A DNA stretch of 64,000 nucleotides from Fimbriosthenelais zetlandica (Eukaryota). Below the pieces are notes generated by a model that made no database searches, was not told the DNA's origin, and saw only the letters and a list, made by a program, of their open reading frames with translations. A program made the translations under genes and the position numbers. Of the stretch, positions 1 through 64,000 are shown one piece after another; position 1 is the stretch's first letter; every line of letters starts with the position of its first letter. The DNA lies in contig OZ365110.1 in NCBI GenBank assembly GCA_977030845.1, positions 53,816,001 to 53,880,000 on the forward strand, in the 5' to 3' direction.

Positions 1-3000
1 TGTCCGAGTGGATTCCCCGTGCAAGGTTATTAAAGTTTCATTGGTAACTAAGTTAGTCATATTAATGTGCAACATACTTATGGAAAATGGTGAAGGACAT
101 TTGCTTAACTTCTCAGAAAATATAGCATCTAATGTGTATGCTTTGTCCGGTGGAGGCTTGGCCAATTGATTGGACCATTCTAGTCGGAGTCAAGATTGAT
201 TGTTCCTGTCCAATGGCAGTAAGCACTTCTCCCCTTCCTGTAAAATTTCATAGCCGTCAAAGTACACACTAACCATAATAAACAGCTGTATGAGGGGGTT
301 TAATATGTGCAATCCCAGTTACTGGTCATACACCTGCTTCATATGTCTAAGTTCAAGTCAGGACACATACTTTCCGAACATTCAAAAGACAATCGTCACT
401 ACTATAATAAATTTATCATAGAACCTTTAGAATAAATTGCTCTGGGTTTGTTAGAAAGAAGGCAGGCTTCAAGAGATCACAGTTTGAAGCAGTTTTAGTT
501 GGACAACCATTATTTGTCTGATATAATGGTTGTCCAAAAAAGGAAGGGGTTTTCCATATATTTGAAAAGGTTGCCTCAATACTCGAATTCTGCTAGCCCA
601 CGGACAACCACAATTTGACAGCGTGATTGTCTGTATTTTTTGTAGTCCCGGACTTCAAGGATACCGATTTAGGGAGCACTGAAGATAATCGACCCATAAG
701 ATTGCACAACCTATTGAGGTCTACGCAACCTGATAGATGTGGATCTGTAATTTGCGATTTACCAGGTGCCTGTGTATTTTTATTTAACACCGCAGGGTGT
801 GCCTGTGCCCACTTTAGCCCACATCTTTATACACTTAGCGCCCTCTCTAAGCAATCCCTGATTGTTTATTTCATCTGCAACTCTGACTCTTAGTTCTCTC
901 TTCAGTTCAAAAATTCAGTTTAACTTCACATGGCCTAAGATTGAGTAACTTTCTTAGCGTCTTGAAGTTTTGAAGTGAGTTCCCCTGGCTTTATGAATGA
1001 TTTATTTGGCTCTGTTCAGTTATGTACTTCTTGGTAGGATAATGCACCGACCTTGAATGTCTATTAATAATGAACCTCCCTCCATCATGATATATGTGCG
1101 CATACATATTATATTTTCCACAACATAATATGCATTGTCAATGCCACGATTTGGCTCTGACATAGTCAGATGGTTGACCAACTGCCTTTTATTTATTCCC
1201 TCAAAGAGTGAATTTATTTATGGTAATACTTAAGAATGTAATGTGATCCAGTATTTTATTATGATTTGGTGTAAATTGTTGGTGTACTTATCAAAAGGCA
1301 TAGAATGGCTGAGGATGAGTGAGAGTGGTTGGGGGATGAGGTACAGTTCTGTATCTGCATGATGCACGCAGTCTGTAGTCTGGCGCCATATACATGAATT
1401 GGAATTGCGCCATCATTGCAAACTATACACTCATTAGGGTATTAAATATTCACATACGTACACATAAACTAGCCCCGGTCTCACAATGCCATGAATTATA
1501 AAGTGAACTTATCAGCAGAAGGCTATTAATGTGGAACGCAGAGCAAAGATTTCCGCCCAACTGGATAAAAGCCTGAATAGGTATCTATTGTCATCGTACG
1601 AGGCCTAAAGCACCTCACTCATAGGCCAACAGATTTTGACAGATGTCTCCCATTCCATCTGTCAGTTTGGCAACAGACCAAACGCAATAACAAATGCAGA
1701 GTTTGCAGGTGTTATTAAAAGTAAGGCAATTGGGTCCATATCTGACGATTTCCAGAGCTCGATGATTAATTTTATTAGGTGGACTGATCTTTAAAAATAA
1801 AATGTCTCTATGTCATGTGAGGTTGAATTGCTTGCTTCTGATTTGAGAGAACTAGCAACATGAGAGCACTCTCATCTGATGAACATTTTTATTCCGAGAA
1901 ATTCTAAATTGTATTTTTACCTCCACCCTCCCACGCATTGGCCTGTCACTTCATCAACCCATATCGTTATGAATATATTCTTCTCGTCGCCCATCTCCGT
2001 TCCCTTTGTGGTGAATTATTAAATATCTTCCCAGTATTTCGAAAAAGATCAATTGCATTAAAATACTATAAACCTAACATGCAGTTGAGTCCATCAAGGA
2101 TATTTGAGTACCCATACTTCTTTGAGATCGCAAATTCTAAGTACAGTATAGATTTTCACTAAAACGACCAGGCTTTGGACTAAAATCCTATAGATGATAA
2201 TTGTGCTTTTAATAGTGTTTTTGTATTGTGGTGCCAAAAATTTGATTCAGACTATTTAGTGGTTACATAGTGAAATGCTCACTCTATTGAGATGGTCTTA
2301 CATGATAATTAATAGACACAGTTAATTCCAGTTACATTGCCTGACTTGCTTGCGTAGTATCATCTCTTAGATGCATTATCCTTGAGTTGAACATGAAGAA
2401 AACCCGTATGACAATGTAAACAAACGAAACAAAATGGCCGGGGTGACGTTATGCTGTCCTTTGAGGCGTCTCGCGGAGGTGAAGGAGAGGAGTGGCCATG
2501 CTGATTTCCTCGTTCTAAAGTAGCCAGCTTTTTATGCTGACCTTTACTTTGCCACTTTGGGAAAAGCCAATGAGAAGTCTGGCCATTCAATTAATTAATA
2601 CAGAGTGGAAAGGTGTTTTCGCTCCATCTAAATGGCATCTAAATGATATCTTTAGTCCGTCCGTGCATGTAATGGTCCCTTGATGAGCCAGTCCACCCCC
2701 TAGCTGCACGTGCTCAAAATTAACCTTCTCCATTCATTCATATCAATCTCAGTTGATTTTGGAGAAGGGAAATCTTTGTTGTTTTTTTTGTGAGAGACCC
2801 ACGGATTGAGTGGTCCATCTTGAGCCTTGAGGCTGGACGTGACAGTCACAATGTTATTTTCCTGCCGGTTATTTTCAGTTTCATTGAGGTTTACGAGTCA
2901 AAGATGGAGGAGGAAGCAATTAAAGATTAAATGTTGTAAAATTCCCTCACCATCATGTGAACTTTATTGATGATTGCTGCCTCCAGGCCTCTAGGCTTCA

Positions 3001-3035
3001 GTAGGCTACAAATCATCCAGCTAATATTGGACATG

Positions 3036-3290
3036 TACAGTGCAGTCTCACTAATGCGACCACCCTTGGGTGTGACGTTATTGTGAGTGTAGCGGTGAAT
3101 TTAGTGCGTATATTTTAATGGAGTTTAAAACATTTGGTGTTCACCATTCAATTATAGTCTCAAAGCCAGATGGTCGCTTTAGTGAGTTACTTTGGTGAGT
3201 CGTCCTAGTGTTAAAATATTGTGTCTGACGATTTAGTAATCACAGTCATAAGATGGTCACTTTAGTGAGGTGATCACAATCCGTCGTATT
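3036..3290 (+). mobile_element. Tc1/mariner/pogo-like MITE, 3' end unclear
   Basis: Terminus TAcagtgcagtctcactaatgcgac is the exact reverse complement of 20601-20625. The internal gatggtcRctttagtgag motif recurs at about 17770, 21217, 32310 and (reverse) 55945. Confidence 0.7.
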
Positions 3291-4231
3291 AAGTAATTGC
3301 AAGGCCAGCCCATCCCATATTAGATAGATAATGATGGTAAGTGCTGCAGGCTGTGTAGGTAATAGTTGACTCTATATTGAAAGCTGTAGCTGTAAATGTA
3401 ACAAAGCCAGTGTTACTGCCGTGTGGGCTGATGTGTGTCAACAACTGGCCTTGACAGTGATGGCAGACATGACTAATACCCCGGCCCCACTATAAACCGA
3501 TAACCCAACAACCAATGGTGGATCCACGATTTGGGGTTAGCGGAATTAAGTGTGTGGGCACCCACAATTTAGCAAACAATCTATGAAACTATTTCTACGG
3601 GAACCACCTTTGGAGTAGGTCACAAGTATTTCCGAAAAACATTCCTGCACTGAGAGTGAGAGGCAAAATGTGATTCTCACCGTGAGAATTGGAGAGAAAT
3701 TGAAAAATAAGGAGAAAAATTGACGGTTTTTCCATCGTCATCATGGAACATCAGGTGACGGCAGTCTCCATTTAGTAGCTGAGTTCCCCGCTCCAACTAT
3801 TGTACAAATTTGAATATGATCATTTTGGCAATCTGACTTAATATAGCTTGTTGCTACAAACTTACATACATTGAATTATGACAAACAGTTGACAATCATT
3901 TTTCTGCTATGTAGGATGATTTCAAACGCCTCACGATTGGAACCATCAGCAAATATCACACTCAGCTTAATGGGCTCCTGAAAACCCACCGGGACAGCAA
4001 TAATAATGCGTTCTAAAATATTGCGCATAGCATGGCTGCCCAAGCACTATAATATTAGCCCACAGAGCAAGTTGACAGTCTAACTGTTGACTCTGTCCAC
4101 ATATACTAAGGTCCTCCGCCTATACCACCCACACAGATCTAGCCTGCCCGGCCAGATGACCATGCACTGTCCCGAGGTTCAATGAGGCCAAGTTATCACA
4201 CTCTCTTCTCTCATCAAGGCTCTCATGCTCT

Positions 4232-4411
4232 GGGCTCTGGCGCAGGTGGTAAGAGTTTGACTTGAATATAGGAGATCCCTAGTTCAATTTGCCAGGCAGT
4301 GATACTAACTGGGATATTAATGGCAAGTCATGTATCCCACTATACAAAAAAGTTGCGGATCAGTGGGTTAGTGTTTAACATGAATACAGGAGGTCCATGG
4401 TTCAATTGCCC
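4232..4411 (+). mobile_element. Two tandem degenerate tRNA-like (Pol III A/B box) heads
   Basis: 4232-4293 and 4354-4411 align with each other (cag.tgg(t)ag.gttt.ac.tgaata.aggag.tcc.t.gttcaatt), each with an A-box-like start and a GTTCAA B-box. Confidence 0.5.
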
Positions 4412-4586
4412 AAGCATTCCCCAAATGTGCCTTCCTCATCCAGTGCTGCTAACTGGGATATAAAATTATTAAATTATGGCCAATCATTTTCAAAATATTA
4501 TGACCAGTCATGTATCCATAGAACCATTGCCGATGTTCGAGAAGTGCAGGCCGTTGTATGCCGATAGTGTCTTTCCATCTCTCGTA

Positions 4587-4743
4587 GAAATGGTGGAGAA
4601 ATTGGTGGAAATGGTGGAGAAATTGGTGGAATTGGTGGAAATGGTGGAGAAATTGGTGGAAATGGTGGAGAAATTGGTGGAAATGGTGGAGATATTGGTG
4701 GAAATGGTGGAGAAATTGATGGAAATGGTGGAGAAATTGGTGG
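4587..4743. repeat. 21-bp minisatellite (gaaatggtggagaaattggtg), about 7 copies
   Basis: Direct inspection. It explains the repetitive ORFs VEMVEKL / HHFHQFL / PPISPPF. Confidence 0.95.
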
Positions 4744-5288
4744 CTGAACGTTAAACAAATAATCAGTCTGTCACGCATTGCGAACCCCTCATCACCCGCT
4801 GGTAATATTGGTGTGAGTATCAGGGGGTTAAATGCTACAGTACATTATTGGTACAAATAGAATTTATCAATCAATACGTTCTGTGTTTGTTTGTGGACGG
4901 CTGGTGTAGGTGTAATGGATGTGGGTGGGGAATACATGCTGGTGATCGCTGTCATGGTCGCAGACATCAGTCTTATTTGTTAACAGCTTAATTTACCTTT
5001 GAAGTCCACTCGTTGCTGGATTAGTCTGGGTTTAATTTGAAGCTTAGAGGGGATTATCCCTGGTTTAGAGAGAGATACACATTGATGGGTGATGGATACT
5101 TCATCATCGGGATATTTCCACCTTTTTTCTCTCTGTTTTTATGTAACTTATTGATTTTGGGCTAGGAAATCATTTAGGGACTTTTTATGTCAAATTTGCA
5201 AGTCACCTTTTATTTCTCGTCGATGTCGCAAGTGACCCGTCATTTTCCACTCTGTCTGCAAGTTGCTCTTAACCCAGCTGACTCTAAT

Positions 5289-5540
5289 GCTGCGATCTTC
5301 CTTGCAACACTACTGCGACAAAGGTGGTACTGGTATCCCCCCACAAATAGGTGGCAGGGGAAAAAATCCTTCCAATGTATGATCACCAGGGTCTTGCGAT
5401 TGCATGCAATTGAACCTTGACATCTGCGATTTGATCGCATCAATATTAAAACATAATTTGTGTGCAATCACATGCGATCATTTGCGATTGCCAAATGATT
5501 TCGTCATGCTTGCGACATAGTGGATAACCTCTATAAGGCA
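5289..5540. mobile_element. Composite GCGA/TCGC-rich repeat related to the fold-back family
   Basis: The 5' part matches gctgcgat...acactactgcgacaaaggt. The 3' part (gcgatttgatcgcatcaatatt) is the reverse complement of segments at about 25720-25830 and 59300-59400, and shares the end gtgga..acctcta(ta)taaggcatg with 59430-59460. Confidence 0.6.
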
Positions 5541-7039
5541 TGAGCCAGTACCAATTCTCGGGACCATATGGCAGTCTTGTGTCGAATATGTTGAAATTTA
5601 TCTATATATACCATTGTATGCTTTTTTTTGAATTTGTAATGACATAATGACATAATACTTATTCTGAGTGGAATATCCATTGGACGTTTTTTTTAACAAT
5701 CCATTGGTCTTGTTCCTTTATGATAAAATAATTGCCGCATGTGAATTAATAAATCTTTCTTTTCATCGCTATATCTACTATTCCTTAATTGAAACCATCA
5801 TGGCATTACCTAGCGGTATTTTTTTTTCCATTTTCATTTTTATACAATAGAGCATATGTAGCCTGCCTAACATATCGTGTCAGGGTCTTCCATGATCATT
5901 TCTCGTTCAAAAACTATTATTCCATTGGTGGAAGTGCCTTGGAGGTTTTTTTACGGGTTATGATTGATTTGCATGTGGTTAAGGTATTAGGCTATCTGAG
6001 ATAGTGAATCCATAACAGCGTATAATGGCTTTGAAGTAGGATCCTGTCATTTATTGACGAATCGTCGTCTACCACGCACATATCCCTTCAAGAGTTACTT
6101 CGATTTTTTTTCACTTTTAAAACATTGTGATATTCCTCCATAGTTGGACGTCTTGAATGACAGTGGGATTAATCTTATATTTCCAGCATCTTAAAACAGC
6201 ATTTTAGTATACATTCTTGGAGGTGAACTGATTCTGGTTGTATAGTGTATGGCATTGTTGCTTTGGGATTTGTTATTGATGTTAAAACTTTTGGCTATAA
6301 ACATATAGTGTTCATGCAGGGAAGTGTGCTTTACTGAGTGTTTCACTCGAGTTGAAGATTTTGAGTTCTGAGCTTTGAGTGATTGTATTATGAGGTGGTA
6401 GCTTTCGGGAAGTGGTCAATTTAGGGGGATGGTCGTTTTATTGAGTTCAGTCAGATTCCACTGTACATCCACATAAAATTTCAATGATCCCTGCAATTAA
6501 ATAATCAATTTATAATTTAATTATGAATGATTTCCGATAATTGGTATTGACATTTCAGGTTGTTGAACCCAAATTTTAAGATTTAATTTCTGAATACATT
6601 AATTTTTTTTCCTGAATACATTTTGCATGGATTTTATGAGTGTACTCACCAGTGAAAACTGACTATTTTCCAGAGCTGTGAAACTTTTAATTGGATTATT
6701 TTACTTGGCAGTCACTGTCGAGGATGGTTCTGAATCTGTGGTTGGATGGGTCAGTGAATTTAATATTCCAAAACTATTAATGAATTATCTTTTGTGACAT
6801 TGAAATCCAACGGGAAGAAGTAGGAAACTTTTTCTTTGAAAAATCAAACATTAATGTTAAATGAAATATTGATCATTTATTTTACGTGCAACAGTTCCTG
6901 TTTTCGAACTGGGTGGCACCAATAGAAATCGATGAGCATTTTATTTCTCTCTGATCTTTCAGCTCTTCCTATTCTAAAATCTGGAATAACTTTACCTTCC
7001 TTGAATTTCTAAAGGGAATAAAGCGAATCTCTGACACGA

Positions 7040-7150
7040 CCACCTCTCTATCCGACCATTAAATGGTCAGAACCAAATGTTTTAACACTACTGACTATAA
7101 CGATATGTGTGACCGTGAACTAAATGGTCAGGACCTAGTATTTTTTAACT
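7040..7150 (+). mobile_element. Dispersed repeat (ctatccgaccattaaatggtcagaaccaaa family)
   Basis: Related copies at about 41665-41720, 42700-42780 and 55875-55910. Confidence 0.55.
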
Positions 7151-7669
7151 TCACTGCCATTCTTGAAGGCTCGGTGATCCTATATTTACCCACGTAGCAA
7201 TACTATAAATTATGTTGAGTATGAAGAAGGAAATAAAAGGAAAGGAAAAAAGACATTCACCTTACTATTCGGCTGCGATTAATTTTGTCGCGTTAGCGAG
7301 ACTTCACTGTATAAACAAACTGTACCTACAAGGTCCATTATCAGATGATAAGGAAAATCAATGATAAAATTGAGCACATGTAATATATGCCTCCTGGACA
7401 GAACACCCAAGCGTCCAGCAGTAGAGCGAGGGCATGTAATGTCATAATAAAAGCCTATATAAGGCTTGGCAGAGGCAGAATAAAGCTGCTTTACACAGGT
7501 ACATAAGTGAAAGAAGACCCTTTCAACAGAGTCCTCTCCTCTCGCCAGGCTCATCAGCCGCCATTTTGTACCGGGGCGTTTGATGAGGACAGATTGATGA
7601 AAGGCAGTAGCCTCGCCCCTACAGCTACTTGAGACCGTGCACACCTGATCTAAATGTACCCACCTAACC

Positions 7670-7824
7670 NNNNNNNNNNNNNNNNNNNNNNNNNNNNNNN
7701 NNNNNNNNNNNNNNNNNNNNNNNNNNNNNNNNNNNNNNNNNNNNNNNNNNNNNNNNNNNNNNNNNNNNNNNNNNNNNNNNNNNNNNNNNNNNNNNNNNNN
7801 NNNNNNNNNNNNNNNNNNNNNNNN
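7670..7824. other. Assembly gap (155 N)
   Basis: Run of N next to a CT-rich repeat. Confidence 0.99.
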
Positions 7825-8330
7825 CTCTCTCCTCTCTCTGGCTCCCTCCCTGACTCCCTCTCTCCTCTTTTCTCCTCTTGTCTCCTCTTCCTCTCTCTCT
7901 ATCCCTCCCTCTCTCCCTTGTTTCCTCTCTCCTCTCTCTCTCTCTTGTCTCCTCTCTTCCTATCTCTCTCTCTCTCTCGCTCTCCTCTCTCTGGCTCCCT
8001 CCCTGACTCCCTCTCTCCTCTCTCTCTTGTCTCCTCTTCCTCTCTCTCTGACTCTCCTCTCTATCCCTCCCTCTCTCCCTTGTTTCCTCTCTACCTCTTC
8101 TCTCTCTCTCCCCCCGACTCCCTCTCTATCCCTCACTCTCCCTCCCTCTCTCTCCCCCACTCCCCTCGCTCCCTCTCTATCCATCACTCTCCCTCCCTCT
8201 CTCTCCCCCACTCCCCTCGCTCCCTCTGCTATCTTTCAGTCCATGTTCTCTCTATTTTCTCTACCTTCTCTCATTGTGTCATCTCTCTCTCTCCCTGCCT
8301 CCAGTCTGCCTCGACATCTTCTCTCTTCAT
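7825..8330. repeat. CT-rich low-complexity tract with an internal ~153-bp duplicated unit
   Basis: cctctctctggctccctccctgactccctctctcctc occurs at 7831 and 7984; the tract is nearly all pyrimidine on the + strand. Confidence 0.9.
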
Positions 8331-9955
8331 CTAATGTGTTTCTCAGTGCTCTCCATTCAAGCACTGTATTCTCCATTTCCTCATCATCTCCTAATATTGA
8401 CATTCATGTTGATCAAAGGGAGGTACGAGGCGGACAAGTTGAAGAGTACAACTGATGAAAGATATATACTTAACATAGCCGGCTTTTCAAACGATGGTGC
8501 AGCCTGGGGCTTAATTCCAAAGATGGCCGCTAAAATGGGAGAAAATGGAAAGTCTTTTACATTAAATTAGTAAATATTCAGCTTTACCAATCATGTTGCA
8601 TATCAAATCGAAGCATTCTTTAAGGCAAATTGAAATCCACTAATTTTGATTCACAAAGGGTGGTCGCATTATAGATAATCCACTGTATTTTGATCATGGG
8701 TTTGTCTCAGAAAAGATGAGATCTAATGATTGTCCTGAGGGAACAATAAAATCCTTGTCCTCTTGACCGATTTCTCATGAACTGAACGTAGTAGTAGATT
8801 ACTAGCCTGATACAGATAGGTTACTATAGGTTTTATATATAGCTGCGGGCTTTAATACAATGAGTAAGGTCACTACATCATATTTTAATCCCCTCAGGCA
8901 AATTTAATCTAAGATAATGAAAAGGACATGTATATGGCTCATAAGTTAAGGCTAAACGGTATGGATTTAAGGATCCTTGGATTGTGCCTCCACTATTTGG
9001 GGAGCTCCATTGGATTATTTGCCGCAAATATATAACTGCACTAGCAGGAGCTTGCTATTCGTGAGGGGTGCCTATGAGACAGTTGAGGAGGACATAGAAA
9101 TGTCTGCCACAACTGGGTTAGAAAGAAAATCACACTCCCAAGGCCCCCAAAAAAACCTGACGCGATAAGGAAATAATGGTAGTGATAGAGGCTATGATAT
9201 TAAATTGTTAAATATTGTGAAATTATGTTTGAATGTGGCTAGCCAGGCCAGGTTCAAAATGCCAGCCATGTCTTCCACTCTCTATATGGTTAGAGGCATG
9301 TGAACGGAACATAACCGGTCATTGTGTGCCAACCACCAGTCCTCAGACAGCCACTGTCTATGATGAGAGGCATGTATAAATGAATAATTGAGCAGTCCAT
9401 TGTGTGTGCTTGCAGCGTGTTTCCAACTTGTCCTGCAATAGCCGTACATAACTACTTGGACGTAAAATATTCACGTTAAAATTACTGCCCCAGAATCATC
9501 GTATTTTATCAAGGTGTACAAATATTTTGGTGATGACGGTTTGGTATGTTTTTGTGTTTTTGTATAATCTAGATCCAGTTGTGCTGGACCTGACCTATAA
9601 TAGACACCTGTATTACCACATCTGTGAAGTATGCTGGTCGGGTCTAACCATTCAAACCACAAATCCATCATTGTGGTGGTTTTAAATCATTCACGGAACA
9701 TGCACTGATTTACTATTGACATGTTCTTTGATTGAAATTTAAGGATTTGACCAAAACATTTTGGATTTGTAAGATATAGCGAAGACATATTATGATAAAG
9801 AATAGTATGATTTAGTAACTCCTTTGCGTATTATGACATACTAGTCTCGTTTAATATTGAAAATAGAAAAAAAATAGCTCATTTTGATATAAGGGAGTCG
9901 ACTTGTTCACAAGCGAGTATGATCCATGGTATGCCTAATCATAAAAGGATTGGCA

Positions 9956-10133
9956 GTTCAATCCCCCGAGCAGTCCAATGCATTTCCCCTGCTTATCCCC
10001 TCAGGGTGTTTGGGGTGTACATGCGTTCCAAAACACCTGCACTTCAGAATCTGCTGTACAGAAGGCAGCATAGACATGCACTTATATAGAAGAGCCCCCG
10101 GTGAAAATCACACAAAACGCCTGGTGAAACGAG
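9956..10133 (+). mobile_element. 5'-truncated copy of the same SINE
   Basis: gttcaatcccccgagc...ctcagggtgtttggggtgtacatg...acagaaggcagc...gagcccccggtgaaaatcac. Confidence 0.75.
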
Positions 10134-10282
10134 GTGTGTGAGCTGGCCTGCATGCCCTGGTGTGCCATGGATCTATACATTATTCTGTCACTAAGTATTA
10201 CTTGATGCTTACCTCACATCTTCATGAAGGTCCTGTGTATATATGCACCCCACAGTGACCATACAGTAATGTTGGGTCCCCA

Positions 10283-10385
10283 CTAAAGGCGGGATTCCAC
10301 TGCTGCCATTTTCATTGTGACACTACTGCGACTAAGCTGTTGCTTGTGTCGCAACGAAAAAGGTATCATTGGAAAACGGCCTTAA
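10283..10385. mobile_element. Single ~100-bp monomer of the TTAA fold-back family
   Basis: taaaggcgggattccactgctgccatttt...gacactactgcgac...gcttgtgtcgca...cattggaaaacggccttaa. Confidence 0.75.
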
Positions 10386-12048
10386 AGCCTTGAGGATGTA
10401 TTTGGACTGCATTTTGCTCGCCAGATTCTGTTTGGTCATAATTACTCAGTCATTGCGCGTGCTCGCGGGATTATGCGACGCCCCGAATATCGCTGCTGTC
10501 TGAAGATAATTTTCAGCATGTCAGTACATTTCCTCAGTGGAATCCAGGCATAAGAATCAACATGCAGGCCCGATATTATGTTTTTCTGAAACATTGTTAT
10601 GTCAGATTTGAGGTTTTCCACGTACGTTTGGTAGATTTTGTGGAGGTGTGAGGCAGTCTGTAGCACAGTTACTGTATATCTGGCCTTTCTTCATGTACAG
10701 CATTATTTACTACACCTCCAGGGCACCAACTAAGCTTTTATATCTTTAACAGACTATCTGGCTCCAAATGATCTTCTGTTTTACATTTGTCCCATCCTTT
10801 TTAGATTCAAGCTGATTTTTTTTCTTCTGATTTGGTCTCTTTTTTATTTGGAAACCAACCACGCCTTCCGTTCCCTTGCGCTGGATCTGGTATTCATGTG
10901 TCCTTTAAAATTCTTTTTATCTGTGTTTTTGTGTCCTTGACTTTGTCTTTCCTCGTCTTTCCCAGGCCAGGGGCATCCCTGGCTATAGCTCCACCTTCCA
11001 TATGAAGGACGAACCTTGTCATTTTTCCAAGTACGAGAACCTACAGATCTCTGCTTATATGTCTTGAGCCTTTTTAGTTAATGAGCCTTTTTAGTGTTGA
11101 ATGTATTAATAATAGTCATATTATGCTTCCATTCATGCGTGGATTTCTTAAATATACATTTTCATTCCGGTTTCCGTCATTTTGTGGCTCTACTACCCTA
11201 CATGTACTTTCATTTGTGAATAGTTATTTGGATGATTGAAGATAGAAAATAAATCTCCGTCTCAACTAATGTAGAGACAATGCCTTTAGATATAGTCATA
11301 TGATGCCATTGCCTCAATAGAAGTTTATCGTTATCAGTAGGCATGTAGAGATTCATATTTTGTATTTCTTCAGTTAAATAATACATTGATATAGCTGAGA
11401 TATTCTGGATCTATCTATAGTGGGTGGGAATGCAGGAAGCCAGACTCTGCCCCAGGAGCTCTGTGTCTGTTTCCTGTAAGATGCATCTCCTGACAGGGCT
11501 GCGGAGCAAGGCGGGGGAGGAAGAGAGGGTGGGAAGAGAGGGCATGGATGTAGTCAGAAAGAGAACCCAACCCCTAACTCCTCCTGGAGCAATCCTATGC
11601 AAACTCCACTTAAGAAACATCTTGTTTTATTATACGAGGCCATAGAACATGTTTATTTGAATTCCAGTATACTAGAGTAGTTACTCTGTTGAAACTGCTG
11701 AAAGCATTTTCAGAGTTGTCCGAGTTGTGCTTGAGTATACCACATATATATAATAATCTCATCATTTATTTTTAAAGTATAACCATTGCAGATATACCTT
11801 ATAAGCATATAATGAAACCTGGACTCGAACGACTATCTGTACAATGGATTGAAAGCATTATTTTGAAGCATGAGAATAATTTAACGTTCTGTTTATAGCA
11901 GTTTCACATGAAGGATATTAAAATAAAGTATTAAAGATTTGAACTTTATACCCAGAATTATCATGTAGAAAGTGGAGTGTGGACCCCGTCCACTTTTCTA
12001 AATATTGGCCCCATTAACACCTCCAGCCCCATTTCCAAAATCCTGGCT

Positions 12049-12380
12049 CTGCCCCTGTTTCAGTGTATATCTGCCCCTGTTTCAGTGTATATCTGCCTCT
12101 GTTTCAGTGTATATCTGCCTCTGTTTCAGTGTATATCTGCCCCTGTTTCAGTGTATATCTGCCCCTGTTTCAGTTTATATCTGCCCCTGTTTCAGTGTAT
12201 ATCTGCCCCTGTTTCAGTGTATATCTGCCCCTGTTTCAGTGTATATCTGCCCCTGTTTCAGTGTATATCTGCCCCTGTTTCAGTGTATATCTGCCCCTGT
12301 TTCAGTGTATATCTGCCCCTGTTTCAGTGTATATCTGCCCCTGTTTCAGTGTATATCTGCCCCTGTTTCAGTGTATATCT
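12049..12380. repeat. 22-bp minisatellite (ctgcccctgtttcagtgtatat), about 15 near-identical copies
   Basis: 332 bp at 22-bp period with only a few substitutions; all three + frames are open and repetitive. Confidence 0.97.
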
Positions 12381-13600
12381 GGTGCTTCAATATTCTTCCT
12401 ATACTGGATCTCTATATTATGGCCCTGTCATTGAAATGACCACCACCCTGGACTCTCTCTCTACTATGAGAACAAAAACCAGCAGGAGAATTGTATGTGT
12501 TTTAGTATCGTTTTGATAAGAGATGGCTCTCTAGTCTCCAGCATTGTGACCCATCTATTGTCTCCTCCCCCTCCTATATCTCCTCTCTCTCCAATATCTA
12601 CTGTTTTCGCTCCATCACGAACTCTTTTACATCAACATCCTTCTTGCCCCTCCCTTCATCATCCTCCTCCCCCGCCTCCTCTAGCTTTCCTGTATCTAAA
12701 ATAAAATCATCTGAATAAACAAAAACACAGACAGCTTTGGGCTGGTGTACAACAGTTGGTATAATCTAATCTGAAAACTCTACTGGCTGGTGCTGGTAAC
12801 AGAAAAAAAAATCCAGCCTGATAAAGAGTGCAATGGTGGTTGTATAGGCCAGCGGACTGCCTGGGTGTAGCATCCCAAATGGTGGTCTATGGACAGAGAA
12901 CGTGTAATTGGCGAGGGTAAAGAGACCGTGCATTGCATCAAATTAAATGTTCACGCTATATGGGATTGGTCAACAAACAAACGCTACCGCCATAATGTCA
13001 TGGCCACCAGAGGATGTATGGCATACCTTATTGGTGCCTCCCTGTTGCTCCCCTCTCTCTCTCACTCTCATTCTCTCTCTACTCTCTACTTTTATCTCTC
13101 TCTGTAAGCTTCTCTCATGTTCCTCGTCGCACTCTCTTTGTCTCTGTCTCCCTCTTGCTCTCCTCTGCATAGTCTCTCACTTCCTCTGTCCTCTCTCATT
13201 TCGTCATTCCCTCTCCCCCCTGCCCCTATCTCTCCCCCACTCTCTCAGTCTCTCAATATATATATGTATGCCTTCAATAGAGGAGTGAAAGTGAAGCAGA
13301 GGTGCATCTCAGTCTGCAGCTGATGGTGCTGTATCGCTCAGAGAGAGCTCTAGGCAGGCCAAGCATCTACGGATCTCTACTGGAAAATCAGGCCATTTTT
13401 GTACACTTTTTATGGCTTATTTGGCTGTATTTCTCTTGGCAGCTATTCAATAAGCGGTATGGGATGACTGGATACTATGTGGTATGGATGATTTTGGATC
13501 GGTATGAAAGGCCTGTCTGCCATAGAGCATTTTTTTGACTGATCAAACTAGATACTCTGTTGGGGGTTTGTTAAAAAAAGCTACCCTGATTATATTAATA

Positions 13601-13770
13601 TTAAAGTGGCTCTATCTCCAATGCTTTCCTGGTAGATTCATTATGGCAGACCTCGCATTGTGATTGAATAAAACCTGATTTTCTCAGCCAATGCCCAATC
13701 AGGAATCTGGGTCAAGCATGTATCTAGGTCAAACTGGTAGTAATGTCGCATTACTTGAGCTTAAGTTGTC
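13601..13770 (+). mobile_element. Kolobok-like family copy, 3' end degraded
   Basis: Starts ttaaagtggctctat; core cagccaatgccc...ctaggtcaaactg. Confidence 0.55.
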
Positions 13771-14478
13771 ATGCAATGATAGGATATAGTACATTTTGTT
13801 GAAAATGATTTCCCGTTTTTGTCCATACAGGGAATTTGATTAAATGCCCGAAATCATGGAATTCGATTGGATTAAAAGAGAAAGTGGTCAGTTTCACTTG
13901 GTGCATTGAAAGTTATCTTCGCAGCAACAATAGTGTTGACATGTCTGATTGGGATCAGAAATTCAGATCAAAGAAATTCAGGTTATTTTAAACATTTAAC
14001 TGAGATGAATTGGCGAAATTCTGATAATATAGCAGGAGAATATCACAGAATTTTAACATGTATTTAAAAATACCTCAGTATAGGGAGTAGACCTGTAGGG
14101 AGGCTGGTGGGGTAGGGATGGAAGCTGGAGAGGACGCCTAGCTTCAGGATTGTTAGATCTGGCTTGGTTTTGTGCCAACAAAGCTTCAATAGAAGACAGG
14201 AATTAATTCCATTTCGAGAGCTCGTGAAAGGCAGGGGGGAAATCACAATGGGTGATTGGACTGACATGTACATACAGCCTATCGTCTCCTGCCTGTACTG
14301 CAATTCCATGAATTTTGAATTAAATAGACGGTATACTCAATATGGAGTGGATATATATTGATGGCATCATACTTTAAAATACAACCATCAGACCCAAACA
14401 TGTCACCGTTTTATACCTTGAATTGTATTATTCAGATTAGCGCTCTAATAAGGCTTCATCTTCTAAGGTATTAATTAA

Positions 14479-14674
14479 TTAAAGCGCCTCTAGCACTATT
14501 TCCCCCTTGTACTGATCGAGAGTTCCCAGATTTGCCAAGCCTGGGAGTCAGTATGACTTATAAGATGATTCCCCAGTTTCCCCAGCTAATGCCCATCCTA
14601 GTATTTAGGTCTAACTAACATAGATTGTCCCGAAGTTTAACGTGTATTTCTCTTTAGTGATAGTGGTACTTTAA
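14479..14674 (+). mobile_element. Kolobok-like family copy
   Basis: TTAA-agcgcctctagcact ... agtgatagtggtact-TTAA with the same internal core (ccagctaatgcccatcctag...taacatagattgtc). Confidence 0.7.
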
Positions 14675-15046
14675 ACCTGTAAATTATTTGTATATGCCAT
14701 ATTATAGACTCCTGTGATATCGAAAAGATCCAGTCTCATATGAGCTTTCTGTAGTTTTGTTTGCCCTACTAATTTATCAAATAATTGCATGTTTTGTGTC
14801 AAATCTCAAGTGTGTGTGATTAATTCCCTCCACTGTGAAATGTGTTCACTGGAGAACTTTTTATTCCATATTTCTCTAAATAAAGATCATATTATGTTCA
14901 TCCTCAGAGTAAGGAAAAAAGCAGCAGTTCTGATTAAGTTGAAGTATTTTTTTCCTGGAATTCCATATCGCCAATAATGTTTTACCGTTATTTGTCACTG
15001 TGGAATGCCACGCTCCTGATTCTCTTATCTCATTCCTTGCTCCCAG

Positions 15047-15095
15047 GTTGAGTGGAGTGATTCATTCTCACAGATCTATGGTCTGGAGTCCCCAG
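15047..15095 (+). other. Candidate 49-nt cryptic/cassette exon
   Basis: Long pyrimidine tract ctcctgattctcttatctcattccttgctcccAG (AG 15045-15046) and donor CAG|GTGAGG at 15095/15096. An internal alternative acceptor ttcattctcacAG ends at 15073. Confidence 0.3.
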
Positions 15096-17170
15096 GTGAG
15101 GGCTGGTGGAAGTTTATATTGTAAATAGATGAACATACTCCAGACAGTAACTCTCTGATACAGTGGATTCTCACTGTAATAGCCTGAACCCACTGAGCTA
15201 CCATTTAGTGGTTTTAAATCATTTCATTCCGAGAATATGGTGGCCACCTAGTGAGGTGGGATGCATGGAGATGATTATGTCTATTTTACCAAGGGCAGCA
15301 ACCGATAGCCTCAGGATCTCGGGCCAAACCCTAAAATTAGTGAAAAAAATGCTTCAGAATGCAGACATTAGTGAAGCATCTGTGTGCTTTTCTATTACAC
15401 AGGTAGGCGAAGTACCCACTAATTAGCCATGACCACACACCCTATTATCGCCCACAGGAAATTGACTATTCAAGTACTGTTAAGTGCTGCCTTCCTCTTC
15501 CGGGTCAAGGGTCGACCAGCATATTACACTGACGACCTAGCTAAGCATGGCATCCCATGGTCAAGGTCTCAGAGACCAGAAGATTCCACAAGCACAGTAT
15601 CAACACAGACTCAGGACCCAACCCTCGAGGCTGGTGATAACTCTTCTCATCGCCACTAGAGGGGGTGATAAGCCTCCAGGGGGAATGATGGTGTGAAATA
15701 GTGAGAGGAAGGGTCCAAGAACCTTCTAAATGCTCCCACTGAGACACTTAATAATCGGCTCTTCCAGTTTCTTAGTGGATGAAATCAGGGTTGTGCAAAT
15801 AGCGGAAGTTGGAGTCGGGAGGTTTGGAAACCCTGTTATGCAAAGTGCCCTCAGTGGAAATTCATTAGAGTCTATGCCAATGTATTTACCAGAAATTTAG
15901 CAATACCTTTCAACAATTCTTGAAGAAGACGCCTGCCACCATATCTGAAAACTGGTATAGGCTTACAAGAATGCTTATGATAGATGTATTTTTAGGGAAT
16001 GTACCTTGTATACAAATTGCTGAATCCTATTGCCCCTGAATGAAATAACCTGGATAAACTGGTTAATCCTGACTTAATTCAGCTAGTCTGATTGATTGGT
16101 GATCAAGTAGAAGTTTTACAGACTGCAGGGTTCATCACATACCTTAGCCTTGTAAACACCTTTCGTGATCCAATAGACTTGTTACCTACACTAATATCCC
16201 CTGTCTTTCTTCCCCTTCCCCGCCCCCCCCCCCATCCCTCTTCCCCCATTAGTTTGGCCTACAATCCCCCAGGCCTCCCGCTTATCCCCTTTTCTCCCCG
16301 AACCTCCATCGACTTCCCTATCTCCCCTAGCTTCCCGTAGCCTATCCTCATTCCTCCCCTTTGCTTCCTTCTTTATCCCCTCGCCCCCTGCCTCCCCTTT
16401 TTGCATCCTCCGCACCCAGAGCCTCCCCCTACGCCTCCCCTACCCTCGCCGACTCCCCTGCCCCTAGAGACCCCCCATACCGTGCATGCCTAACGTGTCT
16501 ATATAAAATATTCAACCATCTTCCCCTCATGCCCATTCATCCACTCTCTCATTTTTTATGCATTTCTTTTGCTTTTAACTTTTCTTTTTGTTCTGAAATT
16601 CGTGGCGGCGAACAAAACACGTTTGACCTGAAAGCACTTTTAGTTAACCCCAAGGGTACCCCCGGATTAATTAAAGATAAGCCATGATGATCTTCACCCC
16701 CCGTTAAAGATTATCTTTACAGGCTCTGTACATGACTTTTGATGTATTTTATTTGTACTTTACCATTATTATAATATTCTTAAAATTGTGGGAAGTGATA
16801 AATAATATGAAGTGACTAATCAAATTGAAACATTTTAGATACCTTGATAAAATGCTTCTAATCGGGGCGGAAATGAGAGAATTTTGAAAATCACAGGGAA
16901 TCATAAAATTGATCATAAGATTGATTTACAGAATTCTATCAAAGGCTGAGAGAGATTAAGAGTTTCCTCAGCTGAATGAGGCGTGGGTGGGTAAGTTATC
17001 AGTATTTTACACACCACGTCTAGCAAACATGACAAGTCTGCCCTGCCAGACGAGCACAAGCTTATCCTGACCAAAGCTTCCTCTCCTCCTGTAATATTAT
17101 CTCATCGTTTATTATTTTAGAATTATCTCCACAGCTTGTGTCACTTCCTCACATTTTGGGCTTTTTTAAA

Positions 17171-17261
17171 TCTTTAGTCATTTAATCAGGGAAATGGCAC
17201 ATGATATAATTTAGCTCTCTGAATCTATAGTCATTTAATCAGGGAAATGGCACATGATATA
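17171..17261. repeat. 38-bp direct duplication, period 53
   Basis: tct(t/a)tagtcatttaatcagggaaatggcacatgatata at 17171-17208 and 17224-17261. Confidence 0.9.
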
Positions 17262-17273
17262 TTTTGGGCTAAT

Positions 17274-17329
17274 GGGATTTGGGTCTTGGGATTTGGGATT
17301 TGGGTCTTGGGAATTGGGATTGGGGTTGG
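17274..17329 (+). repeat. GGG(N4) heptamer array, predicted G-quadruplex
   Basis: Eight G3 tracts at roughly 7-bp period (GGGATTT/GGGTCTT). Confidence 0.8.
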
Positions 17330-20244
17330 AAAAAGGGAAGCATTTCAATTTTGGGTGGGGGTTAAACATTTTGAAAATGGAATTCTGGGGAGGGGGTCTT
17401 CTCTATTACCCAGAAGGTATTATGGAGGTATTATGAGAATAGAGGTCATATAATGGAGAAGATAGGTAGACCAATACATGAAGTACTTAGTGCTGGCTGA
17501 CCAGGGTAAGTACTTGATGTCATGTGAAAACAATGTTGGGCGGTCAGTATTTAGTTAGTAAACAAGATGACTACAGCAAGTGACGACTTGTTTACCACTG
17601 GCTCCTGCATACATTCTTATGTCAATCTGCATTATTTTATTGCCATCGTAGACAATTTGTCTTACGTTGGAAATATTGCACTGGTAAGTGACATAATAAT
17701 GGAGGTTTGTACAGTGTCGGATCTCATGCATGTGGCCTACATTTTGATTACTAATGGAGGTTGAAAAGTGAGATGGTCGCTTTAATGAGTAGGCTTTATA
17801 TCTTTGTGAGTGAACTTTGTTCATATATTCACTTATTTTGAATGTTAGAAGTGAACAGAAGTTTAACAGTATTTAATAGTGTTAAAACACTGTTAAAACA
17901 TACATCACATAAAAAACTATTTAGTTCTCACCATTTTAATGGGTTTATCATGAGCTGGTTGCTGTAGTAGGATGTTTTAGCTGTGTTGAACGTTTTGTTC
18001 AGACCGTTTAGTACTGAGATAGTGAACTGATAGCTTTAGTGAGTTGATCGTTAAACGGAACTCAACTATATACAATCACTGTCCCTCCATAGGCAGTAAA
18101 AAAAGGGTCAGTTGAACTGTAAATTGATTATTTTCTTGATGGAAATATTGTTCTTTGCTGTAGCTGCGATGTTGGATTAGGTTTTCTCTGGGAGGTTGGC
18201 CCTTCACATATAGTGGGGCGTGGCCCTGTCAGCGAGGGAGGTGATGGATTTACCACGGTCCAGACATGACGACTGCCACTAAATGGCCAGGCATGAGAGG
18301 CGGCTGGCTAGATGAGATGGCCAGGCCTCGGCATGGCTATAGACGAACGCATGGACTTTGACACTGGGCCACTGGCTGCCCATCAAATCAAGGAACATTT
18401 CTCCACTTTTTTTGGTCAGGCCAACGTCAGGGAATTTGATGGAAATGCCTCTCAAATCAGGGAACAAATCATGTAATTTGATTAGTCCAAAAGCCAGAGT
18501 GGTCAATTTTTACCATGTTCTCCAATATTGAAGAAATAATTCAGTTTTTAGAAGACATTGGGAATCAAGGGCAATTTGCCTTCATTGGGGGTCTTTACTT
18601 TGTGGCAAAGTGAAGACCCCGTTGAAAGGTTAAATCCAGGCAATAGATGAATCCATTGACTTTGACACTGCACCACAGGGAAATGGTATAGAATTTCCAG
18701 TCAAAATGGCCCAAATCAGTGAATATGACTGGCCCAAAAGACATTCAGCCCATTGCGAAAGCAACCATCGTCAATGTAGCATCCGCCCAATGTGATCTAT
18801 TGCCGCATGTTCACTGTTACTGCTATTCATGGCAAGACTATCAGCCCGGAGACTTCAATTTGTTTGCAGAAAATGTTAGGAACCGGGCAACCTTGTTCCA
18901 AGACCCCTGCATGCTGAAATGTTTGATCCAGGGATATAGGCCTGGATGTTTGATACCAAATAGAAAACATGTTTTTAAACCTAAAGTTGCAATGACGTCT
19001 TAATACCAGATGCAGGTAATATGATACACAACTCTCTTTATGTGAGTAAACTTCAGTAACTTGATGATGGGTAATACTAGAGTACCAGGTAGACATGTTC
19101 CATGTCAAATATAAAGCCTTGGTTTTATAGGGCCAGAAAACGGCTGTTACGCTCTCATAAATAATTATCTCCATTCTATGTATGCAACCTGGTGGTTTTA
19201 TAGCATTTCTCTAGAACAGTATAAAATTATATTTATCTATAATTATTATGAAAACACCATGGGTTGTATAAATCTTTCATTGCTAAGCTACGCTAGTGAC
19301 ACTGGCTATATAGCTTCAACAGCACAAGTATCAGTATATATAGGCCTAAAATGTGGGGATGATAAGCCAAGATTTGAGGTATTAACAAAAAAGAAAGATT
19401 TTGCTTATATAGATCGCCTCTAGTCATCTTAGTGGAGATGGATATTTGCCAGATCAATTCCATGAGCGGCAATATTAATATGCTCATTAAAATCTAGATT
19501 GGTTCCATAAAAATGTTTTATAAATATTGCTTCTGTCCTGAGCACAATTCCAGCGTGTTGCAGGATGGGTCTACCACTTGTAGGCCAAGTATTCCTATAT
19601 AATCTGCACGCATGCAGGTAAAACTAACCTGCAATCAAAGGCAACTTTTTCTTCTTTCTTCTCCGTCTACGTACATAATAATATGTATATGCAGCTCCTT
19701 TAAAAACCCTTTAAACAAAGCACCTCTGATAGTGAGGGTTCACTGGGTGCAGCGCACATAGCGATGGTGCCTGGGTGGGTAGTAGTAGGCAGGTATAGGC
19801 CTGTAGACAGGCTTCCAGCAGCCCAGCACTAGAGAGTGAAGAGATAAAATCTTTTATTGTAGGGTAACAGCAGGCATGTGGTGCTATAAAAGCAGTACAG
19901 TACGCTCAGCACAGACATGTGTTCAACACACACAGTGTGTTCTACCTGAAAACCCTGTATTGGCTTAAAACGTCAAAATATTGTTTTTTACTCATAATAC
20001 GTTTTTGCATGGAGTTATTTCGTTTTTGTGCAAGAGGTATTTTTCTGATTGATGACTGGTTTGCCAGATGCTATCTGGGGAGACTTGTGTAATAACTATC
20101 TGAATAGATACCATCTCATTATCCGACCATTAGTAATCTGGCCCGAACACAATTAAGACATACTTACTGCGGCCAACAACACTTTGGAGATGCCACACTT
20201 CATTACCGAGTACACAATTAAAAATACCGTACTCACTAAAGCGA

Positions 20245-20525
20245 CATTTCATTCATTCATCCGTTCATTCAATCATTCTTTCATTCATCCAATAATGCAT
20301 CTAATAATACTATCCATGATCATCCATTCATTCATTCATTCATTCATCCATTCATTCATTCATTCATTCATTCACTCACCCATCCACCCATCCTTTCATT
20401 CATCCAATAATTCATCTAATAATTCTATCCATCCATTCATTCGTTCATTCATTCATGCATTCATCATTCATTCATTCATCATTCATTCATTCATGCATTC
20501 ATTCATTCATTCATTCATTCCATCT
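20245..20525. repeat. Degenerate (CATT)n/(CATC)n microsatellite
   Basis: Repeated ttcattcattca. A shorter similar tract lies at about 61545-61580. Confidence 0.9.
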
Positions 20526-21734
20526 AACCATCCTCGAAACAGGACTATATAATTATGCTGCAATGGCCTTCCTGTCATATGACCACAAGTAGTACGTTTT
20601 GTCGCATTAGTGAGACTGCACTGTACCACAGTAGAATGTGATTAGCGGGCAAGCACTCTGGTAGAAGTAGCCGGGACATGATTGTGAATGTCTGACGGTG
20701 GGAAATGATGGTGTTTGCGTGGTTAGTAGCTGATAGCTGGCCCGGTAATTAGGCACAATGCTTATCTAATCACACCAGATGATAATAGCTCGCCTCCTCT
20801 ACAAAAAATCACTAATGAAACATGAAAAAACTCTACCTGCTTCCATGGTTTGTTTGGTAGGCTAAAGGTCCTGATCGCATGCCATCAACCAGCCAAGTAC
20901 GTCTGTTCCGTTGAGAAATATTAAAAAATATTAATCAGGTCTGCTTGATAAAACTTAGTAAATTTGATTATTAAACAATCGACCTGTTTTCAATTGCATA
21001 TGAACAGCAATAATGAAGTAGTAGGTAAATGATTCTTGACCCAATTTCAATAATAATATTCAATGATAAAATACTATTACAGTTGGGTCTTACTAACGCG
21101 ACCATGTATCATTGGTATTGAACTAATATGTTCGTATATAGGGGCGGTCGATATAATGAGGATGTTTCCATTTTAACCTTTAGTCCTGTATGTAAATCCA
21201 ATGGTTAGATATAGCAGTGGTCGCTTTAGTGAAAAGATATTCTAGCAAGACCCCACTGTAAAAGCCATTAGCAGAAAACAATTAACATAGATAATATTAG
21301 GAAGGCAAGGAATGATACTTAGAATTTAGAGTGTAAATTTAAACGAGAATAGAAATTATTAATAGGCCATATGAACTCAATCTGCTTGCCTGGATTAATT
21401 GATTTTGCTGAATTTGCAAGATCAAATTATTGTGCCGAGCCTCTTCTTTCCTGGAATGATAAGCAGGTATTTACACCTGAAATGACAGGTAACGTATGTA
21501 AAGGTGTGTTGAGCTGGCACCTTGTACACACGGCTTGTAATGTGGATACACAATGACTGACGCTCTGTGCCATTGTTTCTATAGCTATAATAGCAGTGAA
21601 TACAAAGCAGGTTTTATACAGGTGCCTCATGTATTGCTTATAATAGCAGTATCCATGGGTCATTTAGTCAGTCATTCATTCAAATAGACTTGCCGGCAGT
21701 TAGGCAGGAATTCAGTCAGTCAGTCTCCCTTCCT

Positions 21735-21980
21735 TCCTGCCCCTTATATAATCCCTCCTTCATTCCTTCCCTTCCTCATCCTTCCTGCCCTACTTCCATG
21801 TATATACACACTCCTTCCCTCCCTCCCTCCCTCCTTCTCTCCCTCCCTCCTTCTCTCCCTCACTTCCCCCTTCCTCCCTCACTTCCCCCTTCCTTCCCTC
21901 CTCCCCTCCTCTTTACCTCCCTCCACCTTCCTTCCTTACGTATATTCCTTGTCTTCTCCCTCATCTTCCCATCACTCATT
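21735..21980. repeat. CCT/CT-rich low-complexity tract
   Basis: Homopyrimidine-rich (ccctccttc repeats). Similar tracts at about 12550-12690, 13050-13260 and 16210-16480; purine-strand versions at about 26378-26480 and 32540-32690. Confidence 0.85.
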
Positions 21981-24721
21981 CATTCATTCCTTCATTCAAA
22001 ATTATTGTTTAATTCATCCATCCGCCTTATGAATATCTACAGTCTGTTCATTCGAAGTTGATCCGAAACCACAGTACAAATGTATGGTGGTTTAGGATCA
22101 ACTTAGAGTGAACAGACTGTAGGAATATTCATCCCTGTCGTTCATAATGTAAAGAAAATCTGGGTAAAATCACTACCACATCAATCTGACGACCTACTTT
22201 GCAAAATGCCACCAACCTCAATTTCCTGGTGTCATCTGCCAAGCCTATCAAATACCAGCCTGGAGGTGGGGAGAGCTGGGGTAGGAAGGCGAGCTTGGTC
22301 CAGTGAAATATTCAAAGTCTATTGACCATATTTACAGGTGTAGCGGTAGATAATACCCTGGATCCACTATGGCGAATATAATGACACATCATGATCAAAA
22401 TGTCCTTTGGAACGATGTCGCAAATGTTTAATAGAACTAATATTATGATGAAATGCTGATGATAACAGACGATCTATAAAATTTAATTAACTTCTTGCAC
22501 CTTGTCAATTTAAAGCGAATTGCAGGGGCGTCGGGTATTTTACAGAACCGTACGGGTTCAGTTTCAGCTCATGGATTCAGTTCTGTAAAATCTTCAGATT
22601 ATAATATAGGCTCCCAAGCAATTACGTCATGCAATACTATTAAATCCCAAAGTGGTCAGCAATCATGCTAGATATGCGAACTGGGGTAGGTATAACTGGG
22701 GTAGGTCCTTTAGGGGTTTTTGCCTTGCAAAATGTTTCGGTATTGTTGCTTTTCTATGACCCCAACTGCCATATCTGCCACACCACTCACAAAATTAATA
22801 GAAAACAATATAGGCACCCGTCACAAATAGCAAGCGCAGAATTTGACACCAGTGGAGCTAACCCATGATGATGCAAGACGATGATTTCATGCCACATCGC
22901 TCGGTTAATCGCCTATGTGTGGATAGGCCTTAATAATGTAGATAGAGGGAGGGGACAGGCAGGCAGTCTACACTAGGATCGATACCACACGCAGTCCCAC
23001 CCCCCCCCCCCCCCACCTGCCCGGGTGCATGCCTTCACCTCCTAATACCACCAACATGGGTGTTGGCAGGCAGAGTGAGGTTAATGAATATCATCTTACA
23101 CCTTGACAGATTCCCGTCCTCATACCTGCTCCATGCACCACGCCAAAAACAGCCGCCATTTTGTTTCTGTCCATGCCATAAACATGAGCCAATAACACAG
23201 GCTTTATGCATGCAATGCTGAAGTGCATGGTTTAAAAATTCCCAGGGATTTTCTGCTTCGGAAAGGTATTTCATTTCCGTTTTAAGGCCTTGGAAAGTCA
23301 TTTCCGGTGTTCTGGAAAAGTCTTGGAAAGATGTCAAAGCTATGACTTGAGTTTTCACTTCGCACATTTGCCTATCAATTTCCGAGACGGATCTAGACCT
23401 GATTGCCTTATTTTTGATATCAGCAATATGTTTTTTTGTTCGATTAGTAGACTTGTGCAAAATCTGACAGTTGGTCTGTGGCTGTTGGTTTGAAATGCGC
23501 CACAACTGACCGTCGGTTCCACGCTGTTGGTTTAAAAATTAAAAATGCACAACATTTAGCGGTCGGTTGGTCGCTGTTGGCTTAGTGTGTTAGGACCTTG
23601 AAGGAAACCCTGTCGCGAATGATTCTACAAATGTAAAAGTCCCTTGTGGACGTTGCTTGAGACTCGAAAGGTCCCCCATGGGAGGAGCGAGGGTCCCTGT
23701 GGGGAGGCAGAGGGTCCTGGGAGTTTACAGAGACACTGGTACTGGAGCCCGGATAGAAAATCAAAGATCCATCCCTCAGAGCAAGAAAAGCATGGAGAGT
23801 GAAGGACCTCCAGACTACATGGCTGATCTATGTCCCTGTCAATAACTCAATATGTCTCTATACATACAAGGTCCTGATAGACCCTCACGGGATCAAGTGC
23901 TCCCATCCACCAGACAGACCACTACACATCTCTAAAACATATCTGAAAAATCTCTCAGAGGCTGGAAGGGAGTTTGGGAGGCGGGGAAGGGGGTGGGGGG
24001 TGGACTCGCAATCGAAGTGGTAGCGATGGATAACAAGGGTCTGCATATATGTATATATTCCAAAGAGAACTGGAGAATATGCTCTAAAGCCCACAATAAC
24101 AGGATTTCTTTTGAAAAATTCCTAAGAAACTTGCCAAGGAAGTTCGTATTTCAAAGGGTGGTGACAGTCAATAGGGGAGTGGGTACCCCCAGTCTCTGGG
24201 ACAGTCCGTGCCCTCTTCACTGCCTTTCTGTTTGAATAGGACATTGAACTCTGTTCTCTGATTCACAATGAAAAACAATTATTTGAGAATTAAATCTGTA
24301 GGCACTTCATAGGAAGTTAATCTTAATTTAGTCAAGATAAACCTCCCTATATGACAGCTTTTACCTGTATTCCAGTACACCATTTCACCATTCCTCCATC
24401 TGAGGTGAGCGAGGGGGAGGAGAAATTGGCTGTGGTAAGACATTCAACTAAGGTCATTGCTTGCATGCCATACCCTCCCAAGGCATGCAAACCTCTCTCT
24501 TAATTGGTTAGAAGAGTTAGGCTCGCTGCTTTCTGGCTTGCCTTAAGGCAGACTTGACCGCAGTTTCAGTCACTGATGCACACTATTACCCAAAAGTATG
24601 TGTACGCTTTAAAATGGTGGTCATGGGCTAACATTAAGCCTACAAATGTTCATACCCGTGCACTACCATGGTAGGATATATTACGTTATAAATGGGGGTC
24701 GAAGGTTTCAAACACCAAATT

Positions 24722-24910
24722 GGGGTTATTTTGGCTTTGCGAGTGTTGCAATTCTATTCAGGCTAGCCCTTTTGGCTGACTATGTCCTCAACTGCCATAT
24801 CTTCCACATCACCCGCAAAAAGAGCATAATGCTGGCACCCCTCGCAAATAGCAAGCCCCTGCTAGTGCAATTACACTAGAGGCAGTTGCGGCAGAAAATC
24901 CAGTGGAGCT
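24722..24910 (+). mobile_element. Unclassified dispersed repeat, second copy at 37540-37657
   Basis: Both copies carry ggggtt.tttt...tttgcgagtgttgc...gctagcc and agttgcggcagaaaatccagYggagct. Confidence 0.6.
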
Positions 24911-25354
24911 TCCCCAAAATGCTGTCTTTTTTTTTTGCAAGAGAAGTTGCCCCAGATCTGCTTCTGAAAGGCGAGGTCCAAGTAGGACGTAACAGTGAAA
25001 TTTTAACTTTATTTCTTTCATTTAGGCGAAATAAATGGTTTAAATAGTAGCAATATTTGTTGGTGGCCATGTAGCTGACTGGGGTAAGAAGTAAGAGCCA
25101 GCGTTTAATCACCTGACGTGCGCGCGGCCATGTGATAGGCTGAGTGATGGCGTGAGGCCGGGTCGTATATCAATATGGCGCAGACTGAGGCAGATTGGAA
25201 ATGTCGGTCTGTCCTTTCCCCCTGTCCCGAAATGTGTCCATAAAAGTCTTCCCCTTCTTTCCCTTCTCCTTTCTCAGTCTATATATCTATGGTTTGGCCT
25301 CCTCGATAGTCCCTACCTTAAAAGGTAGTTGATGATTATCTTAAATCAACAAAC

Positions 25355-25520
25355 TTAATGAGGGTCCTACCCCTCGTCAAAAACATCAGAAAAATGTCAT
25401 TATAATGAGGACCTTCGGTTCCTACCTATTATCAACAAAAAACTGATCACAACAATTTTAATGAGGACCTTAAATTCCAAGCTATCGTCAAAAAACTGAT
25501 TTGTCAATTATAGTACCTCA
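25355..25520. repeat. Degenerate ~50-60-bp tandem repeat (taatgaggacct...tcaaaaaactgat)
   Basis: taatgagg recurs three times, each followed by a (cg/a)tcaa..aaaa(c)/aaactgat segment. Confidence 0.6.
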
Positions 25521-26375
25521 CAAAGTGTCAGATTTTGAATGTGACCGTGTATTGGATTTTTAGTCATTTTACAGCAAACGAATCAATATGGTTGTTTAAG
25601 AGCTTAAACAACCACCTCTGATTGAACTGGTGCACTCAATGTAGCTTCATAAATTTCAGTATGCATAATGCCTGGGCTCCACTAACATGATGAACTGAGG
25701 TTCTGTATTTTCGCTTGGGACGAGGTCGCAACATAATTTGCCGATCGCTAATCATAACACAAACATCAAAATGATTTGACATTGGTGTGATCTAATCACT
25801 GATCACAAGGTTCAATTGCGAATAATCCATCACCCTGGAATCATGAATTTATACTAGTTGAGGACCCATCTTAAAATGTTGAAAAGTATGGAGCCCATCA
25901 CGGAAGATTTACCAATCTCCAATCGATTCACCTTATCTCATAATCTCCATTTCCAACGTTTTCTCCGTTTTTCTGTTATTGCATCAAATTCCGGCTTAGT
26001 GTACCCCCTACATAAGATGCAACAGTATACCTGTATTTTGAGTGCAAATCAATGTGATGCACAGCAGCATCCCTGATCGACATTTATATTTTATATTTGG
26101 CTTTAAGTATCGTATTTCCCTTTAGGTAGTTTTTAAACATGATCCTCTTATATATCCTACTTTATGTCACCTGTATTGCGTATACTACACTTTATTGAAC
26201 GGCGTAGTTTGTACTTATGAAAACCTGGCCACAACTGGAGCATACATTTCACTTTGAGTTCTGTATGATGAGAAATGATGTGAGCAGGACTTGTGCTGCT
26301 TTCTTTGCTTTTCTAGAACTGCACTGTTAGGTACCTGGCCTTTTCTATGAGTATAAACTCGAGGAGCCGAGGCTT

Positions 26376-26411
<36 letters not shown>

Positions 26412-28084
26412 GGAGATGTCTGTGGGAGGGGGAGAAGGCGATAGGGAGAGGTGGGGGAGAGATAGAGGAAAAATGCAGGTAAAGAGAACGGGCCACTTCC
26501 TCATTCCTGATTCCCAGATCCAAATACCCCAGATTTTATACACTGTAAAAGATATGTCATTCATCACGAAGGCAGTGCAAACCCACCATTCTGTATAAGA
26601 TTGGATTTATTCCATGAATGAATGACCAGGGCAAAATACTTCCCAAACATTTTCAAGAGACTTGCTTCTGCATTATTGCAGGCATTCCTCCCACATATAC
26701 ACAAAATGTTTGGAATTGCACCATTTTTGAGAGTGTAGAGGGGTACGTTAACAGCTGGCTGATCTATTCCATGCCAAGATGAATGCATGCTGGGAGGTCT
26801 AGATCAGATATATTATAGAGCTGGCTAAATACATGCTCTGATTCAGTCCTATTTACATAATAAAGTTTCCAGTTTTGAATTATTATGAGCTGACATATAT
26901 ATCCTTCTGTACTATGTAGAACTCTGGATTTTACTGTGAACATGACTTTTTAACAGTAGAAAGCAATGCACTCTTCTTCTTCTTCTTCTTCTTCTGGCTA
27001 GACTACAGGATATGCTATAGAAAACTTGATATACCATAGAAAACAGGGTCACTTCTTCTTACCGCAATAGTGCCTCAAAGGTGCGAGAAAAACCCCTAAG
27101 GAAATGTCTGCACCGAGAACAATGCGGGTGCCAACCACAAAGAATGAAAGTCTAGGCTACTTTTGCCTTTTTAACCTGTGGGAACATGTACTCTGGGCAT
27201 GGATTCAAAATGTTCAATTGCTGAGGTCAGAGGTAGGTATATGTATACCTGAGAGGCTCTGAGCTCCTCAACACAACACCTGGTCGTCAAGGTTACCATA
27301 ATAAAAATCACCTGACGGCAGCTGTCTAATATATCCCTCAATGTATACGTGAAGAAAGATCTGACCTTTTCTCCTATTTTGAATGGTTCAGTACTAACAC
27401 TTTTTATACATTTTTCTTACTGAAGAACTCTTTGAGCACTATGAGAAGCACCAATAATTTTGTAAACAAGATTTTCGGTACAGTCACTGTCACTTTTCTG
27501 TGTCACTTTTCAGTGTACTCAGTATCAAAAAAATGACATGACATTGCAGAAAAATTTTAGGGCGTAGCTACTATTTTGTTACAGTCTTGAGGATTTCTTG
27601 TAAGTTGTGGCAGAAATGTCACTGAGATTTCACCGAGCTGTGCAATATATTTTAAGACGATCCAGTTGGCCATTGGGAGGTCGACCCAGGTCATCAAATG
27701 TCAGATATGTGAACCAAAATACTATACCACTGTTGATGAACTCCTGTAGACATGATTAGCTGCCCTCCACAAGGTCACAAGTGAGTGGAGATTGCTTGAA
27801 TTTGATGATTACTAGAGTCTTGCAATAGCTTGCGATTGTTGCAATGGCTTGCGATTGAACACTGCAATCAGCGATTTTATTTGGACATGCAATTGGCAAT
27901 TGGCGTCACTTGCAATTGGCGATTCACTTCATACTTCCGACATTGCTCCTCCACCTTGCAGAATCTGGGGAGAATCAGGGTGCTGTACAAGCAGGCCTAA
28001 ATCGTCAACGGCGAGGGTATACTCTCGTCGAGCAATTGTATTACTGGTGGTCGTGTATTTGAGTCTTAGAGCAGAGTTTTGAAA

Positions 28085-28283
28085 AACTGAAAAAAAAATC
28101 GGGGAAAACTCATCGAATTTCAACGCTGGCTCAGAAGGATAATATTTCGGAGATTGACGTACAATCCCATGTCCACCACTGAAGCTCAGAGTGCTTCATA
28201 TGACTAAAATATCTCCTGGAATTGAAGGGCTTACTCAGGGAAAAATCAGGGAATTCTGTTTCCATGAACTGCTGGGAACCCTG
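28085..28283 (+). mobile_element. Second, 5'-truncated copy of the same hAT-like MITE
   Basis: Shares aatttcaac.ctg.ctc.gaaggataat.tttcggagat...cagagtgcttcatatgactaaaatatctcctggaatt...catgaactgctgggaaccctg with 28707-28864. Confidence 0.65.
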
Positions 28284-28613
28284 GAGAGAGTATATATGCT
28301 ATCCACGAGTGTTTTGTTGGGGTTGGAGGCAAGGTGTTGGTGACATCTCCCACTCCTGGTGTACGAGCCCCTCAAATCTGCACGTCTGCTGCAGGCTTAG
28401 GCAGGATTAGGCAGGCTAAGGATGGGATCAGTGACTGGAGGTACATACACACACCCCCAGACCTACTCCTCTATACTGTCACCATGGAGGCACCATGTGA
28501 CAAGCCCCCAACCCTCTCCAGAAACTCCATAGACACCTCCCCACACCTCCCCGAGTCTCAATACACTTTCGCACTATGATATCCTTATCCCCTCCGCCAT
28601 TATTATATTTTTG

Positions 28614-28864
28614 CAAGGTTCCCAATGACTCAGGAAATCAGGGAAAAGATGGAAAATGGGTTTCCATTTTCCCAGACAATCTGAAAAATATAGGGGAAAA
28701 TCGGGAAATTTCAACACTGACTCCGAAGGATAATCTTTCGGAGATGGACGCGTACAATCCCATGCCCGCCATTGAAGTTCAGAGTGCTTCATATGACTAA
28801 AATATCTCCTGGAATTTAAGGGCTTTTAAGGGAATTCTGTTTTCATGAACTGCTGGGAACCCTG
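28614..28864 (+). mobile_element. hAT-like MITE (CA(A/G)GGTTCCCA...TGGGAACCCTG)
   Basis: 11-bp imperfect TIR; no 8-bp TSD found. The 3' ~160 bp is duplicated upstream at 28116-28283. Confidence 0.6.
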
Positions 28865-29039
28865 AATTATTTTAGTCCGGCCCCCACCCCCCTCCATTCC
28901 CCCTGCCTCTTACCCCTCCATCTGGATGGCTCTACTGTTAGGGTTAATGGTAGGCCGTACAGGCGTCGGTGGCTCTGTGGACTAGGTGAGCTTTATCACC
29001 CTCTACACCCAGCCTTCTCCTGGATTAACCACGCCTGCC

Positions 29040-29700
29040 CTTACTGCCTTCTCTAGGCGGGTGGAGGTGAGGGGTGGGGCGAGGGTTAAAGTCGTTGCAA
29101 ACTGACGGGTGGGTGGGGGTGGGGGTGGGGTTGGTGACGTATGGCGACGTATGAGTAGGTGGGGTGGGCTGTGGGTGGGAGCGGGTTTAAGACAGGGAAG
29201 GTAGGAAACTGACGTGAGATTGGTGGGGGTGGGTTTGGGTGGGTTGGTGGGTGGTAGGACAGTGATGTGGAGTTGGGTAGGGGGTTTGAAACTGATGTGT
29301 GAGGTTGTGGGAAGAACTAGGTGGCTGGCGCGAGGATGCCGATACGGGGTTTCCTATAGCATACTGATAGGGAACTCCGAAGGGTGACAAGAAACTCATT
29401 TGAGGTTGTACACATTTTGGAAAAAAATACTTCTCTTTTTATTCCCAGTTAGAATAAATGGAACAAAAACTGATTTGAAGTTGTGTGAGGAGGGGAAGGG
29501 GTAAGAAACTGACATGGGGATCGGGGTAGGCTTGGTGGCGGGTGGGAGGAAACTGAGATTGTAGGGAGTGGATAGGAGTGGTAGGTGCCGGGATGATTGG
29601 AAACTAAGGTGGGGAGTGACGGGGTAGGGGATGGCGGGGATGGAGGTGATAGGAAACTGGGTAGGGGAGATGGGGCGTGGTGGGAGGAGAGGCGTGGATC
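29040..29700 (+). repeat. G-rich tract punctuated by a recurring GAAACTGA motif
   Basis: (G/A/C)AAACT(G/A/C) cores at about 29099, 29205, 29288, 29391, 29467, 29505, 29549, 29600 and 29653, separated by GGG(T/A)GGG runs. Confidence 0.75.
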
Positions 29701-30919
29701 ATGTATGTTCGGATGGTATAGGTAGTAGGTAGAAAGTTGTGGATTGAGGAAGTAAGTTGGGGCACTTGTGAGAAATAGTGAGTTCAGCTGTGGTGTGGGT
29801 GGGTTTCACTCGGATCCTGCAAGGGAAAGAATCTGGCTCAGCCAGTTGCAAAGTAACTACGAGACATTTTATTCAAAACTATATTTTTGAAATTGAATAT
29901 TTCAGTAACATAATCTGCAGTATCATGTTCTCATGAATTTAATATATGAACGTATCAAACATATATTAACATTATCAAACAATTTATCAAATGTAGCATT
30001 TTATACGCTGATGCACATAGATCATAAATATATTATATCTTTTAGAACTATTGCCTGGCTGGATGAATCGGTAATGTTTTGTACATGTACAGTTTTTAAT
30101 ACTTTTTTTTACAATAAATGCATCATGATCCTTTACTAAATTGTCACTTCATCAGGTGCATAAAATGATCCCAGAAATACAATAAAGAACGATTTATTTA
30201 TAATCACAAGTTATTTATAAGCGCAGGAAATAGTTCATTGTAGTTTCTTCTAAATTAAATTTTTAAAAAACCAATGCTTCTTTTGCTAGCTGTTCATTCC
30301 ATCAGCTATAATGATTTCTAATACTGAGGAGAACAGAAGACACACATGAGCACAAGTTGGGAGTGGGAGGTCTGGTTGACCTTTGAGATTAATTGAATGG
30401 GAGAGGAGGAGGACAGTATAAATCCATCCACCCATGCACCGCACCAGGCCAGCCTTTTAGAAACTCCTGAATTTTTAAAACTTCAAACAGTTTAAAAGCT
30501 GGCTTTATTGTTAGGCGGAGAAAGGAGTGTTTGACTGATACGGTAAGCTCTGTGTGGACTTCAATAATAGAGAAATGTTGATTCTTAGTAGTCTCTGTAT
30601 GCACTTCCACTAAATGTCAAATCGACATGTTAGCATTGTCAGGATAATGTCCATCATTTGAGATTTTGAAATCTTAACCCTCACCTTCAGGTTCATTTTA
30701 ATTTAAAAAATCCATTCTCTCTCCTTACCTTTTGAGTCAATTTATTTGATTAGGCGATTGGTCGATTTGAAGTGGTATTTTACAAGTTAAATCGTATATA
30801 TTCTGGTAGCGAAAGAATAATAGTTCATTGGCAATAGTCATCTGCTGCTAATTGATATCCCAATTAAACTTAACTTGCCCAGAGTATGTCCACCACTGCC
30901 TGTCATGAGAGAAAAATCA

Positions 30920-30984
30920 AGACATATCTTACACTATAATCATACATATCTTACACTATAATCAGACATATCTTACACTATAAT
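30920..30984. repeat. 22-bp tandem repeat x3 (agacatatcttacactataatc)
   Basis: Three consecutive near-identical units. Confidence 0.9.
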
Positions 30985-31637
30985 GTACAAGGCCAGTCAT
31001 GCCTCCTACTGCATTTTCTGCCATGCAGGACACCAAAGTGGTCAGTCGCCAATAGCAGAACATGGGGGCCAACAGCTTGTTTCCTTCCCTGGCATGTATG
31101 CTGTGAAGTTGAAATAAAACCTCAATCACTTCATCTACTTAAGTTAAAACATTTCAGTTCATCTCATTCATGATAACTCTTGTATAAGATTCTCCAGTGT
31201 ATTTACATGTTCATCTATAAGGCCTCCTCGACGCCTCTGTTAATTCTATATATTACCCTATTAATACACCCCCCTCTCCAACCCCTCCAGTGGGGACCTA
31301 TAAAAGACTTCCCTAATTGATTATGCTCTTGAGAACACCTCAACTCCCTGGTGGTATCTGTAATTGTCCTGCCTCAATGCTTTTATACAGCACACCCCAG
31401 ATTGGGCTATAAATCAAAGAAGGAGTCACTCAAATAGAAGAGGAATTTATATGGAAATCTCCCTTCACTGTTTTATGATGGTTTTATTTATTTCTGTGCT
31501 TTTTTTCTGCAGCTCCATTGCATTACATTGATGAAATAATATGATTACAGTGAAGGATATTCAGGTTAGGACCTCACACCCTAACTCATTCCTGTATTGG
31601 TTATCAGCTTTTTCAGCATTTCTCAGTTGCCAGCGCT

Positions 31638-31891
31638 TTAAAGTGACTCTATCACCTAACTTGTCCTTGTACATAGATTCAAATTTCTAGTTTATTTCTG
31701 CACCACTTCTGTTATTTTTGGCGGCAACTCACATTGTGACTTAAACTTTGTAAGACCACAATTGTGAATTATAATATTCTCCCAGCCAATGCTCATCCTA
31801 GAATGTAGGTCAGGATTAATGAATCTAGGTCAAACTGACATAGATTGTCAATATATGAGAAGATCTGTGATCGGTGATAGTGCAACTTTAA
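31638..31891 (+). mobile_element. Kolobok-like non-autonomous element (TTAA flanks, AG...CT termini)
   Basis: TTAA-agtgactctatcacc ... ggtgatagtgcaact-TTAA; internal core ccagccaatgc.catcctag...aggtcaaactgacatagattgtc. Confidence 0.7.
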
Positions 31892-32243
31892 CTGTGTTAA
31901 CTAGTCATATAGTTCTTCTGCATAACCTGTAGGTTTCCGATTAACAGGTCGATCATTCCCTTTAACAGGCAATACCTATTAACAGGCTTACTTTGCTTAA
32001 CAGGCTATTTGAATGAGCCATTACATAACTGTTACGGATTCAAATATCCATTTATTGTCCAGGGACCAAAGGGTATTGGTAGGGAATTAATTCCACTCCA
32101 AAATCAATGAGGAAAAATCATAACGGTCCCCACTGGTTCACTAACTTGACATTTCATTAATGTGCTAAGTGGATTGGCCGGCTTGAGGTGTTAAATTCAA
32201 TTAGGTTCTATGTTCACTGGTACCACTCTGCTGCTGATCGACC

Positions 32244-32350
32244 TACAGTAGATTCTCACTAATGCGACCAACCTTGTTACTGAACTCATCTTGCTCATAT
32301 TGCCAGATAGTCGCTGTAGTGAGTACGTTTTAGTGGAGTTAAATCATACT
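32244..32350 (+). mobile_element. Tc1/mariner/pogo-like MITE fragment
   Basis: TAcagtagattctcactaatgcgacc...gatagtcgctgtagtgagt. A related fragment lies at about 49420-49530. Confidence 0.6.
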
Positions 32351-34556
32351 GTTAAATCATGGCAATATGTACATAATTATGTACTAGTATAATTTTCTAG
32401 TCGTTTTAGGCTGTGTTTTAGGTTTATGTTTAGTGGTTTACAATATTCGGTTTAGTATGAGTGTATTTAGAGGTCGGATTGGGAGATGGTTGTAGAGGTG
32501 AGCAAGAAGATCAGGAGAAGTGACACTAAAGTCATGAAATAGGGGAAGAAAGGGAACACAGATTGAAAGGATTGCGCAGGAGGACGGTGGGTGGGGAGAG
32601 CAGGGGGAGGAGGGTGAGGGAAGGAGGATCAGTGGAGAGAGGGAAAAGGGAAGAGGAGGAGGGGTAGAGAAGGGGGAAGAGGAGTCTGTCCATACAGAGT
32701 ATGAGTATGCTTGGAGCTGCAGATTCAGCAAAGTAGAAGCGTATCAGAAGCATGGTGAATAGTTAATGAAGTCTGGTCGATATATGACTCTGGTAATTTT
32801 GATCTAATGCTAGTTGTCCTCACAGTGCCTTGTTTATAGGGGATGAATAGACTATAAATATACATTAGATCGTTAGCGGCCGTGGAGAGACGTGTCCACC
32901 CATTTTTCACAGCCACTCCAGTGGTCGTCAGACAGAAAGTCATTATCAAGTCTACATGATACAAACAGAAATTAAAATGATATGGATTCATTGTTGTAAT
33001 TAGTTTGAATATGTAAAGGGATTATTGTTAGGGAGTATTCCTAATGAAGGAAGTCCTTTTTTCTTATCATTTTTATTATTATATAAATACAGATGTCCAA
33101 AGCACAGAAACTGGTTTAGCATTTCACTGATTTTTACCTCATCAAATCAGTTGGATTTCCCATTCATGTTCAAGAAGGAATTTTCTGAGATTGCGGTCTG
33201 TAGACATGTGACTGTCCAACTGAAAATAGATCGAAGATTTATCAAGAAAACCAATTTCCGAATTCCGAATTCAAGAGTGCGGTTAAATATCAGATAAACT
33301 TGCAAGTTCTTGGAAATTCATGAGATAAATCAGCAAAACTTGGAAATTCATAAGTGCAATATTATAGAATACTGTGAATTTATCAGTGAAGTGTAAGAGA
33401 ATTTTCCAAAATCCTGAGAGGAATATCAGGGAATTTGCTTTGCTAAAATGCAGGGAACGCTGTGTTTGATTGTCAGTCCATGGTCGACCTTTTTGTATCC
33501 AGTGTTGACAATGATATTTACACAGCAGGTGTGAATATTACGAGCCGGCACGCCTTTATCACAGCCTCCTCCTTCTAGATAACCTTTACTGCTCCACACA
33601 GGTAATGGCTAATTAACTGACCTAATTATTACTCAGATGCTCTGCCTCATTGCTCGCTCTCCTGCGCCTAACACCTCTATCCTGTCCTCACCATGTTGTT
33701 CTGCTCAGTCCTCCCTTGGGCATTAAGCCATTACATGCAGTTCAGCCCCAAATTGGTAATATCCTTTTCAATTTGGGGGAAAGTGCCATAATAACCCAAA
33801 GGTGATGGTACTCTAAATTGAGTTCTTTGACGAATTTAGATTCTTTTTGACTGTGACAAGAAAGGTATCATTACTGTATAGAGCAGCAGCTGATCATATC
33901 TGAGTCAAAAATTCTAAATAATTTCCATTTTCCTGCCTTAGGCTATAGCCAGTATGTTTCATCAATTCTCATCTATTAAGTGAGACACTGCAGAGAAAAT
34001 GGCTACTAAGATTAAAGCGGGGTTTTAACTAAATTAGTAATAGTAGTGCAGATTGCCCATGTGTAAGTAGTGCAATGTACCATAGGGATTAGGAGCACCT
34101 ATCCTCCCTTCCCGTTTACATCACCTAACCCCGTCTATTCCCTATGGATTATCTACCGGTAACCCCCTCTCTACCACCCCCTCCTATCCTACCGTACCCC
34201 CATTAATACTGCCCTCTTAATTAAGAGCAAATACCAAGGGATTTGCCCAAATAACAAGATTTTGGCTCGCTGGGAATTACATGAATATTTCCGTCCCCAT
34301 TGCCAAGTGGCTTATCGATCTGTGAAAATGTTGCCTTTCAATATGCTGGATTGGTCACGCTTGACTGGTGCTCAACCTATAGGTAGCCGGTAGGTGACTT
34401 GTGCAATGTCTACCCTTAACATTGATAATTTTACCCTAGTTGATATTTATAGGCTTGCCTCTCCATGTATGACAGCTTTCTGTGGATGCCAAACAACGTT
34501 GCACTACATGCTTTGGCATGGGTGTTCCTCTGTAAAACCATTCAAGCTATTTATAC

Positions 34557-34810
34557 TTAAAGCGACTCTATCACTGATCTTTCCCTTGTATAGAGAAGAT
34601 GATTTTTAGTCACTATTGCACTGCTGGTAATTTTTGGAACCCCTTGCAATTTGACTGTGGCTTTGTAATTCCTATATGGCGAGTTCCTAGATCTTCTCAG
34701 CCAATACCCATCCAAGAAACTGGGTCAGCCATTGCAAATCTAGGTCAAACTGATATAGATTGCCTTTCAATAGGAGGTGTGGTCGTGCAACTTGACATAG
34801 ATTGTCTTGA
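34557..34810 (+). mobile_element. Kolobok-like family copy
   Basis: Starts ttaaagcgactctatcactgatc; core cagccaataccc...aatctaggtcaaactgatatagattg. Partial copies also at about 35780-35850 and 63749-63850. Confidence 0.6.
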
Positions 34811-35145
34811 AATGGGAAGTTTGGGTTGCATTAACAAAAGGCCCAGTTTGTCTTATACTTAATTTGTGATACACTTCCTGGAAATGCTGGTTTGATTAGG
34901 ACTCATTTATACATAATAAACATATTTAACCTATTCCTTACTTCGAAGAATACCTCTCTGAAAAGTGTGTGTGTTTAAGGTCACTGATATAAGCTGCAGG
35001 AAGAGGTGGGATCAAAGAGAACAGACTCAGGCAGAAGGTGCCACTTGGGTGCCTCTTTAGTTCACTCAAGTCCACTGGGATCTTCCTTAAATCTTTGGCC
35101 CCTCCCCAGCAACAATATTGTATATGGATCGCCATTTACTGATTA

Positions 35146-35469
35146 TACAGTGGGGCCTTTATAAAGCGACCACCCTCAGGACTGAAATAATTGTGGTCAC
35201 GTAGCAGGAAAATTGAGGCAGGTCTGATTATTGTGTGTGAATATTTGTTCATATTACGGATTTATCAGTTATTTCAGGACCGTCCGTAGGAAACATTTTG
35301 CTCTTCTTGAACGCCGGCAATGGTTCTTTTACATGTCTCTCATCTCAGAAAATTGGAAAATTAGTTTCCTGAGTATTGGTGTCTTATGTGTGTACACGTA
35401 TTTATGACGACTTAGTGGTCGGTAGATTGTCGCTTAATTGAGGTGGACGTTATGTGAGGAACTACTGTA
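35146..35469. mobile_element. Tc1/mariner/pogo-like MITE (TA-CAGT...ACTG-TA)
   Basis: Begins TAcagtggggcctttataaagcgaccacc and ends gaggtggacgttatgtgaggaactactgTA. Confidence 0.7.
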
Positions 35470-38263
35470 CAATCTGGTGCCAATAATAGCATCTTGTTTG
35501 ATCCTCAGACGTTTTCCTGTGTTGCTTCCCATCACTGACGAACCTAACACAATTCTCCAGTTTTAAAAATTGATGAGGCAGGGTTGTCTCTTGATTAAGT
35601 CATGTGCTTTGCCAGGGTTTTCAATCCCCCAAGCCAGTTTAAATCTTAAAAAGAGCAATAAAATTTATTTATGTATTCATCAATTCAACTTCTTAAAAGT
35701 TTGACTAATTAAATAACTAAAGTTGCTCCATCACCAAACTTGTATTGGTATACAGGGTCCTATAAGCTGATTCCCCAGATTCTCCTACCAATGACCAACC
35801 AAAGATCTAGGTCACCCAGCGTGAATCGAGGTCAAACTGACATAGATCGACTGTCAGTCTGTCAATGGTAATTAACATAGATTATTAGATAATTGTTTCA
35901 TATTATTTTTCAATATTGATTCCGATCAGTGCTATTTTAATATTGCCAGAAATTAAAAAATAGTTCTTCCTCTTTACCACTAAATACAAGAACGTCTCAA
36001 ATAGACAGAGGCAGGGCGAGTGAAGCAAGCAGACACTTGTCATTGGCCAATAGCACTTGACATATTGCCAAGGCAATGGTGAATCAATAGTACAGAGCCA
36101 AGACTTTAGACTTACATACAAAACTGCCGACCCTGAAAGATCAAATACAGTGAATAGGGCATGTGGGTGGCTGACTGGCCCATTGACGCATCTTTTCACT
36201 CCCTCTCAAGGTTTTAGTAACTTTTTATATGCCCTTTACGCCTTGCTATAATGATGCACCTGGGACTGGCCTTTTGCTGGTATACTGTGATAGCAGTCAT
36301 TATTGTACTGAGTTAGCAGCTTCTTTAGTAAATGAGGTTTATCTCCGCCCTCCCAGCAAAACTGAAAAACCAGTGCTAGCTAGTTAACCCATAGTTAACT
36401 AGTAATGCTTGTTATAACATATAATTATCTTATAATAATATTAACCAGTCAAGATACGTTTCACAAAATCACTTCATTGCAGTGAAAAACCATTAAAACA
36501 GATAGGCCTACTTTCATTTTTTTTATCCCATGAAATAAACTATATTTAGAAAGGGAGGCACCGAGATATCGGCATATCATTGCATCGCATAAAACTCAAT
36601 TCATAATTGTGTATATGTCAATTATATTAATTTAACTTCATTAAATTTCAATTATCTTCTCATTTCATCTGGTCGTAAAAGCCTGTTCGCTGCTCTTCCT
36701 GCTCAGTTGCTGACACTTCCCCTTTCTGTACTGAACATCAAAGCCTGGGAGCTGGTCATAGCACTGCCCCACCCTCGCCCTGAGGTTCAACTTGGCACAG
36801 GAAGCACTTCTTCCCATGAATCCATTAAGCTGGTCCCAAACTGGAGGCGTCTGACACAAAATGCACCAAATACAAATCTGAAATCCAAATGCACCTTGAA
36901 ACATGCCTGTTCCTACTATGCATATAATTATTAACGCATGTGTCCAAAAAGGAAGATAATTAAGTTGGATCCAGTTTGGTCCAACATGCATCCATAGTGC
37001 AATGCTTTTGAAAACGCAAATGGCCAAATTCTTGTGTTTTTCATGTGTTATATCTTGATACTTCCAGAGGCCCATTTTGTAGTTGGATAATGAGAAATTC
37101 TAGTGCAAAATGCTTTGAAAACCCAATATGGACACAAATTTAGCCCAGGGTTGCGGTTGTCTTGCCAAAAATGTCAAAAAAGTGGTCTTGGTAATGAACT
37201 AAGTAACATGACAACACGCACGGCTCCGATGTGTGGTCACCTTTTCAGGAGATCTTCCTTGCCGGTGCTTCTTCCTCCCCTGCCCCTTCCTGCCACATGC
37301 AATCGTGTCATCACAAACTCAAGATGGAAGCCAGCCCCCAAGGCTGCCTAATGAACTTTTCTCATAGCTGCACCTCATAATGGAATCATTTTAGACCAGT
37401 ACCTTGACCCAAAACTCTCCAGCTCTCTCTTCTCCCACATTTACCAATTATCCCTCCTCAATTGTATCAGGATTCAACTATATAGGCTGCCTGAGAATGG
37501 AAACAGTGACAGTAACAAAATGGGTTGGCTTCACTAGCTGGGGTTCTTTTGTTTTGCGAGTGTTGCGATGTTGTTGCAGCTAGCCACTGCGGCAATTATC
37601 TGCTACACAAGAGGCAATCAAGGATCGTAGAGTTGCGGCAGAAAATCCAGCGGAGCTACCATTATCATTGTCCTCTCGCACATTTCCCATTTGGGTTACT
37701 CTACCTTGCGATTCTTGAAACTTTCATTGCAACTGCCATTGTAGTAGATATCCTAACTTATGCTTTTTATACCTTTTCTCTTGGCAGCTTATCTGCAATT
37801 TGGCTCTAGATTGGTTCCATCATCCATACACTGTGGTGGAAAGATAGCGTATATATATATATAAATACATGCATTTGTTTGCATAGAGAGCTACAGAGAG
37901 GTGAATCATTTCTGCTGATATAGCTTATAAATTGAAGGGTTATATGGTTTGTATACATCACAATCATAGACTCGGTGCAGGCCTATTTGCCCAGGGCCAA
38001 AAGATTGCACCTTGAATTATACCACGCAGTGCTCTCCCTTTCTGCTGTGCTTTCCTTTGATGTCTTAGACTGTGAAACCTCAATACAGGGTTAGGCTACC
38101 TTGGCCTAGAGGTGTTCTTGGCTCGCCTTCAGCTATCACTCTTCAGGTTGCTCCTCAATTTTACGCATAAATGCCGATGAACTGCACCGTAGATAACCCC
38201 TAGCCCTATTTTAGCACTAGTCAGGCCGGTTTAAGTATCTAGATCTACATTGAAAATTGGTAA

Positions 38264-38490
38264 GGGGAGTTAGCTCAGATGGTAACAGAGTCAGGTTGGT
38301 TGACCGATGATCGAAGGGTCGGAGGTTCAATCCCCCGAGCTGTCGAAGGCATTTCCAATGCCTCCCTTCTCAGGGTGTTGGTGCATTGTACATGTTCTTG
38401 AGCACATCTACCTAGAAATTGCACAGAAGGCAATGCAGTAATGCACCTAGAACGAGCCCCTAGCTGAAAATCATACGAAAAGCTTGAGTA
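38264..38490 (+). mobile_element. tRNA-derived SINE
   Basis: A-box TAGCTCAGATGG (38271-38282) and B-box GGTTCAATCCC (38324-38334), then a body (ctcagggtgtt...tgtacatg...acagaaggca...gagccc...gaaaatca) shared with 9956-10133. Confidence 0.8.
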
Positions 38491-39586
38491 ATCAAGACTG
38501 TGAGCTGGTATTCATCCATAACAGGCTCTATAAAAATTCTAACTAAAAAAATGTTGTGTTGTGTATATCTGCCAAATGCTATGGGCTGTCAATCTCTAAG
38601 AGCAGACATCAGTGAAGGGTGTGCCCAGTATAATATGCCAGCTATTCACTTATGTGAGGTACTGTATAGTGAAGGGTGTACTCATTTATGAGAGCTATAA
38701 TTATTATTATAGGTGAATGAGGATGACTTCATCTTCATATGTGGTCCCTGTACAAGTGTTCAGAACTTATGATCGTGTTTCAAGTAACAGTGGTAAGTTG
38801 AGAAGCTGTCATCACTGATAATAACTCTGCCTTTATGATGATCCACTGAGTGTTCCCGGCCCATCATACCGCCCGTCATCCACTCACCATTTAGCCAATG
38901 ACGCCTTCCTCGATGAGCGATAATAGGCAACAGATTAGTGTTGGCACGGTGAAGATTGCCTATGGCACCTCAAAATGGAGCCGTTTTGGCTATCTCACTG
39001 AGACCTGTTACTTGAAGAATTTTCGGCTTGATTGGCCATTCTGAGGAAAGGAACAAGCATTTCAGGGAGTGCTAAAGGCAAAGGCCGAGTCACCGTTTTT
39101 GAAGGTCCCCAAACCTGGGCCACAGGTAGAGAGATCGGTGTAAATCTGATGATATTTTTGTGACCGAAGTGAAAATTGAATCACTTTGTCAGATTCTAAT
39201 CTTAGCGGAAATTTAAATGATACAGTCTTTCAGAATCTACAGATATAGTCAGACATACTTTGAGCAATTTCTAGCCTCATTGGTTTGGGGTACATGTATG
39301 CAGATGAGAGATGGTATTTGTATATGATTAATAGTAAGGTATGATTAGATTGATTAAGTCATGTGATTGCAGGGATCTATATGAGCAGCTCATGTTGAGA
39401 ATGTGAGCAGGCTGGTTAGTTTAGTTATGCTCCTCTCTCAGCGCTGTTTCTTCTGATAACAGTTGCTATGTTTGGGCGTTTATGTCAGAAGGTCTTATTA
39501 TGCTATACTGCTAATGCTCAAACCACATTATGTGACTATGGACTAATCAGGAATTTAGGACTACGGACCTGCAGAATTCATATAGA

Positions 39587-40245
39587 AGTTCCTCACACCC
39601 CACACACTTTTGACCTAAACTGGCAATTTACGAGACCATTTTTTCTTAACTAGGGATGGCGAAAGTGTTCCTTTTCCATAGGACCTACTACATTTACTAT
39701 GATTTGTAAGCATTCGTATGAAATATTGTGACTTTCTTATGCTGGTGTTTCATTACTGTACGAGTTATTTGGTTATTCAAAACCAAAAATAACAAGGTTT
39801 TTCAGGTGTCATTTGAAGTTATGTCGCCAACAAATCCATCAGATGCTGAATTGAACCATGTATCGTATTCTGAAACCTAGTCGTAGCAGTCGCAAGAAGT
39901 CTTAAAACACTTTGACCCTGCAATAGGCTGGCCAGCCCTTCTTGCTTGAGTGTTATTGCTTTCCCACTGTATTGAGACTGTCGGTATGGATTCATGATTG
40001 TCATTCCTAATGGGTCCATCACGATGATTGCAGAGATGTAGAAATGTTCCTAGTGCTCAGATTTTATTACCTGTTCAGCTCTCAATGACTCATGGTCCAA
40101 TGGTGGATTCGTTCGGGGGCTGGGGTGGCTGGAGTTCCTCACACCCCACACACTTTTGACCTAAACTGGCAATTTACGAGACCATTTTTTCTTAACTAGG
40201 GATGGCGAAAGTTTTCCTTTTCCATAGGACCTACTACATTTACTA
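39587..40245. repeat. 113-bp direct duplication (39587-39699 and 40133-40245)
   Basis: Copies agttcctcacacccc...ctacatttacta differ at one base (gtgttcc vs gttttcc); offset 546 bp. Confidence 0.93.
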
Positions 40246-42475
40246 GGCCTACATTCTCTTGAACACTCCCCCTTCTGGTACACGCCCCCCCTCCCTCCCC
40301 ACCCACTCCCACCCCCACGTGTCCTGCCCATGAAAATAGACACCCCGATCATGTAACTTCCTCACTCAAGTGGCTGCAGTCAGTAAAGAACATTTAGTTA
40401 ACTCATGTCTTGTAACATGCGCTCCGCCATCCATCACCCGCTCTGAATACCCAACTGGAAAAAGGAAGGGCGTAGGAGCATGCCAATAGTTGATGGCTCC
40501 CGCCGATACTCATACAGCCCCAGATTGTAGATAACCACTGCAAAAAGCCGCCATCTTTCCATATCTATATGGATCTGAAAGGAAGCTGACATGCCAATGG
40601 CGCTCGGCCCGAGTGGAAGCTGAAAATCTGGCCAATCAGCCCGCCAAATGGATGGGGATGAATGTGGCGGGAAGGAATAAATAAGAAAGTAGAATGGTGG
40701 GCAGATAGGGGTAATTGGCGACCTATGGCTGGGTGGGTTCAGCCTCAAAGGTGAATATTTCTCATCCTTCACGTTAACAGCCACCACTAAGCTGGCCTTC
40801 GCCCTGTTTTGATTTCTTTTTACCTGACTAATCTTAATTGGAATTTTCATCATCAGCTCCATACCTTGATCAGCCATCAATCACTCACAATTGGGTTCTG
40901 ACAAAAATGGTTATTTTTGGAAAGGTTTTTTTGTATTCAGACAATTTCCCTTTTGTTGTCTTTTGTCATCTAAGTTTTTTTTGGTATGAACCCTGAACCC
41001 AACCTGTGTTCCAAAGTCATGAAACAACGAATCAGCCAGATTATGTTAACTCGGCCTGGAATATATTGAACAGACCTTAATGCTAGGTGTCAGCCGGTCT
41101 TTAATCATTCTTCTAATGAAATCTCCTTTAGAAAGTTGTATCGTCACTTTGATTGGAATCTTGAAGCATTTTTTCACCAAAAGGATTTGATTGGGGACAT
41201 TTTGAAAACGTTAGAAACATTAAAATAAAGAAAAATACCTGAATCGCAAAGACTATAAGCTGAGGAAGATTGCGTGCGTTATACGTAATGTATCAGTATC
41301 ATTAGTAAGTAATTATGTAACATTGGATGGAAGTACATCTATAGACGTCATTAATGGTGACCTTTGACCCGCGGAGTGATATCTCCCGGAGGAATTAGGT
41401 ACGCGATGTCTACAGGCATTCCTAGCGCATCCCGCGTCACGCTCCTTTCTACCATAGACGTGAAAGACATTTTAGTAATAATTTATGTTATGTTTTAGTT
41501 TTAAAACTAAACTTTCATTATTGATCTATTATGACAGGCCCCTTTCTAGACCCCGGGAATCTCTGGAAATGTCCAGTTTTCCAGTACTTGAACATTCTGG
41601 CAAACCAGTCAAAAATTACTTTTAACACCACTATATATATACATAATTATATACTGACTAAAACAACCGCCTCACTATCTGACCACTAAATGTTCTGAAC
41701 CAAAGGTTTAGCCACTAATAATACATACTTGTAGGTCTACTCAGTAAATTGACCATCCTGCTGGCTATACGGCCATTTGGTTATGTCCCAAGGTGGTCAC
41801 ATTAGTAATGGGCAGCTACACTAGATTTTTCCGGATCTACCGCAAGTGCAGATAGAGTATCTATCCCCCTGTCCCAGCATGCAGGGAGGCCCTGTGGGGC
41901 CATGCTGGGGCCGATCATAATAGGCAAATGTAACTGCACTGACAAGGGCTTGCTGTTTCCGAGGGTTGCCTATTGGTCTCTAATTGGTGTGGCAGATATG
42001 GCCGTTGTATCTGTCAAAAAACTGCAACACTCGCAAGGCAAAGAACCCCAGTGTTCTGCATTCCATCGCCCATGATGAAGGGTGGATTAGTTATTTTGTG
42101 AGATGGGGTTGAGTGGGGCAGGCAGCAAGTCTAGCGTGGTAGTAGTAGTAGTGGATGAGTTTGGTGCCACACCTGGTGAACCTGCCCCAGGTGAATCATT
42201 CCACCTGTGTCTACCTATAAAATAGCATATCACCAGCCCCACCACCAGATACCATCCTATAGTGTACCACATCCTTCACCACCCAGCCTTAGTGGAGCCT
42301 CACTTAACCACCACCTCATTATGGCTTGCGTTGCACAACAATGCTTTAGCCTATGGTTGTACAATTTTGGAGTATGAAAGTGCTGTACAAGAAAATCTTC
42401 AATGGCGAGGATTGCCTTCACCGACCCTCGCCGTTGACGAGGTTCCTTGTACAACATGGGGCATACCAACCAATC

Positions 42476-42692
42476 TTAAGCCGGGACTACACTGCTGCGA
42501 TTTTGCTTGCGACACGTCTGCGACAAAGGTGATGCTTGTGAAGTTGTGTAAGAATACAATTTATAAATTGTGGTTCAAGTGTCTAAGGCCTTAAGGCCGT
42601 CCTCCAATGGTAAATTTATCATTGAAACACAAGCATCACCTTTGTCGCAGACGTGTCGCAAGCAAAATCGCAGCAGTGGAGAACAGGCTTAA
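42476..42692. mobile_element. TTAA-ended fold-back (palindromic) MITE-like element
   Basis: Begins TTAAGCC and ends GGCTTAA. Perfect 51-bp inverted repeat at 42490-42540 and 42628-42678, with an internal ggccttaaggcc junction. Confidence 0.85.
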
Positions 42693-45290
42693 CTGCATAA
42701 CCAATAGATGGTCAGAACCAAATGCTTTAACACCAGTAACACTGAAGGGACAATCTGACCACTATATGGCAGAAACATATATGCTTCATTATAAATAAGA
42801 CATACCCACTAAAACAACCATCACACTCTGTGATTTACTCTAAAATTTACTCAGAACCAAAGGATGAAACATTACTAAGATATACATGTACATGTATGGC
42901 CGACCCACTAAGACAAACCCACCTGATATGAATATCAAAATTCCCTTCAATATTACACAGGGCCACCCTAGAATAGGGGTAAGTATAGGATGATTTTTTT
43001 TCCACCTGGTATGTTGCCACCAAATGATCAGAACCATCCTATTATATGACCACAATTCGTTTGGTCCCAAGGGTTGTTGTATTAGTGAGACATTCCCTCT
43101 GAGAAACTTTCGTTTGAATATCAGCCATGAAATATTCTGATGATTGCCTTTTTCTGCTTCAAGTGGAATCGTGATTTCAGGAGAAAAAATGTGATTTTCA
43201 TGGGGAGAATGTCTGTGTTCTGGTCAGTGGTTAATGCCTTAATGGTGAACCTCTAAAGTTCATGGTCACTTCATCTGATTAGTGGTCAGTGGGCTTTAGG
43301 TAGGAAGGTCAGCTAGGGCTTCACGTCCACCGGTCAAGATGATGGTAGAAGTTTATATGATTTTTCTATACACATATTAAATATAACATATTATTTTAGT
43401 AGCACTGTTTGTGATAATTTAATTTTTATCTTAGTATAGCTGATGGTTTAAAAACCTACTTCAGCTGTACAAACTGTATGGGTAATCCAAATAAAGTAAA
43501 TCTGGGCCATCATCTTGGGCTTAGTGTTACAGATATAATATTATGTGTATGGTAAGCTTCCAATGTGAATGACGACTGGAATGCCTGTTTCTGCAGACAA
43601 ACTACTCCTGTAGACAATCACTGCTGCAGAGAAACTGCTCCTGCAGACAAGCTCCAGCTCCGACAATCTGCACCGCAAGGTTGCTTTCGTAACAAATCTC
43701 GATTCAGGATACAAGTTTAATTTAGGAAAGGCCTTTGTTGGCCGGAATGCACAGTTTTTGTTCATAGCGTATTAATGAAGTCTTTTTCTTTGGCGACCTT
43801 TTTAATTTTGCTCTCTCCCAATACCCAATTGTTTAATAATGATTTTCAGAGTAAAAACTGTCTTATTTCTCCCACGGTCACTGATGTATTAGGTTGTGTG
43901 ATGTTTAAATCATTTCCAGTCAGGACAAGTTTCTTCATTTCCTTCCGAACAACACACAGCAGAGTGTTTGCACACCGGAAGTCAGTCAGTCAAAGGAACA
44001 GGAGAAGAAGTGATGGGCTTAAGGCCCGTCTCCACTCAGCCATTTTCTCAGAGTACATCAGTTGGCCTGGCCAGTCATTGCGCATTTAGTCTCGCCATTG
44101 GCGATGTACATTGGTAGCAATCTGAGACATTACGATCAGATTCCACTAGAGCAATCTGCAACACCATATTACATTGCCAGATAGGCATAAAGCATAATAA
44201 TAACGTTGCTCACGCTTTACATTGTGAGAAAGTCAATCGCATTACCCAGGATCCTACTCAACCCCATCTTGGGCTACAATTTGCTTATGATTATCCAGGT
44301 GGTCCACGAGAGAACCTTGATGGCATTATCTTAAGACCCTTTAGCTTAGCACTTGACTTAAAGAAAATACACACAAAAAAGAAACAAAAACGGCTCAGTG
44401 GCTTAAGGAAGGATTAACTCCTAAGCCCTTCATCATGCAGCTTGAAGATTTGAAACTCCAAAATTGCGAGCATTTTTCCAATTAAAGTCCAATTAAAAAC
44501 CAACTTTGCACTCTCAGTCCGTCCTTATGCAGCCCTTATACAGAGCTTTGACGATCTATGTATATATATAATGTAACAATGCAGTGCCACGCTGGTTCCA
44601 CCCTGTGGTCGTACATTGCAAGCAGCCCGGAAATTACTACTGGGTTCAACATGAGCCATGTTTACGACTATTCGCCATGCTTCCTCCCGCACTCAATCAC
44701 TATATCAAGACTTTAAGGTCACTAGAACTTTGATAATTGGCAAAGTATTACCAGCCCGGCATAGGGCACAGTGTATTGTTCTACTCTGAGATGCGTATAT
44801 CGACGCGTCTTGATTAAATAGATCTGAACATGCAATCCATGGGGAAAATGACATCAGTTGTGTTACCGATCTATAGGGGGTCACCCAGGCCAGGCGAAAA
44901 AGAGGGGTAAGACAAAGGGAGCCGAGACAATTGCAGGGCCACAAGGGCAGGAGATGGACGATGTTTGTCTCCCAAGAAGAATTTTATTTTCTTCGCAGCT
45001 CAGACTGAAGGTGTATCATGTTTTGTTCGTGGAAAGATAAGAAGGATTTCCCCCCTTTCAGAAGAGCAGCTTTGGTATCTTACGCCCCATATCTACTGGG
45101 CCGTTCTCATACATTGGGCCGATGAGTCGGCCTGGACATTGGGCTAAATTCAGGCAAAGGCTTTGGGTTCTAGGAAGACCAGCCTTCTTTTCAAAATATA
45201 ACGAACTTGGCTCCAAGTATCTCTGTGAGGGTCTTGGTGTACGAAATGATATACTTGAGTAAGAAGGGTTCATGTAAAAATGATGCTTGT

Positions 45291-45518
45291 GTGTAAACAC
45301 AGTACTCCACTGATGCGATTTTACTTGCGACACTGCTGACAGTGCTGTGACAAAGGTGATGCTTGTGTCGCAAGGAAAAATGTTCCAGTGGAGGACGGCC
45401 TAAAGGCGGGACTCCACTTCTGCGATTGTGCTTGCGACACTATTGCGACAAAGGTGATGCTTGTGTCGCAGTGATGTCGCATGTAAAATCGCAGTGCTCA
45501 GTGGAGGACAGGCTTTAA
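45291..45518. mobile_element. Tandem (head-to-tail) pair of TTAA fold-back family monomers
   Basis: Two copies of ccact.ctgcgatt..cttgcgacact...acaaaggtgatgcttgtgtcgca...cagtggaggac.ggc, joined at ggcctaaaggc. Confidence 0.8.
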
Positions 45519-48399
45519 AGTTGTGGACACTTCAACCATAATATTGTCGTGACACAAGGATCACCTTGGTCGGAGCAAAAGTCGGGGCAGTGGAGTACCG
45601 GCTTTAGGGCTAGCTGATGAAGAATCGTTGTATCATTCTCTCCGCCTTAACAACTCCCCGATCCGCACACAGCTCATGGAAGGAGTGCGCTCATATGTGC
45701 GACACTCTTTTCAACACACTGCATTCCGTTTGACCAGCATTTTGTTGCTGGTCAGGGGAGCACCCCCATGTGGCTTTATAGATAATCCCCCGCGCACTTA
45801 AGTGCGCTCACTGATGCTGTGGGGAGCTCACTTCTTGATTAGTAACAAATTACTTAAATTGATAATTCAAATGAACCGAAAAACATACATAAATAGAAAA
45901 GAGACATTATGAAACCGATATATCGATTTTGGAAAGAAGAAAACGTTACTATATTAGTCTGACTTCAATCAGTCCCACATGCATGATGTTGTTCGTCCCT
46001 GCATCATGAGTTTGTTCACCCCAGCCGCATATTGTTGCTGCTCCTGTGCGCATGTGTTTCCGCACACATGCTGAGTACATGATTTCGTAAAGCTTCCTTT
46101 TGTTTCGCCCCCACCCACCTCCTGCTCCTCGGACTAATTATAGTTAGCCTCATATCGCTACCCACAGTGCATTGCAGTTTTTAAACTTCACTTCTCTAAC
46201 GGCTGTGTTGGAGTTTGGACATGGAGTACATGGATCTGAATTCTTCAGGTAAGTAATTCTATATTTAATATCCCTTTAGAAAGTCCAATTCCTTCCAACA
46301 TACAATTCCCATCCTTTTCTTCCTAAGTAATGCTGTATTACACCACCACTTCACATTTATGAAAGTTTATAAGGGCTATAATCTGTGAAATATTGCGAGT
46401 GTTGCGAGTGCACATTCCACCCCGCTACTATGGGTGTATGAGGACCGTCCTCTCAGAATAGATTGTGACTATTACATGTACTAAACACTAGCACTTTACC
46501 ATATCTTTGCATTGATTTAATCTGGAATCTAAATTTCTTGTACTGTCAACTTCATCATGTACATTTTAAATGGAACAGGTATGATGCGGGATGAAATAGG
46601 AGGAGACGAGACTAGAATGATTCTACCATGCCGGCGTGGGACATAGGCCTATACTCAACTTTACTTAGCGTGAGATATTTGGTAAGCCTTACATGAACAT
46701 GTACATCATATACTATACTTACTTATATTGCAGCTCTATTTCATTTATCATAAAGCTTTTTATAAATTTGTTACACTAAATGATTCTTTTGTTGATATAT
46801 TTAACTCCAGTTGGTAACATTAAGATGGATAGGTGGGCCTAATGAATGGGGTGGCTGGAACATGACAAAATCATTTTCTCCATGTAGCCTACATAAATAT
46901 GTGCATGATAGGCTTGTGTTATTATACTTAAAGCACTCGTATATACGGTTTCCAAGTTGTATCAAATATAATTTAGTTCAGACATAGCTAGTCCATCTGC
47001 ATAATGCAAAATTAATTGTGCAATGAAGTAAAAGCTAAGTTACTATTGTGTTTTAGGCGTGAAAGCCTGTAAGAGGTTTCACTTGGGTCACACCTGTCAT
47101 GATACATCCAACGCTGCAACACCTTCCCCGAGAGTGTGGACCCAAAAAGTCTGAGTGTGAGGTGAGGATATTTCGGCCTTAATAATATACATGATATCAT
47201 GCCAATTTTGAGTTGTTTTTTTTTGTAAAATAAATATACATGTAACATAGTATATGATATTGTATTGAATCTTGTTATAGGAGTTATGACTTGATCTATC
47301 CATCCCGATAAGTGTTAAAATATTGCTTTATGATTTCAGCGCTAACCAATCCCTCTCTGCAGTCACCACACAAACCAAACTGGTTGGGCAACAATTGAGC
47401 ACACACCATGCTAGATATTATATCATCATCACCATAATATAATTTATATAATTGTGTAACAATCTTGGGTCTAAACAGCCATAATTGTACTTCTGATAAA
47501 AAAGTTTCCAGCTAAAATGTTTCCTAACCCAAATCTGATAATTACATCGACCCTGCATGTAGCTTAATGTATAAAATCCTTAGGCATTTAGGAACCGCAT
47601 ATTATTTAATTATTACGGTAGTACATACATACATACATGCCATTAATATTCCAAATATCTATGATATTTTTATGCATTATCAACCATCATTGAGAACCGA
47701 CCATACTACATAATTATTACATTCATTGTCACCATTCTATAATTCCAAAATGCTAAAGTTAAAGAAATTAACAATATGGTTTGCTATGTACGGTATGTTC
47801 TACAGTAAAGTAACTGGTCAGTGACCAACCCAGCATGTCTATTATAATAGTTGGTCGCATATGTGCCACTAGTGGCGCCTTGTAGTTATGTCATGGGAAG
47901 GGAAACAAAGGGAGGCTTTGTTTAGCGTCGGTGGGGAGAGGGGTGTCTGAGACTGACCCATGGCGAGTCGGCTTTCTTGGGATGCGGGATTGGTCTTAAA
48001 TGATAATTATGCTTGAATGTGAAAAATATATGTGACAAATAATTATCATACGTCACTTATATCTACCGACGCATATTATGCTAGATATTAATAATGATTA
48101 ATAGAGATGATAATATGTAAGCGCGACAATATATTCCCTAGAGCTTTATAATTGACAAGAAACATTTGTATGAACTCTGTATTTTGATGTCTATGTTTGG
48201 TGTGGTTTCATTGTGATTGTAAAATCTGTCTCTCATGAAATTGTAAATAAAAGTGAAATGCAATTGAATCCTTGCCTTATATTTATATATAAATGAAAGG
48301 AATAATTCTGGTTAATAATTTATGATTAAGCATAATAAAGCATAAAGAGCATTAATTAACAATGGGGTGTACGTTCCTGTACCCCCACCCCCGCGTCTA

Positions 48400-48720
48400 T
48401 ATTACATAACAGTCTGTGTTGTGATTGGTCAGTGAAGATTAGCCACTGTCCAATCACATGCTATTAGGCGGCCGCGCTCAAGAGCGCGCTCATTTGCGGC
48501 ACTGGTGCGCGTCAGACATCAAAGGGGATGGGGGAAAGGTGTGAGGTGTGATGTTAGGCCCACCGCGCTACGAGCGCGGAGTGTGTAGAAACATGGACGC
48601 GCTTTTTTCAGTGCGGCTTGAGCGCGCACATGTTGCTGCAAAACGTGTTGACAAGTCGCTGGTGAGGGAAGTTTCAATTCGCGCAAAATGTTGTGTTTAC
48701 CAATCGGCAAAGTGAAACGT
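48400..48720. promoter_or_regulatory. CpG-rich, palindrome-rich island with inverted CCAAT boxes
   Basis: Stem 48420-48434 / 48444-48458 (14/15) containing ATTGG and CCAAT; NotI site at 48468; GC hairpins at 48473-48488 and 48563-48579. Confidence 0.35.
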
Positions 48721-51700
48721 ATGTGTCGATCGGGTCAAGCAACATTCAACAACCTGACAACAGGTTTGTGATAAGAGGGGGAAGGCAGGCTTTATTAGTG
48801 GGTAATCCATCGCTGAGGTCACCTGGTGTTAGCAGTTGACAATCAATACCCTGTATTAAACCCTTTCCCACCCCATACACTGTCTACCAATTCACCCCCT
48901 CAGCCTAATTGGGTCCTACCCCAGCCTATCAGCTTCACTCCCTTCTTGCCACGCCCTAACTAGATTGCAGCCATTGATTGGAGGGGAGAAGGGTGAACTG
49001 CGCATGCTCGAGGTCGTTAGGGATGGGTCTGGATGGGTTTATCCCTCACCAGGCCCTGTCCCTAGGGTACATTTAGCGGGAGAAAACTTGACTCTCTCAA
49101 CTAAAAGCTAGATTGTATTGGGCTTGTAGGAAACAGTAAATGGTCGCTAGTCAACAGATGGTGGTCTGCATCAGGTATACATTACCTTTTATGACAAACA
49201 ATTGGTGCGAGGGAGAAATGTATTATCTGTAATTATGACGAATATGGTTGGGACTAGAGATACACTAAATCTGACATTATGTTGTAAACAACTTCATTGA
49301 AGCTTCGATCCAGAGGCTAGAATCTATAAGCTGAGTTCAGCTCTCAGGTCTGTCTGTCTCAGCCTACCTGATGAAATTCACTGGTCTATCAGAAGTATAC
49401 CAAAGTGTACCAAAAAATCTACTGTAGAGTCGAATCTCTAATCTCCAATGCGACCGCATTCGGTCCTGAGCATTTAGTGGTCACATAGTGGGATTTTCGA
49501 TTTCGTGAGGTGGTCGTTATGAGAAATATTTTGATTCTTGTAGTCATCAAAATGGCTGAGTCGTAAATATAGATGACCTGGTATTCACCACGAGCTGTCC
49601 TTCACTGACCTGATTTACGAAACATCAAGAAAGAAAATGTGTTTTGTTGAATGATATGTGATCATGGCAGGTATGATAATTGTATACACACTACTACTGA
49701 AACAGGTAGAAAGATTAAGATAACAGGTGGAAATTGTTGGAGAAAGTTTGTTCATAAACCACGCTTGAAAATCCATATGGTGTAATGCACCATCTAAAAG
49801 GTCTCAAAGGTGCAACCTTTTAGATTGATGCATTGATGAGTTAGGTGTGGTACTCTATGCTCTTTGAAATATAATGATCCTTCAGCATTAGTTTATTATA
49901 GATTTCATCATTTTGTTCAAACAGGATTTTTTTCTATATACACATACTCAACACTGCTTAGGCTTCCCTATGTCTATGAGTTCACACATCATGAGCTATA
50001 GGTGTCAGAAATCTGAGCAGTTTTCCTGGTGTAAATTAGTTTATATGTCAGTTGGTCTGTCAATATACGTAGTAGACAAGTCACTGGCTTGTATCAAGAC
50101 AAAGACCAAATTGCATAGGTTTTAGCAACAGTCTTAGCAAGTTTTTTCTGGTTTTAAATATATTGTGAAACATCCATTTTATTGTTGGTGAAATACATGT
50201 GCAATACTGCTAATACCATACTGAAGCGAAATACAAAAAGTGAAATGATTTACCTTTTATGCTGTGCAGTAATATTGAGGGAAGATGGAGGTGGCCTACA
50301 AGGCTGTACTGGGCCAGAATAGCTCTTAATACTGGCTCTGAATCCGCCTGCCTTGCATTAAGTGCTCAAAGTAAACAGTTAATGGGGGATCTTCCCCAGT
50401 CATCCATACCATTATCCAGCTCCTTTCAGCCCTGGAAAGCTCTAGAGTTTCTGGAAGAGACATCTCTGATCGAATTGGCTCGGTGCAGGCTTGGGATTGG
50501 TTCCAGGACAGTGAGAGAGGCAGGCTTGAAAGAAAGCTCCAGTCTGGGCATTAATGGCTGCAGACATGGGTCTCAGACCAAGTGGGGTGTCACATCACAA
50601 CGAATTTTTCTACGCCTTTTTCTTTTTCTTTTCATTCCCCATCTTGATGAGGAGAGCTGGTTGAACCCTAGTTCTGCCACTCTTGATGACAGCATTGGTA
50701 CCATGCGCATGCCCACCTCGACACGCCCTTACGCAAATATCAGTTTATTGTACAACGATGTTGTTACCTATGGTTGTACAACACCCTGTCTGAGACTCTC
50801 ACTACCTTGTACTATACCACATTCAGTGTGGTGAAGGCCGAGCGAGAGGTCGCCAAACCTATCAACGGTGGTCCACCTAAATAATGGGCACAATACAAGA
50901 TCAATAAAGTGATGATAGACAATTGATCTGCACACTGTGCAGCAAGGACAGTTAACTTTGAATCCTTTAATCAAATGGTTTCTGCAATCACATATGATAA
51001 TTCTAAAAATACTAAAGATGCAAAGATGCATTGTGTGAATTGCCTTTGGTCTGGATTCTCATCTAAACGTACCTTTAGTATGTCTGTGGCAGGGAGCATA
51101 GTATAGTAACCTACATAGTGCCACGACCCCAACTGACACTTATACACATATCGCATGTCTGACGACCATAGGTCAACCCCCCAGGCCCCTACCGAAGAAA
51201 AAGACTAGCCACCCTGCAGTACAATGAATACTATCGATCGAAAGCGATTGAATAAATGACTAATTGAACACTGAAGTATTCAATACTCCACTTGGTCAGT
51301 CATCCAATTTGTGGCCCACTTTTTATGAGTCCACTTCCCTGACTCTAGCCATTCTGTTTAGAACCTTGGCGTACATATCCATTTAGAAGTGTTCATAAAA
51401 TAAATCTGGATTGTATATAACTGACTCGAGGGTATTTAAAATAGTTTGCATGGCCTTCTATGCGTATCGATGAAATCACTCAACAGCGATTGAAATTCAC
51501 AAGCATATTACTCTGACCCGGACTTGTTGTCAAATAAAGCGACAGAAATATCTAGGTATGGCATTTTGTATAACATGCGCTGATTTTTGTCATAGAGAGC
51601 TCCAAATGAACAGCATTAATAACCTATATACCAGGTACATGCATTTGTCTCGTTGCCGTTGGATTAGATGAAAAGCTAGAAAGGCTTGGATGGATCCATG

Positions 51701-51963
51701 AAGCACTAGTGGCTGGTAAATGCTTCACACAAAGTGTATAAAAGATGCCCCATGTATGCTGTCTGGATAAAAGTATTTTACTGGCACGTTTGCATGGGCG
51801 AACATATTAAAACACTGTGGGTACCTGCCATTCATCCAACAGAGCAATAACATCCTCCACTGCAGCGCTCTAAGGCATAGACCCACTACTGTAACTCGGA
51901 CGTTTTGCTTTGTTGCTGTCTCTTTTACAGCTCCACTATCATATGTGATGAGCTTTGATGCAC

Positions 51964-52130
51964 TTAAGGATAATCTATGTCAGTTTGACGTAGATTTGCT
52001 TTGTTTGACCCGTATTCTAGGTTGGGCATTGGCTGGGAGGTGCTTAGGGCTGCCTAAGAGTGAGCATTGGAGCAGAGTTGAACTAAAATAATAACTACAT
52101 GAAAAATTCAGCAATATAAAGCCACTTTAA
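51964..52130 (-). mobile_element. Kolobok-like family copy, reverse orientation
   Basis: aatctatgtcagtttgacgtagatt...ctaggttgggcattggctgggag...aaagccactttaa is the reverse complement of the family core and 5' terminus. Confidence 0.65.
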
Positions 52131-53719
52131 TATATTCTACTTTAATGATACTTCTTTTTATAATGTATAACTTTATTTTGGAACCTGACTATTGAATATG
52201 TGGGTTGGAGTCTAAAATCCCTAGTTAGGTATGAATGGAATTAACCTATCACAAAAATGAAAGTAGATCTAGGCCTTTTTGTTAGAACTTTACTATCCCA
52301 GGGTCATTGCTGTAAACGTGGGGAATTGTGCTGACACAACCACGCCCACTACCCCTCTGTATATCACACAGTCAACCGGCGACCTTTGCCCACACCCAGC
52401 CTCCACATGGGGCCTACTGCCTCCGCTGTCGACCAGAACTGATGTCACATTGTGCCTTTTCATGATAGGATGAACACAAACTGGGCATTTCTGGCACAGC
52501 ACTACATCACTGCTCGATATTCTGTGGCATGCTGTCCGGTGAATTTTTTTGTCGGGCAGAATGGAAAAGAACCTTTGCTTGTTATTATTGTCTGAATGCC
52601 TAATGTTATCGGGCCGTCTCTGTCGTATACTATTGTTGTTCTCCTGTCCCTAACCATTCCTCAGCCAGACACAACCTTTTGTTTCTTCTCCGTCCCTTTC
52701 TATTCTATCACTCGTCAATCCAGGCCTTCTCAGTTCAGCCTGCAGTTCAAAACCATGCACCCATGTACATAATCTGTGCATCGATTCGCACCGTCCAGTG
52801 TCATTATATATGAGCTTTTATATTGCATATTTGCCCAGAATAGAAACATTCTGCAGTTTCCTGAGTCGGGGACTGGCATTATACAGTACCATTTAGATGT
52901 CAATGCAGTATTCTTAAGGGATGCACCCACTATTACAATAGACAACCCAGTTAAGATAGGTTATTTAAGATAGACGAAACACATAAGATGTTACTGAAAT
53001 CCACATACAAAGGAATTAAATGTCGTCAAATGTATTCCGATTGGACAGATTTTTCCCACAAAACGAACTTTAGGTGTTTTCTTTTTCCCTATCGCATAAC
53101 CGAGCTTAAATGCTCTCTTGGTGGTCTGTCGTGATAGTGGGTGCCAGGCTTTAGGAGTGGAGCAAGGAGAACGTGGGGAGGAGGACATCAGCACTGAGAT
53201 GGCTGTGGGATGCTGGGACTATCTAGAGCTGTTAGCACTGTGCAACAAGCATGAATGGCACAGTCAGTTATAGGTCAGTGTGGAGCTACTCTCACAGGAC
53301 CAGAACAGGTAAAGGCTTCTCTATGGGAGGCCAGACGGCGTCTCTATGGGAGGCCAGACGTCTGATAACAATCCTGTCAACCTGTGTGTCTGACTGGACC
53401 ATTTAAATACTGCTGCCCCATCCCATTCACTGTCCCGACACCTGATGTTCTTCTGTGCAGATCGATCATCTCAATTTACTTTCATTAAAAAAAAATTGAG
53501 TAATTATTGCATTGAAGTGGAGACCCGTCTCTGTAGTCATGTCGTCAATATTAATTTACCTTCATTTAAACCCTTGTTGAATGTATATGACTGGTTAAAT
53601 AGTAATTCATTTAACTTATATTTCACCTGGACATATGGAAGCATATGGAAAAGTCAGTGATACCTGTGCAGGTCACACATACAGAGCTCTATCAACTATC
53701 ATGTACATTTGTGCATATC

Positions 53720-53927
53720 TAAGGCCAGTACTCCACTGCTGCGATTTTGCTTGGGACACTACTGCGACAAAGGTGACGCTTGTGTTACACTAAAATGTAT
53801 CAATTGTGATTGTGGTGACCAAGGCCTTGTGGCCATCCTCAAGTGGATTTTTTTCATTACAACGCAAGCATCACCTTTGTCGCAGTTGCGTCGCAAGCAA
53901 AATCGCAGCAATGGAGTACACGTTTAA
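53720..53927. mobile_element. Second inverted-dimer copy of the TTAA fold-back family
   Basis: taaggccagtactccactgctgcgattttgctt...gcgacaaaggtga, then gcatcacctttgtcgc...aagcaaaatcgcagcaatggagtac; same layout as 42476-42692. Confidence 0.8.
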
Positions 53928-54720
53928 AACAAGGCATGTCCGCGATTGGATGACATACAGTATAACCCATATCCCCTTACCTGCTTATTAATCGTGACTC
54001 AAATATAGACCCCATTCAACTACAACAACTATAGCACCTGATACCTTATAAAAAGTGACATAAAAATATTGAGATATATGTCATGAAATGTTTTGCTACT
54101 ATCTCTTCTTCCCCTGTGGATATCCGGAAAACTGATATCCTGTGTCGGAACAGTGGAAGTATCCTGTGAGATGGGGTGGTCTTTGATTGTAGGTGAAAGA
54201 CTTCTTGTTATTCCAACCAGAAGACTTTTTCTGTATCTGCATTATGAATACTATCAGTGATAGAGACTGTAACATTTGGAGTGCCATGATCCAGGCCTCA
54301 GTTGCCTGAGGGCTGATAGTGGATTGTTACTGTCTGTAGAATATCACTGTAAACAGTGCAATACACCGTTACTCCTCACATCAGATGGCAAAGTGCTTCA
54401 GGGAATGTGCTTAGTACAATATATTATAATGTACTGGTGTTTCCTCACAGTCCAAATATGTTTTGAAGATGATGACAGTAGAGAGGTGCATTATAGAATG
54501 TCAATACAGGTGGCAATGCAATATATTTATGACAGGACGATGACATTGCGAATGATGTAAACTTGTGCGAATAATGTCGAAACTTAACTACTGGCTAACA
54601 TAACTGCATTAAGTGGATGAAGTGGGCGAGGTGTCCTTGTTCACCCAGTATTTAAGAAAAATATTTTAGAAAATTGTCAGGTTGTACCTCAGTCCTCCTT
54701 CTGTCTTAATTTTTACATTT

Positions 54721-54956
54721 TAAGCCCGTTCTACACTGCACCGATATGGGGCCCGATTTCATGATCTTAACGGTCTCATTAGATCAAATTGAAATCAGAT
54801 TAATAATCGGCATAATGTGGATGAAGATAAGATCATGATCGGGATGATTCTCTCATAGATCTGTACATGTCAGATCTGATGCGACTGGGGGCAGATCTTG
54901 CATGTCAGATTTTAATCTGATCAGATCATAAATCGGTACAGTGTAGAACGCGCTTA
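54721..54956. mobile_element. 236-bp MITE with 25-bp TIRs (TAAG...CTTA termini)
   Basis: 5' TAAGCCCGTTCTACACTGCACCGAT vs reverse complement of the 3' end TAAGCGCGTTCTACACTGTACCGAT (23/25). The interior is rich in GATC/AGATC/TCAGAT. Confidence 0.88.
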
Positions 54957-55027
54957 TGTGGTTATAACAATTAATATTTGAATTTTCTGAAATTTAATAT
55001 CTTTCTATGAACACTGTGTGAATTGCC

Positions 55028-55063
55028 TTTAATGTAAAATCTCTTCTTCACTTGCAGGTAAGT
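55028..55063 (+). promoter_or_regulatory. Candidate recursive splice site (ratchet point, YnCAG|GTAAGT)
   Basis: tttaat (branch-like)...ctcttcttcacttgCAG|GTAAGT. AG at 55056-55057, GTAAGT at 55058-55063. No other AG dinucleotide in 54947-55055. Confidence 0.6.
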
Positions 55064-57994
55064 TGTCTGATGTGTAAGCTGAAAGGTAACAAGTTTTGAC
55101 CTTTTTGATTTTGATTTCTCCTTTAGATATAGTTTGAACCGCATGGTGCTAGCATCGATTTAGACTAACTCTATATGGCACCTACTGTGAAGACATAAAA
55201 GGACTATATTGCATTTTGTAATATATCCTTTTAAAATGTCCATCCACAATTTCATTAAACTGGATATCTCCAATCATGTTTTCAACCAAATTTCTATCAA
55301 GATGAATTAATATGAACTTAATGATTATAGTACACGTATTTTACCTATATTTTATACATATATTTTACCTGCATATTTTATCAATATTTCATTTCCTTAT
55401 TCCCCTGATTTTATTTCATTTTTTTTTTCATGAAAAGACTTTGAGAAATTGAATTTTAAAACTAAATTAAACTATTCTATTTATAAAAATAACAAATTTA
55501 CTCACTTTTTCTTATGATCTGAAGTGAATGTTTGTAAATTGATATATCAATTTTCTACTCGTCACCACTCAACCATATATGTGTTTATGATAATATTCTA
55601 CGCCATTATTATCATGATAATAATGTTATCTAGAATTTCAGATATCCGTGTAGCTACTAAAGTAAATCTTGTCTTCCATGTTGCTCCTGTAAATTATTTA
55701 CACTGGAATACCTTGTCAGTCTCTTTACAGTCATTGAATTTTCTTCATTTTTCTAAATTCATCCCCTTATCCGGCCACTTGAATAATCGTCAGAACCAGA
55801 TCTGACCCGCTAAAAATACAATCTGTTGAATACATTGTCAGAACCACATGCAGTTAAAACAAAGTGTGAGTACCACGACCCGACCACTTAATGGTTGGAA
55901 ACAAAATTAATTTTAAAACAGAACTTTTATACATGTACACCTACCATACTCGCTAAAGTGACCATCCCACTACACAATCTCAGTCCAAATAGTGACTCCA
56001 CTGTCGATCCATTTAATAACCCGTCAATGCCTGTTTTACGATCACTAGGTATTACAGTGTAAGCCGATATAGTGTGTCCATTGTATCTTGCATGTTGTGA
56101 TGTCATGACCTATCCTCACCTATTGACAGTATATATTGACATATATATAGTCTCCACCCATCTGCTTTAGCTTTTATAATCCAACCTGCCAGTTAGCTTT
56201 TGCTATTTGACTTTTTCCACCTTATTCTCATCTTCTAGTTAGACTTTTTTTAATTCCCTTTTTATTATATATTCAGTAGCATCTTTTTCACTCACCATTT
56301 CATTTCTCAAATTTATACTTGTTCGCAAAAAAAAAAAAGGAAATTTTCTACTGATTGAAAATTTATGACATTTTTCAGTACATATGATTATGAGGTTTTG
56401 CTGTTTATTCAACGCCTTTCTTCTCTCTCCTCTCTCCTTCAAGTGATCAGGACTGGTTATCTGATTCTAGCCTTCAGTGACTGCACGTATTTAGTCTAAT
56501 TAATACCAAATAATGGGAATTGGTAGGGTGAAAACAACGCATTTCCCCAGTATGTACAACAAGCGCATGTCAAGATTTCCAAAACCCATCAAATCACAAC
56601 GACCCTTCTCTGACCTTTGCTACCCAGCCAATCACGTTTAAGAGAACCACAAAGCCTACTTCCTATTGGTCAGAATTACCCAACATTCAATGTTTTGACC
56701 CAGATTTGTTGCTCAGACACGAGGCATTATTTATTCTTTTATTTGGCCCTTGTCATTGTATGGCTAGTGTGTGCACTTTGCCACTTCGTCCAGACCCAAT
56801 CACATGGAAAACCCCTTCAAACTCCCGGCTAAAGTCATGAGCACTTTGCTTTATTATATCCATCAACCCGCATACTTTCTAGCAAGGACAAAATGTTCCT
56901 ATGGGCAATGTTTCAGATAAAGACTCGGAGTTTCTCGGACCTGTCCATATGTGACAATTATGCAGCAGATGATGATGTGACGATTTTGGTGGACCTTGAA
57001 TACTTGGTCATATGCTTGATAGTCAAAACCAACTCCATATAAATCAACCAATTATGCCAAAATTACTTAGGAAGAGTGACTCTCATGTGCCCAGTGATGG
57101 TGATTTAACCTGGATACTATAAAGTGCTCTGGATTAGCTAGGATGTCAAGAGAGTCCTGCCCAACCTCCACACTACCTAGACCTCATAGTTGTGGATCCT
57201 GCTGAATATATGTACAAGATTAGGGTTACCATTGGACAGACTATAACTGACAACTTCTGTTAGCTCTGCTCAATTTTGGTTTATCTTTGATAATTTTTTT
57301 TAAATTTTAGATTATGATCTTCTCTGGTCCTTCTTTAAGTTTTTTTTGCAGGGTGCGGGTCAAAAAATGTAGCTGCCTTTTTAGAATATCAGCTCCTATT
57401 CCTGCCTCTATTTGGGATTCTGGAATTTTCTCTTGGGGGCTTATGTTTATGTGCAATGCATTTTTATTTGCCTTTGCAAATTTAAACTTTGTAAAAGATT
57501 GAAAAGAAAATTGAAATTTTGAAAGTGGAATGTATCGTAAATTGTCTAGGTATTCATTGTCGGATTATTGGAAGTCTTTTGGAAGTTTTATTTTGGTGTA
57601 GATTTGTTTTCAAGTTAAGAACACTATTATTTTGATTGTCATTTAAGGGGATTGTGTAAATATTTCTACATGAAGTGTCTGGTACCTCCCTGTCTCTCTG
57701 CTTACCTCAGTGTGCTCGCCTGACCCCAAGGTCTGTCATGTCAGTGTAAAAAGCTAATTCTCTTTTCCATCCTTGTCCAACTGGAATCCCCCATCATATA
57801 TTTCACCGTGTCAACGTCATATTCTACGACAAGATTCTGGTGCCCTCCACCACCCAGGGAGGTGATGAGCACCTCTGTAAAGTTCTATTACCATGGTGAC
57901 GCTTGAAGTTGTCAAGGTCAACCAGATGCCAGCTGTCATGTCGTATGATATGCTGTCACACTGTAGTTTATGAGGAAGTGCTGTGTTTTTACAG

Positions 57995-59083
57995 GTATTG
58001 GCTGTTATATCGATCCTCTTCGTAATTCTCTCCACCATCGCCTTGACTCTTAACACCATACCAGCCATACAAAAACGAGATGAACATGGCATTGAAGATA
58101 ACCCCAAGTTAGCCATAGTCGAAGCCGTTTGTATCGCCTGGTTCACCTTAGAATACGTCCTCCGATTTTGGGCAGCGCCTAATAAATGGAAATTCCTAAA
58201 GGGGGCTCTGAATTTTATAGATCTTCTCGCCATTATGCCTTACTTTGTCTCCTTGGGACTTGCGGAATCCAACCGCAGCACAGAACAGTTCCACAATGTT
58301 CGACGAGTGGTGCAAATATTCAGAATCATGCGGATTCTACGGATTTTAAAGCTTGCCCGGCACTCTACCGGGCTCCAATCTCTGGGCTACACTTTACAAC
58401 GGAGCTATAAAGAACTTGGTCTACTTATGATGTTCTTAGCCATCGGTGTACTGCTCTTCTCTAGTCTGGCTTACTTTGCAGAGAAAGACGAGGAACATAC
58501 CAAGTTCCTGAGCATACCTGAGACTTTTTGGTGGGCTGCCATTACCATGACGACCGTGGGTTATGGAGACATCTGTCCTACCACTGTCATGGGTAAACTA
58601 GTCGGCAGTGTGTGTTGTATATGCGGTGTGTTAGTTATTGCCCTTCCCATTCCCATTATTGTCAACAACTTCGCCGAGTTTTATAAGGACCAGATGCGAA
58701 GGGAAAAGGCCATCAAGCGTAAGGAAGCGCTGGAACGGGCCAAGCAGAACGGGAGCATCGTGTCGTTCCATTCAGTCAACTTGCGTGATGCTTTTGCCCG
58801 CAGCGTGGAGCTTATCGACGTGATATCGGAGAGGCATGACGGCGATTCCGCCAGCCAGTTCAATAGCGCGCCGACAAGCCCTCCGCCGTGTGGCGTAAAA
58901 GCAAACGACACAAACACGCTTCAGCTTGAGGATTCAACGTCCGTGAAAGACAGTCAGGAAGATAACATGAACCCTGGAGGAGGAAGTGGAGGGAGTCAAC
59001 GACTGCTGGGCGAGGGTGACCAAACCCTCCTTACCTCAACTGGTGAACTCCACTCCCAGGTGAGACAACTTGAATATCTCTAA
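57995..59083 (+). CDS. Shab: Kv2/Shab-family voltage-gated K+ channel alpha subunit, coding exon (S1-S6, pore, proximal C-terminus); N-terminal T1 exon lies outside the window
   Basis: Translation gives S1 [22 protein letters not shown]4 [29 protein letters not shown], pore [19 protein letters not shown]6 [20 protein letters not shown] with the Kv2-type PIP motif, and the Kv2 C-terminal motif [26 protein letters not shown]. The ORF track's start (GTG at 57983, MFLQ) is really the splice acceptor ctgtgtttttacag (AG at 57993-57994). Stop TAA at 59081-59083; the exon may instead end at the donor 59059/59060. Confidence 0.96.
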
Positions 59084-59284
59084 CATGGTAAAGGGGCACA
59101 ACCACTGTTACGATAGCCCACTAAGATAGCAGTAGAGATAGGCTATACGACATAGGAAACAACTACAATATAGCCAAAATTGGTCTGCAATCAAATTTAA
59201 TCAAAATTCCAAGATGTAAAAATGAATTTTGGTGTTATCGTCTATCGTGATAGTGGGTGCCCAGCCTTGATAGGGTCGTTCCAC

Positions 59285-59460
59285 TAGGTCGCAAGTACAA
59301 AGAGATAACTTTCTTGTCGCAGCCAGTTGTAAATGATCGCACAAAAATCAAAATGATTTGATATTGGTGCGATCAAATCGCTGACACAAGATTCATTTGC
59401 AAACAGTTGCAAGCAATCCCTTGTGCTTAAGACCGTGTGGAAGACCTCTATATAAGGCAT
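59285..59460. mobile_element. Dispersed repeat copy just downstream of the Kv2 stop codon (same family as 25720-25830 and 5400-5540)
   Basis: atcaaaatgatttga(t/c)attggtg(c/t)gatc(a/t)aatc(g/a)ctga is shared with 25765-25805. Confidence 0.6.
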
Positions 59461-60905
59461 GCTGCACACTATAAAACAAGATGGTGTCCCGATTCAAATT
59501 TTGTTTCAGCTGTGACTCGGGTCTAGTTTATTTCACATTTTATTTGACCTAGCGTGTTGACATACAACTGACATACTATTGGATTACTGTCTCCCGATGA
59601 TCTGGAGCATTGTGCAGTAGCCACTGACAAGATCCAAAATTAGAATCGGGAGTCATCAGGTCTTATGTCTAAAGCCTGACACATTCTGGAAACAATGTCT
59701 CTATTTATCCTATGCCTTTTAAAAAACATTTCATTATGTCCCATCTCCACTTTTTGAATATTAGCTCTTGTCAAAGAAATTTGGTGGCCATACCCCACTT
59801 GATTTAATGGATTTTAGTGCCTACATTTCATAGGATAAAATATAAACATTTCGTATGAAGGGAACAGCAACAAAACTGTTCATGCAATGTGGTATTTGAA
59901 GGCTTTATCGTTAGACCATCTCAACATTAAGCTAGATCTACCCATTAGGGTTTGGTTCATATATATATATATGTTTACACTAGCTTGCTGTTGAATATAA
60001 TGATTCATATAGAAACTAATCTATTATGAGTGTTTATCAGTAGGAAAATTTATTTTGAGTGTGTAGAATTGGAATGCTCATACGGTTTTTTTTCCGAGAA
60101 ATCCCTCAAGCTTTTTTTCCAGATCGTTTTTAGCTGTGTACACCAATGTCTAATAATCTAATTTTGTTTATTTAGTACGACCGAAGACATTTTTTAAAAA
60201 TTGTGAACTGATATGTTTAGAATAAGAACAATGACTTAGGGTGAATTCCACGTCTTGATGTTCCATTTTAGACTTCTTGCTAAGGTATTGTAGCATCTAT
60301 ACCAACTTTCCAACATTAAAATGCCTCGCTCAGTCACCTCCTCACTTGACCCTATACTTTGCTTGGTTTTATGGAACGTGGCATGCAGTCATTCCTTATC
60401 AGATGGTTTAAGCAAGGTCCACACCAACCCGAGTGACTAAAAGATTTACATTTTATAGTGAAGTAAGAAGGAGGAGCGTTCTTCCATCTATGTTTTGTTC
60501 CCCAACTAGCAAATGGAATGTTAGACATCTATTTAAAAAAAAATAATAGAAACTAAAAAACAAAATAAAATCAAAATCTGGAGGTCATTTGGCATGGTGT
60601 GTGAGGATCTTAATTCTAGGAATTCAGTGCATTCCTGACAAAAACAGAAAACCAGGAGGACATCCATTGAACTATGGTTTAATGTTTGTCTCCTAAAGCA
60701 TATCATAATATCAGCATTGTACTATCTATCAGACATTCTCCATTCAGTTTGATGAGTATGCTCTTGCATAAGTTTAGGTTCCATAAGGTTGTGTGTCACT
60801 TTCCATAAGGAACTGTCCTACAAATGTTTATAATCTTTAATTGATTTCTCTCAGTACGTCCTCTAAAACTGTACAAATGGATTTAACTTTCTCAGAAGAA
60901 AAACT

Positions 60906-61186
60906 ATGGACCTGCAGCATGAAAGGGCCAATATATTCTGAAGAAGACAAAGTAACGTGTAGACTAGAATATTTTTTTTAATAGAAGTTCCTGTAAATGT
61001 TCGGAATGTTGCCTTGACTCAATGGATTAAATTCTGAATTCTTGCCTGTGGAATGGTAGACATGCTATAATGAATTTGCATGCACTTTGCAAATTTCATG
61101 AACCACATTCCTAGGAAGGGAAGGTTTTAATTTTTCTGGATTGTTCCTAATATAAAGTACTTTTTAAAAGAAACTGCAGGTCCATA
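60906..61186. mobile_element. MITE-like element with 13-bp perfect TIR (tatggacctgcag / ctgcaggtccata)
   Basis: Inverted repeat at 60906-60918 and 61174-61186. A similar terminus (tacggacctgcag) precedes the 39587 duplication. Confidence 0.55.
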
Positions 61187-64000
61187 AGTAAAAGAACTTC
61201 TTCCATCGGCGAAAAAGAGCTGATAAAACTGAGAACTTACTTTAATGATCAACTACCCTATTCTCGCTCTTGTAGTTCTGCACCATATCTATTAATCTGT
61301 AAATTATTTATATATACTCCTATTATGGAGGTAATATGTTCTCCATCTTTCTGTATGTATAAATTACTCTACCAAATCTACCATATCTATGGTTTACCAC
61401 AAAGAGTTCAGCCTTACACATATGTGCCATTAAAATCGAAAGTCAGATTCCTTTATGTAAGCTCATCCTGAAATCGCTGGAAATTTCCCTGATTGGACAA
61501 AAAATTATTATTTATTTACCCATCCAACCATTCAGTTATCCTTCCTTCCATCCATTCATTCATCCATCCATTCATCCATCAATCCTTGATCTACCTGTTT
61601 AGATGGAATAGAACAATCTCTGATTTTAATGGTGTATTTGACGGACACAAATTAATGGCACAGGTGTGATAGTACCTTCATTCCATTAAGAAATCCACTT
61701 ATATTAAAGTCTTAACTTTTGATTATCATTTACTGTACAATTTACCCTTTCATAGCTTTAACTTAATGACTTTAACTTTACTTAAGACTTGAAATTAAGC
61801 TCTCATTAAACACATAAATGTGTGTTGTTAGGATTCTCTCATATCCTTATATATATTATAGCATAGGTCTTGAAGGTGATTGCTGGATTAGCCGCATTGC
61901 AAAATGCATTTTGATATGTGCCAGGCGATGTTTTGAGATGTTTCCATTGCTGTTCCATGACAGTGTTATGAAAAAAAATTAATAACATTCAAAATTTAGG
62001 ACAAATTAGACTGCTTTTAATAATTCCAGGTTTGTCAAGTGGTTGATTTTTCGACGTACTCTTGAAATGCATTCACCCCGAATATACTAGATCAGCAGAT
62101 TTGTAGATTTGTATACCAACTAAAACTAGAGGACTTCGTTCTTCAACAAAGAACCACACCCCGTCCTTCGTGACATCAGATTGTATCTTCTCTGAAAGAA
62201 TAATGTCTCCTTGTTCATGCCAAAGCTTTTACTTCAGAATGGTTTGTATACAAAAAGATGTGAAGACTCATTCTGAAATATGTTAACCAACTTGATAGTA
62301 CCCAAGTTTCATAGTAAGGACACACCCATAGTAACTCCTTACAGAACTATTTCAAGCACTGGTTTTGTTGTCTAACTTCGATTGAAATTTGTCTTAAAAA
62401 GGGTATCTTTGTATTGCACTATGCTGTAGCAGAAAAGTACACCTAACTTTTATTGAAACAGCAGAACAAAGGGTGAAATACTGATAAAATTGCTACTAAC
62501 AGGTGAGCTCCAAGGCTTAGGGTACATCGAAGAGTTGTTTTTGGTGTTTTTGTCAATGTTGCAACGGCAAATGTAACTGTTTTATTTCTCACTTGAATAT
62601 TTGAAAATCTATTAGGGGCCTATTAGGTGAAGTTCTTCAAACCATTGTTTTAAATTTTAAAAAGATATGTTAGCAAAATAGGCTCCTCAAGAATTAAAGT
62701 CAATGATATATAACTAATCAGGGAAAGGTTTATATTATACAGGGTTCCAACTCAAAAATGCATTTAATCTTAGAAATTTCCTGGTGTGTAAAACGGAGAC
62801 TTTGGAGGAAAATGGTATATTTATGTTTAAAATAAGCATAGTATTAGTTCAGCATAGTTTGTCCATGCTGGAGGTGAATATATGGATATTGACCTTGATA
62901 AATACAGAAAATACCCTGCAAAGGAATAGAAAGAACATTCACAATTTTACAATGCTAGGTGCGGAACACTGACTATTTTAACTCAGTAATTATGATTACA
63001 TTGCATCAGTTTATATCAGTCTATATTATCTGCCATAGAATCTAAAACCCATTTCACCTTTGTAAAGGTTTACAGTAGGCCACAGTCGGTTGATGGAGAC
63101 TTTTTCACTTTCTCCAGAGTTAGCCTCAGTTATAAATAGCCATACCCATAACTCATATTAGCATCTAGAGACTAATCTGGTCAATCCGACCATCTTAAAA
63201 AACTTGCCTTTTATCTTGATAGCTTCGCACATATTGTGATGCTAAACTGGGTGGAAAAAAATCCGGCGGCGCTGGGTGCCACTAGAATCCATAATTGTGG
63301 TGAGGGAACCATCCAGGGCATCAGGCTGCAAAATGTCGCTACCAGGGGATGTCGCTAGCAAAGCCTCAGGGGGGCCCGAATTCATCTGACAAAATTCAAA
63401 TGAGATTAGATCCATTATAATACTTGACAATAATAATTTTACATAAATATCCACCCACTCCATTTACAAATTTCCACAAATTTCGTCCTACCTCGCTTGC
63501 CAATTCGCTATTGGTAATTTTGTAATTGCAAATACATTCACATCGAATTTGGTGAATTAAAAATATTTTTGGCGAGGGGCCACACCACATCCTGGGCCCA
63601 CTGTTCTTATAAGGGGTTGGTATGGCCCCTGGAGCCCCCCTGTTTCCTGCATCCCTGGACTTTGTGACTTTAATCCTTGGCACGCGTTAATCACTCGAAT
63701 ATCAACTCTAATAAACACGGATAATAAGGCGTATAATGACCGTCTTCTTTAAACTGGCTCTATCACTGATCACAGATGAGCGTTAAACTTCCCTATCTTT
63801 TTAGTATAAATTCATGTTATTTGACCCAGATTCTGACATAACAGGTCGAGGCATGCATTAGAGTATACATCCTTCCCTTTTTGTCAAAATATCTTCAAAC
63901 ACATTGGAAGCTCTATCATCCATTTTACTACAGAATAGACGGTGATTACTAATGCGCATCCAGATCCGCATATTAACATTGATATCATGAATAACATATA

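What the first reader, a model, noticed from the sequence alone, without database searches (positions are those of the whole stretch)
54947..55063. Candidate recursive-splicing ratchet point in the giant Kv2 intron
Seen in sequence: a branch-like TTTAAT, a pyrimidine tract (ctcttcttcactt), CAG, and immediately the consensus donor GTAAGT, after 109 nt with no AG dinucleotide. An ordinary exon ending here would have to be over 110 nt of AT/T-rich sequence with no closer acceptor. Established: AG|GT zero-length exons subdivide very long introns in Drosophila and in long vertebrate neuronal genes. Inference: this invertebrate Kv2 removes its >57-kb intron stepwise. I am not aware of a recursive site described for Kv2, or of recursive splicing being well studied in non-insect invertebrates. 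The site looks stronger than the real acceptor 2.9 kb downstream.
Basis: partly seen in the sequence, partly recalled or inferred. Interest (0 to 1): 0.8.

Follow-up and report, generated by a model that had tools for sequence, protein, structure and literature searches.

The report
Conserved recursive splice site, Kv2 intron
The 58-kb intron of a Kv2/Shab potassium-channel gene in an unidentified non-arthropod invertebrate holds a fly-style "ratchet point" (an intron end fused directly to an intron start), and because a related species keeps it in the same place about 3 kb before the next exon, the intron is very probably removed in two steps, although no RNA data could be examined.

Summary
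CAG|GTAAGT sits at 55055-55063 (+), behind a pyrimidine tract and a 109-nt AG-free run. It lies on the sense strand of a 58,393-nt phase-0 intron between the T1 exon, which lies just upstream of the window, and the S1-S6 exon (57995 onward) of a Kv2/Shab gene.

- **Strength of the site.** It is the best combined acceptor+donor site on either strand of the window (24.6 bits; next best 20.0). Random 58-kb sequences reached this score in 0-1% of trials.
- **Genome-wide excess.** Acceptor and donor motifs are joined with zero spacer 8-17 times more often than with 1- or 3-nt spacers. The joined sites form same-strand chains 15-55 kb apart. The narrower pattern class that contains this site has 15 members, against 0-4 in each offset control.
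- **Conservation (decisive).** In a relative with 96% identical Kv2 core protein and an otherwise almost unalignable intron, the best site in 10 kb (28.2 bits) lies about 3,050 nt before exon 2; here the distance is 2,937 nt. Both CAG|GTAAGTTG and a downstream TGAAAG|GTAACA are identical, which defines a 28/32-nt out-of-frame cryptic exon, as at Drosophila ratchet points.

No RNA runs were listed, so use of the site is unproven. Its position, 95% of the way into the intron, is atypical. The scan has noted ratchet-point chains elsewhere in this genome. This is a new member of a known kind.

The parts
1..55057 (+). First recursive segment of the Kv2 intron. It starts 399 nt upstream of the window at G000:C10:53815602 and is 55,456 nt in all.
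   Evidence: T1 exon and donor AGG|GTGAGT located; window offset given.
54947..55055 (+). AG-free run of 109 nt upstream of the ratchet AG. It is incidental: only 36 nt in the relative, and bounded upstream by a MITE.
55028..55033 (+). Branch-point-like TTTAAT, with the likely branch A at 55032 (position -26).
   Evidence: Fly ratchet branch points lie at -36 to -21 (10.1101/006163). The motif carries little information and this is an inference only.
55040..55053 (+). Pyrimidine tract tctcttcttcactt, with TT at -6/-5.
   Evidence: 3' splice site score 11.8 bits. TT at -5/-6 is found in 99.5% of fly ratchet points.
55055..55065 (+). Ratchet-point core CAG|GTAAGTTG, identical in the relative. 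The splice junction lies between 55057 and 55058.
55058..55085 (+). Predicted cryptic RS-exon of 28 nt (32 nt in the relative). It is out of frame and its body is poorly conserved.
55080..55091 (+). Conserved TGAAAG|GTAACA, the weaker donor of the cryptic RS-exon (6.3 bits).
   Evidence: it is the only donor of at least 5 bits within 340 nt downstream. (12-mer shared with the relative; 1 of 2000 shuffles reach this).
55058..57994 (+). Second and last recursive segment, 2,937 nt, single copy in the genome.
57974..57994 (+). Real acceptor of exon 2 (gctgtgtttttacAG|), 3' splice site score 5.0 bits.
   Evidence: its flank is conserved in L001
57995..59059 (+). Kv2/Shab exon 2 (S1 to S6 and the proximal C-terminus). 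The likely donor is CCCAG|GTGAGA at 59059/59060.

Best explanation
55057|55058 is a Drosophila-type intronic ratchet point: a zero-nucleotide recursive splice site with a cryptic RS-exon, in the 58.4-kb intron between the T1 exon and the S1-S6 exon of a Kv2/Shab gene. The proposed course is as follows; the sequence features are shown, but their use in splicing is inferred. Once RNA polymerase has passed 55.5 kb, the strong acceptor (branch A near 55032, pyrimidine tract, CAG) is recognised together with the weak donor AAG|GTAACA 28 nt downstream, by exon definition. Exon 1 (...CCAGG) is then joined to 55058 and the first 55,456 nt leave as a lariat. The join recreates a donor, AGG|GTAAGT, that scores the same as the original AGG|GTGAGT and higher than the cryptic-exon donor. 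That recreated donor is used next and is spliced to the exon-2 acceptor 2,937 nt away, so nothing of the site remains in the mRNA. If the weaker donor were used instead, a 28-nt insert would shift the frame and should send the mRNA to nonsense-mediated decay.
For: Anatomy: the acceptor and donor are juxtaposed on the gene's sense strand, with TT at -5/-6, a branch-like A at -26 and a GTAAGT donor. The regenerated donor scores 10.4 bits, the same as the original donor, against 6.3 bits for the cryptic-exon donor. Outlier status: at 24.6 bits it is the top of 493 AGGT sites in the window and was reached in at most 1.3% of simulated introns. Genome level: YYYYYYTTNYAG|GTAAGT occurs 101 times with no spacer, against 6 with a 1-nt spacer and 13 with a 3-nt spacer. 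Among the listed sites, 15 adjacent pairs lie within 60 kb; all 15 are on the same strand and none on opposite strands, where about 1.35 pairs in total are expected at random (my own arithmetic). The class containing this site, YYYYYYRYTTNYAG|GTAAGT, has 15 members against 3, 3, 4 and 0 at spacers of 1 to 4 nt. Other members of that class sit inside same-strand chains, for example C10:24175730. Conservation: in L042/L043 (96% identical Kv2 core) the best site on either strand of 10 kb is ...ctctttaCAG|GTAAGTTG at 28.2 bits, with the next best at 16.0. It lies about 3,050 nt before the acceptor, and the order ratchet point, conserved block, acceptor is the same in both species. CAGGTAAGTTG and TGAAAGGTAACA are identical while the flanks are not. 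Fit to published rules: fly recursive introns are 11-133 kb, segments are 2.6-63.6 kb and the motifs are conserved. Fly ratchet points have short, out-of-frame, poorly conserved cryptic RS-exons whose donor is weaker than the ratchet donor (PMC8605326).
Against: There is no RNA evidence of any kind: no sequencing run was listed, so junction reads, a saw-tooth profile and lariats are all untested. The site lies 95% of the way along the intron, whereas single fly recursive sites tend toward the midpoint (PMC6110457); the 2.9-kb last segment is near the lower end of the fly range. A 28-nt exon is short for exon definition. Conservation rests on one relative, seen as two haplotigs. More distant relatives show no such site in the 1.7-3.7 kb available, and one has an intron of only 3.2 kb. 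The sense-versus-antisense test on 176 kb of other Kv introns had no power (9 against 9 at the low threshold, 1 against 0 at the high). My scoring matrices are rough values written from memory.
Confidence: 0.8

Rival explanations
1. The site is a regulated poison micro-exon rather than a silent ratchet. 55058-55085 (28 nt) would be an expressed recursive exon that is included in some cells, shifting the frame so as to turn Kv2 output down. The GTAAGT at its 5' end would decide between skipping and inclusion, as at vertebrate RS-exons.
For: Both ends of the 28/32-nt unit are conserved and it is out of frame in both species. The distance to exon 2 is held at about 3 kb rather than dividing the intron evenly. 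Expressed RS-exons are known in flies and mammals.
Against: The ratchet donor (10.4-12.8 bits) is much stronger than the cryptic-exon donor (6.3 bits), which in flies predicts complete skipping. The exon body is not conserved and differs in length by 4 nt. No transcript data are available.
Confidence: 0.1
2. The site is a chance juxtaposition of acceptor-like and donor-like sequence with no role, or at most a rarely used cryptic site.
For: The bare 9-mer is within chance for a 64-kb window. The first-stage scan read very many windows, so some top-1% sites are expected. A repeat family in this genome carries a look-alike, CTTTCCTCACAG|GTAAGT.
Against: The region is single copy. A relative whose intron is otherwise unalignable has the same core, the same downstream donor and the same distance to exon 2. 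The class count of 15 stands against 0-4 in the offset controls.
Confidence: 0.05
3. The site is the donor of an unannotated upstream exon, for example an alternative first exon or a MITE-derived exon ending at 55057. On this reading the pyrimidine tract is incidental.
For: CAG|GTAAGT is a perfect donor, and a first exon needs no acceptor. The MITE 100 nt upstream could supply a promoter or an exon start.
Against: No acceptor of at least 4 bits lies within 400 nt upstream, and all three frames carry stop codons. A transcript starting here would lack T1. The MITE has no aligned counterpart in the relative, which still keeps the acceptor half (15.4 bits) and the downstream donor. Neither of those is needed for a plain donor.
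Confidence: 0.03

Closest known systems
Drosophila intronic ratchet points (zero-nucleotide recursive splice sites; Ubx, kuz, luna and more than 500 others)
   Same: A strong pyrimidine tract with TT at -5/-6 followed by YAG|GTAAGT on the sense strand of an intron longer than 11 kb. The core is conserved while the flanks are diverged. There is a short, out-of-frame cryptic RS-exon with a weaker downstream donor, and the host is a neuronal gene.
   Different: The host animal is not an arthropod by the Kv2 tree. This is a single site at 95% of the intron, with a 2.9-kb last segment, whereas single fly sites tend toward the midpoint. The cryptic exon is 28-32 nt against about 50 nt in flies. There are no junction, saw-tooth or lariat data.
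Vertebrate recursive exons (RS-exons in long neuronal genes; Sibley et al. 2015, as summarised in PMC8605326)
   Same: Exon definition through a downstream donor; competition between the regenerated donor and the RS-exon donor; inclusion would cause a frameshift.
   Different: In vertebrates most RS-exons are expressed or repressed by the exon junction complex, and only about nine fully silent sites were noted definitively. The motif here, and its genome-wide excess, look like the fly type. No KCNB1 recursive site was found in the searched library.
Computed enrichment of ratchet sites in long introns of non-Drosophila invertebrates (Shepard et al. 2009, PMC2773006)
   Same: Sense-strand excess of combined acceptor/donor sites in introns over 50 kb: 8.2-fold in sea urchin, 4- to more than 10-fold in bee, beetle and mosquito. 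The zero-spacer excess found here is of the same order.
   Different: That work is statistical only and names no individual conserved site. Here a single site is shown to be conserved together with its cryptic exon.
Other ratchet-point chains noted by this scan in the same genome (for example s1-188344, s1-207628, s1-207629)
   Same: Same motif, same genome, giant introns. One of them was also reported as kept in a related species.
   Different: Those are mostly chains of 2-4 sites spaced 10-27 kb apart. This is a solitary site close to the 3' exon. They are unchecked notes and I did not verify them individually.

Membership tests
Drosophila-type intronic ratchet point (zero-nucleotide recursive splice site) | A 3' splice site and a 5' splice site juxtaposed around AG|GT, on the sense strand of the host intron | tested here: met
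   CAG|GTAAGT at 55055-63 on the + strand; the gene is on the + strand
Drosophila-type intronic ratchet point (zero-nucleotide recursive splice site) | Very strong acceptor half, with TT at -5/-6 (99.5% of fly sites) | tested here: met
   TT at -6/-5. 3' splice site score 11.8 bits against 5.0 for the real acceptor. One purine at -8 interrupts the tract.
Drosophila-type intronic ratchet point (zero-nucleotide recursive splice site) | Joining to the upstream exon regenerates a competent donor | tested here: met
   AGG|GTAAGT scores 10.4 bits, equal to the native AGG|GTGAGT. This is a sequence prediction only.
Drosophila-type intronic ratchet point (zero-nucleotide recursive splice site) | Host intron very long (fly range 11-133 kb) | tested here: met
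   58,393 nt
Drosophila-type intronic ratchet point (zero-nucleotide recursive splice site) | The core motif is conserved in related species while the flanking intron is not | tested here: met
   L042/L043 share CAGGTAAGTTG at a matching distance to exon 2. Only one other block of about 150 nt aligns in the last 3 kb. This rests on one relative only.
Drosophila-type intronic ratchet point (zero-nucleotide recursive splice site) | Short cryptic RS-exon with a weaker downstream donor, usually out of frame and poorly conserved inside | tested here: met
   28 nt here and 32 nt in the relative. The donor TGAAAG|GTAACA is identical in both, at 6.3 bits against 10.4-12.8. The exon body differs.
Drosophila-type intronic ratchet point (zero-nucleotide recursive splice site) | Exon-to-ratchet junction reads, saw-tooth read density and lariats of the segments | not testable with these tools
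   The look-up of sequencing runs listed no run in either search, so read laying could not be used.
Drosophila-type intronic ratchet point (zero-nucleotide recursive splice site) | Typical placement: single sites lie near the intron midpoint, and segments are mostly 9-18 kb (a tendency, not strictly defining) | tested here: not met
   Segments are 55,456 and 2,937 nt, with the site at 95% of the intron. Both lengths fall inside the published fly range of 2,596-63,580 nt.
Vertebrate-type expressed RS-exon | The exon following the recursive site appears in some mRNAs or is repressed by the exon junction complex | not testable with these tools
   No transcript data. Relative donor strengths predict skipping.

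The most novel reading that the evidence does not exclude
The site may not be a length-divider. It could instead be a docking point held about 3 kb before exon 2 in two species, whatever lies upstream, together with a conserved 28-32-nt out-of-frame cryptic exon. Two things would follow. First, it would hand the 5' exon to the acceptor over a short last intron and could serve as a poison-exon switch that sets Kv2 channel dosage in neurons. Second, together with the genome-wide chains, it would show that the fly-type ratchet/RS-exon mechanism is older than arthropods, being shared with the mollusc/annelid side of the animal tree.
Probability: 0.2. Interest if true: 0.7.

Novelty: new member of a known kind. 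Interest (0 to 1): 0.5.

Why it matters
Recursive splicing at zero-length exons has been shown experimentally mainly in Drosophila and, in a different form, in vertebrates. Outside insects the evidence is mostly statistical. This site is a single, precisely defined ratchet point, with its cryptic exon conserved between two species of a non-arthropod lineage, in a well-known neuronal channel gene. It gives a concrete RT-PCR or RNA-seq target for testing whether the fly mechanism operates in this branch of animals. It also warns gene annotators that the 28-nt unit is not a coding exon. Its unusual, conserved placement 3 kb before the acceptor bears on what ratchet points are for: even subdivision of the intron, or accuracy and hand-over at the 3' end.

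Tried and rejected
- **RNA evidence.** Two sequencing-run searches, on exon 2 alone and on 54000-59083, listed no run. Read laying was therefore never used.
- **Sense versus antisense test.** On 176 kb of long introns from other Kv genes the counts were 9:9, 4:5, 1:1 and 1:0 at thresholds of 16, 18, 20 and 22 bits.
- **Reversed-pattern controls.** These proved noisy, ranging from 1 to 13 for the same class, so I relied on spacer-offset controls instead.
- **More distant relatives.** None shows a ratchet-like site: L017/L018 (intron only about 3.2 kb), L019 (1.7 kb available), L020/L021 (3.7 kb available). Nothing in them aligns to 54947-55100. L001 has only 426 nt of intron. The contig of P0003 could not be read.
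- **Intron length in the relative L042/L043.** This was not determined. No T1 exon lies within 10 kb upstream, and the T1 search did not return its contig.
- **Relic duplicated T1 exon.** I considered that the donor might be left over from a duplicated T1 exon. This is rejected: there is no T1 similarity in the window apart from exon 2.
- **Ordinary or coding cassette exon ending at 55057.** Rejected: there are stop codons in all frames and no acceptor within 400 nt.
- **The second CAGGTAAGT at 46246.** It is repeat-borne and has a weak acceptor half.
- **Conserved block 56408-56564.** Rfam and a consensus fold gave nothing.
- **Literature.** No paper in the searched library links recursive splicing with Shab or KCNB1. 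The fly S2-cell supplements do not list Shab, which is uninformative because that data set comes from S2 cultured cells, not neurons. The supplements of Duff et al. are not held. A search for work on molluscs, annelids and similar groups returned nothing relevant.

Full report
**1. The observation**

The previous AG is at 54945-46, so 109 nt are AG-free. Only 24 of 3,598 AG-to-AG gaps in the window are that long.

**2. Gene context**

- The ORF at 57983-59083 is an Ion_trans domain. Its best solved relative is KCNB1 (Kv2.1), residues 188-470, at E 1e-134.
- Its acceptor is tttttacAG|GTATTG at 57993-94.
- The T1 exon lies just outside the window at G000:C10:53815071-53815601 and ends ...AAAGCAGCCAGG|GTGAGT.
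- The window starts at C10:53816001, so the intron is 58,393 nt, phase 0, at the same protein position at which the match to human Kv2.1 begins (residue 188).
- The candidate splits the intron into 55,456 nt and 2,937 nt.
- A Kv2 tree puts the protein outside the arthropod clade (100/100), with bivalve and annelid sequences, in a group of unnamed organisms. Core identity to all named phyla is about 77-81%. The animal is therefore not an insect; its phylum remains unknown.

**3. Is it more than chance?**

The bare motif is not. CAGGTAAGT occurs twice against 0.5 expected, and 8 of 100 shuffles reach 2. A short-tract version is found once against 0.52 expected. The other copy, at 46246, is repeat-borne: an identical stretch lies in an intron on contig C11.

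The whole site is unusual. I scored positions -20 to +1 of the acceptor and -3 to +6 of the donor with rough generic matrices written from memory, so the scores are approximate.

| Site | Acceptor (bits) | Donor (bits) | Total (bits) |
|---|---|---|---|
| 55056 | 11.8 | 12.8 | 24.6 |
| Next best, + strand | | | 20.0 |
| Best, - strand | | | 15.9 |
| Real acceptor at 57993 | 5.0 | | |

55056 is the top of 493 AGGT sites in the window. Simulated 58.4-kb sequences reached 24.6 bits in 0 of 150 (order-1 Markov) and 2 of 150 (order-3) trials.

An ordinary exon ending at 55057 is unlikely. The nearest acceptors of at least 4 bits are 409 nt or more upstream, and all three frames carry stop codons.

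**4. Surroundings**

- A 236-bp element with 25-nt terminal inverted repeats occupies 54721-54956. It is a high-copy MITE: at least 1,883 first-look candidates, with the 40 scored copies 91-94% identical.
- The MITE supplies the AG that bounds the AG-free run. Without it the run would be 127 nt.
- The site itself and the whole last segment, 54950-57990, are single copy in the genome.

**5. Does this genome use ratchet points at all?**

No annotation is available, so I used two annotation-free tests on the whole 447-Mb assembly.

Spacer test:

| Pattern | Spacer 0 | Spacer 1 | Spacer 2 | Spacer 3 | Spacer 4 |
|---|---|---|---|---|---|
| YYYYYYTTNYAG + GTAAGT | 101 | 6 | not run | 13 | not run |
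| YYYYYYRYTTNYAG + GTAAGT (class containing this site) | 15 | 3 | 3 | 4 | 0 |

By my own rough estimate, real exon donors that happen to follow a pyrimidine-rich exon end can account for only a few of the zero-spacer matches.

Strand clustering: among the listed zero-spacer sites of the first pattern, 15 adjacent pairs lie within 60 kb of each other. All 15 are on the same strand and none on opposite strands. About 1.35 pairs in total would be expected from random placement (my own arithmetic). Examples:
- C10:24137700 / 24163302 / 24190469 / 24209059 (-)
- C21:25394380 / 25412742 / 25436310 (+)
- C21:26069933 / 26094807 / 26124235 (+)

Other members of the class containing this site fall inside such chains: C10:24175730(-), and C25:23842976(+) next to C25:23815683(+).

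One caution: a repeat family carrying CTTTCCTCACAG|GTAAGT inflates looser patterns.

A direct sense-versus-antisense count on 176 kb of long introns from other Kv genes had too little power. It did turn up one mid-intron site of 23.2 bits on the sense strand of a 57.8-kb intron on C19.

Earlier notes of this scan report similar chains elsewhere in this genome. I treated these as leads only.

**6. Conservation**

Most retrievable relatives were uninformative.
- L001 has only 426 nt of intron.
- L019 has 1.7 kb of intron and L020/L021 have 3.7 kb, with no strong site.
- In L017/L018 the T1 exon lies only about 3.2 kb before exon 2, and there is no ratchet-like site.

A second member of the P0003 cluster (P0122) led to L042/L043, two haplotigs from ENA ERZ25767047 whose Kv2 core is 96% identical to the window's. 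In that relative:
- No T1 exon lies within the 10 kb upstream of exon 2.
- The best acceptor+donor site on either strand is ...ttttaccctttctctttaCAG|GTAAGTTG, at 15.4 + 12.8 = 28.2 bits, with the next best at 16.0.
- It lies about 3,050 nt before the acceptor, compared with 2,937 nt here.
- By blastn, only exon 2 and one block (window 56408-56564 against L042 8175-8317, 74% identical) align. The order ratchet point, block, acceptor is the same in both species.

Aligning the two sites shows two identical islands in otherwise dissimilar sequence. The first is CAG|GTAAGTTG. The second is TGAAAG|GTAACA, starting at position +22 here and +26 in the relative. Only 1 of 2,000 shuffles gives a shared 12-mer anywhere in +9 to +150.

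The second island is exactly the only decent donor downstream of the site: AAG|GTAACA at 55086, 6.3 bits. It defines a cryptic exon of 28 nt here and 32 nt in the relative. That exon is out of frame in both species and its interior is unconserved.

This matches the anatomy described for Drosophila ratchet points (PMC8605326): ultraconserved acceptor|donor motifs; a short, poorly conserved, usually out-of-frame cryptic RS-exon; and a ratchet donor stronger than the RS-exon donor.

**7. Mechanism (inferred)**

1. The acceptor is recognised together with the cryptic donor.
2. Exon 1 is ligated to 55058.
3. The regenerated AGG|GTAAGT (10.4 bits, equal to the native donor) outcompetes the 6.3-bit donor.
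4. The regenerated donor is spliced to 57995.

**8. What does not fit**

- In flies, single recursive sites lie nearer the intron midpoint than chance (PMC6110457). Fly segments average 9-18 kb, with a range of 2,596-63,580 nt.
- Here the last segment is 2.9 kb, and that distance is itself conserved. The site may therefore serve hand-over to the 3' exon, or a poison-exon switch, rather than even subdivision.
- The "weak real acceptor" rationale does not carry over: the relative's acceptor is strong, at 14.0 bits.
- The long AG-free run is not conserved (36 nt in the relative).
- No RNA data could be examined.

**9. Comparison and novelty**

- This is the known fly-type ratchet point. Computed sense-strand enrichment already exists for other insects and for sea urchin (PMC2773006).
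- No paper in the searched library links recursive splicing with Shab or KCNB1.
- The scan has noted ratchet chains on other pieces of this genome.
- This is therefore a new member of a known kind. What stands out is conservation of both the core and the cryptic-exon donor in a non-arthropod, and the unusual placement close to the 3' exon.

**10. Verdict**

I put the probability that this is a functional recursive splice site at about 0.8. Interest is 0.5.

Noticed in passing
window 54721-54956: A MITE-like element of 236 bp with 25-nt terminal inverted repeats (92% complementary). It has at least 1,883 first-look candidates in the genome, and the 40 scored copies are 91-94% identical. It ends 100 nt upstream of the ratchet AG.
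   Followed up: partly
window 56408-56564 (matches L042:8175-8317): The only other conserved block in the last intron segment, 74-82% identical to the relative. It begins with a long pyrimidine run followed by CAG. It has indels and stop codons, no Rfam match and no convincing shared fold. It may be an intronic regulatory element or a non-coding exon.
   Followed up: partly
L029:2366 (G000:C19:17305735, + strand): A ratchet-like site, tttttcttttccattgTAG|GTAAGT (23.2 bits, TT at -6/-5), on the sense strand at 56% of a 57.8-kb intron. That intron lies between the S1-S5 exon and the pore exon of another Kv gene.
   Followed up: no
G000:C10:24137700-24209059 (-); C21:25394380-25436310 (+); C21:26069933-26124235 (+); C35:180028-317197 (-): Same-strand chains of 3-5 YAG|GTAAGT sites with T-rich tracts, spaced 12-50 kb apart. 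They look like ratchet-point chains in giant introns. The C35 sites share an identical 18-mer and might be segmental copies.
   Followed up: partly
genome-wide, e.g. G000:C1:1147891; window 46246-46254: Two repeat families carry ratchet look-alikes. CTTTCCTCACAG|GTAAGT makes up about half of the Y8-NYAG|GTAAGT matches. ...gaattcttCAG|GTAAGTAA occurs at window 46246 and again, identical, at L039:3137 on the opposite strand. Scans that use the motif alone will pick these up.
   Followed up: partly
L017:6839-10001 and L018:7268-10001: In a more distant relative (85% identical Kv2 core) the T1 exon lies only about 3.2 kb before exon 2 and there is no ratchet-like site. The giant size of this intron therefore varies among related lineages.
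   Followed up: partly
window 57993-58000 and 59058-59065: The real exon-2 acceptor is itself an AG|GT (cag|GTATTG), but its donor half is poor (4.8 bits). The likely exon-2 donor is CCCAG|GTGAGA at 59059/59060, 24 nt before the stop codon of the raw ORF.
   Followed up: no
window 4449-4778 and 11977-12516: Minisatellite-like tandem repeats that read open in several frames (for example repeated FHQFLHH and ISAPVSVYICPCFSVYLPLFQC units) inside the intron. They are probably non-coding repeats.
   Followed up: no
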